In this document: in pieces, positions 1 to 64,000 of the stretch
Layout of the letters: every line of letters starts with the position of its first letter
Position numbering within the stretch: position 1 is the stretch's first letter
Assembly (NCBI GenBank): GCA_030609965.1
Contig: JAUWSQ010000001.1
Location: 105,787-169,786 of the forward strand
Reading direction: 5' to 3'
Source: Candidatus Fermentibacterota bacterium
GTDB lineage: Bacteria; Fermentibacterota; Fermentibacteria; Fermentibacterales; JCC-6
Length of the DNA: 64,000 bases
Made by a program: the position numbers and the translations under genes
The notes under the pieces: model-generated
What the model saw: only the letters and a program-made list of their open reading frames with translations
Told to the model about the DNA's origin: nothing
Databases searched by the model: none

Positions 1-1299
1 GGGTATTTCGCTTATGCTCAGGAACCTTGTAATCTGCGGGCGGGCTGAATCTGCTGCAAGATACGCAATTCCGTCGAGGGTTGATACATAATCATCAATA
101 CTTCCGCTGATCGAAGCAGTCCTGTAACCATCAATAGCATCTTCAGGTATCATGACAGCCTGCAGCGAACGCAATTCCTCTATCATGAATGGTTCTTCAA
201 GAGTGCTGTACTGTTCCTCGATATCAGATTCGGAAACGGTAATCCGGGAGGATATCTCAATGCGGTATAAATTCTCAGATGCCAGATCGAACATATAGGA
301 GTCAGCTCCGGTTCGAAGTGTATCCAGGAGCAGCGGTGCTGCCATCTGCAGCGTATCTTCAAGAAACATGCCGAAGGAAAGGTTCTCAATAAAATAGAGT
401 TGCCATGTCAATGAAGTTGGCTGCACATGCATCCTTGATTGCAGAAAGTCTATTTCATCCCTCAGCATGGCCGCACTCCAGTTGCCCAGATCAGACTCGA
501 TAACGATTTCATCGATGAGTTCACCATTTCCAGAATAGAACTCGACAAGCCTGTTTACGGCGGCAGAATCTACTGATATCGAGTATTCCTTCTCCATGGA
601 ATTCCTGACTCCATTCAGCCATCGAGTATTTCTGCCCTGAGCGATACGGCCTGTTGCCATTTGATTACAGGCTGCGGAGTCTGCCAGCGCCCCGGCAACA
701 AGAGCAGAATCTGTTACAACGACCGAATCCAGCCTTGCGGTGATACCCGATTCGCTGCTGCCTGTCTGACCTATAGATAATGTATCAAGACAAAGAGCAA
801 GTTCAAAACTGAGTTCAGGCAGATGGTCCGGTCCTCGGGTGGCTGAGGAATCTGTATCCGGATTGAGTGTATACCATACGGTTTTTCCGATGTGATCTCT
901 GTAAAACTGAAGATCGGATGCGGTAACTGCTGCCTCAGCTGTCGATTTGAAATAATCAAGGGCTGCATCGACAGTCACTAATCTGAGCCAGGAATCCCCC
1001 CGTGATATGACAGCAGGATCTGACAGATAACCTCCGGATTCAAGTTCCAGTTGAAGGATAAGCTTTCTTTTATAGGTAGCGATGTACTCCCCGACCGGGT
1101 CAGTATTTCTCGTGAAGTATTCCCGTTGATCCTGATTCAGACCGTTCCATGCGTCTCCGATATCAGAAACCGTTACTGTATCGGTTCCGGTAATTATGAG
1201 CCAGGTATCACCACTGGCGGCGGAAGAACCGATACATCCTGAAATAAGAAATACAAGTGCTGCGACCGCAGCCATGATTGAGGTCAGAAATATTTTCAA
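1..1299 (-). CDS. Lipoprotein, possibly SurA/PrsA-like foldase; 3' end runs off the window
   Basis: Not in the ORF track. I read an open minus-strand frame from TTG at 1299 (GGGAGG at 1306-1311) to position 1 with no stop: MKIFLTSIMAAVAALVFLISGC (lipobox)...ITVSESDIEEQYSTLEEPFMIEELRSLQAV. The PPIase-chaperone resemblance is weak. Confidence 0.75.
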   Translation of the reverse strand, partial: MKIFLTSIMAAVAALVFLISGCIGSSAASGDTWLIITGTDTVTVSDIGDAWNGLNQDQREYFTRNTDPVGEYIATYKRKLILQLELESGGYLSDPAVISRGDSWLRLVTVDAALDYFKSTAEAAVTASDLQFYRDHIGKTVWYTLNPDTDSSATRGPDHLPELSFELALCLDTLSIGQTGSSESGITARLDSVVVTDSALVAGALADSAACNQMATGRIAQGRNTRWLNGVRNSMEKEYSISVDSAAVNRLVEFYSGNGELIDEIVIESDLGNWSAAMLRDEIDFLQSRMHVQPTSLTWQLYFIENLSFGMFLEDTLQMAAPLLLDTLRTGADSYMFDLASENLYRIEISSRITVSESDIEEQYSTLEEPFMIEELRSLQAVMIPEDAIDGYRTASISGSIDDYVSTLDGIAYLAADSARPQITRFLSISEIP

Positions 1300-1431
1300 G
1301 AGAAGCCTCCCTGTTGATTCATAATACAATAAAACTCAATGATGTTTCTTCATTGATGAAGCATATATACTTCAATGCACAGGGTAGGAATATACAATTC
1401 TGCTGCTATCAGCGTAACAGCGGCTTAAAAG

Positions 1432-1457
1432 AGGGAAGGGGCGTAAGCCCCTTCCCT
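1432..1457 (-). terminator. Rho-independent terminator downstream of the TWGSIK protein gene
   Basis: Hairpin AGGGAAGGGGC-GTAA-GCCCCTTCCCT followed by a T-run on the minus strand. Confidence 0.8.
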
Positions 1458-1481
1458 GTCAGTTCAAGTTGTGCCTGAGAC

Positions 1482-2324
1482 CTAGAATACGGTCTTGATG
1501 GAACCCCAGGTGTCTCTTTCGAGAGCAACAGTAACTTCCCAGCAGTAAACGCCGTCAGGTGTACCCTGTGCGAGAACCCAGAGCTGATCGGCATCGACTG
1601 TATAGTCAGCCATAGTGCATCCACCGGACGTAGGGGATTCAGGGCTGAGATCGTAGGATGCGATGAGAGCGCCTGTATCATCTATCTGATAGAGCATGCC
1701 ATCAGAAGATGCTGTTGAAGCCCACATGCAGTTGTTGCCGCTATCCCATGCTAATCCATATAGGCCGCCGTTGAGGACTGCGGTGGACCATATTGTGGAG
1801 GATGCCGCGCTGGCGGAGATGCCGTCCCAGGTTACCTGGTAGATATCCACGGCGAAACTGCCTGTGTAGAAATAGGTACCATCCCAGGCCTGTGCTCTGT
1901 TAGGGCTGACAGCGCTATGAGTGTAGTAACCGGCATACGTATAGGATGCATCGTAGTACTGCACGACACTGCTTTCGCTGCCGTACATGTGGGTGCCGTC
2001 CCAGCACATGTCACGCAGACCCCAGCTGGAGGTACCGAACTGTTCGACACTTGTAACCAGTGTATGAGGGGAACCACCGGTTACAATATGGATCATATTG
2101 TTACCTACGCCGCCGACTTCAGCGCCGTCAGTGACCCAGAAATTCGTGCCGTCGAAACCTACGCCGACACTGTAGACGGAAGCGCCCAGAGCTTCGATAT
2201 CAAAATAATCAAGCTGTGTAAGATCAGCCTCGCCAGCCCCCGGTGTACCCGGATTCGGGCTTATATCTGTATTGGATGCAAAAGCAACACCCACTATACA
2301 GATAAGAATAAACATAAAACGCAT
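1482..2324 (-). CDS. Secreted beta-rich (propeller-like) protein with C-terminal TWGSIK motif
   Basis: Signal peptide MRFMFILICIVGVAFA; repeated G-x-x-[FW]-D-G-T-x-[FM] blade-like motifs; ends VALERDTWGSIKTVF. Confidence 0.85.
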   Translation of the reverse strand: MRFMFILICIVGVAFASNTDISPNPGTPGAGEADLTQLDYFDIEALGASVYSVGVGFDGTNFWVTDGAEVGGVGNNMIHIVTGGSPHTLVTSVEQFGTSSWGLRDMCWDGTHMYGSESSVVQYYDASYTYAGYYTHSAVSPNRAQAWDGTYFYTGSFAVDIYQVTWDGISASAASSTIWSTAVLNGGLYGLAWDSGNNCMWASTASSDGMLYQIDDTGALIASYDLSPESPTSGGCTMADYTVDADQLWVLAQGTPDGVYCWEVTVALERDTWGSIKTVF

Positions 2325-2434
2325 ATCTTCTCCTTTCGTTAGTACGATTCCTATTAATACAAATATTTACTACATTTACATTGAATGTCAATACTCGTTT
2401 AAGACTCTATTCGGCTTGATCACTAAACTATTAA

Positions 2435-4297
2435 TTATTGAAGGCATCTGTTCAATCTGTCCGAATCGATTATCAAAGCCAGATCCTGTATATGGAGCTT
2501 CATAGCCTCGATCTCAGAAGCATTACCTCCTCCGCTATCGCATACGCTAAAAAGAATTTTCCAGGCTATAATAAGCATGCTCTCGGCAAGAGCTCTTTCG
2601 GATTGGGGCAGTGCCTCCGCAATAGTGACAAGCCTCCCGGCTCGGGTAACAGCCATTTCCGCTGTTTCCTGTGTCGGCGTGTATACAAACTCGCAGACGG
2701 CTTCTCCTATCATGACCAGATCCTGAACATCATCGGGAGGAAATGCTGCCGTATTCAATGCAAGAATACTTCGTTCGGGAAGGGTTATTGGAGCAACCCT
2801 GAGGGCATTCATGTATGAATCTGCCGCATCTTCGTTTCTGCCGGATGCCGTCTCGGCCAGAGCCTGAAGCATCCATCCCTTCCAGTACGCAGGATAGATG
2901 CTGTTGAACTTCCCGGCAGTATTCCCGGCAGCGAGTACCATTCCATCATTAAAATACGCCTGGGTCAGGAAAAGCCAGGTTCTCTCTTCGAACGGTATCC
3001 ATGAAGATGCCTTCTCCAGTGTCACCGCAGCGTTAGCGGCTGATCCGCTGCCGGACAAACCCAGCACTCTCCCGCGCTCGAGGAGGCTGTAGCCCCTGAT
3101 AATTATCATACTCCAGAAGAAAGCGGCAGCCAGCAGAACAAGCATTACAGGTAATGGAATATGGATCGTTCTGTCTAGAGATGGTCTGCCAAGGATAACA
3201 CCGATACAAAGGGCCAGCGGCAGAGCTCCAAGAGGAGTTGCCAGCGGAAGATCAGCTGCCATGAAAGGTAATATGCAGAATAGAAGAGCACCCTCGATAC
3301 CAGTGAAGTGTTTTTTTCGAACGATCAGCCATCCCGCAAGACAGACAAGAAGAAAGCCCCCAATTCCCCATTCCACCACGGGTGTAAGTATTTCTGAGTG
3401 AAGGTGGTCTATCCTTTTCTCAGGATCTCCCGCAAGAATCTGCACCCTGGTACCGGCATCCTGGATAAGTGTAAGTCGTGACTGACCGGTACCGGTTCCC
3501 ATCGGCAGATTCCGCATTAACTGGCCGGTTCCCGCCTGCCAGGTGCGGCATCTGATTTCGAGAGAGGGAGCTACACTTCGAGTAATATCAGGAACTGCCG
3601 TTACAAAGATCTGCCCAGCTAGAATAATCCCTATGAAAATTCCGGGATGAAGCTTCTTCCGCAGGTTCAAGGCGAACCAGAGCAGAGCCAGAATGACCGC
3701 TATCCATGAAAGGGCAAAATCAGTCATAACGAGCGCAGTGCCTGTAAGGATCGCTGCGGGAATCCTTATCCAGGCTTTTCTCGTTCCCCCGCCTGTTACT
3801 GTTATAATGAATCCTACAGCCAGAAGGGCACCCGGCCTGTTAGCATTTCCCCAGATAATATCACCAGGGACTAATATCTCGATGATCGCGGTTATTACCG
3901 ATGCTGTCATCAGTGAAATCCAGATCGATCGAGAACCAATAGCTCGTGCGATACCGGCCGCTCCGGCAATCATCAGGCCGAAGGAGATCCACTTCACGGC
4001 CGGGAGTATTCCCTGGATGGGGATGGGAGCTGTAAGTATTCCCATCAGAGGCAGAAAAGAAAGGAGGACTGCTCCTGTCACTGCCCAGACGGGAATGTGT
4101 TTTCTGCCTGCGAACAGGACAAGCAGAGCACAGATCGGATAGACTGCAAGACGGGATGTAAGAGTCGAGTCGAACAGTCCGGGAAAAACCGACAGCATCG
4201 CAAGTAAAAGAGCTGCGGTTATAGTTGTAACTCCATTTATTACAGCCGGGTTAGTGTTAGCGGAGTCAATTGAACAGTGTACCTTCTCTTGGGGCAT
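2435..4297 (-). CDS. O-antigen ligase (Wzy_C)-like membrane protein with C-terminal helical/TPR-like region
   Basis: About 12 hydrophobic segments; loop motif R..TWQAG...PMGTGTGQ...DHLHSEILTPVVEWGIGG typical of Wzy_C. Confidence 0.7.
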   Translation of the reverse strand: MPQEKVHCSIDSANTNPAVINGVTTITAALLLAMLSVFPGLFDSTLTSRLAVYPICALLVLFAGRKHIPVWAVTGAVLLSFLPLMGILTAPIPIQGILPAVKWISFGLMIAGAAGIARAIGSRSIWISLMTASVITAIIEILVPGDIIWGNANRPGALLAVGFIITVTGGGTRKAWIRIPAAILTGTALVMTDFALSWIAVILALLWFALNLRKKLHPGIFIGIILAGQIFVTAVPDITRSVAPSLEIRCRTWQAGTGQLMRNLPMGTGTGQSRLTLIQDAGTRVQILAGDPEKRIDHLHSEILTPVVEWGIGGFLLVCLAGWLIVRKKHFTGIEGALLFCILPFMAADLPLATPLGALPLALCIGVILGRPSLDRTIHIPLPVMLVLLAAAFFWSMIIIRGYSLLERGRVLGLSGSGSAANAAVTLEKASSWIPFEERTWLFLTQAYFNDGMVLAAGNTAGKFNSIYPAYWKGWMLQALAETASGRNEDAADSYMNALRVAPITLPERSILALNTAAFPPDDVQDLVMIGEAVCEFVYTPTQETAEMAVTRAGRLVTIAEALPQSERALAESMLIIAWKILFSVCDSGGGNASEIEAMKLHIQDLALIIDSDRLNRCLQ

Positions 4298-4373
4298 AGA
4301 GTAAAATCCGATCTTTAATACCTTTAACTTTAAGTTGTAATTTCAAGCACAATATTTATGCTCCCGTGTACCG

Positions 4374-5156
4374 TCAATCCTCAGTATCGATAATGCCGGA
4401 GTAGATCTCGAACCCGCAGAGTTCCAGATTTTTCAAGAGTTCTTCCGGATCACCGCCCCACAGCCCCAGCTTCCGAGATATGTGCTCTGTCCAGGAGTAA
4501 CTGTCAAAATCGAATTTTTCTTCAGTACCTTCCCGAAGTGGTATCATGTAGTTAGCTTCCCTGTAGTAGTTCTGTCTGAGGTACCCTGAATCCATTTCCT
4601 CAGCGGCTTCGGATACGGCATCATCACTGAAACAAGTGTATTTGCTCTCAAACAGGTGAAATTCCATGGGATACCTGGGTCTTACAGGGGGATCTTCCGC
4701 AGGGTATCCCATTGTTAACATCACAAGAGGGAAAATCCTGTCAGGCAGTTCGTACAGTTCCCTGATCTTCTTTACCATGAATGGAGCAGCTCCGATATAG
4801 CAGCTTCCAAGCCCCAGGCTTTCCGCGGCTATCACCATGTTCTCCGCCATATAGGCGGCATCCTGGATCCCGAACAAAAGTGTATAAATGTCAGAAGCCT
4901 TTCTCTTCCAGCCCCGCCTCTCCATGATCTTTTCCATTCTGTACACATCGACACATATGGTGAAAAGAAGTGGAGCTCTGAATACATTATGCTCAATCTC
5001 CCTGGACAGGAGAACACTGCCCATCTGCATGGCGAACGGAGCCTGCTGGCCCGCACGGACAATGGTTTCGATTACTTCATCCGAAGGCTGCTCCTCACGG
5101 TATTTCCTGATCGATCTCCTATTCATCATGGCATCAATAACAGGATTACTTATCAT
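4374..5156 (-). CDS. Nitroreductase family protein (NfsA/FRP-like)
   Basis: NRRSIRKY, AAYMAENMVIAAESLGLGSCYIG and LTMGYPAE motifs; ATG 5156 preferred over GTG 5168. Confidence 0.9.
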   Translation of the reverse strand: MISNPVIDAMMNRRSIRKYREEQPSDEVIETIVRAGQQAPFAMQMGSVLLSREIEHNVFRAPLLFTICVDVYRMEKIMERRGWKRKASDIYTLLFGIQDAAYMAENMVIAAESLGLGSCYIGAAPFMVKKIRELYELPDRIFPLVMLTMGYPAEDPPVRPRYPMEFHLFESKYTCFSDDAVSEAAEEMDSGYLRQNYYREANYMIPLREGTEEKFDFDSYSWTEHISRKLGLWGGDPEELLKNLELCGFEIYSGIIDTED

Positions 5157-5358
5157 CGATTCCCTCACCTCCCCGTGTTACTTTGCATTTCAATACTACA
5201 CACACATTGAAACAGTGTCATGGTTTCCATGCTTTGTTCAGGTGAATACATAATTGATCCATGAACAGAGGGGACTTGCCCCGGATACCCTGCTGGTTTA
5301 CATTGCATGAAATTAAATGATCAGAGATTCGCAGCAGGTTAAAGCAGAGGGGTCAGGC

Positions 5359-6069
5359 ATGACATCTTCAAGTATGGTTTCCGCACTTCTATTGATCATG
5401 GCATTTCATTGTAGCTGTGGCGAAGCCTCTGGTACGGATACAGCTGATGAACAGCTGACTGAACATGAGATTACGCGGACTGCCAGTCCGGGGTTGACGC
5501 AGTGCACGCTTTCGGTCCACAGTGATCCCGAGCTATTCGAGATATCCCTCTACTGGGTTGGTCCTCCAGACGCGGCTCCGGGCTTCCGACTGGCTCACAC
5601 CCTGACGGTAGCTCCCCTTGGAGGGGACAGCATGGTCGTATTCGATGGACTGGAATCGACCTACTATGAAAACAGTGAGCTTAAGGGTTACCTTATCGGG
5701 GAGGATATGAACTTCGACGGATATACCGATTTCCGTCTGATGCAATTCCCGACTGCAGGCCCGAATACTTACTGGTATTTCTGGCTGTTCGATCCTGATA
5801 CCGGGACGTTCTTCCGCTCGATGGAATACGAGGAGAGCAGCCTTGTTTCACCAGAATTTGATCAGGACAATGAGACGATCAAAAGTTTCCATCGTGATGG
5901 AATGGGGATATACGGAACAGAATACTACTTTGTTGAGAACGGTCACCTGCTTCTTATTAGAAGTGAGCAGACAGAATTCCAGGGTCCGGATTCATTGATA
6001 ACAACAGTAAGAGAACTGATCAATGATGAAATGGTTGTAACTGAACGGAATGTTCAGAATATGGATTAA
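5359..6069 (+). CDS. Secreted XAC2610-like protein
   Basis: Signal peptide; EDMNFDGYTDF (EF-hand-like Ca motif) followed by GPNTYWYFWLFDPDTGTF. Confidence 0.65.
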   Translation: MTSSSMVSALLLIMAFHCSCGEASGTDTADEQLTEHEITRTASPGLTQCTLSVHSDPELFEISLYWVGPPDAAPGFRLAHTLTVAPLGGDSMVVFDGLESTYYENSELKGYLIGEDMNFDGYTDFRLMQFPTAGPNTYWYFWLFDPDTGTFFRSMEYEESSLVSPEFDQDNETIKSFHRDGMGIYGTEYYFVENGHLLLIRSEQTEFQGPDSLITTVRELINDEMVVTERNVQNMD

Positions 6070-6095
6070 ACACTTCACCCATCTTGGGAGGGATT

Positions 6096-6431
6096 ATGCT
6101 TGACAGGCTGAGAGAAAAGATCATCGAATTCCGTGACCTTCGTGACTGGAAGCAGTTTCACGATCCGAAGAACCTCGCGGAGGCTATATCTATTGAATCC
6201 GCAGAACTGCTCGAGAATTTCCTGTGGAAAACCTGCGATGAAGCCAAGAATCTTGATAGTGAATCCATCAATTCGATCGGCGAAGAGATAGCCGATATAG
6301 CTATATTCCTGACTATTCTCGCCCATGAACTGCACCTGGATATAGAGCAGATCGTCAATAGAAAACTGCAGCTCAACGAAAAGAGATATCCCGTTGAAAC
6401 TTCAAGGGGCAATGCTAAGAAGCATCCCTGA
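6096..6431 (+). CDS. MazG-like nucleotide pyrophosphohydrolase (dCTPase type)
   Basis: RDWKQFHDPKNLAEAISIESAELLE and EEIADIAIFL; RBS GGGAGG before ATG 6096. Confidence 0.9.
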   Translation: MLDRLREKIIEFRDLRDWKQFHDPKNLAEAISIESAELLENFLWKTCDEAKNLDSESINSIGEEIADIAIFLTILAHELHLDIEQIVNRKLQLNEKRYPVETSRGNAKKHP

Positions 6432-6451
6432 GGTTACGGAAATAGACTGCA

Positions 6452-6862
6452 TTAGACTGTAACCTGCCACTCCTCGTCGCCGATCTGGCTAAGACCTATG
6501 CCGTTGCTCAGGAGAGAATCTCTGAACCATTCAAGGGATTTTTCGAACCCGCTTAGCAGCACAACTGAGCCATCTATGGCTTTCAGTTCAAGCAGCTTTT
6601 TGTTCTTGGCATATTTACCTCTGCTTGCCTTAAGTCCCTCCAGGGGAAAGCTTACAGGATTACCTTTAACCAGCAACATGATCAGAATGCCCAGCTGCAT
6701 ATGAAAAGGAGCCATCTTGCCAAGATCGAAGTAGACGAATCTCCGATCTGTCAGAATGCATCGCGAATAAACAGGGAATTTTATCTTTTTCCCCTGCAGT
6801 GTAGATCTTTTATTATCGACAAGTACGCTTTCTCCTGGATTCAGTTCGAACTTTTTCCCCAT
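6452..6862 (-). CDS. Hypothetical protein (possible PH-like fold)
   Basis: 136-aa ORF containing CILTDRRFVY; no firm family. Confidence 0.6.
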   Translation of the reverse strand: MGKKFELNPGESVLVDNKRSTLQGKKIKFPVYSRCILTDRRFVYFDLGKMAPFHMQLGILIMLLVKGNPVSFPLEGLKASRGKYAKNKKLLELKAIDGSVVLLSGFEKSLEWFRDSLLSNGIGLSQIGDEEWQVTV

Positions 6863-7077
6863 TTCATTCCCTTTTCTGTAAAACCTCTTCGCAGACTCAT
6901 TACCAGTTGCCGGCAGGACGATATATCTTACAGTATGATTCTGTCAATACCACGATAATCCGGATTCCCCTGCAGAACTGCAATCCGCAGCAGCTGTGGT
7001 GAAAAGCGAAACTACTCCCCTTTCGCGCGAAATTGATTATTGTACCTTTTCATGGTTCAGAAACAGGAGAGTATTAA

Positions 7078-8385
7078 GTGGAAACAACATCTGACATTGT
7101 TCCCGACCTTAAGAAGGAAAACGCTCAGCTGCAACATCAGCTTAACAGCCTTGAGCTTGTATTCCGGAACGCGGTTGATATTCTGGTGGTTGTCGATGCG
7201 GCTTCAGGAACAATACAAAGGATAAGCGATGCCGTTGAAGCTGTGCTTGGTTACAAACGCTCGAACCTGATCGGCAAAAAACTGACAGAGATCCTCCCTG
7301 ATGATAAAACATCCAATCTGAAACTGCAGGACGGCATCCCAGAGATTGTTGACGGTGTATTTCTTGATCAGAAAGTGAAATGTCATGACGGCTCCTTCAA
7401 ATCAATGGATATGACCATAAGCCTCGTGAACAGTAATGATCAAAGCGTCATCCTTCTGACATTAAGGGACACCTCCCAGAGAAAACGCCACCAGGGTGAC
7501 ATGATCAAGAAGAACAGCGCACTGGACAGTGCGCTCAGTGCCATGATAATAACCAACAGTTCCTGGAAGATAGACTATGCAAATGTAGAGGCTCTGAATT
7601 ACTGGAGGTACAGCAGAACGGATATGCTGAATCTGGACATCTCGGACCTTCTTCCATACATGGGTGACTTTGACAGCCTTATGGAGTGTATGGAAGAAAG
7701 AGGTCAATGGGATGACGAAATAGAATGTCAGCGCAGGGACAGCACAACTTTCATTGCACATGCCACTGCTATTAGAGTGGATACTGATGGCGAAGAACAA
7801 TGTTATATTTTTTCATTTCTCGATATCACCAAGCGCGTCCGTCTTGAGAAAAGGCTTACGGAACTGTCTCTGCGCGACAGCCTTACAGGTCTTTATAATA
7901 GACGGGGGTTCATGACGCTGGGCAAACAGTTGCTTGATTCTTCCCTTCGGAAACAACCGGAGATCGGTCTGCTTTACGTTGACCTCGATTACCTTAAACT
8001 GTTAAACGATAAGCTGGGTCACTCGGAGGGTGACAAGGCTCTTGTAATCACTGCAAGAGTATTGAAGAGCTGCTTCCGGGATTCGGACATCATAGCCAGG
8101 CTGGGCGGGGATGAATTCGTTGTACTCTTCCTTGATACTCCGGGCCTCACCGTAGAATCCATCAGGACTCGAATAGATAGACAGCTTAAAGAAACCGTTG
8201 ACACTAAGCCTACTCCCTTCAGGTTATCCCTCAGTATAGGATATTATTCTACCGTACTGTGTTATCAAACTCAAATCGGGATGCTTCTCAGCAGTGCCGA
8301 TTCTCTCATGTACGAAGACAAGGAAAAAAGAAGAAAATCTGTCACCGAGGCTGACATACTGCTAGGGAATGATCAGCAGACCTGA
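7078..8385 (+). CDS. PAS-PAS diguanylate cyclase
   Basis: Two PAS-like repeats; DSLTGLYNRRGF; RDSD I-site and GGDEF. Confidence 0.92.
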   Translation: METTSDIVPDLKKENAQLQHQLNSLELVFRNAVDILVVVDAASGTIQRISDAVEAVLGYKRSNLIGKKLTEILPDDKTSNLKLQDGIPEIVDGVFLDQKVKCHDGSFKSMDMTISLVNSNDQSVILLTLRDTSQRKRHQGDMIKKNSALDSALSAMIITNSSWKIDYANVEALNYWRYSRTDMLNLDISDLLPYMGDFDSLMECMEERGQWDDEIECQRRDSTTFIAHATAIRVDTDGEEQCYIFSFLDITKRVRLEKRLTELSLRDSLTGLYNRRGFMTLGKQLLDSSLRKQPEIGLLYVDLDYLKLLNDKLGHSEGDKALVITARVLKSCFRDSDIIARLGGDEFVVLFLDTPGLTVESIRTRIDRQLKETVDTKPTPFRLSLSIGYYSTVLCYQTQIGMLLSSADSLMYEDKEKRRKSVTEADILLGNDQQT

Positions 8386-8402
8386 CCCCCTTCACCTGGA
8401 AC

Positions 8403-8452
8403 TTGACATAGGCAGTTAATTGGAATACGATTCCGTATTCGAATATTTGAAT
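8403..8452 (+). promoter_or_regulatory. Sigma70 promoter with overlapping ArsR-type operator
   Basis: TTGACA (8403-08), N17, TACGAT (8426-31); inverted repeat GAATACG-N4-CGTATTC (8423-40); ATTC-N8-GAAT (8437-52). Confidence 0.75.
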
Positions 8453-8474
8453 ATCCTATCAAAGGAACAATGGA

Positions 8475-8846
8475 ATGGCATCTGATAACGAACCGGACCA
8501 GGAATATTTCTATAATAATGCTGACCTGCTCAGAGCTATGGCTCACCCGGTAAGGCTTATGATTATGGACGAGCTGCTGCGGAATCCCAGATGTGTTAGT
8601 GCCATCCATGAGATACTCGATGTCCGGCAGCCCAACATATCCCAGCACCTTACAATTCTGAAGAATTCCGGAATAGTTGCCTCGGACCGGGACGGCTCCT
8701 ACAGATGCTACTACCTTCGAAGACCCGGTCTTGTCAAAGCTGTTCTGGAAACACTGAAGAAGGACTGGCCGGAAGCGCAAATAGAAAATGTCAGAGGTAA
8801 ATTCAAACGGGCGCTGAAAAAGCGCCTGGACAAACTGGGAAAATAA
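8475..8846 (+). CDS. ArsR/SmtB family transcriptional repressor
   Basis: AMAHPVRLMI...QPNISQHLTILKNSGIV HTH. Confidence 0.9.
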   Translation: MASDNEPDQEYFYNNADLLRAMAHPVRLMIMDELLRNPRCVSAIHEILDVRQPNISQHLTILKNSGIVASDRDGSYRCYYLRRPGLVKAVLETLKKDWPEAQIENVRGKFKRALKKRLDKLGK

Positions 8847-8866
8847 CCCCGGAAGGAGACTCTTTT

Positions 8867-9220
8867 ATGGGTAAAGTAGCTTTAATCTGCAACGGTTCTG
8901 AAAAATCAAATATCTATCCTGCATTCGTTCTTGCTTCCTCGGCCGTTGCATCAGGTGACGATGTATTAATTTTCTTCACACCTGAAGCGGTTCCAGCCCT
9001 GAAACCAGGTATTCTGGAGGGCATGACAGGAAAAGGTATGCCTGATATGAAGGATCTTCTTGAGGGGTTTATGGCTCTCGGCGGACGCATGATGCTGTGC
9101 GAACTGGGGCTGGAAGCACATGATGTTACAGCTGAAGGCCTGAGGGACGATATCAATATAGGTGGAGCAACCACCTTCATGGCTGAAATTCAGGACGCGA
9201 AAACAACATTCTCATTCTAA
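8867..9220 (+). CDS. DsrE/DsrF-like sulfur carrier
   Basis: FVLASSAVASGDDVLIFFT...MMLCELGLE; DsrE fold with one Cys. Confidence 0.8.
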   Translation: MGKVALICNGSEKSNIYPAFVLASSAVASGDDVLIFFTPEAVPALKPGILEGMTGKGMPDMKDLLEGFMALGGRMMLCELGLEAHDVTAEGLRDDINIGGATTFMAEIQDAKTTFSF

Positions 9221-9238
9221 TACGGAAGGAACAATAAA

Positions 9239-9463
9239 ATGGCTTCAATAGTACTCGACGCACTAGGAATGAAATGCCCCCAGCCGATACTGAAAATAGC
9301 TATAAAGGCCAAAGAACTGCAGCCTGGCGACATGCTGGAGGTTCTCGCGGACTGCCCCTCTTTCCCGGTTGACATAAAAGCCTGGTGCGAGCGAACAGGG
9401 AAGACCCTTCTGTTCTGCGCCACTGAAGGAGACGGCAAGCACAAAGCACAAGTTCAGTTCTAA
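9239..9463 (+). CDS. tusA: TusA/SirA family sulfurtransferase
   Basis: LDALGMKCPQP signature; 74 aa. Confidence 0.85.
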   Translation: MASIVLDALGMKCPQPILKIAIKAKELQPGDMLEVLADCPSFPVDIKAWCERTGKTLLFCATEGDGKHKAQVQF

Positions 9464-9473
9464 CAGCTGGTCA

Positions 9474-9905
9474 GTGGCGATAATGAAGGATTTCGAACCA
9501 CGTATCATAGGATTTCTCTGTAACTGGTGCTCCTATGCGGGGGCAGACCTTGCCGGTACAAGCAGGCTGAAAATGCCTCCGAACCTGGTTCCGATAAAGG
9601 TCATGTGTTCCAGCAGAGTTGACCCCGAAATGGTGACAGATGCCTTTCTCCGCGGTGCGGACGGTGTGCTTATAGCCGGGTGTCACCCGGGTGACTGCCA
9701 CTACGACAAGGGAAATTATTATGCAAGGCGAAGATTCGCGGTACTGAAGAAGGTAGTCGAAAGCCTGGGTCTTGAAGCGGAAAGGTTACGCCTCTCCTGG
9801 ATTTCCGCCTCTGAGGGAGCCCGGTTTCAGCAGGTCGTTGAGGAGTTCACCGAGAATATAAGGAAGATGGGCCCGAATCCTACCGGGAAGGAAACTCTTC
9901 TATAG
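9474..9905 (+). CDS. mvhD: MvhD/FlpD [2Fe-2S] subunit
   Basis: GFLCNWCSYAGADLAG, MCSSRVDP, GCHPGDCHY (Cys, not Sec). Confidence 0.92.
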   Translation: MAIMKDFEPRIIGFLCNWCSYAGADLAGTSRLKMPPNLVPIKVMCSSRVDPEMVTDAFLRGADGVLIAGCHPGDCHYDKGNYYARRRFAVLKKVVESLGLEAERLRLSWISASEGARFQQVVEEFTENIRKMGPNPTGKETLL

Positions 9906-11185
9906 TGGCTGCCGACGTTCTCGTTATAGGGGCCGGGGTTGCTGGAATGAAGGCTTCACTCCTTCTGGCCTCGTCCGGAAGGCGAGTTCATCTGATCGAG
10001 AACTCTTCCGTAATCGGCGGCAGGCTCATCCGCTGTGAGGATATATTCCCCGCGATGGAATGCGCTACCTGTATGGTCTCACCCATGCAGCAGGACGTTC
10101 TCCGGAACGATCTCATCAATGTAGTTACACTGGCGGATATACTCTCCATTGAAGGTTCAATCGGAGATTTCCGGGTAAGGATACGTAAGCAGGCATCATG
10201 CGTAGATCCCGTAGCATGCATCGGCTGTGCCGAATGCTGGAATGCCTGCCCGGTCGAGATCAACAATGAATTCGAAGAAAACCTGTCGAAAAGAAAGGCC
10301 ATCTCAGTTCCCTGCGCAGGAGCCCTGCCGAATGTCCCCTGGATTGACAGGGAACACTGCCTCAGATGGAACGGCGATGAAAACTGCAGCCTGTGCGCTG
10401 AAGCATGTGTTTTCGCTGCGGTAGATTATACTGAGGTAGATTCGGAGTTCGAGATAACCGTATCCGATATAATACTGTCGACAGGCTATCAGCCTTCTCC
10501 CGGAGATATGATTGACAAATTCCAGTGGGGAATCTGTACCGGTGTTTTCACCGCATCGGAGTTCGAGCGGTACTACTCCTCGAACGGACCCACATCCGGA
10601 GAACTGATAACAAAGGATGGGCGCAAACCCGAGTCAGCGGCGATAATAGTTCACGCATTCGGCACGGGCAGTCACTCAAGCATTAATACAATGTACTCTT
10701 TAAAATTCCTTCATTACCTGAATGAAAAACTCCCGGATATCAGGCCTATTGTATTTCTTGATGCGGAATATGAGCCGGTTGCCCTTGAGGACAGGAACCA
10801 CCAGAAATGGCTGGCTGCAGAAGCTGATGTTGTTCTTTGCACACAGATCCCTGAGGTTCATACGGTCGGTGACAGTAATAATCTGAGTATTACCTGCACC
10901 ACGGCTGAAGGCAGCTTTCAGGCGGAGGCTGACCTGCTTGTACTCGGTACATCGATGCAGCCTTCATCGGGAACTTCAAAATTCATCAAGCTGCTTGGCA
11001 TTGAGTGCAGTAATGATGGATTTGCCGCTAAACCTGAACCAGGGCTTTCATCGGTAATAACTTCTGTCCCGGGGATATATGCCGCGGGATGCAGCGGTGG
11101 TCCGCTTGACATAGCTTCTTCTGTCACAGAAGCCGCTGCCGCGGTCGGCAGGGTGCTGTCGGATACGAACAGAGGAGGTAACTAG
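9905..11185 (+). CDS. HdrA-like flavoprotein with inserted 2x[4Fe-4S] domain
   Basis: GAGVAG FAD motif, FPAMECATC, CIGCAECWNACP, CSLCAEAC, GIYAAG. Confidence 0.85.
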   Translation: MAADVLVIGAGVAGMKASLLLASSGRRVHLIENSSVIGGRLIRCEDIFPAMECATCMVSPMQQDVLRNDLINVVTLADILSIEGSIGDFRVRIRKQASCVDPVACIGCAECWNACPVEINNEFEENLSKRKAISVPCAGALPNVPWIDREHCLRWNGDENCSLCAEACVFAAVDYTEVDSEFEITVSDIILSTGYQPSPGDMIDKFQWGICTGVFTASEFERYYSSNGPTSGELITKDGRKPESAAIIVHAFGTGSHSSINTMYSLKFLHYLNEKLPDIRPIVFLDAEYEPVALEDRNHQKWLAAEADVVLCTQIPEVHTVGDSNNLSITCTTAEGSFQAEADLLVLGTSMQPSSGTSKFIKLLGIECSNDGFAAKPEPGLSSVITSVPGIYAAGCSGGPLDIASSVTEAAAAVGRVLSDTNRGGN

Positions 11186-12396
11186 TGCCTTCTACCAGAA
11201 CCGGTGTTTTCGTCTGCAGCTGCGGCCCTAATATCGGTGACAGGATCGATATCGAGAAAATAGCAGACGAAGTTTCCAGTATCGACGGTGTAGTGCTTGC
11301 GGAAACTCACGGTTTACTCTGCTCCCCCGACGGGAAGAAATACCTGGCGTCCAGAATAACCGAATACAAGCTCGAGAGAGTAGTCATTGCAGCCTGTTCT
11401 CCACGAGAGCACGAAATAACCTTCATGAAGGTCTGCGAAACGGCAGGACTCAACCCTTTCATGATGCAGATGGCGAACATTCGTGAGCAGGTGGCATGGG
11501 TTACACCAGACAGAAATTCCGCAACGGAAAAAGCTCTCAGACTTGTACGGGGTGCCATAAACAGGACCACCCGCCATAAACCCCTTATGAAGACAAGCAT
11601 CGTATGCAACCCCGAAGTAGCGGTAATAGGCGGTGGAATATCAGGTATGTCTGCTGCTATTGTTCTTGCGGATGCAAACAGAAAAATAACGATCATAGAG
11701 AGAAAATCTTCACTGGGCGGCTATCCGGAGAATGAAAAACTTGTAGAACACCTTAAGGATACCGTAACAGGACGTACAGAAATTACTGTTATAACCGATC
11801 GTGAACCTGAGGAAATTGTCGGTTTCTTCGGAAATTTCATTATTAACCTCGGTGAAGGCACCGATGAACTGCGGGCAGGATCAATAGTACTCGCTACCGG
11901 GTGCTCAGTTGAACAAAGCGGCAGAGCTGTCGCTTCCGAAGGCTTCAGAAGAATGACTGAAATGCTTAGAATCTCAACCGATGAGTATGGTTTCCCGAAC
12001 CGTGAGCATGATTCCCTCGCGCCGGTATCGACTCTGGTCGGCGGTGTATATGTCACCGGATGTGCTGGAGGGTTCTGCAGTCTGAGGGAGGCCGTATCAC
12101 AATCGGAAGCGGTGGCAGGTACAATCCTCTCCTCTCTGATCCCTGGCAGGGAAGTCGAAACCGAACCGAGAACATCTGTTATTTCAGAAACACTCTGCCG
12201 AGGATGTAAAACCTGTCTGGAAGTTTGCGGTTACGGAGCAATTTCCTTTGATGAGGAAAGGCTTGTCTGTTCAGTGAACAGTGTTCTGTGTAAAGGGTGC
12301 GGTAACTGCGCAGCAGCATGCCCCTCCGGGGCTATCAAAGCTCAGCATTTCACACCTGATCAGATCCGCTACCAGATGGCGGGGCTTCTGAGATGA
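11185..12396 (+). CDS. HdrA-like protein (N-terminal cluster domain, FAD motif, C-terminal ferredoxin), internally shortened
   Basis: VFVCSCG..LCS..AACSP..NIREQ; GGGISG; CRGCKTCLEVC and CKGCGNCAAACP. Confidence 0.85.
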   Translation: MPSTRTGVFVCSCGPNIGDRIDIEKIADEVSSIDGVVLAETHGLLCSPDGKKYLASRITEYKLERVVIAACSPREHEITFMKVCETAGLNPFMMQMANIREQVAWVTPDRNSATEKALRLVRGAINRTTRHKPLMKTSIVCNPEVAVIGGGISGMSAAIVLADANRKITIIERKSSLGGYPENEKLVEHLKDTVTGRTEITVITDREPEEIVGFFGNFIINLGEGTDELRAGSIVLATGCSVEQSGRAVASEGFRRMTEMLRISTDEYGFPNREHDSLAPVSTLVGGVYVTGCAGGFCSLREAVSQSEAVAGTILSSLIPGREVETEPRTSVISETLCRGCKTCLEVCGYGAISFDEERLVCSVNSVLCKGCGNCAAACPSGAIKAQHFTPDQIRYQMAGLLR

Positions 12397-13424
12397 ACTC
12401 CATACTGAAAGATTTACTGAGAAAAGCTCTGGACAACGGTATTGTCAGTTCAGTGATGGTTCCATCAAAGGGACCCGGGAATTCTTTCCCCTGGACTCTG
12501 GTAAGTGATGTTTCCGCACTGCAGCGGGCTGAACCTGTTCCTCCTGTCATGTCCGTTCAGGGAGCAAAAGCACTGGCCTCCTTCACTCAATCTATGCCGG
12601 AGGGGAAGCTCCTGGCTGTTATGCGTCCATGTGAAGCCAGAGCTGCAGTAGAGCTTTCAAAACTTGAACAGATCGATCTCGACAACATCATCCTTCTCAC
12701 CATGGACTGCCCGGGTGCAGTCCCCCTTGGGGAGTATGGCGAGGATGGAATAACGGAACCTGACATCAATGATCCTGCAACCCTTCGTCCCCTCTGCAGG
12801 CAGTGTACTGGTTTCACCTCAGCGGGTGATCTGTGCCTTGCCATGCACGGAGGTCTAAATGCGGTGCTTCCCCTGACCGCCAGTGGACAGGAACTCCTCG
12901 ATTCTCTTGGATTTAAGGCGGAAGCGGACATATCAGGATGGGAAGAATGGGCGAACGCCCAAAGGGGGGAGCGTCAAGTAACCAGGGTCGAGAATATGGA
13001 GAATTTGAAGGAAGCATACAGCGGCCTGCAGGGCCTGATCGAAGTTTTCAGTGGATGCATCTCCTGCCGCAGCTGCAGAACGGTATGCCCGATCTGTTAC
13101 TGCAGACTCTGTTTCATCGACATGAAAGACAGACGATCTCCAGCTTCTGAACATCTTGAACGGTCCCGTAACGGTGGTGCGGCAAGGCTTATGTCGAATA
13201 CACTTCTTTTCCATATCGGCAGGATGGCACACATGAGCCTTTCATGTGTATCGTGCGGAATGTGCGAGGATGCCTGTCCTTCGGATATCCCGATCGGCAG
13301 GCTCATAAGCATGGTTTCTGCTGATACTACGGCTGTTTTTAATTACAGCGCCGGGAGTAACCCTGAAGATCCACTGCCCCTGAATACTTTTCTCCCGGAA
13401 GAACTACATGAATACGAAGACTGA
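12393..13424 (+). CDS. FdhB/FlxB-like (FrhB-family) 4Fe-4S protein
   Basis: AVMRPCEARA; CISCRSCRTVCPICYC; GRMAHMSLSCVSCGMCEDACP. Confidence 0.85.
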   Translation: MNSILKDLLRKALDNGIVSSVMVPSKGPGNSFPWTLVSDVSALQRAEPVPPVMSVQGAKALASFTQSMPEGKLLAVMRPCEARAAVELSKLEQIDLDNIILLTMDCPGAVPLGEYGEDGITEPDINDPATLRPLCRQCTGFTSAGDLCLAMHGGLNAVLPLTASGQELLDSLGFKAEADISGWEEWANAQRGERQVTRVENMENLKEAYSGLQGLIEVFSGCISCRSCRTVCPICYCRLCFIDMKDRRSPASEHLERSRNGGAARLMSNTLLFHIGRMAHMSLSCVSCGMCEDACPSDIPIGRLISMVSADTTAVFNYSAGSNPEDPLPLNTFLPEELHEYED

Positions 13425-13457
13425 TAACCTGCATCTGATCCCGGGAGGTGGTTTTTG

Positions 13458-14546
13458 TTGCAGAACAGTATACTGATATCCAAATAAGAAACCCGGGATA
13501 CTCTGAGACATTTACTGTGTGAACTTCTTGAGAACGGTGAGGTTGATTCAGTTTTTGCTCTCCGGGAAACCAGACAGAAGGGTAGATACTGCTATTCTCT
13601 CATATCCGATCCTTCTCTGATCGGCGAAGTGCTGCCTTTCCATCCTGTTATGCCTGTGCAGGGAGCCCGTGCCCTTTCGGACCTGACCATTACTGAACCT
13701 CTCAACCGCCCTGTTGCCGCGCTTCTGAGACCCTGCGAGATCCGGGCTTTTGTAGAGAATGTGAAGCAGACACAGGGAAACCTGGAGAATATTTTCATTA
13801 TCAGCTGCACATGCCCGGGTGTGATACCGGCATCAAAATTGCTCAGGGAAGACCGTGAAGAAATTCTAAAGAATCATTCTGAAAATATCAGAAACTCATG
13901 CGGGGCATGTCTCGAATTCGTTCCCGGGCAGCAGGCGGATATGACTGTTCTTGTTGCTTCGGATGAACCGCACAAGGGCACTGTCATTTATCTGCATACG
14001 GAAAAGGCTGTCGAAATTGCGGAAAAACTCGATTCCTGCACCCTGGAAACAGGTAAGCCTCCTGCTGAACTCACATCTGGAATCCTTGAAGCTAGAAAAA
14101 AAGCTCTGAAGGATCTGATGAGGGATATTCCAGCACCGGGGGATGGCCTGCAATCACTTGTATCGCTTTTCTCAGCATGCATAGGATGCCGCGGATGCAG
14201 AGAAGCGTGCCCATTATGCAGCTGCATTCTCTGTGATTATGAAACTGCCCGTACCCTGCATTCCCCTGAACTGGTCCGGACTGAGGCGAAACGGAAAGGA
14301 TCAATAAGGGTACCGGCGGGAACCCTCCAGTTCCAGCTCGGCAGGCTTATGCATATTTCACCCATATGCACATCATGCGGTCAGTGTAGTGATGTATGCC
14401 CAGTGGATATTCCTGTAGCTGACATATTTATCAGGGCGGCAAATCTGGTCCAGGAATCACTTGACTACGCCCCCGGCAGAGACACAGATGATACCCCCCC
14501 CATGGCAACTTATGTAGAGAAGGAGCTGCCTTCCATAACCGACTGA
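13458..14546 (+). pseudogene. Second FdhB/FlxB-like paralog, interrupted by in-frame TAA at 13485-87 (or a shorter CDS from GTG 13629)
   Basis: RBS GGAGGTG, then TTG 13458 LQNSILISK*ETRDTLRHLLCELLENGEV, aligning with the N-terminus of the upstream paralog; LLRPCEIRA; CIGCRGCREACP; CTSCGQCSDVCP. Confidence 0.6.
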
Positions 14547-14550
14547 TCTA

Positions 14551-14985
14551 TTACCTGCCTGGAGCTTCCAGCAAACAGTCGTAAGGCGCCATGTAGTAAT
14601 CCCCGAGAAGATCTTCAGGGTCTCCCTCAGCTTCAAGAGAATCCTTCCACTGGAAGTAGGATCTGGTGGTTGTGCTTACTCCGATGACGCGGAAGATGCG
14701 CATCATACCGCCGCTTTCCGGTATGTAGCTGTCGGCTTCTTCGATCTCAAGAATAACCCTTTCTCCAACGTATAATGTAAGGAAATAATCCATAAGAGGA
14801 TCAGTGGACCAGAAGGACTTAACATCTCCGTTCTCATCGCGAATGACCGGATGAATGTAGTCCCCGACTTCGTAGCCAAGGAAAATACCAACTACAGTTG
14901 AAGAATCGTACACTACATTGGGCGAAAACTCAAAGTCATCAGCAACAACACCCGTTAAAACAGCGATCATAAATACCAGGCTCAA
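14551..14985 (-). CDS. Secreted hypothetical protein
   Basis: 144 aa, short hydrophobic N-terminus, RBS GGGGAGG. Confidence 0.6.
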   Translation of the reverse strand: MSLVFMIAVLTGVVADDFEFSPNVVYDSSTVVGIFLGYEVGDYIHPVIRDENGDVKSFWSTDPLMDYFLTLYVGERVILEIEEADSYIPESGGMMRIFRVIGVSTTTRSYFQWKDSLEAEGDPEDLLGDYYMAPYDCLLEAPGR

Positions 14986-15232
14986 ATTTAACCTCCCCCC
15001 TGTTTGTGAGACTATCTGATACTATACAAACTTAATATTACTTCAGAATAGAGTCTTCGCAATGGGCTCAAGCATTACATTTTGGAAGATTGAGGATATC
15101 CCTGTCTTCCAGATCAATCTTATGACTTGTTCAAAAACATCTATCTGCGTATTATTTGTTCCTGATTATTCTCTATATTTTGTTCAATATCAGTATTAAA
15201 TCTTGAATATTAACTGTTGGAATGGGGATATA

Positions 15233-16600
15233 ATGAAATCATACGATGTTATTATCATTGGAGCCGGTCCCTCAGGAATTGTTGCGGGTATTACATCCAG
15301 AAAGCGAAATCCTGACAAGTCGTTTCTAATGATAATGGAAGAAGAAAAAGGACTTGTTCCATGCGGGATTCCTTACATCTTCCATGATCTTGAAGATATA
15401 TCACAGAACAGCATGGGACCTGCGCCATTTGTAAACGCGGGTGGCGAGGTCCTGATTGATACGGTAACCAATATCGATATCGGGAGTAAAGTTCTTCAGA
15501 CCGAGTCTGGAAAAAGTATTTCTTACGGCAAACTTGTCTTTGCGACGGGTTCAACTCCAATTATTCCGATTTTTATCAAGGGTTACGATCTGGAGAATGT
15601 TGAATACATCGCAAAGAGCTACAAATACATCAATGGGCTTATGGATCGGATAAGATCAGCGGTGAATATTGTTGTTATAGGAGGAGGGTTCATAGGTGCC
15701 GAAGTAGCTGAACAGCTTGCGAAGCACAGAGACAAGAATGTAACGCTGATCGAAAAGGAAAATCACTGTCTGTACCGTGCTTTCTCAGCTGATTTCGCAA
15801 CCCTTGCTGACAAGCATCTCAGGAATGCCGGAGTCAATGTATTGACAGGCTGTACTGTTAAGGAACTGGAAGGGAGCAGCGGGAAAATTGAGTCCGTGCT
15901 ACTGGTAGATGGAAGATCAATCAAGGCTGACCTTGTCATCTCCGCAATTGGATACAAACCATGTACTGAGCTTGCAGCCAGGGCGGGTCTTCATCTAACA
16001 AGTAACGGTACCATCAGAGTTGACAAGTATATGAGAACTGAAGAGCAGGACGTATACGCGATTGGTGATTGTTCCCAGACTTCCGGTTTTATTACAGGCA
16101 GAACGGACAATATTATGCTGGCCTCAACGGCTACGGCGGAAGCCAGAATTCTTGGTAACAATCTCTTCAGTATTAGTCTGCTTCGAACTTTTTCAGGCAC
16201 TCTATCAGTGTTTTCCACAGAACTCGATGGTTATGTATTCGCTTCTGCAGGAGCAATTGAACAATCAGCCCTTGAAGCGAACGTGGATTACGTGGTGGGA
16301 AGATTCGAAGATGTTGACCGTCATCCCGGTTCACTGCCTGGTGCGAAGAAGATAATAATCAAAATAATCGTCTCCCCTGAAAACGGTGAGATAATCGGAG
16401 GGGAGATCTACGGCGGTAAATCCGTGGGAGAGATGATAAATATCATCGGTCTCGCAATTCAGAAATACGTTACAATCTACGAGATGATATCTTTTCAGAC
16501 CGGAACGCATCCCCTGCTAACCACTGCACCCACAAAGTATGCACTGGTCAAGGCTTGCGAAAATGCCATTTCAAATATCGAAAAGCAGGCTGGAAAATAG
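15233..16600 (+). CDS. FAD-dependent pyridine nucleotide-disulfide oxidoreductase (NADH oxidase/CoA-disulfide reductase family)
   Basis: GAGPSG; single redox Cys in VPCGIPY; GGGFIG; YAIGDC; C-terminal GTHP. Confidence 0.88.
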   Translation: MKSYDVIIIGAGPSGIVAGITSRKRNPDKSFLMIMEEEKGLVPCGIPYIFHDLEDISQNSMGPAPFVNAGGEVLIDTVTNIDIGSKVLQTESGKSISYGKLVFATGSTPIIPIFIKGYDLENVEYIAKSYKYINGLMDRIRSAVNIVVIGGGFIGAEVAEQLAKHRDKNVTLIEKENHCLYRAFSADFATLADKHLRNAGVNVLTGCTVKELEGSSGKIESVLLVDGRSIKADLVISAIGYKPCTELAARAGLHLTSNGTIRVDKYMRTEEQDVYAIGDCSQTSGFITGRTDNIMLASTATAEARILGNNLFSISLLRTFSGTLSVFSTELDGYVFASAGAIEQSALEANVDYVVGRFEDVDRHPGSLPGAKKIIIKIIVSPENGEIIGGEIYGGKSVGEMINIIGLAIQKYVTIYEMISFQTGTHPLLTTAPTKYALVKACENAISNIEKQAGK

Positions 16601-16662
16601 GTCGGGTTTAACCATCTAACCGATTTGCGAAGGATTATATCGCTGAATTGATATAATTTGTT

Positions 16663-17991
16663 TTATGACAGATTCTCAATGAGGGAGTCTCCGAATATCT
16701 TGAGCATTTTCTCCATTTCATTCTTCCCTGTAACCAGGGGAGGCCACAGGTAAAGCACTGAACCCAGTGGACGGATGAAAAGCCCCTTCCCGTGGGCAGT
16801 ATCGGCAATCGCAAGAGCGGTTGCAGCGCCGCCGCTCTCTTCGCCTATCTCCAGTGCGCTCATGCACCCAAGAGCTGTGGATCCGTGAACCCCCGGAATA
16901 CTCCTGTACATATCGAATGCTTCCGTGAGCATTTCTGAAAGCATCTCGACGTTACCAAGGATATTATCCCTTTCATATACCTCTATGGCGGCGCATGCCG
17001 CAGCTGCAGCTATAGGATTACCGCAGAATGTGTGTCCATGATAGAAGGTTCTGTCTATCTGTGAATCACTTCTGAACGCATCGTAAATCTTCTCGGATGC
17101 AACTACGGCGCTCATTGGAAGAGCCCCCCCGGTAAGTCCCTTTCCAATGCACATCATGTCCGGCACTACTCCTGCAAGTTCAGAGGCGAACATTCTTCCG
17201 GTACGGCCGAATCCTACCGCAATTTCATCCAGAATAAGGAGCACTTCGTTCTCATCACACAATTTTTTCAATCGCGAAAGATATAGGGGAGGATAGATCC
17301 TCATACCCGCCGCACCCTGACATACAGGCTCCACAATCACAGCGGCGGTGCAATCCGCGTTTTCAACTACTGCCTTCTCCATGGAGGCAAAGCACTCCAG
17401 TCCGCAGTTTTCAGGCTTCCCGTGGTATCTGCAGTGAAAGCAATGCGGCGATTCAGCTGTTATTGACCTTCTCAGAACCTGCTCCACCGACTTATGAAAC
17501 CTGTTTATGTACCCCAGCCCCGCACAGCCGAGAGTATCGCCGTGGTACCCGCCGGAGAGAGATATCATCTTTCTCTTTTCCGGTCTTCCCCGGTTCCACC
17601 AGTACTGCAATGATATCCGCATTGCAGCTTCCACCGAACAGGCTCCGTCCGATGCGTAGTAGACTCTTGACAGGTTCCCGGGTGCGATGGTGGCTATCTT
17701 CTCAGATAGTCTGATTACCTCCGTATGTGACATACCGCCTGTGATCGAGTTCTGAAGCCTGCCCGACTGTTTCCTGATTGCATCTATGATATCAGGGTGG
17801 CTGTGTCCCAGATTCACGCACCACCAGGAACTGATCCCGTCAAGCAGCATGTTCCCATCTGTATCCACCAGGTATACGCCTTCAGCCTTTTCAATTACAG
17901 GGAACTCACTCCGTTCAAAAGAATTGATATCGGTATATGGATGCCAGAAATGACTGATATCCTTCCTTCGAAGGCTCTCCGTTCTGTTCAT
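16663..17991 (-). CDS. bioA: Adenosylmethionine-8-amino-7-oxononanoate aminotransferase
   Basis: FWHPYT, DGISSWW, GYHGDT, DEIAVGFGRTG, CIGKGLTGG. Confidence 0.95.
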   Translation of the reverse strand: MNRTESLRRKDISHFWHPYTDINSFERSEFPVIEKAEGVYLVDTDGNMLLDGISSWWCVNLGHSHPDIIDAIRKQSGRLQNSITGGMSHTEVIRLSEKIATIAPGNLSRVYYASDGACSVEAAMRISLQYWWNRGRPEKRKMISLSGGYHGDTLGCAGLGYINRFHKSVEQVLRRSITAESPHCFHCRYHGKPENCGLECFASMEKAVVENADCTAAVIVEPVCQGAAGMRIYPPLYLSRLKKLCDENEVLLILDEIAVGFGRTGRMFASELAGVVPDMMCIGKGLTGGALPMSAVVASEKIYDAFRSDSQIDRTFYHGHTFCGNPIAAAAACAAIEVYERDNILGNVEMLSEMLTEAFDMYRSIPGVHGSTALGCMSALEIGEESGGAATALAIADTAHGKGLFIRPLGSVLYLWPPLVTGKNEMEKMLKIFGDSLIENLS

Positions 17992-18707
17992 GGAAACTCC
18001 ATGATGCGGAGGCTTAATCCTGACATGCTTTCCATGAAAGACGGATTCCTTACTGATTCTTCGGGATTTCGCATATGCGGGATCTCCATCACCCGGACTG
18101 ATCCTCCGTATAAAGCTATAGCGCGGGGATTATCAATTGTAACCACTGAAATTTTCTCTGTAAGGTGGTTTACAACTACAGCTGCAATCTGCAGTCCGGC
18201 ATTTCTCAGAACCGCAAGTGACAGCAGGGAATGATTGATTGTACCCAGGTCTCCTCTGGCAACCAGAATTACCGGCCAGCTCAATTCAACCATAAGATCC
18301 AGCATTTTCTCGCTGTTGTTAAGCGGCACCAGAACCCCTCCAGCACCCTCGGCAACAATGAAATTGCAACTGTCATACAATTGGTTCATCTTTCCAATAA
18401 TAGCTTCTACATCAGGATGAACACCCGTCATCCTGCCAGCGAGATGAGGTGAACACGCGGGGCTGTATCGGAATGGACACATCAGATCCATAAGAGGCTC
18501 GCCTGGCTCAAGATCCGAAACTCTCAGGCTGAATTCGAGATCAGGCGCCGAGAGTATTCCATCGATCTCAAGGCACCCTGTCTGAACAGGTTTGACTGGA
18601 AGAGCGGATATTCCGCTATCTCTGAAGGCTTTCAGAAGACCGGCCGCAACCACTGTTTTTCCAACACCGGTGCCTGTACCAGTTACGAAAACCCCCCGAG
18701 TGTTCAC
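17988..18707 (-). CDS. bioD: Dethiobiotin synthase
   Basis: VTGTGTGVGKT, VKPVQTG, EGAGG, GTINHSLL. Confidence 0.95.
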   Translation of the reverse strand: MNTRGVFVTGTGTGVGKTVVAAGLLKAFRDSGISALPVKPVQTGCLEIDGILSAPDLEFSLRVSDLEPGEPLMDLMCPFRYSPACSPHLAGRMTGVHPDVEAIIGKMNQLYDSCNFIVAEGAGGVLVPLNNSEKMLDLMVELSWPVILVARGDLGTINHSLLSLAVLRNAGLQIAAVVVNHLTEKISVVTIDNPRAIALYGGSVRVMEIPHMRNPEESVRNPSFMESMSGLSLRIMEFP

Positions 18708-19510
18708 ATCTTCCTTCCGAGAATGTACAGAATTCTATACGTTGAAGAAACTTTTCCGGAGCTGTCCACTTCAAAATGCCTGCGATAGTACTTCGTCATC
18801 TTCTTCATGTCTCCGGGTTTCAGAAATGCCGGGTCCTGATCGATTCCGGCTCCAATTCCTCTTATTGCCTTCAGTACTTCAAGCGGATGATCGTATAAGC
18901 AGGAAACACTTTCAACAGAACTGGACAGGATATCCATTCCGCTGTTCTCAAACCGGGTTTTCCATTCCTCTCCGGAACTCAGATCAAGCCGACGCATCAA
19001 CGTATCAGCTCCCAGGATACAGCTTTCCACAAGCTCATGCAGCATCCCGCGAACAGGGATAGCCATGAGACACAATCCACCAGCCGGAAGCGAGGCGTAT
19101 ATGCTTTCAACAAAACGTTTTCTATAATGAAACCACTGAATTGAGCAGCTTGATACCACAAGATCGTATCTGTTTCCACTTTGGCAGTACTTTTCGGCAT
19201 CGGTAACCAGGAAGGATAAGCGCCCGGTATTGTTCAGTTTGAACCTGCAGCGGTCAACCATGCCAATGGAAATATCCAGTGCAGTCACAAAGGAAGAAGA
19301 AAAGCGATCAAGCAGCTTTTCCGTGAGGATTCCTGTACCGCAGCCGATTTCAAGGATCGATCCCAGGGCCGCGTTCGGGAGTATAAAATCCATGAGTCTA
19401 TCTGCAATTAGCCTGTGATGATCCGCATACCTGTCGTACAGAATGGCTGCTTTCGAGAAATTGTGCTCAACGGCTGTCTTATCGGGCAATGCAATATTCA
19501 CTGAATTCAT
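18704..19510 (-). CDS. bioC: Malonyl-ACP O-methyltransferase
   Basis: NFSKAAILYD, LEIGCGTG; position in the bio operon. Confidence 0.88.
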   Translation of the reverse strand: MNSVNIALPDKTAVEHNFSKAAILYDRYADHHRLIADRLMDFILPNAALGSILEIGCGTGILTEKLLDRFSSSFVTALDISIGMVDRCRFKLNNTGRLSFLVTDAEKYCQSGNRYDLVVSSCSIQWFHYRKRFVESIYASLPAGGLCLMAIPVRGMLHELVESCILGADTLMRRLDLSSGEEWKTRFENSGMDILSSSVESVSCLYDHPLEVLKAIRGIGAGIDQDPAFLKPGDMKKMTKYYRRHFEVDSSGKVSSTYRILYILGRKM

Positions 19511-20171
19511 TCAGCAGTTCCCCCACTATTTCTGGTTTTACAACAGGCAGGAGATGTCCTGCCTTCTCTATGTACACCACTCGCGAATTATCAGCATTAT
19601 GCCTGCTGATGTATTCACTGCACATCCAGGGGATTACGTTGTCATCTCTGCCATGAACCAGCATCAATGGAGCTTCACAGGTAAGCCCGGCTTCCGTATC
19701 AGACATATAATCCAGCCCTGACAATAGAGTGTTCATGGTGATGGAATCGGATTCTTCCAGCAGATTCCCAATGATCCGAGGATCTGCAATCGGAAAGAGG
19801 CACTGCGTGAAAAAAGCTCTCAGATATACTTTTCTGTTCCGCTTCAGCATAACTTTTATCTTATGCGGCGTTTGCCTGGGTACTCCCGGTCTTCCTTCGC
19901 GTTCAACAAGGCAGGCCATAGATGACACAAGGAATAGACCGGCAATACTACCGGGATTACAGGCCGCTGCCTGTAGCGCTATCTGTCCTCCCATTGACCA
20001 GCCGGCCACAATGCACCTTTCAGGATTTTTCGCTATTCTCCTGTCCAGATCACCATCGATCGCTTTCCGCCAGTCAACTTCTTCGACATCCAGTTTGTTC
20101 GTAAGAACTTTCAAAACAGGTTTCCAGACACTCCTCCTCGTTGCCCAGCCCGATAAAAGATAAAGTTTCAT
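19479..20171 (-). CDS. bioH: Pimeloyl-ACP methyl ester esterase (BioH-like)
   Basis: SGWA, GWSMGG nucleophile, HGRDD, AGHLLP; lies between bioF and bioC. Confidence 0.8.
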   Translation of the reverse strand: MKLYLLSGWATRRSVWKPVLKVLTNKLDVEEVDWRKAIDGDLDRRIAKNPERCIVAGWSMGGQIALQAAACNPGSIAGLFLVSSMACLVEREGRPGVPRQTPHKIKVMLKRNRKVYLRAFFTQCLFPIADPRIIGNLLEESDSITMNTLLSGLDYMSDTEAGLTCEAPLMLVHGRDDNVIPWMCSEYISRHNADNSRVVYIEKAGHLLPVVKPEIVGELLNEFSEYCIAR

Positions 20172-21286
20172 TTCATATCGCGATTGATAGAATTCAGGAC
20201 CTGCGCAGCATAATTGAGATCTTTCAGTGAGTGCCTGAGTGTAACTGAAAATCTTATCCGTGCAGTTCCTGCAGGTACGGTAGGTGGCCTGATGGCTACA
20301 GCCGAAATACCGTTCCTTTCGAAGTACTCCGAGAAAGCCTCAGCTTTGCGGTTCTCTCCCACTTGAACTGGCACTATCTGTGATTTCGATGGCGCAGTAG
20401 AAAAACCGGAGGATTCTATCATCACTCTGAAATCGGATGCCATATCTAACACTTTTCTTCCGGATTCAGGCTGTGATTCAATAATATCAAGGGCCGAAAG
20501 GGCAGCAGCGGGAGCTGCCGGAGGCAGCCCTGTGGAATAGATGAATGTCCTTGCTCTGTTTATCAGATACTTGATAAGCTCCGCACTGCCTGCAGCAAAC
20601 CCGCCGTAGCTTCCAAGAGCTTTGCTCAGTGTACCGATTACGGTATGGGGTTTTATCCCGTACTCCCTGCAAACTCCTCCACCGTTCCCAAAAACCCCAA
20701 TCGCATGGGCTTCATCAACTATGAGATTGCAGTCGTACCGTGCGGATAGTTCCTCCAGTTTCCGGAGCGGAGCAATATCACCGTCCATGCTGAAGAGGGA
20801 ATCGGTTACAATAAATCGGTTTCCTCTGCAGGTTCTGTTTGCCAGGAAGTACTCCAGGTGATCCGTATCGCAATGTTGGTACCGAAATACCCCCGCTCTG
20901 CTCAGCAGTGCTCCATCCACAAGACTGGCATGATTCAATCTGTCCGCAAACAAAAGATCATCCCTGGACGTAATTGAACTTAAAAGCCCTGTATTCGCCA
21001 GATATCCGCATCCGAAAAGCAGAGCTGATTTCATGCCGGTTAACCGGGCAAGACGCTTTTCCAGCTCTTCATGCATGCGGATATTACCCGACATCAGTCT
21101 GGATGCAGCAACACCAGAGCCGTACTGCTCTATCGCCCTTATGGATGCTTCTTTCAGCAGGGGATGATCTGCCAGGCCCAGATAGTCGTTCGAAGAGAAT
21201 TCCAGCACATACGGTTTTCTTACATGAAGCTTCCTTGTAAGGCCATCCCTGTCGATTCTGGCCAGATCCCCTCCGTAGGTTCTCAT
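20168..21286 (-). CDS. bioF: 8-amino-7-oxononanoate synthase
   Basis: FSSNDYLGL, DRLNHASLVDG, VDEAHAIG, GTLSKALG. Confidence 0.95.
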   Translation of the reverse strand: MRTYGGDLARIDRDGLTRKLHVRKPYVLEFSSNDYLGLADHPLLKEASIRAIEQYGSGVAASRLMSGNIRMHEELEKRLARLTGMKSALLFGCGYLANTGLLSSITSRDDLLFADRLNHASLVDGALLSRAGVFRYQHCDTDHLEYFLANRTCRGNRFIVTDSLFSMDGDIAPLRKLEELSARYDCNLIVDEAHAIGVFGNGGGVCREYGIKPHTVIGTLSKALGSYGGFAAGSAELIKYLINRARTFIYSTGLPPAAPAAALSALDIIESQPESGRKVLDMASDFRVMIESSGFSTAPSKSQIVPVQVGENRKAEAFSEYFERNGISAVAIRPPTVPAGTARIRFSVTLRHSLKDLNYAAQVLNSINRDMK

Positions 21287-22311
21287 AATGCCGGAACTCT
21301 TCCCGCAGCTTTCAGCAATTCACGATCATCCTGAAACCGTGATCCGGAGGTTGTAAGAAGATCACCGCTCATTATCCCTGTAACCCCCGCTCTGAACATC
21401 TTCTTCTCATACTCACCCAGAATTCCTCTGCCTGCACAGAGGCGCAATTCGGAATCAGGACAGACCATTCCAAACATGATAACCGTTTTAAGCATATCCA
21501 CCGCTGAAATGTGTTCCTTCCCGGGGCGGATTCCTGTGCCCTCCAGAGGGATGAGAAAATTCAGCGCAATCGAATCAACCTGCAATTCCCTGAGCTGGAA
21601 AGCCATATTCACCCTCTGATGGAGGCTCTCACCAAGTCCTATGATCCCACCGGAACAGACTTCCAGTCCGGCAGCTTTTGCATGGCGGACAGTATCGGCC
21701 CGATCCTCCCAGGTATGCGTTGTACATATCTGCGGAAAGTACGTTCTTTCGGTCTCCAGGTTATGGTGATACCGCCGAAGGCCCGCATTCTTCAGAAGCT
21801 CCAGCTGCTGCAGAGATAGAATCCCCAGGGAAGCACACCAGAAAGGTTTTTCATCTTTCCCCCTCGATATTGTATCACAGATAAAAACCAGTTCTTCTTT
21901 AGTGGGAGAACCACCGCTGGTCACAATAGAAAAATACCCGGCGCCTTGTTCACCGGCTTTCTTCCGTGCAGAAAGTATCCGGCAATCACCCATCATCGGG
22001 TATGATTTGAGAGGGACTGAACTAACGTATGACTGAGCGCAGAAGGAACAATCTTCGGTGCAGCCTCCCGATTTCGCATTTATTATACTGCAGATTGAGA
22101 TATTCCCGGAGAATCCTCCGGCAGCTCTCATTCCGCAGCTGAGTGAAAGTAATGATTCAATCCTGCCCTCAGGGGTTAACAGGATCTCCAGTGCTCCGGA
22201 TGGGCTGAGGGTCTGCATATTACGGCTATTCAGTTCAACTGCCTTGCGAAGCTCCATGCAGAGTAGCGGTCCCTGCGTAAACGAAACGTACTGAACCATC
22301 GGGAAGTTCAA
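21283..22311 (-). CDS. bioB: Biotin synthase (true start probably 22257 or 22218)
   Basis: NAKSGGCTEDCSFCAQS, YHHNLET, VCSGGIIGLGE. Confidence 0.93.
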   Translation of the reverse strand: MNFPMVQYVSFTQGPLLCMELRKAVELNSRNMQTLSPSGALEILLTPEGRIESLLSLSCGMRAAGGFSGNISICSIINAKSGGCTEDCSFCAQSYVSSVPLKSYPMMGDCRILSARKKAGEQGAGYFSIVTSGGSPTKEELVFICDTISRGKDEKPFWCASLGILSLQQLELLKNAGLRRYHHNLETERTYFPQICTTHTWEDRADTVRHAKAAGLEVCSGGIIGLGESLHQRVNMAFQLRELQVDSIALNFLIPLEGTGIRPGKEHISAVDMLKTVIMFGMVCPDSELRLCAGRGILGEYEKKMFRAGVTGIMSGDLLTTSGSRFQDDRELLKAAGRVPAL

Positions 22312-23227
22312 GCTTCAGAGCTCCATTAAGATCAATCCCAAGAGCTTTTCCTCTGACAGTTCTGTTTGCTGTTCTTACCTCAATCTGTTTATCCTTCAGC
22401 AGAGAAAAGCTGTTCCACTCATCGATGATGAATTCCAGATTTCCCTCGATCAACCACCTTTTGTATACTCTTTCGAATTCCTCAAGTAGAAATACCGCCA
22501 GCCTGACCCTTGAATACTCATTTCCAGTCTCCACAAGCAGAGAGGTGGCTTTATCCTTGATGGAATCGTCGGGGAGCTTCATGTTAATGTTAATGCCTGT
22601 ACCGACAACAACGTGATTCACCCTGTCTATCTCAGCCTTCATTTCACACAGAGTACCGCTGACCTTTCTGCCTCGGCAGTAGATATCGTTAGGCCACTTT
22701 ATCCTGAAGGGCAGATCGGAAACAGTACGCTCGAGAGCCTTGATGGAGGCCATGACTGACAAAACAGGTATCTGCGATGCGCCTGCTGGTGAAACCTCAG
22801 GTCTGAGAATAATGGAAAGATAGAGATTAGTTCCCGGGGGCGAAATCCATTCCCTTCCCAGTCTGCCCCTACCATCCGTCTGCTGATCTGCTGTAACCAC
22901 CGTACCATGTACAGCTCCCCTGGCAGCAAGTGTCATTGCAAGATTGTTGGTTGAATCCACAGAATCCATATAGACAATCTCGCTGCCGAAGCATTCAGTT
23001 TCAAGATAACGGTGGATTTCATCACTTATAGGAAGGTCAATACCCTCCGAGAGCCGGTATCCACGATTCGAGACAGCATCGATAATGTAGCCCTTATCAC
23101 GCAGTTTTCCGATGCTTTTCCATACCGCTGAACGGGAGACACCCAGTTCCGCAGATATATCCTCACCTGATATATAATCCCGATTATTCCGAAGCATTTT
23201 CAGAATTCTGGCACTCATACCGCTCAC
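22235..23227 (-). CDS. birA: Bifunctional biotin-protein ligase/repressor
   Basis: N-terminal HTH (YISGEDISAELGVSRSAVWK); QTDGRGRLGR, KWPND, KVSGTL. Confidence 0.95.
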   Translation of the reverse strand: MSGMSARILKMLRNNRDYISGEDISAELGVSRSAVWKSIGKLRDKGYIIDAVSNRGYRLSEGIDLPISDEIHRYLETECFGSEIVYMDSVDSTNNLAMTLAARGAVHGTVVTADQQTDGRGRLGREWISPPGTNLYLSIILRPEVSPAGASQIPVLSVMASIKALERTVSDLPFRIKWPNDIYCRGRKVSGTLCEMKAEIDRVNHVVVGTGININMKLPDDSIKDKATSLLVETGNEYSRVRLAVFLLEEFERVYKRWLIEGNLEFIIDEWNSFSLLKDKQIEVRTANRTVRGKALGIDLNGALKLELPDGSVRFVYAGTATLHGASQGS

Positions 23228-23295
23228 GGAATACTCTCCCTATCTAAATGATATCATGATGTTTAAGCCAGTATATAATATTCAATTCAGATGTG

Positions 23296-23349
23296 AGTAT
23301 GTTCGAAAAGACAACTATTGTCAACCACATTTACTACATAGGTTGACGA
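23296..23349 (-). promoter_or_regulatory. bio operon promoter and BirA operator
   Basis: TTGTCAACC-N14-GGTTGACGA (23318-49) matches the BirA box. Minus-strand TTGACA (23324-19), N17, CATACT (23301-296). Confidence 0.85.
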
Positions 23350-23795
23350 TTTGCCCATCCATCCCCAGGATCAGATTTCGAATCCATTCTTGTATAAGGT
23401 TTTATATCTATCAGGGGTGTTTCATCAAGGACGCTCAATCCGGATGTATATACCTTTCTTCCCTCAATTCCGAGAAGCCTCGCGACATCAAGCCCGATCG
23501 GGTTGGGTCGGTTGGGAGACCTGCTGGCAAAGAGACCGACAATTCCGCCTTTGAGGGAAGGCGGGTGAGCAACGCCTGAACCGTTATACCCCCGTGCCCT
23601 GTCCATATGGAAAAGAACAATTATGTACCTGAAACACTCAAGATCTTCAAGTGCTGTTTCATATTCCGGCAGAAGTTCCAGAACGAAGGGTCCCTCCGCA
23701 TCGCACTCTTCTGCCTGAAAAGGAGCCATATCAGAATATGGAGTGCGTATTACTCCTATAGGCCTGTATACTATTATATTCATAGATAAATCCAT
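23334..23795 (-). CDS. trmO: TrmO/TsaA (YaeB) tRNA m6t6A37 methyltransferase-like
   Basis: PIGVIRTPY, GLFASRSPNRPNPIGL, LDETPLIDIKPY. Confidence 0.85.
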   Translation of the reverse strand: MDLSMNIIVYRPIGVIRTPYSDMAPFQAEECDAEGPFVLELLPEYETALEDLECFRYIIVLFHMDRARGYNGSGVAHPPSLKGGIVGLFASRSPNRPNPIGLDVARLLGIEGRKVYTSGLSVLDETPLIDIKPYTRMDSKSDPGDGWANRQPM

Positions 23796-23969
23796 CCCGC
23801 TCTATGGCAATTCTGTGCTCTTCACGCTGTACATCCGGATGATAGAATACGATACAAACATCATTCACGCTATGGACCGGTGATTAGCACTGAAATCGGG
23901 GCTTGCCTTTGTATATGTGTAGATAGTATATGATAGTCTGATTAATTTTATTCTATATAGCAGGGATAT

Positions 23970-26414
23970 TTGAGCATGGTACATTCTAAAAAAACAAAGG
24001 ATGAACTTCTAGAGGAACTGTCAGATCTTAAAAAGCAGTTAGCAATTACTAAAGACCAGTGTGGCATCTATCCCATTGATGGATTGAATGCTGAGGAGTG
24101 CATCGATTTTTTCAAGAGCATGGTCGCCGCAATCACAGAGCCGATCCTCGTATTGAATTCCGATCTGAAATGCGTATTTGCTAACAAAAGCTTCTCCGAG
24201 ATGTTCGGAATCGAACCCTCCGGCATCAAGGATGTTTCCGTTTACGATATCGGCAATAAACTTCTTGACCTTAAAGGACTCAGGAACCTTCTTGAAGAGC
24301 TGCTTTCAATTCACAGAGATTTCGACGGGTACGAGGTCAATCTTAGACTGATCAACATAGGTGAACGTACGATGTCTCTTAACGCAACCGATATTCATCA
24401 GGAAAGCAATGCAGAGCGACTCATGCTTCTGAGCTTTTTTGATATTACGGAACAGAAAAAGGCTGAAAAAAAGCAGAAATTAAATGAACAAATGTACAGA
24501 TCCCTATATGAAACATCCCGTGATGCCATCATGACCCTTGAACCTCCTGACTGGTCCTTCACCGCCGGAAACCCCGCCACTATAAAAATGTTCGGATGCG
24601 AAAATGAAGCCGATTTCACCTCAAAGCAGCCGTGGCTTCTTTCTCCTGAGTACCAGCCTGACGGGCAGGTATCCGGCCTTAAAGCAAAAGATATGATCAA
24701 GAGAGCTGTTGAGAACGGATCAAACTATTTCGAATGGATTCACAAACGACTCAATGGGGAAGAATTCCCAGCAACCGTTCTTCTCAGCAGGGTAGAACTC
24801 AAGGGAAAAACGCTTCTTCAGGCAACGGTCCGGGATATCACCGGGCGTAAACAGGTTGAAGACGAACTCGCAATACACCGATTCCACCTTGAAGAAATAG
24901 TCAGAGAACGGACAGCCGAGCTTGAAGAAAGCGAAGGAAAGTACCGCACTCTAGTGGAGCAGAGTCATGATGGTATTTACATCTATGGAAACAACTGTTT
25001 TCTATTTGTCAATGATAGATTATGTGACCTGATGCTGTTCGGCAGAGATGAACTGCTGAAAATGAAATTCTCAGAACTCCTGCATCCCGATGACAGTGGT
25101 ATGGTCAACGAGAATGGGATCATAAAAGAAGGCTTCTCAGATGTTCCAAATGTATTTACCGTCAGGCTGATACGGGGGGATGGTGAGCTAAGGCATATCG
25201 AGTGTTCCGTTCGTAATTTCATCTACAACGGCGAAGATGCAATACTTGGAATTGCAAGGGATATCACAATCCTGAAAAAGCTGGAAGAAGAACAGAATAA
25301 GATCGAGAAACTTGAATCTCTGGGCATTCTTGCCGGAGGTATCGCCCACGATTTCAACAATTTCCTGACAGCTATAATGGGAAACATCTCGCTCGCAAGA
25401 ATGATGGTTGAACCGGGCAGTGATCTGTACGAAATCCTGACAAGCTCCGAACACGCAGCCAGCAAAGCATCCAATCTCCCCAGACAGCTCCTTACATTTT
25501 CCATGGGAGGAGACCCGGTAAAATCAAGTGTATCGATTCGCAGAATCCTCAGAGACTCAGCCGATTTCGCACTGAGCGGCTCCAATGTAACAGCTGTGTA
25601 TTCAATTGCAGATGACCTTCAACAGGTTGTGGTTGACCGAGAACAGATCGGGCAGGTCATCAGTAATATTGTTATCAATGCGCAACAGGCTATGCCGGAT
25701 GGAGGCAGTGTCAGCATCAGCGCAGAGAACACCCTGATAGCCGAGAACAATCCTTTAGCAATTCCCGAAGGCCAGTACGTTAAAATCGCGATAAAGGATG
25801 AAGGCTGCGGTATTGAAGAGAATCACCTCAACAGAGTATTCGATCCATTTTTCACAACAAAGCAGAACGGAACAGGTCTCGGTCTTGCGACTTCATTTTC
25901 GATCATCAGAAAACACAGTGGTCATCTAAAGGTCAATACGAAAGCAGGCGAAGGCAGTACATTTACTATCTACCTTCCTGCTGACCTTTCTTCTGATACC
26001 TCCGGTACTCATGAAACCGGACCGGAAAAGCTCTCAGGAGGAAATATCCTTGTAATGGATGATCAGGAAATGGTAAGAGATACCATTATAACGATGCTCA
26101 ACAGGCTTGGTTACAAAGTCGGCAGCGCGGCGGACGGAAGTGAAGCCATCTCTAAGTATTCAGCCGCCATGAACACTTCAGAACCTTATACCGCGGTAAT
26201 TCTGGATCTTACAATTCCTAACGGCATGGGAGGAATGGAAACCATGAAAGAATTGCGGAAAATAGATCCGGATGTAACAGCAATTGTATCCAGCGGGTAT
26301 TCTAACGCACCGGTTATGGCTGATTACTCCCTGTACGGCTTCGCAGGAGTAATGATGAAACCATATTCAATCACTCAACTGTCAGATCTACTGCGGGAAA
26401 TCTTTGATGAATAA
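23970..26414 (+). CDS. Cytoplasmic hybrid histidine kinase (3 PAS-HisKA-HATPase-REC)
   Basis: LAGGIAHDFNN, FFTTKQNGTGLGL, VMDDQE...ILDLTIP. Confidence 0.92.
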   Translation: MSMVHSKKTKDELLEELSDLKKQLAITKDQCGIYPIDGLNAEECIDFFKSMVAAITEPILVLNSDLKCVFANKSFSEMFGIEPSGIKDVSVYDIGNKLLDLKGLRNLLEELLSIHRDFDGYEVNLRLINIGERTMSLNATDIHQESNAERLMLLSFFDITEQKKAEKKQKLNEQMYRSLYETSRDAIMTLEPPDWSFTAGNPATIKMFGCENEADFTSKQPWLLSPEYQPDGQVSGLKAKDMIKRAVENGSNYFEWIHKRLNGEEFPATVLLSRVELKGKTLLQATVRDITGRKQVEDELAIHRFHLEEIVRERTAELEESEGKYRTLVEQSHDGIYIYGNNCFLFVNDRLCDLMLFGRDELLKMKFSELLHPDDSGMVNENGIIKEGFSDVPNVFTVRLIRGDGELRHIECSVRNFIYNGEDAILGIARDITILKKLEEEQNKIEKLESLGILAGGIAHDFNNFLTAIMGNISLARMMVEPGSDLYEILTSSEHAASKASNLPRQLLTFSMGGDPVKSSVSIRRILRDSADFALSGSNVTAVYSIADDLQQVVVDREQIGQVISNIVINAQQAMPDGGSVSISAENTLIAENNPLAIPEGQYVKIAIKDEGCGIEENHLNRVFDPFFTTKQNGTGLGLATSFSIIRKHSGHLKVNTKAGEGSTFTIYLPADLSSDTSGTHETGPEKLSGGNILVMDDQEMVRDTIITMLNRLGYKVGSAADGSEAISKYSAAMNTSEPYTAVILDLTIPNGMGGMETMKELRKIDPDVTAIVSSGYSNAPVMADYSLYGFAGVMMKPYSITQLSDLLREIFDE

Positions 26415-26541
26415 ACGCTTCACTTTCTAAATAATGAACATCAACATCCGGGAGATGGTTTGAAACTGCATCGAAATCCTCGATAGTTCCCGGTTTCAAG
26501 TTATACTGCTCCTGAGTCCTGAGTGAAGGGAGCGACCCAAC

Positions 26542-27423
26542 ATGGGAGCCGGTGAACTTGCAGCTCTTGCAACCGCCGTGTGCTGGACGGTTACAGTAAT
26601 GTCTTTCGAGACCTCGGCAAAGCGAGTAGGCTCTCTTCCTGTCAACATACTCCGTCTCTTCGCCGGACTGATTCTGCTGTCGGTATACTCCCTGATCACC
26701 AGGGGAAAGATCTTCCCTACCGATGCAGGCGGTTTCGAATGGCTCTGGCTCGGTATTTCCGGTATTGTGGGTTTCGTTATTGGAGATCTCTGCCTTTTCA
26801 GAGCCTTCATCCTTATCGGCAGCAGGATCTCAATGGTAATTTTTTCGCTTGTTCCCCCTATTACCGCAATAACAGGCCTGATGGTACTTAATGAAACCCT
26901 ATCTCTGAAACACTGGATGGGTATTATGGTGACGGTGACTGGAATCTGTATGGTCATCCTTATCAAGGGTACCGGAAAGATGAAGCTGGCGCATTCCGTT
27001 CCGGGTATTCTCCTGGCACTCGTCGGCACAGTTGCTCAAGCTTTCGGGCTCGTGCTGAGCAAATACGGTATGGGAGATTACAACGCTTTCGCGGCAACCC
27101 AGATCAGAATCATCGCAGCATTGGCAGTTTTCATAGTAATAATACCTCTCACGGGTCTCACCTGCAGAGTAAAACTGGCTCTTCGGGACAGAGGAGCAAT
27201 GAAATTCCTTGCACTTGGTTCCTTTTTCGGTCCATTTCTGGGAGTATCCCTGTCACTTGTTGCAGTTAAACTTATAGAAGTGGGTATCGCATCAACGATA
27301 ATGGCTATGGTCCCGGTTTTCATTATTCTGCCCGAAGTCCTTCTTATGGGCAAAAAAGTAAGACCCCTTGAAATTGCCGGGGCTCTTGTAGCGGTTGCGG
27401 GGGTTGCCCTGGTCAGTCTTTGA
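26542..27423 (+). CDS. DMT/EamA family transporter
   Basis: About 10 TM segments in two EamA repeats. Confidence 0.88.
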   Translation: MGAGELAALATAVCWTVTVMSFETSAKRVGSLPVNILRLFAGLILLSVYSLITRGKIFPTDAGGFEWLWLGISGIVGFVIGDLCLFRAFILIGSRISMVIFSLVPPITAITGLMVLNETLSLKHWMGIMVTVTGICMVILIKGTGKMKLAHSVPGILLALVGTVAQAFGLVLSKYGMGDYNAFAATQIRIIAALAVFIVIIPLTGLTCRVKLALRDRGAMKFLALGSFFGPFLGVSLSLVAVKLIEVGIASTIMAMVPVFIILPEVLLMGKKVRPLEIAGALVAVAGVALVSL

Positions 27424-27507
27424 AGAATCCATTAATTATTGTTTGCAGCGAAAGACCGACAGATTCATCCAGATGTAGCATTCAAGCCGGAAAGCAGGTT
27501 GATGTAA

Positions 27508-27798
27508 ATGAGGTTTTTAACAGTATTGATTCTTCTTTCATTTACCTCCGTTTACGGAGAAACGGGTATTCCCGAAAATGTATCGGATTCACTCTACACG
27601 ATAATTGTTAATAGCGGGTCAGATGCTCTGATAGAATATATCGAAGGATTCGACCCACCGCAGAGGCTTCAGCTTTACCAGCTTGCTCGTGAGGTTATGG
27701 TTTTCAGCATGTGGGAAGGGCAGAACCTGGATGACATTGTAGCGGTTTCCGAAGCGGGTATCCAGGAAGCGATGGGGCAGGGAAAAGCTTCTGGCTGA
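27508..27798 (+). CDS. Small secreted hypothetical protein (possibly truncated)
   Basis: Signal peptide MRFLTVLILLSFTSVYG; stops 4 nt before the terminator hairpin. Confidence 0.55.
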   Translation: MRFLTVLILLSFTSVYGETGIPENVSDSLYTIIVNSGSDALIEYIEGFDPPQRLQLYQLAREVMVFSMWEGQNLDDIVAVSEAGIQEAMGQGKASG

Positions 27799-27802
27799 CT
27801 GA

Positions 27803-27831
27803 AAAAGGGGAGGCAGACAGCCTCCCCTTTT
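27803..27831. terminator. Bidirectional terminator
   Basis: AAAAGGGGAGGC-AGACA-GCCTCCCCTTTT between convergent genes. Confidence 0.85.
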
Positions 27832-27853
27832 AGCACAATTCAGCTGCAAAAAC

Positions 27854-30259
27854 TTACCTTAGAACCATCATTGATTCAGCTGCGGTGTAATCAGGTGTGG
27901 AAAGCCTGACATGATAGATACCTGCTGGAACCGCACTGTTATTACCATCTGTCAGGTTCCAGACAAGGCTGTGTTCACCACCCTGCATTTCACTGTTCAG
28001 AAGGGTTACAATTTTACGGCCGCTTATATCGAATACTTCTATAGATACATTCGCTACGTTGCCAACACTGTAACTTATAACTGCGGATTCGATGGCAGGG
28101 TTTGGATACACACCGCTGAACCTGTCCGGAAACAGCGGCGACTCCGATTCTGCAACCTCGACACCTGTTACTTCAATTGTACCCTGGTAACTGTAGAAAT
28201 TTCTGCCCCACACGGTAATATTCATGGTTCCGACACTGGTGGGCTGCACATAAATATCAACCCCACCAGAAGCATTGGTTGTGGCAACCTCGTAAACTTC
28301 GCCGGTCTGCCAATCACCCTTCTGGATACAGACCCTGGCGTTCTCCACCGGTGCCCTTCCATCGGTTACCGTAACGCTGACGGTAGAGGCACCGTTTATG
28401 GATGAAGGGTGCGCAACGGACATATCTGCGGCAACCTCTGTCCACATGGGAAGTTCAGGATCTCCGAAAAGGTTGTATTCCTTCAGGCACCAGTCCATGT
28501 ATGTACTGCATGGAGGAACGTAGTAATCCATACTCGTGCCGTGAGCTATGCCGAGGTTGTAAATATCGTTCTGCCAGTGATCCTGATAGAATCTTATGCA
28601 GAGCATTTCGCTGGGGCCTGTGCAGGGACCTGCAAAATTGCCCCATCCGTAGCGGCTGTTAAAGCATCCGAATCCCCCTCCGTTGGGAGAAGCCAGCCAG
28701 GCATCGGCGCAGCATTCATTTCCGTCCAGATGCCCGATGAGGCAGGATATAGACTGCCAGAGTGCTGGCAGGCCGCCATCCTGGATGTTGGTCTGTGCCA
28801 TTATATGGGCAGTGGTGTAATCGCTGTAAGCCGAGGTCCACATCGAGGTCACGTTGCCATGGCTTGCATGGTATACATGATGAGGTCCTGCATCTATCAT
28901 GTCAATTGTGATCTGATAGCTGTTAGTGCCTGTAGATTCAAAACAGGGCTCAATTTCCCAATCGGTTGAGGGAATGAAAACCGAGATCGATTCGGCGCTT
29001 GCACTTCCTGGAATGTAAGGTGAACTCCAGAGGATTCCTGTTGTGTAGCCTACTCTCAGTTCCCTTGGCGCTGTTTCAAAGTAATCAACCGACTGTATGC
29101 CTTCGTATATGAAAACCTTGTCAACGAAGATATCGGCTTCAGATGGGGAGCTGACGCTCGCTCTTCCAACCCAGAGATCTGGATGGTAATCGACCAGGTC
29201 GTAACCCGGGGGTTGAGGATACTGGTAGGGATAAGGAACCTCTCCGTAGATACCGTTGAAATTGCGATCCCATAGATCCGCGCCAGGCGCTGTATCGTTG
29301 ATATCGACAAAATAGAGGTCTGCGGGTGCGATTTCAGTATAGCTTGAATTTCCAACCAGAAGCGCGTCTCTACATCCCACTTTATCATCGTCACCAAAAA
29401 TCAGAACGTAATCGGTACCTTCATCACGGCAGTCTGTCAGGAATGCTCGCATCTCCTGCTGAAGGTCAGTGCAGGAATACTGTGATTCCACCCAATCAGT
29501 AGTATATACGCATGCAGGTACACCTTTTGCGGTTTTCCAATCAGCAAGTTCCTGCGCCTGAGTTTCGTAATCGGGATGAGTGATTATCACATACTGCCCA
29601 TAGGCAAGATCTTTCTCAAGAACCATAGAGGCACCCGAGGAGGAGATGCCTTCAGGATTGACCACCAGTCTTTCGAGAATGCTCATGGCTTTCTCTTCGC
29701 TGGCAAGGGTTCGCCGGGTGATGAGCCTGACTGAGGGATCCTCCTCATATTCAATGCGGATTGTCATCTCGCAAAGCACCTGAAGTGTTCTGCCTGCAGG
29801 ATTCCACCTTACTGGAAATACATTCAGATACGCTACAGGAATGCCCCAGTAAACACTTGAACTGTGCAATGCAGCCATTGCTGCCGGGAAGTAGCTGCTC
29901 CTGCTGTAGATATCTTCATCCGGCAGCGCCTGACAGTAATCCATTTCCACTGAAAGCGGAACAGGCTCATTTGCCGGCATTACATCATAACCACCTCTTA
30001 AGGCTCTATAATCAGCGCTTACCACTTCTATGCGTGTTGCGATACATCCTGTGGGCATTGCGACTCTTACCGGCATTATCGGAAGACATGGGGCACCGCT
30101 GGTACTGATATATGGAAGACCCTCAGCGGTTACCGCTGTATATATCCCTTCTGCTGACAGAGATAATCCCGTCTGATCGAAGGGTACGGTTACTGTAAAC
30201 TCCCCCCCCGCTGCAAGTGCAGCGGCAGCGAAGAAGAGAATGCAAAATACTCTGTTCAT
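27854..30259 (-). CDS. Gingipain-like C25 cysteine peptidase with propeptide and FlgD/T9SS-like C-terminal domain
   Basis: YVIITHP, LWVGRAS, ASHG (His), SISCLIG (Cys), NLFGDPE, YPNP..IEVFDISGRKI..GIYHVRL; ATG 30259. Confidence 0.9.
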   Translation of the reverse strand: MNRVFCILFFAAAALAAGGEFTVTVPFDQTGLSLSAEGIYTAVTAEGLPYISTSGAPCLPIMPVRVAMPTGCIATRIEVVSADYRALRGGYDVMPANEPVPLSVEMDYCQALPDEDIYSRSSYFPAAMAALHSSSVYWGIPVAYLNVFPVRWNPAGRTLQVLCEMTIRIEYEEDPSVRLITRRTLASEEKAMSILERLVVNPEGISSSGASMVLEKDLAYGQYVIITHPDYETQAQELADWKTAKGVPACVYTTDWVESQYSCTDLQQEMRAFLTDCRDEGTDYVLIFGDDDKVGCRDALLVGNSSYTEIAPADLYFVDINDTAPGADLWDRNFNGIYGEVPYPYQYPQPPGYDLVDYHPDLWVGRASVSSPSEADIFVDKVFIYEGIQSVDYFETAPRELRVGYTTGILWSSPYIPGSASAESISVFIPSTDWEIEPCFESTGTNSYQITIDMIDAGPHHVYHASHGNVTSMWTSAYSDYTTAHIMAQTNIQDGGLPALWQSISCLIGHLDGNECCADAWLASPNGGGFGCFNSRYGWGNFAGPCTGPSEMLCIRFYQDHWQNDIYNLGIAHGTSMDYYVPPCSTYMDWCLKEYNLFGDPELPMWTEVAADMSVAHPSSINGASTVSVTVTDGRAPVENARVCIQKGDWQTGEVYEVATTNASGGVDIYVQPTSVGTMNITVWGRNFYSYQGTIEVTGVEVAESESPLFPDRFSGVYPNPAIESAVISYSVGNVANVSIEVFDISGRKIVTLLNSEMQGGEHSLVWNLTDGNNSAVPAGIYHVRLSTPDYTAAESMMVLR

Positions 30260-30495
30260 ACTGCTTTCCTTCCAGTTAAATTTCATTTGATGATGAGCAG
30301 GAGGCCAGAATTGCTGAAGATTACTCCAGTTAGATTATATTACTTAAAATACACTTGGGCAATAACATATTAATTAGGAATTAGAAGGATTTCCCGTGTA
30401 TTGATGATGTAATGACAGATCAAGTATTGCAATTAGCTGGAGAATGTGTGATAGTAACGTAAGGTAAAACTTCTTAATCAAGTGGGATACTGCTT

Positions 30496-32403
30496 ATGAA
30501 TAAAACCAATTCTGTTCTCTCATACATGACCATTGATAACGTCCTGCGGGATTCAGACGAACTCATCCTGTTTATCAGCCGTACCGGGACAATTATCCTT
30601 ATAAACGACCGTGGCAGCGAGATCCTGGGCAGTCCAACCGAGGAAATTACCGGGAAAAACTGGTTTGAGGATTTCATTTCCGATGCCTCACGGGAACATA
30701 TTTTCGATGAATTCCGATCCAATCTGAACAACTCCGAAACACCCGTTTTCAATCAGGATTACCCGATACTATGCAGTGGTGAAACCGAGAAACAAGTTTC
30801 CTTGAACAACAGGGTTGTAAAGGATGAAGATGGTATTGTCATGTGTATTCTGGTTTCGGGCCATATGGTTAATGAATCAGGTGATATAAAGCCTGAACTG
30901 ACAGAGAGTACAGACATATACAGATCAGTCGTTGAAAACAGCAGTGATTCCATAATAGTATACAAAGATGGGATAATCATCTTCGTCAACGACACAGCCA
31001 GGAGGATAACCGGTTATCTGGAAGAAGAGTTTTATGGGTCGAGCATTCTGGATTTTATATCGACTGATTACAAACCAGTAATGCTGAGATACATGAATGA
31101 CAGAATAGCGGGGAAGAACTCTCCCACATTGTACGATATCGAGATTCTGAGAAAGGATGGCGATATCATTCCTGCCGAGATCAGTGTTTCGACAATTCTC
31201 TTTGAAGATGAACAGGTTCATATGGCTGTCCTAAGGGATCTATCCACCAGGCATTCTCTTGAGGAACAGTTACGCCAATCTCAGAAGATGGAGGCGGTAG
31301 GACAGCTTGCCGGAGGTGTCGCACATGATTTCAACAACATTATTCAGGTAATTAACGGTTATACAGAATTAGCTCAGGGATCACTTGAAGAAAATGATCC
31401 GGTCCAGGAAATGCTGCAGCAGGTTTCACACGCTGGTGAGAGGGCAAAGTCCCTTGTCAGCCAGCTTCTAACGTTCAGCCGCAACCAGCAGATCGTAACC
31501 AGGGTGCTGGATCTGAACGAAATCATAAATGAGCATATGACTTTGCTGCAAAGGGTCATAGGAGAGAGTATCGTACTTGAATTTCTGGCATCCAGTGAAA
31601 ACATATACATCAACGGTGACCAGGACATGATAGGACAGATACTCCTGAACATCTTTCTGAATGCCAGGGATGCTATGCCGGATGGCGGGAAGATCATTGT
31701 TAAGACCAAGCGGGTTTTTCTTGACCGCGGATTCTCTGCAATTAACTCCACTGAACAGGGTTATTACGCCATGCTGTCCATATCCGATACTGGCTGTGGT
31801 ATGGATAAAGGAACTCTCAGCAAAATATTCGAGCCTTTCTTCAGCACAAAGGGAATCACTGCCGGTACAGGACTTGGACTCTCGACTGTTTACGGAATAG
31901 TATCACAGCACGACGGGATAATAGTTGCCACAAGCATACCTGAAAAAGGTTCAATATTCCGTATTTACCTCCCCATAGTTAAAAAGGATTCTATAATCGA
32001 GGAACTGCTTCCTGAGCACGAAGTTATTCCCGAAGCATCCAGAACTATCGTTATCACAGAGGACGATGAGAGTGTTAAAAATCTGGTCAGTGATGTTCTA
32101 TCTGAGGCGGGTCACGAAGTTATCACAGCATCCAACGGCGAAGAAGCTGTAATTCTGATCAGCGATTCTCCAGACAGTGTCGATCTTGTCGTACTTGATG
32201 TGATAATGCCGGTCCTCGGCGGTTACGAAGCGGCCGACAGGATTCGCGAGATACGGCCTGATATACCGCTTATATTCTGCAGCGGATACAAAGAGGAGCA
32301 GAACCAGAAAGACATACTGGAAAAGTCCAGGTTCCTGGCAAAACCTTATTCAATGGCACAACTTCTACACACTATAAACGAGCTGTTTGCCGAAATAAGA
32401 TAA
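30496..32403 (+). CDS. Cytoplasmic hybrid histidine kinase (2 PAS-HisKA-HATPase-REC)
   Basis: QKMEAVGQLAGGVAHDFNN, GTGLGLS, VVLDVIMP. Confidence 0.92.
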   Translation: MNKTNSVLSYMTIDNVLRDSDELILFISRTGTIILINDRGSEILGSPTEEITGKNWFEDFISDASREHIFDEFRSNLNNSETPVFNQDYPILCSGETEKQVSLNNRVVKDEDGIVMCILVSGHMVNESGDIKPELTESTDIYRSVVENSSDSIIVYKDGIIIFVNDTARRITGYLEEEFYGSSILDFISTDYKPVMLRYMNDRIAGKNSPTLYDIEILRKDGDIIPAEISVSTILFEDEQVHMAVLRDLSTRHSLEEQLRQSQKMEAVGQLAGGVAHDFNNIIQVINGYTELAQGSLEENDPVQEMLQQVSHAGERAKSLVSQLLTFSRNQQIVTRVLDLNEIINEHMTLLQRVIGESIVLEFLASSENIYINGDQDMIGQILLNIFLNARDAMPDGGKIIVKTKRVFLDRGFSAINSTEQGYYAMLSISDTGCGMDKGTLSKIFEPFFSTKGITAGTGLGLSTVYGIVSQHDGIIVATSIPEKGSIFRIYLPIVKKDSIIEELLPEHEVIPEASRTIVITEDDESVKNLVSDVLSEAGHEVITASNGEEAVILISDSPDSVDLVVLDVIMPVLGGYEAADRIREIRPDIPLIFCSGYKEEQNQKDILEKSRFLAKPYSMAQLLHTINELFAEIR

Positions 32404-32438
32404 CTACCCGCAAAAAAGGGTTCTTTCAAGGAGGAACA

Positions 32439-33011
32439 ATGAGGCTGCAAACAACAATTGCTGCGCTTTCTTTGACACTGATGATGACCACCATGTCGTC
32501 ATATGCAATGGAAATGAACGATATTGAGTTTCCCGATGCGATAGCAGTAAACGGAGTCGATCTGCTTCTGAACGGCCTCGGTAAACGCGAAGCTACGATT
32601 TTCAATGTGGACGTCTACATTGCAGCACTTTACCTTGAACATACCCAAAGCGATGGGTACGCTATCTGTGAATCGGACCAGACAAAACGCCTCATTCTGC
32701 ATTTTGTTCGAGACGTCAGCGGCGGAGATATTGCAGGCGCATGGGCGGAAGGATTCATTAAGAACAGCGGGGATGACGCAACCGTTTATGAGAGCAGGAT
32801 CGTATCTCTGAACTCATGGATGTCTGAGATGAAGGATGGTGAGGAAATGATGTTCACCTACATTCCCGACACCGGCCTCGAAGTTTCGGTTAGGGGTACA
32901 TACATGGGCACCATTGAGGGAAGTGATTTCGCCACTGTATTCTTCTCCATATGGCTGGGAGATGATCCTCCGAATGGAGGTCTCAGGAGAGGTCTTCTCG
33001 GGCTGAACTGA
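32439..33011 (+). CDS. Chalcone isomerase-like secreted protein
   Basis: Signal peptide; LNGLGKREATIFNVDVYIAALYL; FFSIWLGDDP. Confidence 0.85.
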   Translation: MRLQTTIAALSLTLMMTTMSSYAMEMNDIEFPDAIAVNGVDLLLNGLGKREATIFNVDVYIAALYLEHTQSDGYAICESDQTKRLILHFVRDVSGGDIAGAWAEGFIKNSGDDATVYESRIVSLNSWMSEMKDGEEMMFTYIPDTGLEVSVRGTYMGTIEGSDFATVFFSIWLGDDPPNGGLRRGLLGLN

Positions 33012-33109
33012 CTCAGCCATCGGGAAGATGGACAGCAAATGAGCATCCCTGCCGCAGTATGCTCTGAGGCTGCCGTATAATTTATGCTGCCACGCTTCAA
33101 TAAAGTCGC

Positions 33110-34261
33110 TCATTTAATCTCCCGCATCCACTCCTCAACAGCCTGCAGACCCTCATCCGGAAAGAAATGCCCCCCATCGTATTCAAAGAACGTAACATCG
33201 TACCCGGCATCAGCAAGAAGATCTTTCGCATTTATTGCCCTGTCGTCTTCCTGCATACCTCTGCCGATGAATACCGGAACGACGGATGCTGATTGAATCA
33301 CTCCCTCCTGATAAAGTTCTTCGTCTATAACCCCGCTGTAAGTGGCGATACCCGCGAAGAGAGATGGATTCCCAAAACCGGTCCAGTATGCCATGATGCC
33401 ACCCTGGCTGAATCCGAGCAGGTAAATCCTGTCGATTCTGTACTGGCTCTTAATCATATCCAGGCATGCAAGGATCATATCCGAAGATAATTCCATGGAA
33501 TATCTGAACATCTCCTGCTTCTGTTCGAGGGGCATATCCCCCCCATCCCACTGACTTGAACCGTGGACTGTCCAGCTGTATACCGTTCTATCGCCCAACT
33601 CGAAGGCGTAGGGTGCCTGAAGAGATGCAAAAATAAAGTTCCCTTCATCGAATACAGCCCATCTGGAGGAAAACTCGGTAACATCCCCTCCGTAACCATG
33701 AAGTGCCAGAACAAGATCATAGTGCTCCTGAGGGTCATAGTTCTCGGGTAAATGAACTCTTGCCGTCTGCATTGAAGGAAATTCAAGGTACAGCCTCTCG
33801 CCAAGCACTGCCATGCTCCTGTGCTCCCTTGCTGCTTCAATGACAGACATGGCTTCATCCACATACTCATTGAACACTTCGTTACCCATCAAAGATGATA
33901 GATCGGTGTCGGTCTCTATATGCTCAGGTCTGTCGAATCCCGCAAGGGCAGACTGCAGCAGAGCTTTACCGGCAAGCTCCGGCTCATCGAGAAGTCCATA
34001 ACAGCATGCAAGGTTGAAAAGGGCTATGGGATTATCATCCAGATCCGCCTGAAGGGCCAGAATGTAGTACTCGGCAGCTTTCTCATAATCACCATCCATG
34101 TAGCATAATGCTGCGTCCTGAACAAGAAATCCAGGTTGAATCTCATAGGATTCAAAGAGTTCTGAAGATAGTTCTCCAAGCGTAACTGAGTCCTCAAGCG
34201 CAGATGCTTGCGAAATAAATAAGACTGAAACAATCAAGAGCGTAAAAGTCAAGCACTTCAT
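33110..34261 (-). CDS. Secreted TPR + alpha/beta-hydrolase (esterase)
   Basis: FNLACCYGLL TPR; ALHGYGG, GFSQGG, GGHFF. Confidence 0.82.
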   Translation of the reverse strand: MKCLTFTLLIVSVLFISQASALEDSVTLGELSSELFESYEIQPGFLVQDAALCYMDGDYEKAAEYYILALQADLDDNPIALFNLACCYGLLDEPELAGKALLQSALAGFDRPEHIETDTDLSSLMGNEVFNEYVDEAMSVIEAAREHRSMAVLGERLYLEFPSMQTARVHLPENYDPQEHYDLVLALHGYGGDVTEFSSRWAVFDEGNFIFASLQAPYAFELGDRTVYSWTVHGSSQWDGGDMPLEQKQEMFRYSMELSSDMILACLDMIKSQYRIDRIYLLGFSQGGIMAYWTGFGNPSLFAGIATYSGVIDEELYQEGVIQSASVVPVFIGRGMQEDDRAINAKDLLADAGYDVTFFEYDGGHFFPDEGLQAVEEWMREIK

Positions 34262-34530
34262 TCAGAGACCGCCTTTCCGGAATACTGATACTCTATAAGT
34301 ATATTTCCATTTGATATTTTGTCAAAAACTTCATACTCATTTCTGACAACGACTCGGCTGATGTTCTTGCTGCTTCGGAATTTACAATCCGCGAACTCAT
34401 GAGAATTATACTGTCTGGAAAAACACCCGGAGGAATTTGTAATACTGTTGCATTTAGGAACAGGCTGGAACATAATGTAGATATAGAAATAGCGAATTAC
34501 CGGAATCCGGTTTTCATCATGGGAGATATA

Positions 34531-35712
34531 ATGCAAAGGATATACCTGGATCACAACGCTACAACACCTCTCCATCCTGAGGTAAAAAAGGCAATAATCG
34601 AATCAATCGATGTCTTCGGAAACCCTTCCAGTCTTCATGAGGATGGAAGGCTGGCCAGAATTCTTATCGAGACGGCCAGAGAAAAAGTTGCCGCACTTAT
34701 TAACGCTGATCCGGAAGAGATCATGTTCGTTGGAAGCGGTTCGGAGGCAAATAATACTGTACTTTCACTGGTAAGCTGCAGCGGAGCCCGCTGCAGCCTG
34801 CATTCCCCTGCTGACAGTGATCTAATAACATCGACCATAGAACACCCATGTATCCTTGAGACGTCAAAGTGTCTTGAGAACAGGGGAACAAAAGTCTGGC
34901 GCGTAGGTGTGGATAACAGAGGTCTTGTGAAAATGGACGATCTTGAACAGGCGGTGTCTGAGAATACATCACTTGTGTCCATTATGATGGTGAACAACGA
35001 AACAGGTGCGATTCAGGATGTTGAAAGAGCCCTGAAAATAGCTCATAACTCAGGAGCCATGTTCCATACAGACGCAGTGCAGGCGGTTGGTAAACTGCCC
35101 CTGGATGTCAAAAAGCTGGATGTTGACTTCCTGACGATATCAGCCCACAAGATCTATGGCCCCAAGGGGGTCGGAGCTCTATACGTAAGGAAAGGTACTC
35201 CCTTCTGTCCACTTATCAGAGGCGGCCACCAGGAGATGGGTCGGCGTGCAGGTACCGAGAACACGCTTGGCATTGTAGGCCTCGGAAGAGCGGTTGAACT
35301 CCGTGCCTCCGAGATGGATACCGAGACTGAACGCCTGGCACAGCTCAATAGATTGCTGAGGGAGGGAATAGAAAGCCGGATAGAGAACATCCATTTCAAC
35401 AGTGATCCTGCATGCTGCCTTCACTCTACAATCAACGTTTCCTTTGAAGGGGTTGAAGGGGAGGCACTTCTTCTGTACCTTGATTATGAGGGGGTGGAAG
35501 TTTCAACAGGTTCCGCATGCGCATCAGGATCACTCGACCCATCACATGTCCTCCTGGAGATGCATCTGCCTGTTGAATTTGCGCACGGCTCCCTGCGAAT
35601 GAGTATGGGAAGATCAACAACCCGCGAAGAGATTGATCATGTTTTGGATGTTCTTCCTGATATCGTAAATAAATTGCGCAGAATGTCTACCGTTTACGGA
35701 GGTGCACGATGA
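34531..35712 (+). CDS. nifS: Cysteine desulfurase (NifS/IscS group I)
   Basis: IYLDHNATT, HTDAVQ, SAHKIYGPKG, STGSACASG; ATG 34531 with GGGAG RBS. Confidence 0.93.
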   Translation: MQRIYLDHNATTPLHPEVKKAIIESIDVFGNPSSLHEDGRLARILIETAREKVAALINADPEEIMFVGSGSEANNTVLSLVSCSGARCSLHSPADSDLITSTIEHPCILETSKCLENRGTKVWRVGVDNRGLVKMDDLEQAVSENTSLVSIMMVNNETGAIQDVERALKIAHNSGAMFHTDAVQAVGKLPLDVKKLDVDFLTISAHKIYGPKGVGALYVRKGTPFCPLIRGGHQEMGRRAGTENTLGIVGLGRAVELRASEMDTETERLAQLNRLLREGIESRIENIHFNSDPACCLHSTINVSFEGVEGEALLLYLDYEGVEVSTGSACASGSLDPSHVLLEMHLPVEFAHGSLRMSMGRSTTREEIDHVLDVLPDIVNKLRRMSTVYGGAR

Positions 35713-36329
35713 ACTCCTGGCTTTACACGGATAAGGTCAAAGATCACTTCATGAACCCCAGGAACATCATGTTCGACGATGCGGAGTTCCAGTACGATGC
35801 CGAGGGCAGGACCGGCAATATAAAGTGCGGTGATGAGATGATCTTCTATTTAAAGGTTGATCCTGATACTCTCACGATTACTGATTGCAGATGGAAGACT
35901 TTCGGATGCGCAAGCGCCATAGCCAGCACATCGGTTCTATCTGAAATGATAAAGGGCATGACCCTCGAAGATGTCCGCAATATTTCAAACGTGGATATTA
36001 TGAACGAACTGGGCGGGCTTCCGGATAACAAGGTTCACTGCTCCGTGCTTGGTGATAAGGCCCTTGAGGAAGCCATCAACAACTACTACCGCGAACATGG
36101 TATGTTCGAAAAGGTCCGCGATACCGAATCAAGGATAGTCTGCGAATGTCTGAATGTCTCTGAGGAGGAAATCGAGCATGCCGTGCTTGAGGGAGCTCGT
36201 AATTACTATCAGCTTCAGGAGATGACAAAGATAGGTACCTCCTGCGGCAAGTGCTCCGAGGACGCGAAGGAACGACTTTCATTTTTCCTGGACAAACATG
36301 TCGGTATTAAGGTATGTGTTCAACCTTGA
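35709..36329 (+). CDS. nifU: Fe-S scaffold IscU/NifU with BFD-like [2Fe-2S] domain, no Nfu domain
   Basis: KCGD, FGCASA, VHCS; then VCECLNV...GTSCGKC. Confidence 0.88.
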   Translation: MNSWLYTDKVKDHFMNPRNIMFDDAEFQYDAEGRTGNIKCGDEMIFYLKVDPDTLTITDCRWKTFGCASAIASTSVLSEMIKGMTLEDVRNISNVDIMNELGGLPDNKVHCSVLGDKALEEAINNYYREHGMFEKVRDTESRIVCECLNVSEEEIEHAVLEGARNYYQLQEMTKIGTSCGKCSEDAKERLSFFLDKHVGIKVCVQP

Positions 36330-36354
36330 GGAACATCCCGGGAAACAGTATTAA

Positions 36355-36382
36355 AATGGGGCGGTCGAACGACCGCCCCATT
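36355..36382. terminator. Terminator hairpin between convergent genes
   Basis: AATGGGGCGGTC-GAAC-GACCGCCCCATT. Confidence 0.8.
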
Positions 36383-36396
36383 CTGATATAGGACTG

Positions 36397-37395
36397 TTAG
36401 CGGATTATTGTCAGCTGGCGTTTGATCATTTCACCGCCGCTGGTGATAAGCTGCACGAAGTATACTCCGCTTTCCTCGATGAACGCACTTGTAACTCCAT
36501 CAGCGGGAAAACTCTCAACAACTCTTCCTGCTATGTCAAATACCTGAACCGTTCCCGTTTCCTCTGCGGGAAGCAGACAGTTAATTGAAATGTTTCCATC
36601 GCTCGGATTTGGACCAACGGTAAGCAGCGCAGTTGCTGGTATGAATCCGGTCTCATCACCGAATATACCTGTGGGGGTATCCGGAAGGTCCATGAAGTTT
36701 GCATTGAGAACTTCCCTTGTTCCCGAAGTGTACTGAACGAAAGTGGCTACATTCAGGTTATTGAACGGGTGCACACTCGGATTCAGCGTATAGGAGCCGG
36801 CAACACTGATGGTCTGTGGATATGGCCCTGTAAAACTAAGATACTCTCCCTGGGAACCAAGTGGATACGCAACCGGAATCCACATCATCTCCTGCCCGCT
36901 GTATCCGCCCCATGCGGAAGATGCTATCTCGTGATCCTCGAGTATGACAGAATATACTTTTATGGGATAAGTCTGAGCGGGCTCCTGCTCGGCAGTAACG
37001 CTGATGTAAGCCATGCCTCCTGAGGCATCACCAACATAATTGATATCAAAATCGATATACGCAGGTACCGCAAGCCTGTTGTTGATGGCTGCAGCGTACG
37101 TTGATGGAGTATAGCTTGCAGTCAACCCGTCAATCCTCACCGTGGGAGTGTATGTAAGTGAGTAAAAATTCCATCTTCCCGAGTTGAATGAATTTGCCGC
37201 AGGACCGTTCAGGAACATATAAAGTGGAGCAATATCTTCCGAGGTTACAAAGGGATTGAGAGCAGTCTTAACAGCTGACCAGCTGCTTATACATAAGGGT
37301 CAACCAGTCTGGGTGAAGTACTCCCAGAGAACAACCCTTTCCGCGGAGAAGGACAGTGCTGCGAAAACCAGAAGAAATAGTGCCAGGATTTTCAT
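36397..37395 (-). CDS. Secreted Omp28/thioredoxin-like selenoprotein (UxxC) with T9SS-like C-terminal domain, 332 aa
   Basis: RBS AGGAG, ATG 37395: MKILALFLLVFAALSFSAERVVLWEYFTQTG-TGA(37302-300)-PLC continues in frame into the listed ORF 36397..37218; YTPTVRIDG; GPNPS..VFDIAGRVV..GVYFVQL. Confidence 0.85.
37270..37287 (-). promoter_or_regulatory. Bacterial SECIS-like hairpin
   Basis: Minus strand AGCAGCT-GGTC-AGCTGTT; the loop begins 19 nt after the TGA and starts with G. Confidence 0.7.
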
Positions 37396-37785
37396 ATTAT
37401 CTCCTTTCAATATATACATAGCTAGTTACTATGTATTTGTAAAGGCAATCGTTACCTTACTCAAATTTCCATAAAAACATTCAGTAGGTCCGGGTGCCCC
37501 GGATTGCCGGACAATCCGGAGCGTAAGCTCCAGGGAAAAAGGTTAATCTCAGAGCTTTTACAATACTCGTGAAGCTACTCATCCGTCAGTATCATATACT
37601 CTTATGCAGTAATACCCTACGCGAACAACTGCCCCATCTGACTCCAGACAGTTCCAATGGAATGAACAGCAAATCAAACTAACTCACACAAATCACGAGA
37701 ATTGTAATTGAAAATGAATATTGCACGTTTCTAGAAACGCGTCAAGAACCGTTTTTCGCATAATATCCCGAAAGAACTCTTCGCC

Positions 37786-39084
37786 TTGATAATTCTTTTC
37801 ATAATCGGCATATTAGAAGTTGAAATTTACTGGAGGAAACTCAAAGTGGAAAATAATAATAATTTCTGTTTCGGTGAGGATATAAATCCCGTTATAACCC
37901 TCATGAAAAACGCACTCGGGGATATACTTTATTCACTTGATATATCTCTTGATAATCCCAAGGATGTCTACAAAAAACTGAAGATAGATAAAAAGCTTGG
38001 TTGGAAGATCTACAACGTAGCTTGTGAGGTTGATCCTTTCATTGCAGCACAGTTCGTACCGGGCAAAGCTGCCTGCACGAGTTTCATGAAATGCTGCAGA
38101 AAACTCGGTACACCTAAAAAACTCCTTCAGAAAGCAAAGGAAGCCTGCCAGCAATTCGACCTGATGGTCGAAAAGCACGCTGACAGCAGGAAGGAATTCG
38201 ACCTGATGCTGCTGTCCTGTTCTGATAAGGGTCGGTCCAAAGCCTACCTGTCTCAGCAGAAGGCAGCCTTTACCGCTTACAGCCATCTTCTCGGAGCGCA
38301 GGCCGGCACACAGCTGTGTACATGGATTTTTGCTCCGTCAGCCAGCGGTGAATTTCATGATATAGCAAGCATCAGGGGCTTCATCGATTTAAGAAGGAAC
38401 AGGCCTAATGTCCCCTGGCTGCTTGAATGGGCTTACTTCACAGATGACGACAACGTTCCGAAAAGCATGGTAAAGGTCAAACCAATTGAAAAAAGAGAAC
38501 CTGATAAGAGCAACCCCATGGGTGTGCCGTTTTACTACAGTTTCTGTTCTGATCCTCTGCCGAGTGTTATCAGTTCCCGCAAACGGGCTGGAAGAACTGT
38601 ACATGAACTTGAGGAAGCTCCTATCGGCAATACAGAGTCAATTACTTGCATTACTGGTCAGATAACAAGGGATGTCTTCAAAAGCTACAGAACCAGAGAG
38701 GACAGGTACAGAGAGCTTCTGGTCAGAGCAAGAACGCCGGTGGAAAGGCTTGTTTTCGACCAGATAGTTCACCTGGATCTGATTGGTCCCCTTGAACCTG
38801 AGCTTTTCATATTCGGTGAGTTTACTGGATACGACTGGTCATTGCCGGCGGAATACCGAAATCCCCACAGCTGCCTCCCTATGGATATTTCCATTCACAA
38901 ACTTGGAATGGGGATAAAGGCTACGTATACACCATACATACAATGGTACACTGACATGATAGAGGATGTCTTCCACAGACTTCAGTGGGATCCTGCAAAG
39001 TTCAGGACCTACAGGGTTGTTATCGACTATCCCGTTATCCCTTCGACAATCAACATGAGATCACTGCTCCCGGAGAAACAGTAA
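37786..39084 (+). CDS. Uncharacterised cytoplasmic protein (possible N-terminal HTH); start may be GTG 37846
   Basis: 432-aa ORF; LKIDKKLGWKIYNV segment; no recognised catalytic motif. Confidence 0.75.
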   Translation: MIILFIIGILEVEIYWRKLKVENNNNFCFGEDINPVITLMKNALGDILYSLDISLDNPKDVYKKLKIDKKLGWKIYNVACEVDPFIAAQFVPGKAACTSFMKCCRKLGTPKKLLQKAKEACQQFDLMVEKHADSRKEFDLMLLSCSDKGRSKAYLSQQKAAFTAYSHLLGAQAGTQLCTWIFAPSASGEFHDIASIRGFIDLRRNRPNVPWLLEWAYFTDDDNVPKSMVKVKPIEKREPDKSNPMGVPFYYSFCSDPLPSVISSRKRAGRTVHELEEAPIGNTESITCITGQITRDVFKSYRTREDRYRELLVRARTPVERLVFDQIVHLDLIGPLEPELFIFGEFTGYDWSLPAEYRNPHSCLPMDISIHKLGMGIKATYTPYIQWYTDMIEDVFHRLQWDPAKFRTYRVVIDYPVIPSTINMRSLLPEKQ

Positions 39085-39159
39085 CCTGAAGCATTCTTAG
39101 TTACGCTCCCATGATCAGTGCAGAATGCACCGGGAACATTGAGATTCGAGATTATTCAG

Positions 39160-41259
39160 CTAGCCCGGTTTCAAATCGCTTACGATATTCTGAATACACT
39201 CGCTCAATCCAATGATGTTGAAAGGCTTTTTGATAATACCCTTGAATCCATAATCCTTAAAATTGGCCATGATTGGGCTGTTGGAGTATCCGCTTGAAAC
39301 TATAGCCTTTATGTCCGGGTCTATTTCAAGCAGCCTTCTTATAGTTTCCTGTCCCCCCATGCCTCCCCGTATTGTAAGATCAATTATGACACCATCAAAT
39401 GGGTCTCCCGATTCCAGCGCAGCCTTAAAAAGCTCTATAGTTTCGTTCCCGTCACTGGCAGTGACAGCACTGAATCCCAATTTATCCAGCATCTGGAAGG
39501 TTACCTTCCTCACAGATTCATCATCATCCATTACCAGGATTTTCCCCTGGCCTCTTTCTGGATACTCCTCTTTTTCATCTACTTCGTAAGGTTCTTTTTC
39601 AGAAGCGGGAACATAGATAGTAAACATGGTACCTAAGCCGATTTCAGATTCCACGGTAATCAAACCATCATGCTTCTTGATAATTGAATATGTGGTTGCG
39701 AGACCAAGACCGCTTCCTCCGTCTTTTGTTGTGAAATAAGGGTCGAATATGTTCTGAAGATCATTTTTGGATATTCCAACTCCCTGGTCTTTTATGATAA
39801 GCTTCACATACCTTTTCTTACTGAGTGGAAGTGACTTAACGTCATGTTCATCAATGTTATCCGCCTCTATAGAGAAAATACCCCCGTTCGGCATCGCCTG
39901 ATTCGCATTAATGGTTAGATTCTCGATCACCTGCCTGAACTGCACCACATCAATGTCGACAGGCCACAGATCAGCAGGCAGCGAATAATCACACATTATA
40001 CTTGAACCACTGAGGACAAAATTGACGGAATCGGTAATAATCTCAGCCAGCTTTGTAGGTTGGGTCAGCGGAACACCGCCCTTGGAGAAAGTAAGCAGCT
40101 TCTGTGTCAGTTCTTTCGCCCTGTTTGATGCACTATGGGCATTTTCAAGAAATTGGTATTCTTCACTTTCGCTATTGGAGTATGCGATGGCAAGTTCAAT
40201 ATTTCCAAGAATACCGGTAAGAATATTATTGAAATCATGAGCGATTCCACCGGCAAGGATGCCCAGGGATTCAATTTTCTGCACCTTGATAAGTTCTTTC
40301 TCCATCTTCTTCCGCTCGGAAATATCAATGGCAACTATCTGAACTGCAGACCTGTCCTGGAAGATGAAGGGAATTACCACAATCTCCGTATCAACGGTGG
40401 AACCATCGATCCTTCTGAATCTTGCCTCCATGAGGGAAGTTTCATAATGATTCTCCATTGTTTCCCTGATCATCGTCCTGATTCCATCCTGGTCCTCTGG
40501 ATGAATAAACTCCATCGACGGATGATCGATTACTTCTTCAGGATTTTCAGCACCAAGCAGTTTTAACCCGGCATTATTTGCAAATGCTATTCGACTGTCG
40601 CAGCAGACAAAAATGGATTCCGGTGAAGATTGAACAAGATTACGGTATCTTCCCTCTGATTTCAGCAATGCAATTTCAGCTTCTTTTCGGCTGACAATAT
40701 CAATGAAAACACTCAGCGAACTCTCCAGAACATCACGGTCCTTCTCTTCAAATGGACGGCGGAACACCCTGTCCTCTGTTGCATTACCCAGAAGGAGGGC
40801 TATATCATCATGATGGTTGAAGGTCCAAAGCAGATAGGGTGACGAAATGGCTTCTCGAAGGGAATTAACCGTTGAATCCGGCTGGGTCTCTGAATTTACA
40901 AACATGAAATCAGGGATGGAATTACTGAATCTGTGAAGATTCCTCGGAGTCATTGCCAGCTCTGAGCCAAGAAAACACTTCGGTATGAATTTATTGGATG
41001 CCTTGTCATATCGAAGAATCATAGCTCGGTCAACCGACATTGTACTGAGGATTACCTGGAGAAATCGTCTCTGAATCTGATCTATGGTTACATCATGATT
41101 GATAAGCTCATAGGTCCTGCGAATAAGAGCTGTTGTAGTGCGGGAACGCTTGGCATCACCATGAATACAGGTTAGTTCCCTCTGTAATTGCAGCACACGC
41201 CCACCCAGATCATCTGACTGTCGACGGTAAAAGTCTTTTTCAGTTTTCAGGTCATCCAT
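39160..41259 (-). CDS. Cytoplasmic hybrid histidine kinase (coiled coil-GAF-like-PAS-HisKA-HATPase-REC)
   Basis: LAGGIAHDFNN, FTTKDGGSGLGL, VMDDDE...IIDLTIRG; no TM segment. Confidence 0.92.
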   Translation of the reverse strand: MDDLKTEKDFYRRQSDDLGGRVLQLQRELTCIHGDAKRSRTTTALIRRTYELINHDVTIDQIQRRFLQVILSTMSVDRAMILRYDKASNKFIPKCFLGSELAMTPRNLHRFSNSIPDFMFVNSETQPDSTVNSLREAISSPYLLWTFNHHDDIALLLGNATEDRVFRRPFEEKDRDVLESSLSVFIDIVSRKEAEIALLKSEGRYRNLVQSSPESIFVCCDSRIAFANNAGLKLLGAENPEEVIDHPSMEFIHPEDQDGIRTMIRETMENHYETSLMEARFRRIDGSTVDTEIVVIPFIFQDRSAVQIVAIDISERKKMEKELIKVQKIESLGILAGGIAHDFNNILTGILGNIELAIAYSNSESEEYQFLENAHSASNRAKELTQKLLTFSKGGVPLTQPTKLAEIITDSVNFVLSGSSIMCDYSLPADLWPVDIDVVQFRQVIENLTINANQAMPNGGIFSIEADNIDEHDVKSLPLSKKRYVKLIIKDQGVGISKNDLQNIFDPYFTTKDGGSGLGLATTYSIIKKHDGLITVESEIGLGTMFTIYVPASEKEPYEVDEKEEYPERGQGKILVMDDDESVRKVTFQMLDKLGFSAVTASDGNETIELFKAALESGDPFDGVIIDLTIRGGMGGQETIRRLLEIDPDIKAIVSSGYSNSPIMANFKDYGFKGIIKKPFNIIGLSECIQNIVSDLKPG

Positions 41260-42470
41260 TATTCCCGTTCATTGTTGAACACAGTAAGTATTCCTGTCCA
41301 GTTCAGTGGACGGCTGCGCCCAAGAAACGGTGCAATCTCCATACCAGAATAAAAACCCAGCAGTGGGATTTCCTTCCTGATCGACTTTCTGATAATATTA
41401 GCTTCCTCTATTCTAGAACTGCTGAAATCACGTGTTCTCCCGGCACAGTCAATATAGAAGGCCAATTCGTGTTGCCCTTTTCTTATACTTCCAAGTAATT
41501 CTTCTGTTCCTCTCTTCGTAGATTCCAGCATAAAGTTGTTGTTCCTTGTCATTATCTGAACTACTGTTCCCTTCTGGAAATCAGTATCGAGGAGTGTTAT
41601 GCTGCCATCTTCGGTATTTGAATTTATTATAAGGCTGTTTACATACACCTGTTCGCTGTAGGGAGCGAATTGATCACCATACTTTTTACCCAGTGTGATT
41701 GTGAACGGGATTATCACTTCTTGTCCAAATTCACTATCCCCCCCCAGCATTTCATGGAAGACATCTGTCGCCCTCCGTCCGTTGAGTTCATAGACCACTG
41801 GACCTTCTATTCTGGTAATCTCCATAAATGAGCTTACGGGAGTGCATCCATGCATAATTGTTGTATATGGAGAAAGAGTTCCAGGCATAATTAATGCAAG
41901 AACTGAATGTTCAACAACCTCAGAACCGCCGAAAAGAAAACAAGGAAAGAAATTGAAATCACCTACCAGACCGGCACCTATAATATTGAGGGGTTTCTTG
42001 TCCAGAACTGTGTACAGACCATCCAGAAGGCTGCTGCCAGTGAATAGCTCCAGCGGTGGCATCGATTTAAGCTGGTCGAAAAGGATGAGAACTGTATCAC
42101 CTTCTTCTGCCTGGTTATTCAATTCCAGCGCAAGCTCTTTCCCTGCGTTAAATTCACCAGAATCCATATTGATGAGAATTGCGTGCGGTTCTGGCACCGG
42201 GGTCGTAAATACGGCTAAACCGCATTCATAACCGGTATATCCAAGAAGATTATTCGTGATTACTCCACAGACAGACCCGCCATAAATCTTTACATTACCA
42301 AGTTCAGCTCTAATACCCTTCAAAAGTTCTTCAGGATCTTGCCTTCCGCCGCAGAATGCCATTACCCAGGAAACCGATTCACCATCTTGCATCCGCTGCT
42401 TTGCCATACTCGCCGCTTCACGGCCGGCCAGTTCAGATTCAGTACTCTGGCTATTTCCAATGTATGCCAT
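41259..42470 (-). CDS. Stand-alone FIST (NosP-like) sensor protein
   Basis: YGGSVCGVI, IIGAGLVGD, IMHGCTP, VYELNGRRA, FYIDCAGR, LLGFYSGMEI; stop overlaps the kinase ATG. Confidence 0.88.
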   Translation of the reverse strand: MAYIGNSQSTESELAGREAASMAKQRMQDGESVSWVMAFCGGRQDPEELLKGIRAELGNVKIYGGSVCGVITNNLLGYTGYECGLAVFTTPVPEPHAILINMDSGEFNAGKELALELNNQAEEGDTVLILFDQLKSMPPLELFTGSSLLDGLYTVLDKKPLNIIGAGLVGDFNFFPCFLFGGSEVVEHSVLALIMPGTLSPYTTIMHGCTPVSSFMEITRIEGPVVYELNGRRATDVFHEMLGGDSEFGQEVIIPFTITLGKKYGDQFAPYSEQVYVNSLIINSNTEDGSITLLDTDFQKGTVVQIMTRNNNFMLESTKRGTEELLGSIRKGQHELAFYIDCAGRTRDFSSSRIEEANIIRKSIRKEIPLLGFYSGMEIAPFLGRSRPLNWTGILTVFNNERE

Positions 42471-42562
42471 TTTTCATAATCCTAACGCTTGTTGCTGAAA
42501 ATGGGCGAAACTCCTTCTCGGTAATCGAAGATGTCAAATCAGGGCTTAGTCCCAATTCAAAA

Positions 42563-44047
42563 CTAATTCAGACGATATTTCCTATGCTTCCTTTCAAGGT
42601 TCCATAAACGATATCGGTTATAACCAGTCAGTTTGTAGATAATATCTCTTCGCATGATGTTAGTCCATACGGGGTTTTTTATTCTGATCAGAGAATATAT
42701 TCTTTTAAGAGTCCTGGCAAGGACGGATTCGTCGGTATTGTCCTGAAGGTTGATATAGTTGCAGTGGGTAATGACTTCCCTGTTGATAAGGTAAAGCATC
42801 CTTTCAGTGCTTACACCTTCCGGCTGGAACCAGAATGGCCGCAAAATGTCGGTGTCCTCCGGTATTCCGCCCTTCTCAAGGGCATAGCTGTAAAGTGGTG
42901 AGCCGGGAAATATTCTTATTCCACTGGTAATGAAAACCAGATCCTTTTTTCTGATATTTTCTTCGATGAAATCGAATGTTTCTTTTATTGTAGTCTCATC
43001 TTCTCCTGGACCGCCGAAAAGAAAGTACCAGACTACAGGTAAATCAACTTTTCTTAAGCATTCTGCCGCTCGCCGTACATCATCAAGAGTAAAATTCTTC
43101 CCAAGGGATTCAAGCATTCTCGCGGAACCGGATTCGGGGGTACAGGATATTTCCATGAAATTAGCAGCCTTCATCAGGATGGCAAACTCTTCGGTAACGT
43201 TCGCGGGGTTGATTCCCATTGTGTTGAAGGATACCCGTATATTCCGCTTCACTATTTCCCTGCAGATCGCCATCGCATGATCCAGTGGAATGTTGAAAGT
43301 GGAGTCTGTAAATTCAATAACCAGAGGATTGCAGTTAGCAACAATATCTTCAATCTCGTCTACAACCGACTCAGGATCTCTCAGTCTGTACTGCCGTCCT
43401 TCTATGTTGTTGTAGACGCAATAGCTGCATTTCAGAGCGCATCCTCTTTTAGTCTGAACAGGATAGGGTGTATAGTTGAGCCGGTACTTACCCCAGTCTA
43501 CCCACCTGTAAATCCTGGGCGGAGCCAGTTCGTCCAGTTCTTTGATCCTGATTATTGGATTCCTGATTATTCTGTTACTTTTTCTGTACAGCAAACCATT
43601 TACTGTTGAAACATCAGCTTCCCGTTCCTGGTACCGGACAAACTGCACCATTGCATCCTCACCCTCACCGGATATTGCGTAATCCACACCAAGATAATCC
43701 ATTATCCTTTCAGGCATCACGCTGACTGCTGAACCTCCGATCACCAGTGGCGCGCTGCTCGATTTTTTGACTGGTTCTATTACCTTCTCAATTACCTCTT
43801 CCAGATAAAAGAATGGATCCTGCTGATCAACATTATCAATATTCCGTATGGAAATACCTACAAGATCAGGCTGATACTGATCGATACAGGCAGTTATCAT
43901 GCTGGCGGGGTTGTCAGAATAGAGAATGTCCAGAAGCTGAACCTCGTATCCCGATTTCTCAAGGCCCGAAGCGGTGTAACATGCCCCGATCGGCAGTACC
44001 GGCCACGGATGTCTTTCTCTGTTGGATGAAATCAGAAGAACCTTCAT
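42563..44047 (-). CDS. B12-binding radical SAM protein (lipid-biosynthesis-associated type)
   Basis: PDLVGISIRNIDN B12 domain; QTKRGCALKCSYC; FTDSTFN; YFLFGGPGE. Confidence 0.88.
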   Translation of the reverse strand: MKVLLISSNRERHPWPVLPIGACYTASGLEKSGYEVQLLDILYSDNPASMITACIDQYQPDLVGISIRNIDNVDQQDPFFYLEEVIEKVIEPVKKSSSAPLVIGGSAVSVMPERIMDYLGVDYAISGEGEDAMVQFVRYQEREADVSTVNGLLYRKSNRIIRNPIIRIKELDELAPPRIYRWVDWGKYRLNYTPYPVQTKRGCALKCSYCVYNNIEGRQYRLRDPESVVDEIEDIVANCNPLVIEFTDSTFNIPLDHAMAICREIVKRNIRVSFNTMGINPANVTEEFAILMKAANFMEISCTPESGSARMLESLGKNFTLDDVRRAAECLRKVDLPVVWYFLFGGPGEDETTIKETFDFIEENIRKKDLVFITSGIRIFPGSPLYSYALEKGGIPEDTDILRPFWFQPEGVSTERMLYLINREVITHCNYINLQDNTDESVLARTLKRIYSLIRIKNPVWTNIMRRDIIYKLTGYNRYRLWNLERKHRKYRLN

Positions 44048-44050
44048 AGG

Positions 44051-46021
44051 TTATCTTAACCTCATTTCCGGATAGTAACTGCTAAGAATGTCTTTCATTT
44101 CTGCTGACAGGTTGTCAAACAGGCTGTTTCCGCTTTTGCTGAGATTCGTGATGTAGTCCGTGCAGTACAGTTTTCCCTGTTTAGGCAGCTCACTCAGAAT
44201 CCGCTCTTTTATCTGCCTGCGATCGCTAACATAGAAGTATTCAAACAGAACAGGATTTCTTTTCTGAATTTCCTCCGCGCTGGTTTCGAGGCAAAGATGC
44301 ATCGGCACCGCAGGAGCTCCATTAACTGAATCGCAACGCTTGACTTCTCCTATTCGATTGAAACCGAATTCCTTCTGATAGTATTTACTGTGATGGGGAT
44401 TTATCATCATGCAGTAATCTGTGCAGCCCAGGATGTCATGACTAAGTATAAAGGCATGCTTGAAGAGAGACATCATGATGTCTCTGCTTTCCACAGGCGA
44501 CATGGATGCATCCAACGCTAACCCGGACAGTTCACATATAAGGGACTTCTCGGTGCGGATTCTACCAATCTCATCTCCGAACAGCTTTTCGATAGGGAGC
44601 CCCGAGCAGTTTTCCCTGATTACGGTAAGCGTGCCTGAAACCCTCCCTTTCCTTTTTACGACCATAGGATAGCTTACAGGGAGAAGGTTATGATAACGGA
44701 TTCTCAACAGAGAGGGGTCAATTCTCTGAAGGCCGGATACGAGGTAGTTGTCATAGATTAAGTGGAATACTTCTTTCATATCATCTATGGTGTCAGGGAA
44801 CATCGGATACGATAATATTTCATTTTCAGTTCCACTGTTACCAGCTGGTTCAGACAGGCAGTAGGTACTTTCTATCTCCGATGGACATGAAAAGGGTTTC
44901 GTGATGGTTTTCTTTAATCCGGCAGTTTTTTCGTGCAATACCGCCAAGGATGTACGTGCTCTCGCGATATACGAATAGAGAATCGCTTCGAGTGATCCTT
45001 TGAGTTCATGTGGAGATTGATTGCAGCCGGAACAGATGGAACCGCTCATAAACATTTCCTTGTTTTCCATCAGCGTATCAATTGAGTCGTACATGATGTT
45101 ACCGTTAGGGCACCGTACAGTCTGATCGTTACAGCAAATTGAACTTCCGTCTGCGGCAATGAAGAAGTTTGCGTTCCATAGACAGGGGAATCTGAAACTC
45201 CTTATAAGATCCGCAATCTCTCCTGCGTTGACGAAGAACCGCTTAAGCACCAATTTCATCCTGATTTTCACATCATTAACGATACGATCGTTGTAGTGTT
45301 TGAACAGGTCCTTGTACATATCGACTCTGATAACGGAACTGCGTACAAGACCGGATCGGTTGCTGATTGCAGGGAAGAGAATCATTTCGATTTCCTCAAG
45401 TCCGTTCCTGTTAGCTATACTCGTCAGAAAGTCCACTGTTTCAGGAAAATCACTTCTTATTATCTCTGTTTCCGGAGGTGAGATGTGAAAACAGAGCTTC
45501 GAAAGATACCCCTCTGCTCTCAGCATCATCGCTTTCTCTATATTGGGCAGCACCACGGACAGCATAGATGCCCCTCTACTCGAATCACCGGCCATAATCG
45601 CACCGTAGGATTCTGGCTTAATTGTTGGAAGGGATATTATCAGAGTCATTGTGTTCTCAGTGAATGAATCCTCAATCCCGGGTAGATGCAGTCGTGAACC
45701 ATTAGTGACTATTGATACTTCGGGTGATGGAATGCCGGGAAAATCCCATTCTCTGAGCATCGAACCGAACATTCCAATCCTGCTTCTGAACTCAGGATGA
45801 AGTGTTGGTTCACCGTCGCCGGAATTGGTGATATAGCGTATGTACACTCCGGAACGAGCGGATTCCCTGATACGCCGCATAAGAGTTTTTGTCACTTCGA
45901 ATGGCTGATATTCCTTCGGACCGTTGTACGTTGCTTTATTTATACTGCATAATCTGCAGGAATAGTTACATATGCCATGAACCAGACTGTTGTTTATTGA
46001 TATAGCTCGATGTGTTTTCAT
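44051..46021 (-). CDS. Radical SAM/twitch domain fused to a FeeM-like N-acyl amino acid synthase (GNAT) domain
   Basis: CNYSCRLC, SGDGEPTLHP, FPC..DGSSICC..CSGC; C-terminal VFHLIYDNYL..GTLTVIRENCSGLP..CELSGLA..MINPHHSKYY..FGF..G....SVNGAPAV. Confidence 0.75.
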   Translation of the reverse strand: MKTHRAISINNSLVHGICNYSCRLCSINKATYNGPKEYQPFEVTKTLMRRIRESARSGVYIRYITNSGDGEPTLHPEFRSRIGMFGSMLREWDFPGIPSPEVSIVTNGSRLHLPGIEDSFTENTMTLIISLPTIKPESYGAIMAGDSSRGASMLSVVLPNIEKAMMLRAEGYLSKLCFHISPPETEIIRSDFPETVDFLTSIANRNGLEEIEMILFPAISNRSGLVRSSVIRVDMYKDLFKHYNDRIVNDVKIRMKLVLKRFFVNAGEIADLIRSFRFPCLWNANFFIAADGSSICCNDQTVRCPNGNIMYDSIDTLMENKEMFMSGSICSGCNQSPHELKGSLEAILYSYIARARTSLAVLHEKTAGLKKTITKPFSCPSEIESTYCLSEPAGNSGTENEILSYPMFPDTIDDMKEVFHLIYDNYLVSGLQRIDPSLLRIRYHNLLPVSYPMVVKRKGRVSGTLTVIRENCSGLPIEKLFGDEIGRIRTEKSLICELSGLALDASMSPVESRDIMMSLFKHAFILSHDILGCTDYCMMINPHHSKYYQKEFGFNRIGEVKRCDSVNGAPAVPMHLCLETSAEEIQKRNPVLFEYFYVSDRRQIKERILSELPKQGKLYCTDYITNLSKSGNSLFDNLSAEMKDILSSYYPEMRLR

Positions 46022-46026
46022 TATTC

Positions 46027-47459
46027 AGATGCCTCCGTCAGAACCCAGCCATTATATAGCAAGCCGGAATTGATTATTTTCATTCCAACAGATATTTTTC
46101 TCTCTAAGCTGGAAATACCTCCAGTTCGACCTGATTTGATCCCGGATTGTGCGCAAACAGCCCTCAATTATGGCAGAGAGCGTCTCTTCTGAGTTCCAGT
46201 GTACCCGTTGCCTTACATATTCACATGATTTCTCACTCCTGGCCGCCTGAAGGATATTCCATCCCGCTATCTTAAGTAGTATCACATTGAAGACGCTCGG
46301 CTTACCTCGAACTCGAAGCCTGCTCATACCCGTTCGCTGTTTGATTCCGCTGTTGGTCGCTTCTATGCCGGCACGTTTCCGATACTTCTCCTGAAAGGCA
46401 TCGGTCTTCTCATAACGACGGCACTTAGCCAAACGAAGTTCTTTGCTGGTAAATTCAAAGCGACAATCGTTACGCTTTCTCTCTATAGGACATTCGCTGC
46501 GATGTTCGCATGAACTGCATACTGTAATCGGCATTACGGTTCGTGTTATTTCCTTCTCGGGATCGTACTCGGACTTAAGCGGTTCATGACCAGCGGGACT
46601 GGCCAGATTCATTCCGTCACCTGAAGCATTCTGCACTTTATCATCGTGCCATAGGATGTATCAGCAAGCATCTGCTCGGGAAGATTATCCGACTCCCTGA
46701 GTTCCTCGCGTACTTTCTCAACTGCGTCCGTGTCCTCAACTCCTCCGGAAGAGATTCATATACCTTCTTGTTATGACGTTTCACCCGAGTAAGGAATTTC
46801 TTGAATGTTACATCAATCATACGAGTGCGGCCGTATATGGCCATATTGCTGAATACATGCGCGGAATCAAGCCGCTGCTCAGTGATGATCTGATCCAATA
46901 GTTCAACAAGACGCATTGTTACATCGTGCATGACCTGCCTTGCAGGCTCATTTTCTCTGAATATCCTCTGATAACGTTCGATGGTTCGGGTACTCATGCT
47001 CCGGGCTCCGGGGGTCAGATTAAGCGCGTACCAGATATCTGTGTGAAACATATACGCCTGCGCAGCCTGTTCAATTGTCCAATCAAGGAACTCACTAATA
47101 AAGATCAGCCCAGCCATCGAGTAAAGTTCCCTGGTCGGTCGTCCTGTTGCTGGATGGAACTTGCCTGCGATGGCCTGTACCGGTAACAATTCGAGAATGA
47201 CATGTCGAAACAGTCCCTGCCATCCCTCTTGGATAATCTTGGTTGCAAGTAACCTGAACAGGCGCTCAAATGGGTCAAACAGGTGTTTTTGTCCTGGGTC
47301 CTTAATGTGCCGCATAATGAGTCTATATCCTTATTTGATAAGTGATTATCATAGTTAATAGGCACATCATTATCAATGGCCAAAACAACACTTATATTGC
47401 AACATAATATAACTTCACAAGGTTTCTACAAATGGTTTTGACTTTTGTCGGTGTCGTCT
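46027..47459 (-). mobile_element. Decayed IS1182-like insertion sequence with imperfect terminal inverted repeats and 4-bp ATTC target duplication
   Basis: Ends AGATGCCTCCGTCAGAA and reverse-complemented AGACGACACCGACAAAA (12/17 identical); ATTC at 46023-26 and 47460-63. Confidence 0.75.
46052..47315 (-). pseudogene. IS1182-family DDE transposase pseudogene
   Basis: GRPTRELYSM, QRLDSAHV, LADTSYG (in a third frame), CSSCEHRSECP, YRKRAGIEATNS; an internal deletion near 46740 and a frameshift near 46645. Confidence 0.85.
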
Positions 47460-47659
47460 ATTCTGCTTAATGTAAATGAAACAATTTCAGTTAAAGCATA
47501 TAATACTACTAAGGGATATATTATCAACATTCATTCCCGGTGATCATAATCAGAAGATATTGTCGTTAGTCCTTGCAGATACTATGCCGAATTAATTCAG
47601 ATCTTCTGAATTCAAGCAGGTGGTGTTTCTGAGTACTGTATATTATTAACTGGAAGAGA

Positions 47660-49114
47660 TTAATACGACTCCGGTTTTACAAATCCTGAGGTGAATTTAG
47701 AAATTAGTTTTGCAAATTGAATCAATTCCGGTTCGCTCCAATATGGCCCGATTACTTGAACTCCCACCGGTAATCCATCTTCACCAATCCCCAGCGGTAA
47801 ATTCATTCCGGGATGTCCGCTTGCATTAAAACAAGCTACATAGGGCCAGGCATATTTAATATAGGTGTGCTCTTTTTCGTCGTAATGAATCGGAGTGCCA
47901 GTTTTGCACCGTTTATAGGCTGGGCCTATACTCATCGGACACACGAGAAAATCAAATTTTTCAAAGTACTGTTCCCATTCATTCACAATACCCGCTCTGA
48001 TACCCATTGTCTCTGAGTAATGAATGAAACTGTCTTTAAATCCTTTATTAAACTCCCAATGAAATTTTTCCATTCCTTTTAGAAAACCATTCTTTATTTC
48101 CATTTTCATGAACGGTCTGATAAACCGTGGGACATCCTGGGAGACCAATTGAGTGAACAATCTCATATAAAGAGAAAGCGAGCGTTCGTGCAAATTATCT
48201 CCGGGGCCGGTATTTTCAGTTATACAATTATTCTGAGTAAGTTGATCGATAAAATTCCGGATCACCAATTTGGTCTGGATACCTGTCTCATAACCAGGCC
48301 AGCCGTCAACCCAGGCTACTTTGTAATCACCTAATGCTTTACAATCCGCTTTTCTCCATTCAATTCTGGGCGTATTTCTATCGCTTTTATGCGGTCCCAG
48401 GATTGTTTTCCATACCAGTTCAAGATCTTCCGGGTTTCGTGCCATGGGACCAGCCTGGGCCATGTGCAGAGCAAAGCCTTTGTTCCCTTCGGGTATAGGT
48501 ACCATTCCATGTCTGGGCACTGTGTCCTCAGTAGGCTTCATTCCCCAAAGACCACAATAATTAGAAGGAATGCGTATCGAGCCACCGAAATCGCAACCTA
48601 CTTCTATGGGAATCATACCGGACGCAAGAGCTGCGGATGCGCCGCCACTGCTTCCGCCGGGTGAAAACGCCAGGTTGTATGGGTTCTTGCATTCGCGATA
48701 TATATCGCCACTAACCTGATAATCTGCCAGGTTTCTGGACACATTGGTTTTTCCAAGAATAACAGCACCTGCTTTTCTGAGCCTGTCGACGATTACAGCA
48801 TCCTCCGTGGCTGTCCAGTCTTTCAGTCTGCTGAAATTTAACGTGGATTTAGTTCCTTTCACCCAATACTGCTCTTTGACGGTCATGGGTACGCCGTGAA
48901 GTGGTCCTCTGAACTTTCCCTGGGCCGTTTCAGCATCGCACCGAGCGGCCGTTTTCAGTGCTTCATCCTCTACTAATATTACAACCGCATTCAATGTTGA
49001 ATTGTGTCTTTTAATTTGCTCAAGATGATCTTTCACTATTTCCGTTGAAGTCGCTTTTCGATTCCTTACAAATTCAGCTAGTTCTATCGCTGATTTGTAA
49101 ATAAAATCACCCAT
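47660..49114 (-). CDS. Amidase signature family protein
   Basis: LHGVPMTVKE, ILGKTN, PGGSSGG, DFGGSIRIP. Confidence 0.92.
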   Translation of the reverse strand: MGDFIYKSAIELAEFVRNRKATSTEIVKDHLEQIKRHNSTLNAVVILVEDEALKTAARCDAETAQGKFRGPLHGVPMTVKEQYWVKGTKSTLNFSRLKDWTATEDAVIVDRLRKAGAVILGKTNVSRNLADYQVSGDIYRECKNPYNLAFSPGGSSGGASAALASGMIPIEVGCDFGGSIRIPSNYCGLWGMKPTEDTVPRHGMVPIPEGNKGFALHMAQAGPMARNPEDLELVWKTILGPHKSDRNTPRIEWRKADCKALGDYKVAWVDGWPGYETGIQTKLVIRNFIDQLTQNNCITENTGPGDNLHERSLSLYMRLFTQLVSQDVPRFIRPFMKMEIKNGFLKGMEKFHWEFNKGFKDSFIHYSETMGIRAGIVNEWEQYFEKFDFLVCPMSIGPAYKRCKTGTPIHYDEKEHTYIKYAWPYVACFNASGHPGMNLPLGIGEDGLPVGVQVIGPYWSEPELIQFAKLISKFTSGFVKPESY

Positions 49115-49476
49115 TTATAGTTTAATCCTTCCACCCGATATGACATCATGGTATGCCGGGAGTGATACCAACCGTTTTCCTAAAGTAGAGGAGATCCTCT
49201 GAGAATCTATATTAATAACATATTAATATTATTACGGCATCGACCAGCGCGCCAGGGTGATGTTTCTCTGTATTATCAATTCTGATCGTGAAATAGTTCA
49301 CACCGTAATATGAAAGCTGATCCGGAATTCCTTCTCAAAGCAATTTATCCTGACCGGCTGGAACGGTCTTGTGTATTTCAGCAGGAAATCAGCTCAGGAT
49401 ATTTGAATGATACTCAGTTGTGTCTGATTTAAACGCTAAGGGGCTGCCACGATTGACAGCCCCAGGTGAACCTATC

Positions 49477-51042
49477 CTACCTTGATGATTCTTCAAGCAA
49501 AATGGAAAAGGTTCCTTCTCCCGAGGAATACTTCCCGACGATAAGGAAACTGTCTCCGGCCTGGTTTTCATTTACGGTGAAATTCAGAAGGGAGTTGGTA
49601 TCATCCCCGCCGTCATCGTCGTAAAGGTTCGCTCCGTCGGGCAGAATCAATGTCACTACAGTATCCAGTTCATCACTTCCAACGGATATGGAGTAGCTTG
49701 TACCTGCCTGAAGATTGAGTCTGTAAATAATGCTCTCGGTTTCATAGGACGCGTAAGCTTCCGTTGACCTGCCGACTCTGAGGGTGTTTATGCCCTCTTC
49801 ATCTTCGGACCATGAGAATATCACTTCGTCTTCACTCGAACCGCTGTAGGGTGATACAAGGGCAATGTAATCACCCGGAAGGAGGGGATTGATAATCCTT
49901 GAGTCAGAGCCGAGATCCGGGTAATCATCGTTTGAGGCGATGTACTGTATATTGCCTTCAGCATCTCTCTTGAGGAGAGTAAGGCATACATCTAAATAAC
50001 CGGAAGCGGTCAATTCGTAAACTGAAGTAGTTTCTACAGTAAATGTAAAAGCCGCCACAGGAGTGAAGGGAGTGAGAAACCCGGGCACTTCCCAATTGTC
50101 TGCCATACCGGACCACCAGGCAATAGCGAAATTTCTGTCAGGAATTATTTCAGTTCTGTACTCCACATCCATCAATGGTGCGGTGATTTCTACTTTTTCC
50201 AGTGCTTCCTCATCGATGACTTCCATCGAGAGAGTAAATCTACCCTGACTGCCGGCTCCGTAGGGCATGACAAGTGCTATGTAATCTCCGCAATCCAGTT
50301 CTCTTACTATTCTGGAGTAGGAACCGCTGTAATCATCGTTGGATTCAACGAATGTATAAGTTCCATCCTCAACTGCCAGTAGAACCAGATAGGGATCAAA
50401 TTCATCGGATTCAAGTGATATTGAAACCAGTTCTTCGTTCTCTACTGTGAAAGGAAAGAGTTCCGCCTGGGAGTAGTTGTAAATGTAGACATCGTTTTCA
50501 AGAGCTTCTCTCAGTATGGTGCTAAGGTAAGCATTGTAGCTGTCCGCTTCGATCCACCCCGTTATCGTTCCACTGGAGAAATCGGTGACATCGATGAAAG
50601 CTTCGAGATCCTCTGGAGTTCCTTCTTCAATAATAACGTCGTAAAGACCCCTGGTATCATCAGGTGAGAAGATCAGGAGTTTTCCCCCTGTTGGAGCGCC
50701 ATCAAGTACGATCCTGACGCTGGTTCCTTTCCAGCTGATGCTGAAGGCAACAGGATTTCCCTCTCCGTCGATTACCACGGCTATGGGGTCAAAATCGTGG
50801 CTTCTTACATCAATAACAATTATCCCGCTTCCGGATATATCATGCACAGCGGTATAGGTATCCGGTTGTACAGGGCAACCCTGGGCAAAAAGAGCAGTGC
50901 TGGCCATCGGCCAGGCGTCGGTGAGCGTATGTGTTTTCTCCGGCAGTGCACTTCTTATTACGTTGCCTGGGGTCGCGACTCCGTTTCCGCAGGCTGCTGT
51001 CATCATAGACAGCACTATTAAAAAGGTCAGCAGTGTTTTCAT
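49477..51042 (-). CDS. Lipoprotein with repeated PPC-like (pre-peptidase C-terminal) domains
   Basis: MKTLLTFLIVLSMMTAAC lipobox; repeated FDPYLVL...NDD....SRI units. Confidence 0.8.
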   Translation of the reverse strand: MKTLLTFLIVLSMMTAACGNGVATPGNVIRSALPEKTHTLTDAWPMASTALFAQGCPVQPDTYTAVHDISGSGIIVIDVRSHDFDPIAVVIDGEGNPVAFSISWKGTSVRIVLDGAPTGGKLLIFSPDDTRGLYDVIIEEGTPEDLEAFIDVTDFSSGTITGWIEADSYNAYLSTILREALENDVYIYNYSQAELFPFTVENEELVSISLESDEFDPYLVLLAVEDGTYTFVESNDDYSGSYSRIVRELDCGDYIALVMPYGAGSQGRFTLSMEVIDEEALEKVEITAPLMDVEYRTEIIPDRNFAIAWWSGMADNWEVPGFLTPFTPVAAFTFTVETTSVYELTASGYLDVCLTLLKRDAEGNIQYIASNDDYPDLGSDSRIINPLLPGDYIALVSPYSGSSEDEVIFSWSEDEEGINTLRVGRSTEAYASYETESIIYRLNLQAGTSYSISVGSDELDTVVTLILPDGANLYDDDGGDDTNSLLNFTVNENQAGDSFLIVGKYSSGEGTFSILLEESSR

Positions 51043-51365
51043 GTCATCTCCCGATTCTGTGAAAGTCATTCATATGTTAAGATAATACCAAACAGGCACA
51101 GATACTATTCCATCAGAGGTGCCACCGGTTTCGTCAGTCTGTCAGAAGATGCATTTACCGCAACGTTGTAGTTCTGGTAGCAGTTTCGGGACCAAGGAAT
51201 TATTTTCAAGCTGCTGCGTATAAATGTATTTATATGTTTAAGCTATTGTGTATTTCATATAAAAGCGACTTAACTCTTTGTCAGTACTCGAATTACTTTA
51301 CTTATTGACAATGCCGGAGTATAATCATTTGAATGATATCACTCACTAGAAAGAAGAGGTGTATT

Positions 51366-53774
51366 GTGAGAATAATCACTGTTTTGCTTGTGCTGTTCAG
51401 TATGGCCATGGCGGAATGGGTCGACTTCGGCACTTCCGACCTGGATCATGCCAGCCTGGAAGTGGTGGAGTGTACCGCCTCCGGTTTTGTAGTGGATATC
51501 ATCCTTCCAGGATTCGGGAACAATTCCTTTTCCGAGGATGGATTGATATTCAACGCCATCAGTGTAGCCTCCCTTACACCGTACGCTGAAGCGGAGGGAG
51601 CTCCAATGCTTCCAAAGGCATCCTTCATGGCTGCAATTCCGAATAATCCCAATGTCTCCATAAGCGTGGAGGCACTTGAAACACCCATCGTTATAAGGAA
51701 CATCACTCCTTCACCCATGCAGCCGATCCCGATTGAAAGCTCATACGATCCGGTCCCCTTCACTTACCTGCCGGAAGCCTACAGTCATGGATCGTATCCT
51801 GCTTCGGAAGCTGTATTCGAGAATTCAGGAACCATTCGCGGAGTGAATATCGGCAGGTTCACAGTGATTCCTTTCCATTGGGATGCACAAACAGGTGATC
51901 TTACCGTCACCCCCAAGCTACGTGTAACTGTGGATCTGGGCGGAAGTGTAAGTATCGATCCAAGGCTTCGGAGCAGGTTCTTCACGAACACTTACAGAAC
52001 CCTTATCAATGCAGAAATACTCGGTGAACCCGAAAGAACAATAAGCTCAGAAACCAGTGAGCCAATAAGGGCCACCAATATCAGACAGGCAAGGGAAATC
52101 ACCGAGGCAGATCTGCTGATAATTGCCGGTGATGACTTTGTCGATACCATGATGGATGCTTTCATTGATGCGAAAATGGATCAGGGTTACCTCACTGCGA
52201 TAGTTGCCGCTGGCAGCTGGACCCAGACGGAGATCAAGGACTACATACAGAATGCCTACGATAACTGGGTTATACCTCCAAGTTTCATTCTTTTCGTTGG
52301 AGATCAGGAGGATCTTACCAGTTTCAGCGCCCCGGGCATGTACAGCGACAATCGCTACGTCTGCATGGATGGGCCCAGTGATTATCAGGCCGACATCTTC
52401 AACGCTAGATTCGTAACTCCCACAAGCCACTACCCCATTGTGGAGGAGAAAATTCTCAAATGGGAATACGACCCTCTGATGGACACGGATTTCTGGGGAA
52501 ACGTTCTCTGTGCAGGAATGCTCCAGGCACTTGGTGGTACAGTTGCAGACCGCTGGTTCTGCTTCACCTGTGAAACGGTCCGCGACACTTACATGAACAT
52601 CTACGGAAAGACCGTTCAGAGGGAATACACCAAGGACACTTCGGCTCCACCTCCTTATTACTACAGAAACGACCTTCCCAGCGCAGGGCAGGAGATTCCC
52701 AGTGATATTGTCTGGGACGGTAATGCTGCAGGTATTCTTGAAAGTGTGAATGATGGAGTTTTCCTGGTTCAGCACCGAGACCATGGCGGCGTTTCAGGCT
52801 GGGGAGACCCTGCTTTCTATATATCGGACCTCGCAGGCTTAACGAACGGTGAGAAAACTCCAATGGTGATGAGCGTCAACTGCCTTACAGGAAAATTCAG
52901 CCTTGACTGTTTTGCTGAAAACCTGTTCAGAATGGAGGGCGGGGCGGTCGGTGTCCTTGCAGCAACTGAAGTCAGCTACAGCTATTGGAATGATTACGTC
53001 TGTTACGGTCTTTACAAATCCTTCAACGATGAGTACACGAGCCCCCCTGCGCTGTACACTGATCCCACTGGTAATTACCTTACCGGCCAGGCTCTTATGT
53101 GCGCTAAAATTGAAATGGAAACATCCGCACCATTTTGCCCGTATCCAACTAACAGGGCAGAAACCGAGTGGGATCTTTTCCACTGGTTCGGCGACCCGAC
53201 AATGGATATGAGAACCGATGTTCCTCACAGTATAAATGTAACAGCTCCTGTAAATCTGCCTGTCGGTTCCACCCAGGCTATTTTCTCTGTGAGCGATCCC
53301 GAGGGTGTTGTAGATAACGCTCTTGTATGCATTACGCATGACAGTCTCTGGGCAAGCGGTGTCACCGACACAACAGGCAGCGTTACGCTTACTTTCGATC
53401 CCATCGGAGGCCTGACCGACATATGCTGGATGGTGACCGCTCATAATGCACTTCCAGAAGAGGGCGTTATTAACGGAATGGGAATCGAGGGTGATCCAGA
53501 GGGAACTTTAACATCCATTGTAGGATTACCTCATCCAAACCCGGCAAGCGGCAATGTTATCTTCCCGGTCACGCTCTCAACCGGAGGTCAGTTCGAGATG
53601 ACTATCTACGATACCGCCGGAAGAGCTGTTGAAATGATACATTCAGGGGAACTTGAAGCCGGCTCTCATTTCCTTATCTGGAATACGCAGGAAATGCCTC
53701 AGGGCATCTATATGATTCGATCCATCGACCCGACAGGCTCGATTACAACAAACAGACTTGTTGTGTGCAGATAA
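51366..53774 (+). CDS. Gingipain-like C25 cysteine peptidase with propeptide and T9SS-like C-terminal domain
   Basis: GTG 51366; LLIIAGD, RDHG (His), SVNCLTG (Cys), FHWFGDP, PHPNP..IYDTAGRAV..GIYMIR. Confidence 0.9.
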   Translation: MRIITVLLVLFSMAMAEWVDFGTSDLDHASLEVVECTASGFVVDIILPGFGNNSFSEDGLIFNAISVASLTPYAEAEGAPMLPKASFMAAIPNNPNVSISVEALETPIVIRNITPSPMQPIPIESSYDPVPFTYLPEAYSHGSYPASEAVFENSGTIRGVNIGRFTVIPFHWDAQTGDLTVTPKLRVTVDLGGSVSIDPRLRSRFFTNTYRTLINAEILGEPERTISSETSEPIRATNIRQAREITEADLLIIAGDDFVDTMMDAFIDAKMDQGYLTAIVAAGSWTQTEIKDYIQNAYDNWVIPPSFILFVGDQEDLTSFSAPGMYSDNRYVCMDGPSDYQADIFNARFVTPTSHYPIVEEKILKWEYDPLMDTDFWGNVLCAGMLQALGGTVADRWFCFTCETVRDTYMNIYGKTVQREYTKDTSAPPPYYYRNDLPSAGQEIPSDIVWDGNAAGILESVNDGVFLVQHRDHGGVSGWGDPAFYISDLAGLTNGEKTPMVMSVNCLTGKFSLDCFAENLFRMEGGAVGVLAATEVSYSYWNDYVCYGLYKSFNDEYTSPPALYTDPTGNYLTGQALMCAKIEMETSAPFCPYPTNRAETEWDLFHWFGDPTMDMRTDVPHSINVTAPVNLPVGSTQAIFSVSDPEGVVDNALVCITHDSLWASGVTDTTGSVTLTFDPIGGLTDICWMVTAHNALPEEGVINGMGIEGDPEGTLTSIVGLPHPNPASGNVIFPVTLSTGGQFEMTIYDTAGRAVEMIHSGELEAGSHFLIWNTQEMPQGIYMIRSIDPTGSITTNRLVVCR

Positions 53775-53790
53775 TCCCTGTTAGCTGAAT

Positions 53791-53818
53791 GAAAAGCGGA
53801 GCAAATGCTCCGCTTTTC
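53791..53818. terminator. Bidirectional terminator
   Basis: GAAAAGCGGAGCA-AA-TGCTCCGCTTTTC. Confidence 0.88.
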
Positions 53819-53836
53819 TGTAGCAGCAAAAAGACT

Positions 53837-54271
53837 TTACTGCTTTGTTAACACGAACGGGTTAGTTCCGAAACCAGAAGGCCCGACTGTGTCACCAAAA
53901 TCACTGAGAGCCAGAGTACAGGCAGTGGCTGTGGAGTTCAGCGCGTATATTCCAAGGGCTGTCAGTCCATTGTAGCTGCTGTCTGGGCTGGTGGCGCATA
54001 AAAGATCAATGTTTTTCGGAGTAGTTGTTGTATTCAATACGAAAGTACCTGTATAAGTACATGTTGTGTCCTGGTCAGACCAGTACTCCTCAAGAACTGT
54101 CCAGTTTGAACCTGAAAAGGTGAAGGATATTTGGAAAAGAGAATCGGAGTCGGACCAAGTACCTTCCAATTCAGTTCCCACTTGCCCAGGGCCTGTTGAA
54201 CTAGAACCGCAGCCCCAGAATGCGACTATTCCTGTAAGAACAGCCAGCATAATCAGCCATCTAAGTTTCAT
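53837..54271 (-). CDS. Small lipoprotein, TIGR03067-like
   Basis: RBS GGAGG, ATG 54271; AFWGC lipobox; LEGTW..TPKNIDL..LGIYAL. Confidence 0.7.
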   Translation of the reverse strand: MKLRWLIMLAVLTGIVAFWGCGSSSTGPGQVGTELEGTWSDSDSLFQISFTFSGSNWTVLEEYWSDQDTTCTYTGTFVLNTTTTPKNIDLLCATSPDSSYNGLTALGIYALNSTATACTLALSDFGDTVGPSGFGTNPFVLTKQ

Positions 54272-54454
54272 AGCAACCTCCTGTTCTGTTAATATTCTTC
54301 TCCGATTTCTGCCTGAAGTTGAGCATACTGCCCGAAACCCCCCCATGTCAACAAAACCAGCAGGGAATAAGCTCGGTCTGGTAAGATTAATATTGAGACT
54401 CAGCCTGGCTAGAAGAAAACAGTTGTACCCTCGCGCTACTCGTGCTTCCAGAAG

Positions 54455-55477
54455 TCAGGGGGGCTTTACAAACACGTCTCGTCTGCCGTCCTGCCACTGC
54501 TGGTACCGTTTAAATATGATCTCCATGATTCGCTCGCAGCTATGATCATCATCATATGCGACACAACAGTGCAGCAGTCTTAGCAGATCGTCCGTGGTTT
54601 CGTATCCGTCAAGGAACACCCCGATGTTATCGACATTCCCGAAGAACGTCCCGCATTGAAAGGCAGCAACATTCTTGAGTCGCCAACGAGGAGCCTCGAA
54701 GTTGTACCGCGCCTTGATGAATAAGACCGGCTTGTCCATGGAGATCGCAGTAATCATTGTGCTGGCAATGTCAGAAATGAATAAGTCGCAGGCGGTTATC
54801 AGCTCGAGCGCTCTCGAGCCGTCGAAGCAGCGGACACCCCGGTGAAACCGCGCATACGTCCTAAACCTGTTGACTGCCTTCTGCGCCTCTCGGTGGTCAC
54901 AGATGTTGAAGTGAAGGCAGAAAATGAACTCGCATGGTCCAATATCGTCGCGGATCTTCTCGTAGATAGGGATCGCCCGGCGCTGGTTGCCCCTGAACAG
55001 CTGGTTGGGAGCTGTCGGATAGAAAACGATCCAGGGAACCGCTGGATCGAGGCCGGTATCATTGACAATCTCCTGGCGCCTACGGGCCACATTGAAACGC
55101 TCGTGGAAGATGGTGTCCCATTTCGCGTATCCGCCGATGACAAAGCGTGGGTTGTTCCTGTCAACGCCGTTATTGTTCAGGATCAGTTTTCCGCTGATAA
55201 CGCACAGATCCGCGTCGACAAAGCTATAGGGAGTACCCTTCAGGCCCGTGAGATTGTGCGGCAACAGCACCTTGAATACCTGGGCCCGCTTCTCTCCGAG
55301 CTCTTCGAGTACCCTGGGGTCACAGGACACAACTACATCTCCTGGCGCGATGATCTCCGGTTGTAGCTCCTCGAACGCTACGTGGGGGATGTTGTTCGCC
55401 TGGCAGTACTCAACCATATACCCGAGATGATCCGATAATATTTTCGATTGGGATAGGTAAAACTGGAGCATCACCAC
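54455..55477 (-). CDS. CDP-glycerol glycerophosphotransferase (TagF)-like GT-B protein
   Basis: HNLTGLK, GYAKWD, FYPT, LH, ACDLFISDIASTMITAISMDKPV. Confidence 0.7.
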   Translation of the reverse strand: MVMLQFYLSQSKILSDHLGYMVEYCQANNIPHVAFEELQPEIIAPGDVVVSCDPRVLEELGEKRAQVFKVLLPHNLTGLKGTPYSFVDADLCVISGKLILNNNGVDRNNPRFVIGGYAKWDTIFHERFNVARRRQEIVNDTGLDPAVPWIVFYPTAPNQLFRGNQRRAIPIYEKIRDDIGPCEFIFCLHFNICDHREAQKAVNRFRTYARFHRGVRCFDGSRALELITACDLFISDIASTMITAISMDKPVLFIKARYNFEAPRWRLKNVAAFQCGTFFGNVDNIGVFLDGYETTDDLLRLLHCCVAYDDDHSCERIMEIIFKRYQQWQDGRRDVFVKPP

Positions 55478-56030
55478 CTCGTCAACGCAGCGAGCAAGCC
55501 GCCGACATTACCTCTGATTGAAACTGGATCGCTCTGGCCACGATCCTGATTACGGGGATTGGAATCATAGAGTAGTTTTCAAGGTCAAAGCGACCTGGAG
55601 CAAACTGAATCTTCATTATAAACCATTCAGCAAATCCCCCAAAACAACGTGTTCTTTCAAACAACCTCCGATTCCTACCTGAAACTCACAATACAACCTG
55701 ATAAAGCTGTAGTCAACCAATGTTGCCATCAATTGCGTCGGGATGTCATCCTGTCAGGATGTGTAATCCGCTCAGGATTCACACACCAGTTCCATAGGTT
55801 CAGGAGGTGACCTGGGATCTTCCCAGAGATCAAGGTGTTTTTGACTTAGTCAAGCTCCCCATGCAACCGGCAATGCTGGTGTCAGGATACACCTGATGGT
55901 TGAAGGCTGCTCTATGAAAGAGATGCCTTTGCAAGCGGGGCGGCATCATTTTCTCACCGCACTTCGGGTACTTCAGGGCATGGTTGTCGAATGCAACATA
56001 GAAGGTTATCTTGACAAAAATAATCAACTA

Positions 56031-56059
56031 TTGACCAATTTTGCTAATGTGTGTAAAAT
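56031..56059 (+). promoter_or_regulatory. Sigma70 promoter of the rSAM-peptide operon
   Basis: TTGACC-N17-TAAAAT, 59 nt upstream of ATG 56118. Confidence 0.65.
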
Positions 56060-56117
56060 ACGGTATAGGATTAGTGTGGTTTCTGATGATATCAAGACTA
56101 AAACCAGGAATAGGAAA

Positions 56118-57329
56118 ATGAGCAAAACGCGCTCAGAACCAAAACTTGAGTCTGTATCCACGATTGAAAAAACTCCTCGTAAGCGTAAAAAGATATTCTC
56201 AGTAGTTTTTATGCCTACATTGGCTTGTAATTGCAGATGCTCCCATTGTTTTGAGGAATTAGCCGAGGGGAATGCGGAAGATCACAACTGGGAACTTCAC
56301 TTCACTGAGATGCGCAGGCTGGCTGAGACGCTTAAATGCAATACGCTGAAAGTGTACTGGCAAGGCGGCGAGGTCCTTTGCTTGCATCCGGATACCGTCC
56401 AGTGCGCACTTGATATTGGGGCTGCAGTTTTTAAAGATAGTGATATTACTCTTGAACATCATCTACAAACGAACTTGCTCCTCTATGAAACGTCCAGATG
56501 GAAGGAAGTAATCTCCAATTTTTTCCTCGGCAGTATAAGCTCCTCTATTGATCTGCCGAATCTCTTCCGCCTCACGCCAACCCTGGGTGTGGATGAATAC
56601 AACCGGGCGTGGCTCAAGAAAAAAGATATGGCTGAAAGAGACGGGTTCACCGTCAGTGTAGTCAGCTTACCGAACCATAAAACCCTGGAACTTGGCGCCG
56701 AGCGCTTCTACCGATTCTTCCGGGATGAAGCACTGTTGAAAAACGTGCAGGTCAACTTCCCATTCCCTGGAAATAGCGGTTTGGAACCGCTGGATCTCAA
56801 AAAGCTGGCCGGATTTATGACCGATTTGTACAAGATATGGGTCGCATCAGGCAGAGACCTTAATCTGAGCCCGTTTAGGGCAATGGAAGACAGGCTGTTA
56901 CGAGGTAGAGGCGCGCTTCCCTGCTGCTGGACGTACAGCTGCGCTTCCATCCTTCTGTCGATCGGCCCGAACGGTGGTGTAGGCCAGTGTGATTGCTGGG
57001 TAGCCACTTATAGTGATCATAACTTCGGAACGACCGATCAGCCCGTTGAGCAGCTCTTGGATTCGGATCAGCGGCAGCCGTTTTTGAACAGACCCCTCAA
57101 ACTGATGCGGGATACCAAGTGTGGTGAGTGCAAGTTCTGGGGAATTTGTTTTGGTGGTTGTCCGATTCGCGCGTTTGCATTCACAGGCAACCTGATGGAT
57201 GTCGATCACTATTGCCCAGTTTATTATGAAATGTTCTCAATCATTCTGGATCAAGCAGAGCATGAAAGCCAGTTAGAGTATGAATTCAGTGAGGAGGTAG
57301 AATTCAGTTCGTCGGAGAAAGGTGGGTAG
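56118..57329 (+). CDS. Radical SAM/SPASM peptide maturase (anSME-like)
   Basis: PTLACNCRCSHC, WQGGEV, LQTNLL; SPASM CCWTYSC..GQC..CGECKFWGICFGGCP..YC. ATG 56118 preferred over 55896. Confidence 0.9.
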   Translation: MSKTRSEPKLESVSTIEKTPRKRKKIFSVVFMPTLACNCRCSHCFEELAEGNAEDHNWELHFTEMRRLAETLKCNTLKVYWQGGEVLCLHPDTVQCALDIGAAVFKDSDITLEHHLQTNLLLYETSRWKEVISNFFLGSISSSIDLPNLFRLTPTLGVDEYNRAWLKKKDMAERDGFTVSVVSLPNHKTLELGAERFYRFFRDEALLKNVQVNFPFPGNSGLEPLDLKKLAGFMTDLYKIWVASGRDLNLSPFRAMEDRLLRGRGALPCCWTYSCASILLSIGPNGGVGQCDCWVATYSDHNFGTTDQPVEQLLDSDQRQPFLNRPLKLMRDTKCGECKFWGICFGGCPIRAFAFTGNLMDVDHYCPVYYEMFSIILDQAEHESQLEYEFSEEVEFSSSEKGG

Positions 57330-57361
57330 TTTCTCATCAAGTATGAAGGGAGGAGAATGGT

Positions 57362-57802
57362 ATGACTCTGGAAAAGCAACCAGATGGAAGAAAAGAGAAG
57401 AAGAAAACAAAGAAAGAAGACGACAGCATTGACAGACGCGAAGCGCTGAAGAGAATTGGCCGGTACTCGGCCATCGTGGCCGCCGCGCTTACAACCGGCA
57501 TTCTCAAGACAGGCTGCGGGAGCAATCCTACCGCCCCATGGTCGGATGCGTACAGCGACTGGAACAACACCTACAGCGACTGGAATGACGGTTACAGCGA
57601 CTGGAATGACGGTTATAGCGACTGGAATGACGGTTATAGCGACTGGAGCAACGCCTGGTCCGACTATAGCGACTGGAGCAACACCTGGTCCGACTATAGC
57701 GACTGGAGCAACACCTGGTCCGACTATAGCGACTGGAGCAACTGGTCTGACTCTTATAGTGATTGGAATAATTTCTGGGGAAATTGGATGCAGTCGTGGT
57801 AG
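57362..57802 (+). CDS. Putative precursor peptide/lipoprotein with Trp/Tyr-Ser-Asp repeat core
   Basis: RBS GGAGG; DRREALK + hydrophobic stretch + KTGC; residues 60-146 contain 17 W, 9 Y, 1 F. Confidence 0.85.
   Translation: MTLEKQPDGRKEKKKTKKEDDSIDRREALKRIGRYSAIVAAALTTGILKTGCGSNPTAPWSDAYSDWNNTYSDWNDGYSDWNDGYSDWNDGYSDWSNAWSDYSDWSNTWSDYSDWSNTWSDYSDWSNWSDSYSDWNNFWGNWMQSW
57551..57772 (+). repeat. Coding tandem repeats: 4 x 21 nt, then 3 x 30 nt plus shortened copies
   Basis: TAYAGCGACTGGAA(TGACGGT/CAACACC) x4 (57551-634); TATAGCGACTGGAGCAAC(G/A)CCTGGTCCGAC x3 (57635-724); a 27-nt copy and a diverged copy follow. Confidence 0.95.
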
Positions 57803-57844
57803 GTTGTTAGCACTGTAACTCAAGACGCATAGTTTGCACATCAA

Positions 57845-59818
57845 TTGATGGGTAATATGAAGATAAATCAGAGATGTGCATATCCAGAAATACAAAGCGC
57901 ATCTGTATTAATCGTTGCACCGTACGGATATTTCTCTCTCGCAACAGGCTTCTTTCTTGAAACGCTTAAGGCCTGCCTTAAAGAAGTAAAGAATGTAAGA
58001 TTCCTGACCCGAAGTTACCCCAGGATACATACCGAGGTTGATATCTCCTTCGTCAGGGACATGTTGCTCCTTAAACCAAATGTTATCGGTTTCTCCAATT
58101 TCTTCTGGAATCTCGAACAGAACATAAAGCTTGCCCTGCTGGCAAAATCCCTCCTTCCAGATACATTTGTTATTTTCGGTGGACCCCAGGTTGGGGATAC
58201 CAGCTACGCAGCCGATCTCCTGGAGAAGCATAATTGTATCGATGCAATTCTCCGTGGTGAAGCTGATTTTACGTTTCCAGAACTGGTTCGTCAGATCTTT
58301 GCAGATGAAAAGATTGGTGGACTTGCCGGTCTCGTGCTTAGGGACAGGAACGGTATAAGTGCCGAACAGGGCCAGTGTTACGTTCAGGATATTAACACAC
58401 TCCCCATCGTCTTCCATTCTGAAAGCGAATATGCGGCTAAATATCTTAATGTAAACAACATTATTCCCCTGCAAACCTTGCGCGGTTGCCGCCAAACATG
58501 CTCTTACTGCCTTTATTGCACCAGTACGCCGCGGGTATTCTCCCTTGAACGCGTCGAGAAAGAGGTTGAATTCCTATGCCAACACGGCGCGCGATATGTG
58601 CGTGTATGTGACAGTCATTTTGGAGGGTCGAAGAAACGCGCTATGGATCTTTTTAATGTTATCCGGTACCATAACACTGAAACGATGTTCAGTATTTATC
58701 CTGATCCCCGACATCTCGACCTGGATTACATTCGAGCAGCCGGCAGTGCAAATTGCAGGATTATTTCACTTGGTGTTGAAGCATTGGACCCGGCCGTTTC
58801 ATCGGAAGTTAACCGTGACTCAACCGGCACCGAATTTCTGGATACCCTCCATCTCCTGAACGAGTACGGGGCTGTTCCGCAATTGGATATGATGTTCGGG
58901 CTGCCGAAGCAATCCGATCGGAGTTTTCAGAAGGATCTGATACATCTCAAGCTTGAAGGGGCGCGCAATATATTATTTTCCCCTCTGATGGTTTTCCCTG
59001 GAACCGAGTTGGACTCCACCATGAACGATAAAGGTATATCGACTCTGAGAATCCCCCAGCAGTATGGATATGATAAAACGCTCGGCTTGGGCGAGTATAC
59101 CGCAATGATTGTTACAAGTATATGCTACCGGCTTCTATACATGTTTCCGCGCATGGATTATTATGCTCGATTCATTAGTAGCGACAAGACGAAGTACAAA
59201 GAGAGGCTTGAAATATGGTTCTCCGAAGCAACCGCATCGAACCGGGCCGATCTGCTCACGCTGTATGATGAACTAGGTACGTGTTCGGAATATATAAGAG
59301 CAAATGCGGACTCACTTTCAGATAGGGCCAATAAGTTTTTCAGCAGTTTTCTACATGATCGGTACGATAAGCCTGAGTTTCTTGACGGAATAGCACACAT
59401 GGATATTATGGAAATAGCAATGAAACAGCGCAGAGATGAGTTGGCAAGGGATATATATCCTCATCCAGGTTCAGTAAGCGTTATTTCAGAAGGTGATTTT
59501 GCGAAGCTGGCATGGGTGCTCAGTAAAGATGCCTGGCTTGAAATCCATGCTGTGCCGTATCAGTTCGCATCAATGGGACGAGGTCATCCTTCCGGGAGAC
59601 CTTCTGACAAAGTCTATTGTATTTACTTCTGTCCAACTTGCAAGGTCTTTTATATTGACAAAAATGAGTTCGAATTTCTTCAACGTTTTACACAAGCAAA
59701 GCCACTGTCCGACAGCGAGATTGACTATTCGTCTGAATACATGCAGAAGGTTGGCAGGTGGGGGCGCATAGGAATCCTTGTGATTGACTCACCATCTCAT
59801 CAACCTGGCCTGGTTTAA
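57845..59818 (+). CDS. B12-dependent (class B) radical SAM enzyme
   Basis: PNVIGFSNFFWN..VIFGGPQV..GEAD B12 domain; TLRGCRQTCSYC; SLGVE; MFGLP; long C-terminal extension. Confidence 0.88.
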   Translation: MMGNMKINQRCAYPEIQSASVLIVAPYGYFSLATGFFLETLKACLKEVKNVRFLTRSYPRIHTEVDISFVRDMLLLKPNVIGFSNFFWNLEQNIKLALLAKSLLPDTFVIFGGPQVGDTSYAADLLEKHNCIDAILRGEADFTFPELVRQIFADEKIGGLAGLVLRDRNGISAEQGQCYVQDINTLPIVFHSESEYAAKYLNVNNIIPLQTLRGCRQTCSYCLYCTSTPRVFSLERVEKEVEFLCQHGARYVRVCDSHFGGSKKRAMDLFNVIRYHNTETMFSIYPDPRHLDLDYIRAAGSANCRIISLGVEALDPAVSSEVNRDSTGTEFLDTLHLLNEYGAVPQLDMMFGLPKQSDRSFQKDLIHLKLEGARNILFSPLMVFPGTELDSTMNDKGISTLRIPQQYGYDKTLGLGEYTAMIVTSICYRLLYMFPRMDYYARFISSDKTKYKERLEIWFSEATASNRADLLTLYDELGTCSEYIRANADSLSDRANKFFSSFLHDRYDKPEFLDGIAHMDIMEIAMKQRRDELARDIYPHPGSVSVISEGDFAKLAWVLSKDAWLEIHAVPYQFASMGRGHPSGRPSDKVYCIYFCPTCKVFYIDKNEFEFLQRFTQAKPLSDSEIDYSSEYMQKVGRWGRIGILVIDSPSHQPGLV

Positions 59819-59971
59819 TGACAATGAATACGGTTTGCATATTAGCTTCCTGAATTCATTCGAGAATTACTGAGTATTTTGCACCTGGGCGAGCCGACTA
59901 CGGGTGCAAATTTCGAAGAGTATCTTGCGAGATACAGGAAAGCTCTTTCCGGAATCGTGTTCAAAACGTAA
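59818..59971 (+). pseudogene. Collapsed remnant of a paralog of the first rSAM domain of the downstream gene
   Basis: MTMNTVCILAS* versus MKVNSVHVLIS; LGEPTTGANFEEYLA versus MGEPTLDPDFEEYLA; exact 19-nt match 59944-62 = 60943-61. Confidence 0.7.
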
Positions 59972-59989
59972 GCGCAGCTTTTAAACCTC

Positions 59990-60018
59990 TTGCCCGGGTT
60001 TTAAAAGAAAAATTATAA
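59990..60018 (+). promoter_or_regulatory. Internal sigma70 promoter
   Basis: TTGCCC-N17-TATAAT. Confidence 0.65.
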
Positions 60019-60182
60019 TACTACGCGTGATTTGAAATATTTAGGGGAAGGTAAACGGTTTTCTCGGTGTTCTCAACGATACGGAACACCGGGAGGAGGT
60101 ACTGGCGGTATCATCCTAACACATTCGGCAAACCCAACCCGAAGGGGAGGGGCATGCCGATATCAATTATTGAAGTGAAATA

Positions 60183-62261
60183 ATGAAAGTAAACAGTGTA
60201 CATGTATTAATCTCTAAATCCTGCCCAAACAACTGTATATTCTGTACTGTTGCTGGCCGGAGGAGAAGACAGATTTTCCCGGAAAAGAAAGAGATCATCC
60301 GCTTCATGAGGGATTCTGCGGCGGCGGGGACCCGGAGTCTGGTTTTCTCCGGCATGGGGGAGCCCACTCTAGATCCTGATTTCGAAGAATACCTTGCATT
60401 AGCAGAGGAATTGGGATTTGACAGCATCAGCCTTTTTACGAATGGTTATGGCCTTAAGGCAGAAGACGTCCGCCGCTGGAAAGATTATGGCCTTTCATCA
60501 GTCTTAATTTCCATGCATGGAATGGAAGACGGCCACGATCGCAATGTTCAGCGAAAGGGGTCTTTCAGGGAGGCTGTTTCCGCTATACGGCTATATTCAG
60601 AGTATGATATCTTGGTTACCGTCAACACATGCCTGACCCGGCTTAACCTTCCCGAGATACCGAGGCTGTGCGAATTCCTTGCTGGCTTTCGGGTGATAAC
60701 ACACACGCTCACATTCCCTGAGTGGTCAGGTAACGTGCCACTCTACGAAGAAAATATTCTCGATTACCACGAAGTCAGTGAAGTAGCGGGTGATCTGATC
60801 CCTGAAGGGAATATGATAGCAATGTTCGAGGATATGCCATATTGCCTGGTTCGTAATAAAACTCGCGAGATGCAGAATCGGGGAATTGTCGGGCTGCTCG
60901 ATGGTACCGGAGAGCATGAATTTGACGGGAACGCAAGGAAGATCTTTCCGGAATCGTGTTCGGGTCGCGGGTGCGTATTCCAAACCGTTTGTTCAGGTTT
61001 TGAGAGGAACTACATCAAAGCCCGGGGTTGGCAGGATCTCAAGGAAAGGGTTGGTCGGTTTCTTGATCTTCTCAATGATCCTGAGCACGGGGATACAATA
61101 TTAGCAGAATTACCCGATCACCCTCGTACGCGCAGATCCCCGAAAGGAAGCCGACGCAGGTCCGACCGTGGACCTCATAACAGCCAGGTCGTGATCGTTA
61201 AACCAACCAGCCGGTGTAACGCAGGTTGCCGATATTGCTCAAGCTATAAAGAATCGCAACCACCCGATATGTCGCCTGACTTCCTCGACAAGATGTATGC
61301 GGAGCTGTTCGAATATGCAGCGCTCCAGGGCAAAAAATACATTACATTCTTGTGGCATGGGGGAGAACCATTACTCATGGGCAAATCCTTCTATGACCGC
61401 GCATGGGGTCTGACAACCACCGTTAAAGATCTGAGAATCACACATATCCTCCAGAGCAACATGCTGCTTCTGGATAATGATTGGGTGGAGCTGCTCAGCC
61501 GGTACAATGTACACATCAGCAGTTCTGTTGACCCGATTGGTCAAGACCGTATTCTCAAGGATGGTCGTCAGCAATATCCCGACTGGCTTGACAAGTTCAT
61601 CCTGGCTGCTTCCGGCGGCCTGCACTTAGGATTAGTGTTTACGGTCACCCCGAGCCATATTGATAGGTATGCTGACGTTTATCATTTCTTTAAGAACCTG
61701 CAAACCCTGTCAGCAAGACCCCTGGGCGTTCGCTTGAATCCGGTCTACCCGGCCGGGGCCGCTAAAGGGCTGGACCCTGGGGAGTTGATCGACCCAGCCG
61801 ATTACGGTGAATTTCTTTGCCGGCTATGGGATCTCTGGTGTAATGATGGGAAATCTTTCCCGCTCTCACCGTTTACAGATTGGAGTGAGGGGAAAGGAAC
61901 AACATGTGAATTCTCCGGACGATGCCAGGATAATTTCATAGAGGTTAGCGGCAATGGTGATATTCACCACTGCGGAAGGTTTACAGACGCAGGTTTGGTG
62001 CTGGGGAACATTACTAACGCCAAGCTTGTGGATATACTGAAACACCCTCAGATGAAAGAAATTCGTCGGCGTTCAGAGCTGCTGAAAGATGGATCGTGTA
62101 AAGGATGCCCTTTCTGGGAACTTTGCATGGGTGGCTGCCCTTGTCACGCTTATACTACATTCGGAGAAATAACGCGCGAAACCCCCTACTGCCCCGCCTA
62201 CAAAATGTTCTTTGCTTCGAGCGGCCTGGGCAGTGTTGAAGATAAGCTGGAGGTTAATTGA
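60183..62261 (+). CDS. Tandem radical SAM fusion: rSAM (HxsC-like) + rSAM/SPASM
   Basis: CPNNCIFC..SGMGEPT..CSGRGCVFQTVC; linker; KPTSRCNAGCRYC..WHGGEP..LQSN..CEFSGRC..HHC..CKGCPFWELCMGGCP..YC. Confidence 0.88.
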   Translation: MKVNSVHVLISKSCPNNCIFCTVAGRRRRQIFPEKKEIIRFMRDSAAAGTRSLVFSGMGEPTLDPDFEEYLALAEELGFDSISLFTNGYGLKAEDVRRWKDYGLSSVLISMHGMEDGHDRNVQRKGSFREAVSAIRLYSEYDILVTVNTCLTRLNLPEIPRLCEFLAGFRVITHTLTFPEWSGNVPLYEENILDYHEVSEVAGDLIPEGNMIAMFEDMPYCLVRNKTREMQNRGIVGLLDGTGEHEFDGNARKIFPESCSGRGCVFQTVCSGFERNYIKARGWQDLKERVGRFLDLLNDPEHGDTILAELPDHPRTRRSPKGSRRRSDRGPHNSQVVIVKPTSRCNAGCRYCSSYKESQPPDMSPDFLDKMYAELFEYAALQGKKYITFLWHGGEPLLMGKSFYDRAWGLTTTVKDLRITHILQSNMLLLDNDWVELLSRYNVHISSSVDPIGQDRILKDGRQQYPDWLDKFILAASGGLHLGLVFTVTPSHIDRYADVYHFFKNLQTLSARPLGVRLNPVYPAGAAKGLDPGELIDPADYGEFLCRLWDLWCNDGKSFPLSPFTDWSEGKGTTCEFSGRCQDNFIEVSGNGDIHHCGRFTDAGLVLGNITNAKLVDILKHPQMKEIRRRSELLKDGSCKGCPFWELCMGGCPCHAYTTFGEITRETPYCPAYKMFFASSGLGSVEDKLEVN

Positions 62262-63151
62262 TGCATGTTTTCCCAAAGAATACCCTGGTGAATACTCCGT
62301 GCGAAACTATGCTGGATGGCGAATGTTCTGTTTCCGTACGAATTAGCACACCTGATTCCGTTCCTCGTATACGTGAGTTTTACGGCAAGAGACTATTCAA
62401 CCTGGAAATTGAAGGTGAGTTGATAAAAGATATTGATCTTATACGTGCAATTGATGTAAACCGTGTCCGGATCATACTAGGAGACATCAACATACTTGAG
62501 GTTGAAGGCAGGTTGATAGAAGCATTGCAGAAAATGGGGGCTCAATCCGTGTTCGAGATTAACCCGGATAAGAAGCTTTTAAGAAACATCAACTTCCTCA
62601 CAGGCCTTGATATATTAGTGCATATTGATATGACAAAACCGGTCCAGGATGAAAACGCACTGCTGCAAGCGGTCGATTTCTATCTTCACAATCCTATGTT
62701 AAGAACACCGATTGAACCCATACATAACCTGCTTGTAACGATGAACCGAAGGCGGGGGCGTACATTGTGGAGTACGGAACTGGAAAACGTGAAGACTAAC
62801 TTTTACGTTAGTGATCAAGGGGAGGTTTCTCTTTCGAGTCGGTGGATAGAGAATGACATGAAATACGGTACGTTGGATGATTCCGTTAAGGATTTCATGA
62901 AATCAGAGCTATACAATAAATTGGCAACCTTGAAAGAAGAAATGTTCCGAAGTAAGAGTTCTTGTGTTTTCTGTGGAAATCTGGATGTATGCAAAGGCTT
63001 CCTGCGCGCAATTGACTCGGAATGGCCATGTGATATCTGGAAGAAGGTCTTCAATATTCTTCAAGGTGCGGTGCGGGAAGGAAAGGATCTCCTGAGGAAA
63101 ATTGATCAACAGAAGGAACTGGCAAAATCGCCGGATGAACAGGTTACATAG
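62258..63151 (+). CDS. Accessory protein with SPASM-like C-terminal Cys cluster and no CxxxCxxC
   Basis: 4-nt overlap with the upstream gene; CVFCGNLDVCKG..WPC. Confidence 0.75.
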   Translation: MMHVFPKNTLVNTPCETMLDGECSVSVRISTPDSVPRIREFYGKRLFNLEIEGELIKDIDLIRAIDVNRVRIILGDINILEVEGRLIEALQKMGAQSVFEINPDKKLLRNINFLTGLDILVHIDMTKPVQDENALLQAVDFYLHNPMLRTPIEPIHNLLVTMNRRRGRTLWSTELENVKTNFYVSDQGEVSLSSRWIENDMKYGTLDDSVKDFMKSELYNKLATLKEEMFRSKSSCVFCGNLDVCKGFLRAIDSEWPCDIWKKVFNILQGAVREGKDLLRKIDQQKELAKSPDEQVT

Positions 63152-64000
63152 TCCCGGAATCAGGTTTCATGATGTTTCAGGATAAGCATGTCCCAAAACA
63201 GCGAAATGGTGCCTGTTTATACGCCGTTTGTTGACGATGCATTTTCTGCTGCTTTTATCCAGTGTATCGACGGTGAAGTCGGGGCGTTCACCTTGTCCGG
63301 TGCACCAAAGCTAAGAGTTCCCAGTTCCGGTCAACATTTTCCTGTTAGAGTGAGATTATGTGCTTGGATTCCGGTTTTAATGGTAATCGAAGCGTACCTG
63401 TTATTTGATACATTCGGTAATGAGACGTATTTTCTTCGACTTGTAATTCAGTTTCCATTTATCATGCTCAACTTTGAACAAAGGCCTGAAGTAATTCTCA
63501 GAACGAGACACACCGTTTAGATTGATTGCATCGGGATACATCATCCTCTGAAGCATGTTCCCATTCATATTAATGTACGCCATCAATCTAATACTCTACG
63601 GACTTTCCTTATACATACGTCTGATATTTCCTTAGTTACTAAGCATTTACGGATAATACGAGTGGGTCATATATGACGTACAGTTGTTTCATGTTGTACA
63701 TTAGAGCTTTACGCTCGATGAATTGGATTAACTCTAATGTTCAAATAAACAGTCTGTGCATAAGGTGGAACTGCATATAGAATTTACATAATAACTAACG
63801 TTAACTGATTCACTATGTTTATCATAAGATATATATATATTATGATGTTAACTATATATCATCTATAAAAAAGGTTTTATATTCCGATTTCAAATCTATA
63901 TTGTTCATGTAAAACAAATATTCTATATAAATGTATTCAATAGAATCTTTAGATATCTCCATATCACTGATTATATAATCTATAAATTGTTCTTTTGTAT

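Follow-up and report, generated by a model that had tools for sequence, protein, structure and literature searches.

A predicted lipoprotein tail of 24 aromatic-x-(Asp/Asn) triplets in a conserved radical-SAM cassette of Fermentibacterota: a candidate poly-cyclophane

The precursor gene, its signal and its tail

The window, which is the whole 64,000-nucleotide stretch of Candidatus Fermentibacterota DNA analysed here, carries a conserved cassette that consists of a radical-SAM (rSAM)/SPASM enzyme, a precursor, a B12-rSAM enzyme, a fused double rSAM protein and a catalytically dead rSAM/SPASM-like partner. The parts of the cassette given below with coordinates lie on the plus strand unless stated otherwise. 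The precursor or substrate gene (57362..57802, 146 aa), present in a single copy in the genome, is preceded by a GGAGG ribosome-binding site (57349..57353) that was read from the sequence 8 nt 5' of the ATG. The open reading frame list, the translation, the homologues and the synteny with four enzyme genes establish it as a real gene, while a minus-strand ORF (57251..57895) was rejected as a repeat artefact that has no homologues. The precursor has no match in Pfam or NCBIfam, and a profile of its tail retrieved only 12 representatives from 1.84 billion proteins.

The N-terminal part (57362..57517) reads as a Tat-type signal with a lipobox-like cysteine, and comprises a Lys-rich n-region, the twin-arginine motif D-R-R-E-A-L-K-R followed by 14 uncharged residues (h-region YSAIVAAALTTGIL), and KTG-Cys52. 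The RR pair is found in 19 of the 20 full-length family members, and a Cys directly past the h-region likewise in 19 of 20, with G, A or S at position -1 in 18. Several members have a canonical lipobox (LVAC, LTAC, LSGC), while the window precursor and its closest relative, L078, read L-K-T-G/A-C with an atypical Lys at -3, and L072 has an Arg at -1. The genome encodes lspA and two copies of tatC, one of them 3.2 kb downstream, with tatA 4.1 kb downstream; at L078, tatA directly follows the cassette. In the relatives, folded beta-sandwich domains of extracytoplasmic type (PPC-like, Big_2 and CarboxypepD_reg-like) are located between the signal and the tail, in carriers of 94-352 aa. The Tat pathway accepts folded cargo. 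No protease or transporter gene was found in any cassette examined. The leader-and-core picture of the original prediction is incomplete, since the N-terminus reads as a Tat/lipoprotein signal and in relatives is followed by folded domains. Because of these features, the product would be a modified, exported and lipidated protein and not a free peptide.

The tail of 87 residues (residues 60-146; 57539..57799, with the stop codon ending at 57802) contains 27 aromatic residues (17 W, 9 Y and 1 F). As originally predicted, 24 of these have D or N at +2, and a recount returned the same tally of nine YSD, five WSD, four WSN, three WND, two WNN and one WGN; the exceptions are F138, W142 (WMQ) and the C-terminal W146. 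The triplets do not overlap, as had also been stated, and their start-to-start distance is 3 residues in 13 cases and 4 residues in 10. In 20,000 composition shuffles of the 87 residues, the mean was 8.9 triplets (SD 2.0) and the maximum 17. The tail is also strongly acidic, with 17 Asp residues. At the DNA level, Tandem Repeats Finder detects a 21-nt unit (YSDWNDG) repeated 4.6 times (57551..57647; 92% matches) and a 30-nt unit (YSDWSNTWSD) repeated 3.6 times (57635..57742; 98% matches), and the expansion of the latter is missing from L078. Since these two arrays are young, the triplets are not independent of one another, and the count of 24 arose by recent tandem duplication. The tail ends in the family-invariant octapeptide W-G-N-W-M-Q-S-W-COOH (57776..57799), which stands at the extreme C-terminus in all 12 tail-profile matches, and whose columns W38, G39, N40, W41, M42, S44 and W45 are invariant in an alignment of 10 tails. 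An AF2 model of the precursor from a five-sequence alignment gave no confident tail fold (pLDDT 40, pTM 0.17), a result that is uninformative on the intrinsic fold.

The enzymes and the conservation of the cassette

Four domains with an intact CX3CX2C motif are encoded in the cassette. The stand-alone rSAM/SPASM maturase (56118..57329) is 403 aa long when counted from Met75 of the ORF that opens at 55896, which is the position equivalent to the start of its homologues, and carries the cluster motif CNCRCSHC together with the full SPASM motif CGECKFWGICFGGC. Its best NCBIfam matches are DynA (89 bits), TIGR04083, DarW and anSME, and its closest solved structure is anSME 4K36. Every complete copy of the enzyme is intact, also that of L073, whose tail has only Trp triplets.

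The gene downstream of the precursor encodes a putative B12-binding rSAM enzyme (57845..59818, 657 aa; CRQTCSYC). It scores 53 bits on Pfam Radical_SAM, above the cut-off, and 26.5 bits on the B12-binding family, below the gathering score of 32.1; in NCBIfam it reaches 83 bits on KedN5 (cut-off 700) and 72 bits on the RiPP C-methyltransferase model TIGR03975. Among solved structures, TokK and CysS come closest, and judging from these resemblances the protein is most likely a C-methyltransferase, or else another tailoring enzyme. It is present in eight of the nine loci in which that part of the cassette lies on the contig, and the exception, L086, also has no canonical octapeptide.

The fused double rSAM protein (60183..62261, 692 aa) has an N-terminal domain with CPNNCIFC and a twitch-like Cys cluster, which resembles HxsC4, NirJ and AhbD, and a C-terminal domain with CNAGCRYC and the SPASM motif CKGCPFWELCMGGC. 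Only 18 relatives of the fused protein were found in 5.8 billion clusters, nearly all of them fused as well; no precursor could be recognised in the gene context of P0151 and P0148, which are distantly related, stand-alone versions of the second SPASM domain. The preceding segment (59818..60183) is a decayed duplicate of the N-terminal rSAM domain, detected by tblastn as a match to residues 253-322 (43% identity over 70 aa, E 3e-12) with in-frame stops, plus a GEPT..FEEYLA fragment.

The last cassette gene (62258..63151) encodes an accessory pseudo-rSAM/SPASM protein of 297 aa that does not have the CX3CX2C motif but has four cysteines (CX2CX5C...C; C235, C238, C244 and C257) that are invariant in a 20-sequence alignment. 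Its AF2 model is confident (pLDDT 90, pTM 0.85), the best PDB folds being SuiB, PqqE, CteB and BtrN at a TM of ~0.5, and its sole profile match, to SPASM, is sub-threshold. In 20 loci of the wider family, the accessory gene precedes that of the SPASM enzyme. The idea that the protein is a TorD-like signal-peptide chaperone behind the conserved leader GK(W/Y)S was weakened, because Competibacteraceae loci keep this leader motif and have no accessory gene. The genome region around the cassette is generally rich in rSAM genes.

All five genes occur together at L002, L071-L074, L078 and L088, and part of the cassette at L006, L075, L076 and L085-L087. Altogether at least 12 independent loci from metagenomes and MAGs hold the cassette, and its genes are arranged in three or more different orders. 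In support of the original prediction, the ORF is flanked by rSAM/SPASM maturases, which the profile scores and the closest structure place in an anSME/DynA/3-CyFE-like subfamily.

Motif register and its co-variation with the enzymes

The +2 register is real despite the tandem duplications, because it is conserved across the tails of the family. In 12 homologous tails, D or N stands at +2 of the aromatic residue in 83% of cases (90% when Q and E are counted), compared with 51% at -1 and at most 36% at any other offset. Furthermore, when the window tail is compared with that of L078, position 1 is identical in 21 of 21 triplets and position 3 is D or N in 21 of 21, while position 2 is identical in only 9 of 21.

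The two aromatic residues differ in their partner. In 19 tails, the residue at +2 of Tyr is Asp in 94 of 111 cases and never Asn, whereas that of Trp is Asn (100) or Asp (42) in 142 of 169. Position 2 is Ser in 85 of the 94 Tyr-x-Asp triplets, with T or G in its place after Tyr in L078; after Trp, the Ser is freely exchanged for G, N, T, E or D. Tyr-Ser-Asp reaches up to 12 copies per protein, interleaved with Trp triplets. This split in the sequences points to two specificities, and it is paralleled by the enzymes. CX3CX2C and GGE are gone from the second SPASM domain of L072 and L073, and neither tail contains Tyr-x-Asp, while the domain is intact in seven loci with Tyr-Ser-Asp (Fisher p = 0.028, with the dead domains coming from two related loci and possibly from a single evolutionary event). 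An alternative pattern, in which both SPASM enzymes are lost or kept together, was rejected, since in Trp-only loci the decay is confined to the second one.

Tails of the precursor family carry between 5 and 24 triplets. L076 and P0132 have only 5-7 triplets, which stand behind large Ig-like domains, and tails of the P0002 type, which do not carry the octapeptide, have 16 and an adjoining rSAM gene. The original claim placed the number of possible rings well above that of known cores; the count of 24 is the top of a continuum, which reaches up to 17 in a sister family with Gly-rich spacers, and not a lone outlier.

A proposed route to a stapled lipoprotein and its alternatives

The precursor is very probably an rSAM substrate of some kind. 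Its 24 back-to-back triplets and the rare, conserved five-gene cassette lead to the view that the lipoprotein is probably stapled into many rings before export. Poly-cyclophane formation is the best reading of the tail, to which we assign a probability of roughly 0.55; by analogy with known motifs, at least one SPASM enzyme of the cassette would form cross-links from the aromatic residue to C-beta of the +2 residue. Modification of every one of the 24 sites is unlikely, and 24 should be taken as an upper bound.

In the proposed pathway, the stand-alone rSAM/SPASM enzyme (56118-57329) would act in the cytoplasm, abstracting a C-beta hydrogen from the position-3 Asn or Asp of Trp-x-Asn/Asp and then bonding this carbon to the indole of position 1, which would yield a three-residue cyclophane with a loss of 2 Da per ring. 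The dead rSAM/SPASM-like partner (62258-63151) would probably assist it. The C-terminal SPASM domain of the double rSAM protein (60183-62261) may install the same cross-link on Tyr-Ser-Asp, a division of labour that we infer from the motif and domain sequences. The N-terminal domain of the double rSAM protein and the B12-rSAM enzyme (57845-59818) might carry out further tailoring, possibly on W-G-N-W-M-Q-S-W; because the B12-rSAM is a core gene of the cassette, methylation could be an additional step. The cross-linked protein would subsequently be exported by Tat, cleaved and lipidated at Cys52, and the end product would be an envelope-anchored, 95-residue, highly acidic tail with a rigid aromatic character.

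Ether formation, C-N linkage, formylglycine formation and epimerisation are also within the repertoire of this anSME-like rSAM/SPASM subfamily. The same cassette could act on the same substrate by another radical chemistry, and this is a minority option that nevertheless carries appreciable weight: C-O-C ether or C-N links as in DarE/DynA, C-alpha epimerisation, beta-hydroxylation or dehydrogenation, oxidation of Ser to formylglycine or aminomalonate, or mainly B12-dependent C-methylation of a polytheonamide-like kind. In NCBIfam, both SPASM domains score highest on DynA and anSME and on no triceptide family, a TokK/CysS-related B12-rSAM is a core gene, and the N-terminal domain of the double rSAM could have another role. 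The Ser that predominates in Tyr-x-Asp could itself be the target, and over-oxidation of peptidyl Ser to aminomalonate by rSAM enzymes is reported to accompany cyclophane formation (PMC12186529). However, the constraint is strongest on the aromatic residue and on +2 and not on Ser, the middle residue of W-x-N is fully variable in the sister family, and the couplings of Tyr to Asp only and of Trp to Asn or Asp mirror the published YxD and WxN/D cyclophane motifs (PMC11002830).

The other two alternatives concern how much of the tail is touched. That only the C-terminal octapeptide (W-G-N-W-M-Q/E-S-W) and a few preceding triplets are modified, with the long array serving as an unmodified, rapidly expanding acidic and aromatic spacer, appears improbable, even though the octapeptide is the sole strictly invariant part and is non-canonical in the one locus that has no B12-rSAM (L086). 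The variable triplet number would suit a spacer, as would the origin of the excess in the window from arrays that are 92-98% identical in DNA and the short tails behind the Ig-like domains of L076 and P0132. Yet the expanded units keep the aromatic residue and the +2 residue perfectly while position 2 and the spacers differ between close relatives, the loss of Tyr-x-Asp coincides with the death of one catalytic domain, and neither the sister family, with 10-17 W-x-N units beside one SPASM enzyme, nor the P0002-type tails, with 16 triplets by an rSAM gene, have the octapeptide. It is very improbable that the tail escapes modification and serves a secreted lipoprotein as a structural, adhesive or metal-binding repeat, with the rSAM genes acting elsewhere. 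Its acidity and its occurrence on exported beta-sandwich-domain proteins would agree with such a role, and in an rSAM-rich genome region some adjacency could be coincidental; but the same four enzyme genes flank the tail gene in at least 12 independent loci and at least three gene orders, the tail (12 representatives) and the fused enzyme (18 relatives) are equally rare and co-occur, and AF2 proposes no confident fold for the tail.

The cassette may represent an undescribed class, although we put this somewhat below even odds: triceptide-type stapling of a C-terminal tail on Tat-exported, lipid-anchored envelope proteins, in which the Tat signal doubles as the recognition leader, two SPASM maturases are split by aromatic residue, a dead paralogue acts as partner and Tat exports the cross-linked product. 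More speculatively, and with little likelihood, N-W-M-Q/E-S-W, rigidified in a darobactin-like manner, could mimic a beta-strand and dock the lipoprotein to a barrel protein of the outer membrane, for example BamA.

Provided that the triplets are cross-linked, no known natural cyclophane array would be denser than this tail, with its up to 24 rings in 87 residues without a spacer, and triceptide chemistry would move from secreted small molecules to the modification of structural envelope proteins. The cassette also offers a natural experiment on specificity, with two SPASM maturases, the separated motifs Tyr->Asp and Trp->Asn/Asp, and the decay of one SPASM domain where its motif is gone. In addition, it supplies a pseudo-enzyme partner for study and a directly testable link between rSAM maturation and Tat export. 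Peptides and proteins could be usefully rigidified with enzymes able to staple consecutive three-residue motifs within a protein.

Comparison with known systems

Triceptides, the precedent invoked by the original prediction, are experimentally established for aromatic-x-Asp/Asn motifs. OscB is reported to join Trp-C7 to the C-beta of Asn or Asp in W-x-N and W-x-D (PMC11002830), and YxdB joins Tyr-C3 to the C-beta of Asp on YxD motifs (Sugiyama et al. 2022, as summarised in PMC11002830); further triceptide and rSAM chemistry is covered in PMC11499958, PMC12912966 and PMC9062424. The characterised triceptides compared have one to three motifs each (MicA has three), and in all of them the leader is cut just before the first cyclophane, thereby releasing a small free peptide (PMC12912966). 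The window shares with these systems the conserved aromatic residue at position 1, the acceptor at position 3 and two adjoining anSME-related SPASM domains with intact cysteines, while leader proteolysis to a free small peptide has no counterpart in the cassette. No published description of Tat-signal triceptide-like precursors was found in a literature of limited coverage, in which absence is not proof.

GrrA/OscA-GrrM/OscB (TIGR04260/TIGR04261) is similar in having C-terminal repeats of aromatic-x-Asn/Asp triplets and an adjoining anSME-like rSAM/SPASM enzyme. In contrast, the window precursor has no TIGR04260 match, its spacers are Asp/Ser-rich and not Gly-rich, it carries a Tat signal and a lipobox, its family often has a folded middle domain, and its cassette adds three rSAM domains and a pseudo-enzyme partner. 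The window enzymes are not members of TIGR04261 (cut-off 310 bits), on which 30.4 bits were obtained for the stand-alone enzyme and 88.1 for the second SPASM domain, while a genuine locus used as a positive control (L081) scores 381 bits; identity to the L081 GrrM is ~25% or less. In the L081 precursor, an N-terminus resembling a signal peptide is followed by eight consecutive F-P-N triplets, and this predicted case was the only precedent found for immediately adjacent triplets (spacing 3), none being characterised. YxdB shares the Tyr-x-Asp motif, which with nine copies is the commonest triplet of the window, but the likeness is by motif only, and the window family has up to 12 interleaved copies per protein.

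The original prediction had proposed a phylogeny with XyeB, GrrM and FxsB; the cassette enzymes belong to none of these families, as all their scores lie far below the curated cut-offs. XyeB (TIGR04496, 450 bits) is not among the NCBIfam matches listed for the cassette enzymes. The second SPASM domain reaches 116 bits on YhhB (NF041707, cut-off 445), 97 on AmcB (NF041718, 425) and 93 on FxsB (TIGR04269, 370), and the stand-alone enzyme at most 29 on these. DynA (NF041298, cut-off 450) is the best curated model for both SPASM domains, with 89 bits for the stand-alone enzyme and 181 for the C-terminal half of the double rSAM; on anSME (TIGR03942, 349) they score 67 and 159 bits and on DarE (NF038005, 650) 67 and 86, all below cut-off. 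The window core has no omega-x-omega ether motif and belongs to an exported protein of ~95-350 residues, not to a heptapeptide as in DarE/DynA, but the C-terminal N-W-M-Q/E-S-W of the family is in register with darobactin N-W-S-K-S-F (PMC9055067), a likeness of sequence alone. There is also no sulfatase gene or C/S-x-P-x-R motif in the cassette.

Two further systems share the architecture in part. In TvgA/TvgB, a core of tandem repeats is modified again and again by an rSAM enzyme of the anSME subfamily to give poly-cyclopropylglycine (PMC9062424), but the motif (TVGG) and the chemistry are different and there are dedicated transporters. The His-Xaa-Ser system (HxsA, HxsB/HxsC) combines omega-x-small triplet repeats with two rSAM proteins, and the double rSAM of the window resembles a fusion of an HxsC-like domain with a SPASM domain of HxsB type (HxsC4 86 and HxsB 77 bits; cut-offs 500 and 370), but the window has neither His repeats nor HxsD.

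The closest real relatives of the window system, as judged from sequence, are sister cassettes in which Tat-signal W-x-N-R-G-G repeats occur in Competibacteraceae, Blastocatellia, Desulfomonilales and others, and for which there is no curated family. Their SPASM enzymes (~60) are 33-37% identical to the stand-alone enzyme of the window and adjoin precursors with W/Y/F/H-x-N-R-G-G repeats. The two kinds of cassette have in common the signal RRxFLxxxGK(W/Y)S and, in 20 sister loci, the four-Cys pseudo-rSAM partner. The sister precursors differ in having an AxA signal-peptidase-I site instead of the lipobox Cys, Gly-rich spacers with a modal spacing of 7 as opposed to 3-4, only Asn at +2, no Tyr-Ser-Asp and no C-terminal octapeptide, and their cassettes contain neither the B12-rSAM nor the double rSAM. 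The sister enzymes score ~92 bits on GrrM/OscB and are ~25% identical to genuine GrrM, no closer than to an anSME-like protein. In the tree, the window-type stand-alone enzymes form a clade (100/99) nested inside the Gly-type W-x-N family (98/99). Placement of the family beside GrrM gained no support, since a long-branch outgroup is made up of GrrM, the anSME-like protein and L082, and the tree therefore supports the kinship of the window and Gly types only and no link to GrrM. As the sister family is uncharacterised, the cyclophane argument rests on motif analogy. To conclude, the window probably encodes a protein-anchored form of the known triceptide peptides that has not been described before.

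The triplet tail and its precursor family

The precursor gene (57362..57802, + strand; 146 residues, MTLEKQPDGRKEKKKTKKEDDSIDRREALKRIGRYSAIVAAALTTGILKTGCGSNPTAPWSDAYSDW...FWGNWMQSW), with a GGAGG sequence 8 nt ahead of its ATG, is real and belongs to a rare family. Its tail (residues 60-146, nt 57539-57799) contains 27 aromatics, and the original prediction that 24 of them are followed two residues on by Asp or Asn proved exact, as did the tally of 9 YSD, 5 WSD, 4 WSN, 3 WND, 2 WNN and 1 WGN triplets, which do not overlap and start 3 or 4 residues apart. By comparison, 20,000 composition-preserving permutations of the tail gave 8.9 +/- 2.0 triplets with a maximum of 17. Tandem Repeats Finder detects two arrays within the tail, one with a 21-nt unit (YSDWNDG; 4.6 copies, 92%), the other with a 30-nt unit (YSDWSNTWSD; 3.6 copies, 98%). 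The triplets are thus not mutually independent and their high number results partly from recent expansion, therefore the case for the register must rest on relatives.

A word-indexed search returned 4 relatives, a DNA pattern for WGNWM(Q/E)SW-stop led to 6 metagenome loci, and a profile built on the C-terminal 45 residues found only 12 matches among 1.84 billion representative proteins, all aligning at the extreme C-terminus. The family tails carry 5 to 24 triplets, and the window has the most; set against the original claim of a number well above the few known per core, it occupies the top of a continuum and is not an isolated extreme. The tail end, W-G-N-W-M-(Q/E)-S-W (nt 57776-57799 in the window), is invariant in the family. 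Near the N-terminus, 19/20 members have a twin-arginine motif followed by a hydrophobic stretch, after which a Cys is found in 19/20, preceded by G/A/S in 18/19. The signal joins the tail directly in the window, L078, L072 and P0125, while other members have a folded module in between: a beta-sandwich of PPC-like type, in P0132 three Big_2-like repeats, and in P0133 a CarboxypepD_reg-like domain. This anatomy differs from that of a classical leader-core peptide and points to a C-terminal module on exported proteins. A variant precursor of 103 aa, P0002 (L003-L005), has 16 triplets, mostly Tyr-Ser-Asp, and ends in SYSDDD without the octapeptide; behind it comes an rSAM gene that begins with MFVIVKPTLACNARCTYC, and at this point all five contigs break.

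Across 12 tails, Asp/Asn occupies the +2 position of aromatics in 83% of cases (90% with Gln/Glu), as compared to 51% at -1 and less at other offsets. The closest relative, L078 (enzyme 79% and precursor 70% identical), retains the aromatic in 21/21 aligned triplets and Asp/Asn at position 3 in 21/21, whereas position 2 is identical in only 9/21 (WND becoming WEN, and YSD becoming YTD or YGD) and the spacers in 10/15. In addition, the residue at +2 differs with the aromatic across 19 tails: Tyr is coupled to Asp in 94/111 cases and to Asn in 0, and Trp to Asn in 100/169 and to Asp in 42/169. These couplings correspond to the two published motif types, the Tyr-C3 to Asp-C-beta link of YxdB and the Trp-C7 to Asn- or Asp-C-beta link of OscB (PMC11002830). 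Aro-Xaa-Asn motifs were likewise noted as common in an independent survey that covered this enzyme subfamily (PMC9062424).

The cassette enzymes and their relatives

The precursor is flanked by four genes on the same strand, which encode a stand-alone rSAM/SPASM enzyme (true start probably 56118, + strand), a B12-type rSAM (57845-59818, +), a 692-aa protein (60183-62261, +) whose two rSAM domains are both complete, the second having a SPASM motif, and a 297-aa protein (62258-63151, +). All five genes are also present in L002, L071, L072, L073, L074, L078 and L088, and partial cassettes occur on shorter contigs (L006, L075, L076, L085-L087). There are at least three gene orders, and no protease or transporter gene was found in any cassette examined. 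The fused double rSAM is as rare as the tail: 5.8 billion clusters yielded 18 relatives (E <= 1e-30), nearly all fused. For the stand-alone enzyme there are about 55 clusters with >= 41% identity, which stem from MAGs of Deltaproteobacteria, Thermodesulfovibrionia and Hydrogenedentes and are annotated only as "radical SAM protein". The B12-rSAM and the double rSAM are separated by 365 nt (59818-60183) containing a decayed partial copy of the latter's N-terminal domain, with a match to its residues 253-322 (43% identity over 70 aa, in-frame stops, E 3e-12) and, in addition, a GEPT..FEEYLA fragment; in L078 the two genes abut.

CX3CX2C is kept in all four catalytic domains of the window cassette. 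Both SPASM domains score best against DynA, anSME, TIGR04083, the cyclophane-forming YhhB, AmcB, FxsB and GrrM/OscB, far under the curated cut-off of every model, and the closest solved structure is anSME. The B12 enzyme is most similar to KedN5/RiPP C-methyltransferases, with TokK and CysS as the nearest solved structures. The 297-aa protein has no family match; in an alignment over 20 loci, four of its Cys are invariant (CX2CX5C...C) and CX3CX2C is missing, and its AF2 model (pLDDT 90) superposes best on SuiB, PqqE, CteB and BtrN, which identifies it as a catalytically dead rSAM/SPASM paralogue.

With the stand-alone enzyme as query and one genome per species, 64 loci were recovered. Only L007 (enzyme 49% identical) has a YSD-type tail; the other enzymes (33-37% identical; Competibacteraceae, Blastocatellia, Desulfomonilales, Rokubacteria and others) adjoin precursors built of W/Y/F/H-x-N-(R/G/K/S)-G-G units, in which the motifs number 10 in the median and 17 at most and are most often spaced by 7. 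The Gly-type precursors carry the same signal, here RR(E/D)FLxSLGKWSxxVIGG, and an AxA cleavage site, and in 20 loci the four-Cys pseudo-enzyme lies directly upstream. Gly-type enzymes reach 92 bits on the GrrM/OscB model against a cut-off of 310, and are thus not GrrM/OscB. As a control, a genuine TIGR04261 member (L081, 1174-2658, 381 bits) shares only about 25% identity with them; the precursor beside it (93 aa) has a Sec-like signal and, at its end, eight back-to-back Phe-Pro/Asn/Arg-Asn triplets (FPNFPNFNNFPNFPNFPNFPNFRNF), which provide a predicted precedent for cyclophane motifs without spacers. By maximum likelihood, the window-type enzymes group in a clade (100/99) nested in the Gly-type family (98/99), the second SPASM domain makes up a separate clade (99/97), and GrrM with an anSME-like protein is a long-branch outgroup. 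By eye, the rSAM/SPASM protein of L017, titled Synechococcaceae cyanobacterium SM1_2_3, looks nearly identical to that of Candidatus Contendobacter odensis (L022), and the contig may be mis-binned.

Proposed division of labour and export

Two loci, L072 and L073, have Trp-only tails. In their fused double rSAM (L072, oriented 3266-5347, reverse strand; L073, 6860-8900) the second SPASM domain is still in frame but has lost CX3CX2C and the GGE motif, and is thus a second pseudo-enzyme domain; the first rSAM domain is intact in both, as is the stand-alone enzyme where complete. The second SPASM domain is intact in 7/7 loci with Tyr-Ser-Asp triplets (Fisher p = 0.028, though L072 and L073 are related, hence the loss may be a single event). 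Furthermore, the start of the rSAM gene after the Tyr-rich P0002 resembles the second SPASM domain, and W-x-N enzymes are the sister group of the stand-alone enzyme. Taken together, this suggests Trp-x-Asn/Asp as the motif served by the stand-alone enzyme and Tyr-Ser-Asp as that of the second SPASM domain. L086 is the only locus without a B12-rSAM (none across 12.6 kb), and its precursor (3574-4260) ends in ...NYSVWMNTF instead of the canonical octapeptide, a single case hinting at the precursor C-terminus as the target of the B12 enzyme.

The cytoplasmic Fe-S enzymes must act before export, and Tat, which transports folded cargo, would suit a cross-linked tail well. The genome has two tatC copies, one 3.2 kb beyond the accessory (297-aa protein) gene, as well as lspA and, 4.1 kb past the accessory gene, a tatA; in L078 the accessory gene is immediately followed by tatA. 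Lipidation of the window precursor is likely but not certain, because its lipobox is atypical, with Lys at -3. In the region that follows the window (L077, C51:168000-180000), further downstream from the cassette, lie a 704-aa B12-rSAM-like gene (-), one of the tatC copies (-) and a tatA (+) 79% identical to the post-cassette tatA of L078, along with two more minus-strand genes, one B12-rSAM-like (559 aa) and one rSAM/SPASM (350 aa); radical SAM genes are unusually frequent on this contig.

Comparison with known systems

We favour, at odds slightly better than even (roughly 0.55), the reading that the triplets are closed into aromatic-to-C-beta rings by at least one enzyme of the cassette. A literature search of limited coverage found no published description of such cassettes. 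The system appears to work like a triceptide pathway, yet lies outside every curated maturase family. Proteolytic release of a small peptide is a general feature of characterised triceptides (PMC12912966), which the window system breaks, and the characterised precursors compared have one to three motifs, in contrast to 24 here. Back-to-back triplets like those of the window tail are also predicted at the genuine GrrM locus. Finally, the invariant precursor end ...N-W-M-(Q/E)-S-W-COOH lines up in register with the core of darobactin, W-N-W-S-K-S-F, sharing N2, W3, an acceptor at 5, S6 and an aromatic C-terminus. Darobactin itself binds BamA in the form of a rigid beta-strand (PMC9055067); the likeness of the precursor C-terminus to its core is only a resemblance.

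Follow-up and report, generated by a model that had tools for sequence, protein, structure and literature searches.

RiPP biosynthesis usually follows a scheme in which a leader peptide directs modification, after which a dedicated protease and an exporter take over. The window analysed here, a stretch of 64,000 nucleotides, contains a precursor gene that sits between genes for signal-less radical SAM enzymes in a cluster with neither protease nor exporter. How, then, might its product leave the cytoplasm? An earlier note had compared the N-terminal segment of the precursor with a Tat lipoprotein signal and proposed that cytoplasmic modification, Tat export and membrane display would account for the two missing functions; alternatively, the segment might be an enzyme-recognition leader only. 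Judging from sequence, we think it on balance probable that residues 1–52 constitute a Tat/SPII export signal and that the core is modified by radical SAM enzymes in the cytoplasm, exported via Tat and held at a membrane by a lipid.

Translation of the ORF at 57362..57802 yields the N-terminus MTLEKQPDGRKEKKKTKKEDDSIDRREALKRIGRYSAIVAAALTTGILKTGCGSNPTAP, which is followed by the repeats. The interval 57362–57538 covers precursor residues 1–59 exactly, and all N-terminal elements that had been named were found in their places, i.e., the Lys-rich n-region, DRREALK, the hydrophobic stretch, KTG-C52 and GSNPTAP. The precursor and its neighbours are arranged as follows:

56118..57329, plus strand: radical SAM/SPASM enzyme; likely start at 56118 (403 aa), ORF open from 55896
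57347..57355, plus strand: strong Shine-Dalgarno sequence AGGGAGGAG, read from the sequence, with the ATG 6 nt downstream
57362..57802, plus strand: precursor gene, 146 aa; Tat/lipoprotein-type signal and aromatic-x-Asp/Asn repeat core with the tail WGNWMQSW
57362..57433, plus strand: long, charged, Lys-rich n-region, residues 1–24 (8 K/R, 7 D/E)
57431..57451, plus strand: twin-arginine motif D-R25-R26-E-A-L-K, residues 24–30; RR kept in 19 of 20 proteins
57464..57505, plus strand: h-region YSAIVAAALTTGIL, residues 35–48; 14 uncharged residues, weakly hydrophobic
57503..57517, plus strand: lipobox-like L48-K-T-G-C52; Cys52 is the proposed lipidation and cleavage site, Cys kept in 19 of 20 proteins
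57518..57538, plus strand: short linker GSNPTAP, residues 53–59
57539..57799, plus strand: core, residues 60–146; aromatic-x-Asp/Asn triplets, conserved tail WGNWMQSW
57845..59818, plus strand: B12-binding radical SAM enzyme, 657 aa (PF04055, 53 bits)
60183..62261, plus strand: 692-aa protein in which two radical SAM domains are fused, the second being SPASM-type
62258..63151, plus strand: accessory protein, 297 aa; Cys cluster at the C-terminus, radical-SAM-like fold

Cys52 is the sole cysteine of the 146-aa precursor. The c-region of its signal contains a basic residue, Lys49, and the best 10-residue Kyte-Doolittle mean of the h-region is 2.06. The precursor matches no Pfam or NCBIfam family at E ≤ 0.01. 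Its core is highly regular: within residues 53–146, 24 of the 27 aromatic residues are followed by Asp or Asn at position +2, in nine YSD, five WSD, four WSN, three WND, two WNN and one WGN triplets. The C-terminal tail WGNWMQSW is the most conserved part of the family.

Together, the cluster enzymes provide four radical-SAM-type domains and a radical-SAM-like accessory protein. No RRE was detectable in them, and their radical SAM motif begins within about 40 residues of the N-terminus. The radical SAM/SPASM enzyme, with relatives of 362–396 aa, lacks a signal peptide and could not accommodate an RRE domain at its N-terminus; it scored 42.8 bits with the SPASM model TIGR04085, above the cut-off of 27, and 89 bits with DynA (cut-off 450). 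The B12-binding enzyme resembles RiPP C-methyltransferase-like families, all below their cut-offs. Likewise, the 692-aa fusion stayed under the cut-offs of all its matches (DynA 181 bits, YhhB 116, FxsB 93, GrrM/OscB 88). In the 297-aa accessory protein a CxxxCxxC motif was not detected, and its similarity to SPASM (E = 0.0045) was under the cut-off. We searched its AF2 model (pLDDT 68) for an RRE- or TorD-like fold and obtained SuiB and generic TIM barrels instead, SuiB being the best fold match (E = 4.5e-4, TM 0.42–0.44). A terminator scan around the cluster performed no better than on shuffled sequence.

The source lineage, Candidatus Aegiribacteria of the Fermentibacterota, is uncultured. 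Cluster and accessory protein occur in one of 70 genomes of the phylum and are absent from the other 69, and a search of genome contigs for relatives of the radical SAM/SPASM enzyme returned none. Eight other loci (L004, L008, L022, L024, L026, L030, L031 and the partial L005) keep two to four enzyme genes beside a precursor, counting per locus the radical SAM/SPASM, B12-radical SAM, double radical SAM and ~280-aa accessory genes. A radical SAM/SPASM gene adjoins the precursor in all seven loci apart from L005. Directly downstream of the precursor, L022, L024 and L031 carry the B12-binding radical SAM gene, which is absent in L030; L004 has a radical-SAM-only gene in this slot and L026 a partial gene. 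The double radical SAM fusion is kept in L004, L022, L026, L030 and L031, and L024 has a 677-aa gene without domain record at its position. No protease, ABC exporter or tat genes were found in the eight loci, most of whose contigs end at the cluster. Two of them, however, show both borders and also have neither protease nor exporter, so that the absence of these genes, which the earlier note had set out to explain, recurs in conserved clusters.

Is the signal-like layout itself conserved? Our family set comprised 20 proteins, the window copy and 19 relatives from metagenomes. RR and Cys are each present in 19 of these, at a constant spacing of 25–29 residues. The same was seen in a search blind to the N-terminus, with the last 60 residues as query against 1.84 billion representatives: among the ten representatives picked by the C-terminal core alone, nine have RR and nine have Cys. 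Homologs thus conserve both residues, the check on which the earlier note had made its reading depend. The family motif, [STDNE]-R-R-x-[FMLVA]-L-[KRQ], can be set beside the textbook Tat form S/T-R-R-x-F-L-K. Both exceptions still look like export signals. In P0007, a relative from a Poribacteria MAG, NK replaces RR, a canonical S-L-G-C is kept and the h-region is the most hydrophobic of the family (2.52); P0017 keeps RR, has no Cys and ends in an A-F-A|S signal-peptidase-I site. Within 22 kb, the precursor is the only ORF that combines RR with a hydrophobic stretch, apart from an internal TatC segment and one Sec-type lipoprotein. Because the layout of RR, h-region and Cys recurs, with each feature in 19 of 20 proteins, and is nearly unique in these 22 kb, we take it for more than chance. 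Between Cys and core, the relatives have Gly- or Asp-rich linkers and then folded passenger domains that take up between 0 and about 250 residues, among them PF04151 PPC, PF13620 (CarboxypepD_reg) and three Big_2 domains.

The machinery that such a signal would call for is encoded in the genome, in line with the expectation of tatAC, lgt and lspA. There are two tatA and two tatC genes, all over Pfam cut-offs; lgt, lspA and LolA (188.8, 132.7 and 34.5 bits, respectively) also exceed their cut-offs, and an Lnt-like gene is present with a score under the cut-off. A type I phosphodiesterase of the same genome carries MKRRDFLK...NAGC. The second tatC/tatA pair is found 3.2 kb beyond the cluster, within one and the same strain-specific radical-SAM island. 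Its tatC is 75.5% identical to the housekeeping tatC, and the tatA copies, both of 68 aa, closely resemble each other when set side by side. In the island the two genes are adjacent, in contrast to the unlinked housekeeping tatA and tatC. The island tatC overlaps the start of orf90, and a B12-radical SAM gene comes next on the same strand. The pair is convergent to the cluster and stands in an operon with another radical SAM gene, not with the substrate gene.

A single TatC match was found in 49 of the 56 TatC-bearing genomes of the family, and the extra tatAC pair was seen in this genome only. At all 11 loci examined among the best-scoring, same-genus relatives, tatC stands in the housekeeping context, unlike the island copy. 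In a tree, the island tatC falls with a different species clade within the genus (99/99 support). The radical SAM gene that flanks the island pair is likewise unique to this genome, and a search of genome contigs with the tatC-linked B12-radical SAM gene as query gave only two matches, both restricted to the radical SAM motif. We considered whether the second tatC might stem from bin contamination and rejected this: among 57 ORFs on two contigs (C28 and C80), a close paralog was found for TatC only, so that the duplication concerns this gene specifically, and the island copy lies outside the conserved housekeeping context. Base composition does not mark the island. Since the radical SAM genes around the island pair share no more than a distant relationship with the cluster enzymes, this translocase may serve something else.

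Tat exports finished cargo, folded or cross-linked. We propose that the full-length protein would be made first and its C-terminal aromatic-x-Asp/Asn repeats modified in the cytoplasm by the neighbouring signal-less radical SAM enzymes. The modifications would probably be small cyclophane-type cross-links, possibly with methylation by the B12 enzyme. A Tat translocase, which may be the second TatA/TatC pair of the island, would then recognise R25-R26 and carry the finished, partly rigid product across the inner membrane. Lgt would attach diacylglycerol to Cys52, with LspA cleaving in front of this residue, and a mature product of roughly 94 residues would stay tethered to a membrane via its N-terminal lipid. 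Such a route would explain why the conserved cluster contains no leader protease or dedicated exporter. Tat dependence, lipidation and chemistry are inferred here, as is the final location, which may be the inner or the outer membrane or the cell surface.

The precursor could instead be a Sec-dependent lipoprotein with an ordinary SPII signal, exported by SecYEG after or despite modification, in which RR is merely part of a positive n-region. P0007 fits this explanation, since RR appears dispensable in a protein that has lost it, yet keeps signal and canonical lipobox. Moreover, every experimentally shown RiPP-lipoprotein hybrid is of the Sec/SPII type (PMC13056109, in which Tat is unmentioned). 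The curated Tat models also stay sub-threshold on the precursor family: PF10518 gave no match at E ≤ 1, TIGR01409 matched one member (E = 0.17; 12.3 bits versus a cut-off of 16.7), and TIGR02811 matched 8 of 19 members far under its cut-off (best E = 0.0066). At E ≤ 1, the Pfam and NCBIfam matches of the family were weak N-terminal Tat- or lipoprotein-like ones throughout, all sub-threshold. We nevertheless consider Sec export unlikely. In 19 of 20 proteins RR persists, embedded in a longer Tat-like consensus, and the signals differ from those of 89 candidate Sec-type lipoproteins encoded in this genome. With Cys at residues 36–57 (median 46 versus 21), the family signals are about twice as long, and their h-regions are clearly less hydrophobic (2.07 ± 0.33 versus 2.87 ± 0.59). 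Basic residues adjoin the cleavage site in several members, and both the folded passenger domains and a cross-linked tail would need finishing before export. The second tatAC pair in the island likewise argues against Sec.

Alternatively, the protein might be targeted to Tat without being lipidated in this organism, either with the signal kept as a Rieske-type anchor or with an SPI cut elsewhere that releases a soluble product, periplasmic or secreted. The lipobox rule (PROSITE PS51257) asks for [LVI]-[ASTVI]-[GAS]-C where the h-region ends, and for the absence of charged residues immediately ahead of it. By this rule, L-K-T-G-C of the window is non-canonical because of the Lys at −3. The proposed resemblance to a Tat lipoprotein signal stands for the arrangement of RR and Cys, and does not extend to a classical lipobox in this copy. 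Six relatives with Glu or Lys at −2 (four LLEGC, two LLKGC) fail the classical rule as well; canonical lipoboxes occur in others, e.g., LVAC, ILGC, SLGC, LSGC and FSAC. P0017, as an SPI-type, non-lipoprotein version within the family, and one member's weak similarity to PF10399, the model for Rieske Tat anchors (E = 0.057), also speak for a non-lipidated product. We judge it quite improbable all the same, given that Cys stands at a constant distance from RR in 19 of 20 proteins and is unique in the window precursor. Furthermore, G, A or S occupies −1 in every Cys-bearing member, the window copy contains no AxA site, and the Gly- or Asp-rich linkers right after Cys are typical of lipoprotein tethers. 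Lipidation of Cys52 and N-terminal membrane anchoring of the product are predicted, a prediction that extends to a membrane and not to the surface display suggested in the earlier note.

That residues 1–59 are a leader only, bound by the radical SAM enzymes and removed by an unlinked protease without any role in export, fits poorly and is very improbable: it would account for an h-region conserved far beyond usual signal peptides while passenger domains diverge, but in relatives the core lies up to about 250 residues away behind folded passengers, an RRE was not detected in the enzymes, the fold of the accessory protein being radical-SAM-like, the two exceptions change as export signals do (NK with higher hydrophobicity; AFA|S in P0017), the tail WGNWMQSW appears to be the better candidate for enzyme recognition, and clusters with visible borders contain neither protease nor exporter.

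Within the preferred Tat/SPII reading, the h-region nevertheless deserves attention. Its sequence G-[KR]-[YF]-S-A-I-A-A is unusually conserved for a signal peptide, which suggests recognition by a specific protein, so that an additional function in enzyme recognition is conceivable. We may thus speculate, while regarding it as doubtful, that the signal is dual-purpose. A maturase complex, for example through its 297-aa partner, would first hold the h-region, and only the fully cross-linked product would pass on to a private TatA/TatC of the island, to lipidation and to display. This would resemble the Tat proofreading chaperones that hold the signals of cofactor enzymes. If true, it would describe a self-contained route of modification, proofreading, Tat export and anchoring for poly-cyclophane products of protein size, and this would be the first class of radical-SAM RiPPs to mature via Tat/SPII.

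RiPP-lipoprotein hybrids were shown only in 2025–2026, solely with MNIO enzymes and Sec signals. The combination of a Tat/lipoprotein signal with a putatively radical-SAM-modified repeat protein was not found in the literature searched. If confirmed, the export route proposed here would broaden the hybrid concept so that it takes in the Tat pathway and radical-SAM chemistry of the cyclophane type, and would explain the absence of protease and exporter in such clusters. The predicted product would be a membrane-tethered, acidic, Trp/Tyr-rich tail of roughly 90 residues with maybe up to 24 small rings. For genome mining, RR plus a lipobox on repeat-rich ORFs beside radical SAM genes would, on confirmation, become a usable rule; such precursors may escape tools built around classical leaders or short peptides. 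With the island TatAC, in turn, a translocase possibly recruited to a biosynthetic cluster becomes open to testing, which is rare.

Among known systems, the core is reminiscent of triceptides, products of three-residue cyclophane-forming radical SAM/SPASM enzymes (3-CyFEs) such as XyeB, GrrM/OscB, FxsB, YhhB, HaaB and HtkB (PMC11499958). Both have a core of repeated aromatic-X-X units, with Asp or Asn at +2 of 24 of 27 aromatics in the window precursor, and the best NCBIfam matches of the adjacent radical SAM/SPASM enzymes include YhhB, FxsB, GrrM/OscB and AmcB, besides DynA/DarE/DarW and anaerobic sulfatase maturase. The scores, however, fall far short of the cut-offs (YhhB 116/445, FxsB 93/370, GrrM 88/310, AmcB 97/425). 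The window maturases hence do not appear to be members of the curated cyclophane-synthase families, and the cross-link chemistry is putative. The literature searched contained no report of a triceptide precursor bearing a signal of Tat or lipoprotein type, and nothing relevant on Tat signals of RiPP or radical-SAM substrates. A further parallel is the NCBIfam pair TIGR04133/TIGR04134, in which a radical SAM/SPASM enzyme stands beside a predicted lipoprotein, the 'radical SAM-associated putative lipoprotein', as presumed substrate. Similarity is weak, with TIGR04133 matching the 55896–57329 enzyme at E = 6.5e-5 (score 22 versus a cut-off of 425) and TIGR04134 matching P0016 at E = 0.0068 (score 16 versus 39.8). 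To our knowledge, this pair is a database-defined system without published function, and we know of no Tat motif in its definition.

The island tatAC has a precedent in phoD-tatAd-tatCd of Bacillus subtilis, where a second TatAC translocase is linked to its substrate (review: PMC3827258). Like there, an extra minimal TatA/TatC pair exists besides the housekeeping pair and near a gene for a protein with a twin-arginine signal. The relation differs in that here it is one of proximity only (3.2 kb, convergent, in a single genome), and substrate specificity is putative. Bufferins and oxazolins are MNIO-modified RiPPs with Sec signal peptides (PMC11626156, PMC12452194). They are alike in that a general-secretion signal peptide replaces the classical leader and exporter, and differ in being exported via Sec, in their MNIO chemistry, which acts on Cys, and in a copper-binding function.

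A close counterpart is found in the DAG-RiPPs, RiPP-lipoprotein hybrids such as lipo-DybAH and lipo-NedABC (PMC13056109, PNAS 2026). As in the window precursor, an N-terminal signal ends in a conserved lipobox-type Cys, and signal-less cytoplasmic enzymes modify a C-terminal motif, which for the window cluster we infer from gene architecture. Both would rely on housekeeping Lgt/LspA(/Lnt) for maturation, as predicted here, in clusters without protease or exporter of their own, and the members of both range from short peptides to large-passenger proteins with a modified C-terminus. Published DAG-RiPPs differ in using MNIO (DUF692) enzymes and Sec/SPII signals, and their description mentions neither Tat nor radical SAM (PMC13056109). 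In contrast, the window cluster features radical SAM/SPASM and B12-radical SAM enzymes, a Tat-like signal and the island tatAC, with lipidation being a prediction, and no MNIO enzyme was found in it. Because it has no MNIO enzyme and carries a Tat-like signal, the system would work like a DAG-RiPP and yet stand outside the described families. Our verdict is that it most likely represents a Tat-type, radical-SAM version of the Sec/MNIO DAG-RiPPs.

The precursor gene lies within a co-directional block of enzymes without signal peptides, arranged as follows.

55896-57329, + strand: radical SAM/SPASM enzyme; reading frame open from 55896 (477 aa), start more likely at 56118 (403 aa)
57362-57802, + strand: precursor, 146 residues
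57845-59818, + strand: B12-binding radical SAM enzyme
60183-62261, + strand: two fused radical SAM domains, 692 aa
62258-63151, + strand: 297-aa protein whose C-terminus carries a Cys cluster

A strong ribosome-binding site (AGGGAGGAG) is located 6 nt 5' of the precursor start, and the N-terminus reads MTLEKQPDGRKEKKKTKKEDDSID-RR-EALKRIGR-YSAIVAAALTTGIL-KTG-C52-GSNPTAP. All elements from which the earlier note had read a Tat lipoprotein signal, i.e., a Lys-rich N-region, DRREALK, a hydrophobic stretch, KTG-C52 and GSNPTAP, were found within 57362-57538, which encodes residues 1-59. C52 is the sole cysteine. GSNPTAP is followed by 87 residues of YSDWN-type repeats that end in WGNWMQSW. In the mature part, Asp or Asn occupies position +2 of 24 of the 27 aromatic residues, a pattern that fits the aromatic-X-X logic of triceptides (PMC11499958) and makes the repeats candidates for such chemistry.

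Sequence search followed by profile search yielded 18 more family members (103-352 aa), every one from metagenomes or MAGs. A second profile, built from the last 60 residues alone to avoid selection on the N-terminus, was run against 1.84 billion representative proteins and returned ten genuine representatives, one of which, P0037 (94 aa), was new. The precursor family is hence small. Two further matches were low-complexity false positives. The arginine pair and the cysteine, on whose conservation the earlier note's proposal hinged, are both retained: each occurs in 19 of the 20 family proteins (window copy counted), the Cys always after the h-region and 25-29 residues from RR, and in nine of the ten found blind to the N-terminus. 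The family motif [STDNE]-R-R-x-[FMLVA]-L-[KRQ] departs little from the Tat consensus S/T-R-R-x-F-L-K.

The changes in the two exceptions are sensible for an export signal and not for a mere enzyme-docking leader. In P0007, from Candidatus Poribacteria according to its source, N-K replaces R-R, the canonical S-L-G-C is kept, and the h-region is the most hydrophobic of the family (2.52), by a small margin over other members; such changes would be needed for a switch to Sec. P0017 keeps RR, and its signal ends in A-F-A|S without Cys, a signal-peptidase-I type site. We consider it very improbable that residues 1-59 are an ordinary RiPP leader for enzyme docking. Such a leader could account for the h-region G-[KR]-[YF]-S-A-I-A-A being more conserved than in usual signal peptides, but the segment between Cys and repeats varies widely among members. 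The window copy has 7 residues here, and P0002 and P0037 are comparably short; most relatives instead have a Gly- or Asp-rich linker and then a folded domain of ~120 residues. One member matches PF04151 in this domain (PPC-like, E = 1.8e-4), and P0016 matches CarboxypepD_reg (E = 8.8e-11). P0017 carries three Big_2 domains. That the front segment is an export signal is highly probable.

Passenger domains of most relatives are likewise PPC-like, as are the repeated modules (GDYIALV...) of a 530-aa Sec-type lipoprotein just upstream of the cluster (49477-51069, - strand). Between this lipoprotein and the cluster lies an 813-aa protein (51333-53774, + strand) that by eye resembles a peptidase of the C25/gingipain type and seems to end in a T9SS-type sorting domain. 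A 169-aa Sec-type lipoprotein (...LTGIVAFWGC...; 53837-54346, - strand) comes next; it has a weak, below cut-off match to TIGR03067 (Planctomycete-type domain) and apparently no connection with the cluster.

Tat signals are known for long n-regions, for h-regions of low hydrophobicity and for a basic residue close to the site of cleavage. Against 89 Sec-type lipoprotein candidates of the same genome, picked by a simple pattern, the family Cys has a median position of 46 (52 in the window copy) versus 21, and the best 10-residue hydrophobicity is 2.07 +/- 0.33 versus 2.87 +/- 0.59. The basic residue is Lys49 in the window copy and Lys at -2 in P0005 and P0006. Curated short Tat models count against Tat: PF10518 did not match the family, TIGR01409 gave 12.3 bits for one member (cut-off 16.7), and TIGR02811 matched 8 of 19 members below threshold (best E = 0.0066). 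P0020, a profile match that shares the N-terminus alone with the family, is of the Tat-lipoprotein type and has a precomputed PF10518 domain, from which it follows that the family front end resembles accepted Tat signals. Export probably proceeds via Tat rather than Sec. The lipobox-like site of the window copy is L-K-T-G-C, non-canonical under the classical lipobox rule (PROSITE PS51257), and its Lys at -3 works against the Tat-lipoprotein reading; we nevertheless lean moderately towards lipidation of this copy.

The source genome, a 2.62-Mb MAG (80.7% complete, 0.57% contamination), belongs to Candidatus Aegiribacteria, Fermentibacterota, according to the names carried by the cluster of its housekeeping TatC. 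It encodes the machinery named in the earlier note, with two tatC and two tatA genes, lgt and lspA, and furthermore LolA and an Lnt-like gene. Its few other candidate Tat substrates are a type I phosphodiesterase of the Tat-plus-lipobox type (MKRRDFLK...NAGC), a metallophosphoesterase and one protein of unknown function. The second tat pair lies past the window end on the same contig.

~63.9-70.8 kb in window numbering (L003, the stretch past the window end, 2639-9563 = C51:169638-176562): radical-SAM block round the extra tatC/tatA
~66.3-67.5 kb in window numbering, divergent: second tatC/tatA pair, 3.2 kb past the end of the precursor cluster

The stop of the island tatC and the start of orf90, an ORF of 90 aa, have 4 nt in common, and a 704-aa B12-radical SAM gene comes next on the same strand. 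Beyond tatA lie genes for a B12-radical SAM protein (559 aa) and a radical SAM/SPASM-like protein (350 aa); a 205-aa zinc-ribbon-like protein completes the block, and an MFS transporter follows. We saw no second precursor-like ORF in this block, and within 22 kb only the precursor combines RR with an h-region, leaving aside an internal TatC segment and a Sec-type lipoprotein. The radical SAM genes round the tat pair are distant kin of the cluster enzymes (<=25% identity), and the tatC-linked B12-radical SAM protein had no real relatives in the genome collection.

The TatC copies are 75.5% identical, and the TatA copies (both 68 aa) are closely similar. Housekeeping tatC (C28:1731-2456) and tatA (C80:~9130-9340) are unlinked, here and in the genus; the island pair is adjacent and divergent. 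TatC occurs in 56 of 60 genomes of the family-level lineage, with a single match in 49 of the 56, and all 11 tatC loci inspected (best-scoring, same-genus relatives) share the C28-type context. Bin contamination as the source of the second tatC is argued against, since TatC is the sole close paralog among 57 ORFs of >=200 aa on C28 and C80. The precursor cluster and the 559-aa radical SAM gene beside tatA were found in this genome only (1/70 of the phylum, 1/26 of the genus), which places the extra pair within one strain-specific island; its linkage to the cluster is seen in one genome. In a maximum-likelihood tree the island TatC falls, with 99/99 support, into a different species clade of the genus, and the housekeeping copy lies in the sister clade. 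The island tatC is hence either a paralog of long standing or a xenolog that stems from the genus itself, and the tree suggests that the island moved between Aegiribacteria species. A precedent for a substrate-linked second translocase is phoD-tatAd-tatCd of B. subtilis (PMC3827258).

At other loci with precursor relatives, two to four of these enzyme genes accompany the precursor (L004, L008, L022, L024, L026, L030, L031; partly L005) in an order permuted between lineages (L004, L022, L024, L026, L030, L031). The double radical SAM and accessory genes precede the precursor in most loci and follow it in the window and L030. A B12-binding domain is on record for the gene downstream of the precursor in L022, L024 and L031 only; L030 lacks the B12-radical SAM enzyme, which is hence not essential to the system. 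Both cluster borders are visible in L030 and L031, with pyrimidine-biosynthesis genes on one and a HicB/PIN pair on the other. These bounded clusters contain no peptidase, no ABC or PCAT exporter and no tat genes, which bears out the missing protease and exporter of the earlier note and fits export and processing by general machinery via the precursor's own signal.

Relatives of the radical SAM/SPASM enzyme have 362-396 aa, so its start is probably 56118 or later, and the stretch ahead of CxxxCxxC is then too short for an N-terminal RRE domain. Best matches of the SPASM enzymes were DynA, DarE, DarW, anaerobic sulfatase maturase and cyclophane synthases (YhhB, FxsB, GrrM/OscB, AmcB), all far under family cut-off, which places them in that broad superfamily and in no curated family. 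For the 297-aa protein, kept in most clusters seen (L004, L008, L022, L026, L030, L031), the best fold match of an AF2 model (pLDDT 68) was SuiB (E = 4.5e-4, TM 0.42-0.44), followed by generic TIM barrels. The modelled protein has a radical SAM-like half-barrel, the model confidence is only moderate, and no CxxxCxxC motif was detected in the sequence. The model suggests a degenerate radical SAM-like partner rather than an RRE or chaperone, which may be catalytically inactive and hold the substrate.

Conservation in the family is highest in the C-terminal tail W-G-N-W-x-x-S-W, which would be the better candidate for enzyme recognition. This matches a remark in the DAG-RiPP paper (PMC13056109) by which RiPPs of the lipoprotein type are expected not to depend on a leader, or else to rely on followers. 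As the h-region is unusually conserved, we keep as the boldest reading that it might serve in both export and enzyme recognition. P0018 (208 aa) has WSDYSDW-type repeats, a Cys-rich C-terminus and an unrelated N-terminal domain without signal peptide; it may serve as substrate in another system, one of comparable chemistry and without export.

We propose that the protein would first be completed and its C-terminal repeats then modified in the cytoplasm by the radical SAM enzymes, which lack signal peptides and depend on SAM and reductant. Tat would export the result post-translationally via R25-R26, Lgt and LspA would process it at Cys52, and the mature product of ~94 residues would stay lipid-anchored. 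For this whole chain of Tat export and lipidation our preference is slight. It might finally reside in the inner membrane, on the periplasmic side of the outer membrane or at the cell surface. The window copy has Gly at +2, hence no Asp-type retention signal under the E. coli rule. In several relatives, Asp/Glu-rich stretches follow directly on Cys; they are absent from the window copy and recall Bacteroidota surface-export signals (PMC13056109).

Full-text literature searches found nothing relevant on Tat signals of RiPP or radical-SAM substrates. The closest described system is that of the DAG-RiPPs, RiPP-lipoprotein hybrids whose description (PMC13056109) mentions neither Tat nor radical SAM. 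The logic is shared; DAG-RiPPs are MNIO-modified and Sec/SPII-targeted, whereas the window system is of the radical-SAM and probably of the Tat type. The precursor may thus represent a Tat-type, radical-SAM-modified counterpart of DAG-RiPPs, possibly with a private translocase.

Follow-up and report, generated by a model that had tools for sequence, protein, structure and literature searches.

A single gene encoding two radical SAM domains in a putative lipoprotein maturation cassette of Candidatus Fermentibacterota

In the 64,000-nucleotide stretch of a Candidatus Fermentibacterota genome analysed here (hereafter the window), a stop-free run of 692 codons lies within a cassette of radical SAM (rSAM) genes (Table 1). 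The surrounding open frame, 695 aa long, has zero internal stops, and Pfam recognizes Radical_SAM twice in the 692-aa protein (E 9.6e-35), together with a SPASM domain at residues 583-643. We refer to this protein as the didomain and to its halves as the N-domain and the C-domain. The genome's own gene call (P0001, 651 aa) begins at Met42, so that the first CxxxCxxC motif is missed; in fact, residues 1-41, with the invariant C14, C18 and C21, are kept across 26 didomain homologues, and automatic gene calling conceals the first cluster motif of the protein.

Table 1. Features of the didomain gene and its neighbors, in window positions (residue numbers are those of the didomain protein)
Feature	Position	Strand	Evidence or remarks
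Stand-alone rSAM-SPASM enzyme, full-length C-domain paralogue	56118..57329	+	hhalign, 56118 family compared with didomain family
Candidate substrate, 146-aa Tat-lipoprotein-type precursor	57362..57802	+	About 24 (Y/W)-x-(D/N) triplets; ends in WGNWMQSW
B12-binding radical SAM enzyme, 657 aa	57845..59818	+	Pfam/NCBIfam; B12-rSAM also in loci L009, L015 and L016
Collinear remnant of the didomain gene (5' half), decayed	59819..60182	+	Matches residues 6-40, 58-72 and 253-322, into the linker
Didomain radical SAM gene, 692 aa	60183..62261	+	True start ATG 60183
N-domain, residues 1-300, compact rSAM core and twitch-like tail	60183..61082	+	NCBIfam, PDB sequence matches, AF2
First CxxxCxxC, C14-x3-C18-x2-C21, predicted radical SAM cluster 1 site	60222..60245	+	Invariant, 27/27
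N-domain auxiliary cysteines, C221...C259-x4-C264-x5-C270	60843..60992	+	Flank predicted beta-hairpin 235-247; putative cluster ligands
Inter-domain linker, residues 301-334, basic, Pro/Ser-rich	61083..61184	+	AF2 pLDDT, family alignment
C-domain, residues 335-685, rSAM-SPASM, anSME / cyclophane-synthase / daropeptide-maturase type	61185..62237	+	NCBIfam, PDB, Foldseek
Second CxxxCxxC, C345-x3-C349-x2-C352, predicted radical SAM cluster 2 site	61215..61238	+	At least 90% conserved
SPASM cysteines C575, C581, C597, C639, C642, C648, C652, C670	61905..62192	+	Two auxiliary clusters expected
Accessory protein, about 296-297 aa, degenerate SPASM-type paralogue without CxxxCxxC	62261..63151	+	hhalign, AF2

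Full-length homologues of the didomain, 27 of which were aligned (36-85% identity), were obtained from JGI, ENA, Logan and NCBI assemblies. The two CxxxCxxC motifs, the two GGE motifs and the auxiliary cysteines show little or no variation in these 27 homologues, which stem from independent assemblies, and the two-domain ORF is therefore not considered an assembly artefact. An artefact, in which a mistake in assembly or sequencing joined two adjacent genes or a linker stop was missed, could be suspected from the nature of the genome, a draft MAG of 81 contigs and 80.7% completeness, and from the unfused arrangement known in two other cassettes (L070 and L100), but we regard it as scarcely credible: 26 more N-C proteins of 666-712 aa, with identity down to 36%, come from independent assemblies with the linker frame open in each, and gene calls in L009, L010, L012, L015, L016, L017 and L020 are one gene each, of 667-702 aa. 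The open linker frame in independent assemblies is used here as a substitute for a read-based test. In the radical SAM superfamily (PF04055) the CxxxCxxC motif ligates the SAM-binding [4Fe-4S] cluster and a GGE-type motif serves SAM binding; both elements, and the partial TIM-barrel fold, were found in each half from the sequence and the AlphaFold2 (AF2) model. The latter displays two well-folded domains (mean pLDDT 87.4), and its pTM of just 0.54 makes it uninformative on the contact between them. Judged by these conserved features, the ORF truly encodes one polypeptide, which comprises two complete radical SAM enzymes of non-homologous subtype, and each domain carries all the sequence hallmarks of an active rSAM enzyme, activity being predicted. 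The initial annotation had read two full radical SAM domains in one chain, which the double Pfam match, the 27 homologues and the two-domain AF2 model confirm.

The SAM-binding motif of the N-domain is SGMGEP (residues 56-61), and the residues invariant in the 27 aligned homologues are C14, C18, C21, S56, G57, E60, P61, C150, C221, C264 and C270, C259 being at least 90% conserved. The twitch domain is a shortened SPASM in which a cysteine and a beta-hairpin are followed by cysteines that bind one auxiliary cluster; in the N-domain the secondary structure read from the AF2 model places a beta-hairpin (residues 235-247) between C221 and C259, and no twitch model is found among the best 25 of the 26 NCBIfam matches with E up to 1e-8. 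The best NCBIfam matches are HxsC4, MoaA, NirJ and HxsC, all far under cut-off (HxsC4, NF038332, 89.5 bits against 500; HxsC, TIGR03977, 53.2 against 267.9). Among PDB sequences the N-domain matches SkfB (6efn, E 3e-14), PqqE, GDGT-MAS and BlsE; likewise, the AF2 model of this half, with block-mean pLDDT of 80-98, resembles the SkfB, viperin and MoaA structures in Foldseek. By its sequence, the N-domain is classified as an HxsC4/HxsC/MoaA-like rSAM core with a twitch-like four-cysteine tail and no SPASM. It is thus of a different rSAM kind from the C-domain, which makes the proposal that it adds another chemistry a reasonable one.

The two domains are joined by a linker, with the sequence PRTRRSPKGSRRRSDRGP at about residues 314-331, that is predicted to be disordered (AF2 pLDDT below 50 for residues 311-330), varies in sequence and length across the family and is nearly missing in one homologue (P0013). 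In the C-domain the SAM-binding motif is WHGGEP (residues 391-396). The SPASM subfamily (PF13186 / TIGR04085) is characterized by a C-terminal motif of seven to eight cysteines for two auxiliary [4Fe-4S] clusters, and the C-domain matches PF13186 at residues 583-643 with 29.3 bits (cut-off 21.5); its eight cysteines are conserved, seven being invariant and C581 at least 90% conserved in the 27 aligned sequences. Its best NCBIfam matches are all below cut-off, namely the daropeptide maturases DynA (NF041298, 181.4 against 450), DarW (NF041300, 92.9 against 650) and DarE (NF038005, 85.6 against 650), anSME (TIGR03942, 158.6 against 349.45), TIGR04083 (147.7), and the cyclophane families YhhB (NF041707, 116.1 against 445), AmcB (NF041718, 97.4 against 425), FxsB (TIGR04269, 92.6 against 370) and GrrM/OscB (TIGR04261, 88.1 against 310); HxsB is also among the curated models matched. 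Among solved structures anSME is still the closest, both in PDB sequence matches (4k37, E 4e-22; ChlB 9gm3, E 1.6e-15) and in Foldseek (TM 0.83; ChlB 0.77), where CteB was also matched. The enzyme anSME oxidises and does not cross-link. Since the curated family models all lie far under their cut-offs, the chemistry of both domains is extrapolated, and on this footing the C-domain probably makes three-residue cyclophanes.

An alternative is that one half of the protein, most likely the C-domain, is non-catalytic and serves substrate binding or electron relay, as TrnD does, the other half performing the essential chemistry. In the wider family the first CxxxCxxC is never lost and the second is absent from six members (P0025, P0033, P0034, P0040, P0042 and P0043), so that some lineages do without the radical chemistry of the C-domain. 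Moreover, the cassette already holds a full C-domain paralogue and a fully degenerate one, so that SPASM paralogues are already seen to decay into non-catalytic partners in this setting, and in the TrnC/TrnD pair the strictly essential rSAM activity is that of TrnC alone (PMC12093266). Nevertheless, the didomain of the window and 25 of its 26 aligned homologues retain the second motif, the WHGGEP and an unbroken set of SPASM cysteines; P0025 is the sole member of the 27-sequence alignment that lacks the second motif, and it also has GGG instead of GGE. We consider a non-catalytic half unlikely.

Turning to the neighboring genes, the C-domain had been said to parallel the enzyme encoded at 56118, and hhalign places the two families together with 100% probability (E 4e-47, onto residues 331-685). 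The remnant directly upstream of the didomain gene shares 43% identity with it, contains 4 stops and is detected by tblastn with E 1e-12, its nucleotide pieces being 74-96% identical. Downstream, the didomain stop and the accessory start overlap (TGATG), with GGAGG at 62250-62254, an arrangement indicative of translational coupling; the accessory gene also lies directly 3' of the didomain gene in six other loci, and four cysteines are invariant in its family. The kinship of the accessory protein is visible just by hhalign, to C-domain residues 427-686 (probability 86.8%, E 4e-6), and by Foldseek, its AF2 model (pLDDT 88) having SuiB, CteB and PqqE as best folds with weak TM scores; the accessory family profile gave no significant match against PDB sequences.

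The same Tat-lipoprotein type of candidate substrate, known at 146-420 residues, also occurs in L009, L010, L015, L016, L017, L020 and L100. Across phyla its motifs fall into two classes, mostly Tyr followed by Ser-Asp, and Trp followed by x-Asn/Asp. Co-encoded repeated aromatic-x-X triplets, by which triceptide-type systems are recognized, are found both in the window gene and in its counterparts. A conserved gene order (didomain, a protein of about 285 aa, one of about 370 aa, a lipoprotein of about 230 aa and a B12-rSAM) was found in Poribacteria and Deltaproteobacteria MAGs and in several metagenome contigs, and a Rectinemataceae locus (L020) has the same gene set. The N-C didomain is always accompanied in its cassette by three further genes, for a degenerate SPASM paralogue, for a stand-alone C-domain paralogue and for a Tat-lipoprotein that ends in an array of Y-S-D and W-x-N/D triplets. 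Vertical inheritance of the cassette was rejected: the didomain gene was found in no other of the 70 genomes searched in its own phylum, a number that includes the genome of the window. The cassette is patchy and was probably moved horizontally. Assignment to a defence system was likewise discarded, for the PADLOC matches were only the generic viperin-like model, to the rSAM cores, and PDC-M51A, to the B12-rSAM, which do not constitute evidence.

This genomic context also bears on the possibility that the didomain is a cofactor or small-molecule synthase with two radical steps, comparable to FbiC, with a MoaA/viperin-like N-domain and a lipoprotein that is not its substrate. MoaA, viperin, BlsE and NirJ/AhbD, all among the matches of the N-domain, are small-molecule enzymes, and FbiC is the textbook example of a two-rSAM chain. 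However, at least nine cassettes, from different phyla, encode the repeat lipoprotein together with the modules, however these are fused, the relatives of the C-domain are peptide or protein maturases, and in the loci examined small-molecule pathway genes are not conserved around the didomain. We find this possibility very unlikely.

A database survey of the architecture, suggested together with the initial annotation, retrieved both an N-C family and alternative fusions of the same modules: N-C (10), accessory-N (20), N-accessory (2), C-N (2) and accessory-N-C (1). Of the 150 cluster representatives closest to the N-domain, 88 have two or more CxxxCxxC motifs. The N-C architecture is a conserved yet rare family, patchy over several phyla. 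In L100 and L070 a stand-alone C-like gene is followed by an accessory-N fusion and then by a stand-alone paralogue, with the same type of substrate. As the modules are found unfused or fused otherwise in related cassettes, a multi-enzyme complex is suggested rather than a new chemistry made by the fusion, and the modules are likely to work as one complex. Two other readings were set aside. The SPASM partners in L100 are not devoid of CxxxCxxC, the motifs lying immediately 5' of truncated gene calls, and P0039 was not retained as a stand-alone N-domain proving a split form, its 1.5-kb contig ending in RVGKECRSRWSPYH, a sequence frequent in chimeras or as a repeat artefact; P0044, in turn, does stand alone as a genuine relative but is not part of any cassette. 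The alternative fusions, the degenerate third SPASM paralogue and the commonness of two-rSAM chains among relatives of the N-domain had been overlooked at first inspection. Metagenomes commonly encode chains with two, three or four rSAM domains, yet besides FbiC none was described in the literature searched; a search for two-rSAM-domain maturases returned nothing but FbiC and enzyme pairs on separate chains.

It had further been proposed that the two SPASM enzymes divide the work, one acting on Tyr and the other on Trp triplets, or on Asp and Asn, with the N-domain adding another chemistry. The paralogy of the C-domain and the 56118 enzyme (hhalign), the distinct HxsC4/MoaA/SkfB-like kind of the N-domain and the existence of two substrate motif classes agree with this proposal, but no evidence was found of a Tyr/Trp or Asp/Asn split. 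Loci with W-x-N-only precursors (L034, L036, L043, L046 and L047) still encode two C-like enzymes, and L021, with a Y-x-D-only lipoprotein precursor, encodes one C-like enzyme and the accessory protein. Stand-alone relatives of the C-domain adjoin (W-x-N)n or (Y-x-D)n precursors, which favours a cyclophane-type role for this domain.

Taking all this into account, we hypothesize that the didomain is a natural N-C fusion within a maturase complex that acts on the repeat lipoprotein, with cyclophanes formed through the C-domain, a reading that we hold to be the best overall explanation and fairly probable. The protein would have originated by fusion of two adjacent maturase genes, which would fix a 1:1 stoichiometry in a complex of N-domain, C-domain, accessory protein and stand-alone paralogue. 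Each domain would have its own [4Fe-4S]/SAM pair and generate its own 5'-deoxyadenosyl radical, with about five Fe-S clusters per chain, and both would act in the cytoplasm while the lipoprotein is not yet exported. The C-domain and its paralogue would abstract a C-beta hydrogen from the Asp or Asn at position 3 of the triplet, and this carbon would then be joined to the ring of the Trp or Tyr at position 1, giving three-residue cyclophanes as in triceptides. Such a cyclophane is a C(sp2)-C(sp3) cross-link, with a change of -2 Da per triplet. The N-domain may subject this substrate to a radical step of another kind.

A more ambitious version of this model, which we put forward tentatively and hold to be rather improbable, is that the didomain, the coupled pseudo-SPASM protein and the stand-alone paralogue together make up an obligate machine with several active sites that staples the approximately 24 triplets processively, the N-module adding a chemically new modification. 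Such a machine would hold roughly nine or more Fe-S clusters and staple its substrate before Tat export, and the modification by the HxsC-like N-module might be comparable to the unexplained +8 Da from HxsB/HxsC. The product would be a protein anchored at the surface or in the periplasm (an HxsA-like phage-entry barrier, a metal-binding or a structural layer) and not a diffusible peptide, and the wider N-N and N-N-N poly-rSAM proteins would be radical assembly lines working in several steps, a class so far overlooked.

Radical SAM maturases of peptides and proteins are normally studied one enzyme at a time. The shuffled architectures described here (N-C, accessory-N, N-accessory, C-N and accessory-N-C) amount to Rosetta-stone-type evidence that a set of rSAM enzymes, joined by a dead paralogue, acts on one substrate as one complex, and indicate which proteins to co-express. 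Single enzymes often fail alone, as seen with TrnC/TrnD, active only when complexed, and with HxsB/HxsC/HxsD, for which in vitro reconstitution failed. The cassette is rare and undescribed, and its probable role is to cross-link an exported lipoprotein rich in repeats. For reconstitution of this pathway, which may install dozens of cyclophane staples on the lipoprotein, the fused gene offers a convenient one-gene handle.

Among characterized systems, FbiC, the FO synthase of F420 biosynthesis, is similar to the didomain in holding two complete radical SAM domains in one polypeptide (CofG and CofH, with two separate 5'-dA radicals) and in that its halves are encoded by separate genes in other organisms (PMC11917521). 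In contrast to the didomain, which is found in a protein-maturation cassette, FbiC uses small-molecule substrates (tyrosine and a pyrimidine) and has no SPASM, and the CofG, CofH and FbiC models are absent from the best 25 NCBIfam matches of the whole protein or of its N half. The thuricin CD maturases TrnC and TrnD are two rSAM enzymes functional only as a tight complex with shared substrates, and one radical activity is dispensable (PMC12093266), which is paralleled by those members of the didomain family that have lost their second CxxxCxxC; unlike the didomain, TrnC and TrnD are two distinct proteins, each a sactisynthase-type enzyme, and form thioethers on short peptides. In the HXS system a SPASM-type rSAM enzyme (HxsB) and a compact one (HxsC), always adjacent and both needed, mature an exported HxS-repeat effector, HxsA, whose short X-x-X repeats are modified in the cytoplasm before it reaches the periplasm (PMC13128918); the candidate substrate in our cassette is also an exported repeat protein. 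There the enzymes are unfused and the repeats are His-x-Ser, whereas here the enzymes are fused, the repeats are Trp/Tyr-x-Asp/Asn, and extra paralogues and a B12-rSAM are present; the Hxs scores are far below cut-off (89.5 against 500; 53 against 268), and TIGR03976/HxsD had no match among the five neighboring genes scanned. Finally, the triceptide enzymes (XyeB, GrrM/OscB, FxsB, YhhB, AmcB and ChlB) and the daropeptide maturases (DarE and DynA) have the rSAM-SPASM fold in common with the C-domain and are its best family-level match, ChlB being the second-closest solved structure, and the neighboring substrate is made of aromatic-x-polar triplets as well. They differ from the didomain, which carries a second rSAM on the same chain and whose candidate substrate is a lipoprotein of 146-420 residues with up to about 24 triplets, in place of a short leader-core peptide. 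ChlB is named as a multiple cyclophane synthase in reference 52 of PMC12912966 and, by the title of reference 51 there, is fused to an alpha-KG-HExxH domain; the fusion partner in the didomain is another rSAM.

The gene on the forward strand that encodes the two-domain protein, hereafter the didomain, reads through 692 codons in a single frame, with zero internal stops when the whole genome was searched in six frames, and Pfam recognizes in it two separate Radical_SAM stretches (E 9.6e-35) followed by a SPASM domain. Every feature listed in the initial annotation, i.e. two CxxxCxxC motifs, GGE-type motifs, cysteine sets and a basic linker, is present. Among 5.8 billion proteins searched, about 30 full-length relatives were found, 666-712 aa long and with identity down to 36%, in assemblies of JGI, ENA, Logan and NCBI origin, a degree of conservation that is far beyond chance. 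Across 27 aligned full-length relatives, the first cluster and GGE-type motifs never change, and neither do C150, C221, C264 and C270. Conservation of the second cluster motif is 90% or more, WHGGEP and the SPASM cysteines vary little if at all, and the linker is free to vary in length and sequence. Given that the linker frame is open in many independent assemblies, an origin of the fusion in an assembly artefact is very unlikely. The AlphaFold2 model built on the same alignment (mean pLDDT 87.4) displays two well-folded domains; with a pTM of 0.54, it does not predict their mutual placement.

Coordinates of the didomain, its neighbors and related features in compared loci
Feature	Position	Detail
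Stand-alone radical SAM-SPASM paralogue	window 56118	
Repeat lipoprotein (putative substrate)	window 57362	
Signal-peptide region of the lipoprotein	window 57362-57538	G(K/R)(Y/F)SA(I/V)AA
B12-radical SAM gene	window 57845	
Decayed copy	window 59819-60182	364 bases
Promoter-like element	window 59990-60019	TTGCCC-18-TATAAT
Didomain gene	window 60183..62261 (+)	
Segment missing from P0001	window 60183-60305	first CxxxCxxC
Accessory gene	window 62261-63151	297 aa
First cluster motif	C14-x3-C18-x2-C21	SGMGEP at 56-61
Later Cys set, N half	C221, C259, C264, C270	
Linker between halves		basic; PRTRRSPKGSRRRSDRGP
Disordered in model	residues 311-330	
Second cluster motif	C345-x3-C349-x2-C352	WHGGEP at 391-396
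SPASM (Pfam)	residues 583-643	
SPASM cysteines, C half		eight
Suspect contig end	L018:1431-1559	RVGKECRSRWSPYH
N-type domain, Myxococcales MAG	L070:8958-9813	frameshift near 9420-9433
(Y-x-D)n precursor locus	L021:437-2798	
Tandem precursors and accessory-N fusion	L038:375-927 / 6050-7906	

The public gene call for this protein, P0001 (651 aa), begins at Met42 and so loses the first CxxxCxxC; the 41 missing residues are conserved in all homologues, and the annotated start needs correcting. In L100, one of the compared loci, the genes at 6004 and 8956 likewise have their cluster motifs hidden by too-short gene calls; since the motifs sit just upstream of the calls, the idea that L100 contains genes devoid of them was rejected. 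Automatic annotation therefore under-reports radical SAM motifs in this family. Between the stop of the B12-radical SAM gene and the start of the didomain lies a decayed collinear copy of the didomain 5' half, in which residues 6-40, 58-72 and 253-322 are recognizable at 43% identity with four stops. Because this copy extends into the linker, it stems from a partial duplication of the gene after fusion; a remnant of an older stand-alone N gene was rejected as its source. Within the copy lies a promoter-like element.

The N half (residues 1-300) has HxsC4 (89.5 bits), MoaA, NirJ, SkfB, PqqE and HxsC as best curated models and SkfB as top solved sequence (E 3e-14), and is a compact radical SAM domain of a different type from the C half. 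Past the barrel, its model presents Cys221, a beta-hairpin (235-247) and then C259-x4-C264-x5-C270, a tail layout that resembles a twitch domain and may hold one auxiliary cluster. For the C half (residues 335-685), the best curated models are DynA, anSME, TIGR04083, YhhB, AmcB, DarW, FxsB and GrrM/OscB, all scoring far under their cut-offs; the top models form the anSME, daropeptide and three-residue-cyclophane group, and by type this half is predicted to be a standard radical SAM-SPASM enzyme. Among solved sequences, those of anSME (E 4e-22) and ChlB (E 1.6e-15) come nearest, and its model superposes on these two with TM 0.83 and 0.77, respectively; the title of a paper cited in PMC12912966 (reference 52) terms ChlB a "radical SAM multiple cyclophane synthase". 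The first cluster motif is never lost among the family members compared, and the second is lost in six homologues (P0025, P0033, P0034, P0040, P0042 and P0043).

In the Poribacteria and Deltaproteobacteria MAGs and in the contigs L015 and L017, a four-gene set is constant, comprising the didomain, an accessory protein of about 285 aa, a radical SAM-SPASM enzyme of about 370 aa and a lipoprotein of about 230 aa. The lipoprotein begins with a lipoprotein signal of the Tat type, and its C-terminal part is an array of Tyr-Ser-Asp and Trp-x-Asn/Asp triplets, ending in WGNWM(Q/E)SW or WGNWTESW in four of these loci. A B12-radical SAM gene (about 600 aa) comes next in L009, L015 and L016, L010 has a radical SAM gene of 639 aa in the opposite orientation, and none of the B12 type was seen at L017, where the gene order differs, with the radical SAM-SPASM and lipoprotein genes upstream of the didomain. 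The window has all five genes in a changed order, and in L020, from a Rectinemataceae MAG, the didomain occurs together with the accessory protein, the paralogue and the lipoprotein. At the junction TGATG the didomain stop overlaps the ATG of the accessory gene, GGAGG stands seven bases upstream, and the two genes are translationally coupled. None of the other 69 genomes of the phylum (70 searched, including that of the window) has the didomain gene, and it is full-length in just two of the best 80 loci in species-representative genomes, which makes the family rare and its distribution patchy.

By profile comparison, the ~370-aa enzyme is paralogous to the C-domain over its full length (probability 100%, E 4e-47), bearing out the proposal that the enzyme at 56118 parallels the second domain. 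The accompanying interpretation is supported in part. The N half is of another type; a division of Tyr and Trp, or Asp and Asn, triplets between two such enzymes was neither upheld nor refuted, and systems with W-x-N triplets only retain two C-like enzymes. The ~285-aa protein, which has no Pfam domain, matches the back half of the barrel and the SPASM region of the C-domain (probability 86.8%, E 4e-6); it has no CxxxCxxC, four of its cysteines are invariant, and its AlphaFold2 model (pLDDT 88) best matches SuiB, CteB and PqqE, all weakly. It is a degenerate paralogue of SPASM-type enzymes.

The initial annotation called for a database survey of the two-domain architecture. The N half was searched with HMMER across the full set of 1.84 billion cluster representatives, and the best 150 were classified by domain scoring with a profile for each module (N, C and accessory). 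N-C was found in 10 of the 150, amid several other architectures: N-N in 64, N alone in 37, accessory-N in 20, three or four radical SAM domains in 14, N-accessory and C-N in two each, and accessory-N-C in one. At least two CxxxCxxC motifs occur in 88 of these representatives and at least three in 15. Chains of about 600, 1000 and 1300 aa with two, three or four HxsC4/HxsC-like domains (P0050, P0051, P0064, P0071, P0072, P0076, P0082 and others) are the majority among these closest relatives of the N-domain, and three multi-domain proteins scanned against NCBIfam matched no model at cut-off. P0039 was rejected as a stand-alone N-domain and is probably a chimeric truncation, its contig in L018 ending in a widespread junk sequence. 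The L100 locus consists of a C-like gene, an accessory-N fusion, the stand-alone paralogue, a Tat-lipoprotein with YSD/WSN repeats and another radical SAM gene, and L070 of a precursor, a C-like gene, accessory-N and the stand-alone paralogue; both share the repeat-lipoprotein substrate type of the didomain cassettes. The frameshift that splits the N-type domain of L070 reflects a sequencing error or marks a pseudogene. Taken with the census, these two loci indicate that N, C and accessory are neighbors fused pairwise in ways that vary between lineages, a classic signature of proteins acting together, most simply in a physical complex. No new chemistry need arise from the fusion as such. We are highly confident that the didomain is a genuine enzyme and a fusion of cassette neighbors, and moderately inclined to the view that its halves work in complex with the accessory protein.

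Concerning chemistry, the C-domain may form cyclophanes, a proposal that we regard as evenly balanced and that draws, indirectly, on the grouping of known cyclophane synthases with this domain at family and fold level, on a substrate built of aromatic-x-polar triplets, and on stand-alone C-domain relatives adjoining (W-x-N)n or (Y-x-D)n precursors. In L034, L036, L043, L046 and L047, short precursor ORFs just upstream of paired C-like radical SAM-SPASM genes encode a conserved leader (…LREILEEIRQE…FPFWGN) and, after it, 7-10 W-x-N triplets; these precursors appear to form a separate triceptide-like family served by two maturases. L021, where a Tat-lipoprotein-type (Y-x-D)n precursor is accompanied only by a C-like enzyme and an accessory-like protein, and L038, where a tandem pair of lipoprotein-type W/Y-x-D/N precursors lies some 5 kb away from an accessory-N fusion, are smaller relatives of the didomain system. 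In the lipoproteins of the window, L009, L010, L015, L016 and L017, a motif that is conserved between phyla lies in the hydrophobic signal-peptide core, and the extreme C-terminus WGNWM(Q/E)SW is likewise conserved. Such conservation is unusual for signal peptides, which suggests that the core may double as a recognition (leader) element for the maturases.

A literature search for maturases with two radical SAM domains returned nothing beyond FbiC, TrnC/TrnD and HXS. FbiC has both domains in one chain, its halves being the separate genes cofG and cofH in archaea (PMC11917521), and TrnC and TrnD are mutually dependent paired maturases forming a tight complex in which one radical activity alone is essential (PMC12093266). 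In the HXS system, HxsB (SPASM) invariably neighbors HxsC, and the two, joined by HxsD, mature an exported His-x-Ser repeat protein (PMC13128918). The didomain looks like an HxsC-like enzyme fused to a SPASM-type one, a pair that would act on another repeat. It falls under every curated membership threshold, and its partners differ. It is real, conserved and undescribed, yet built on familiar principles.
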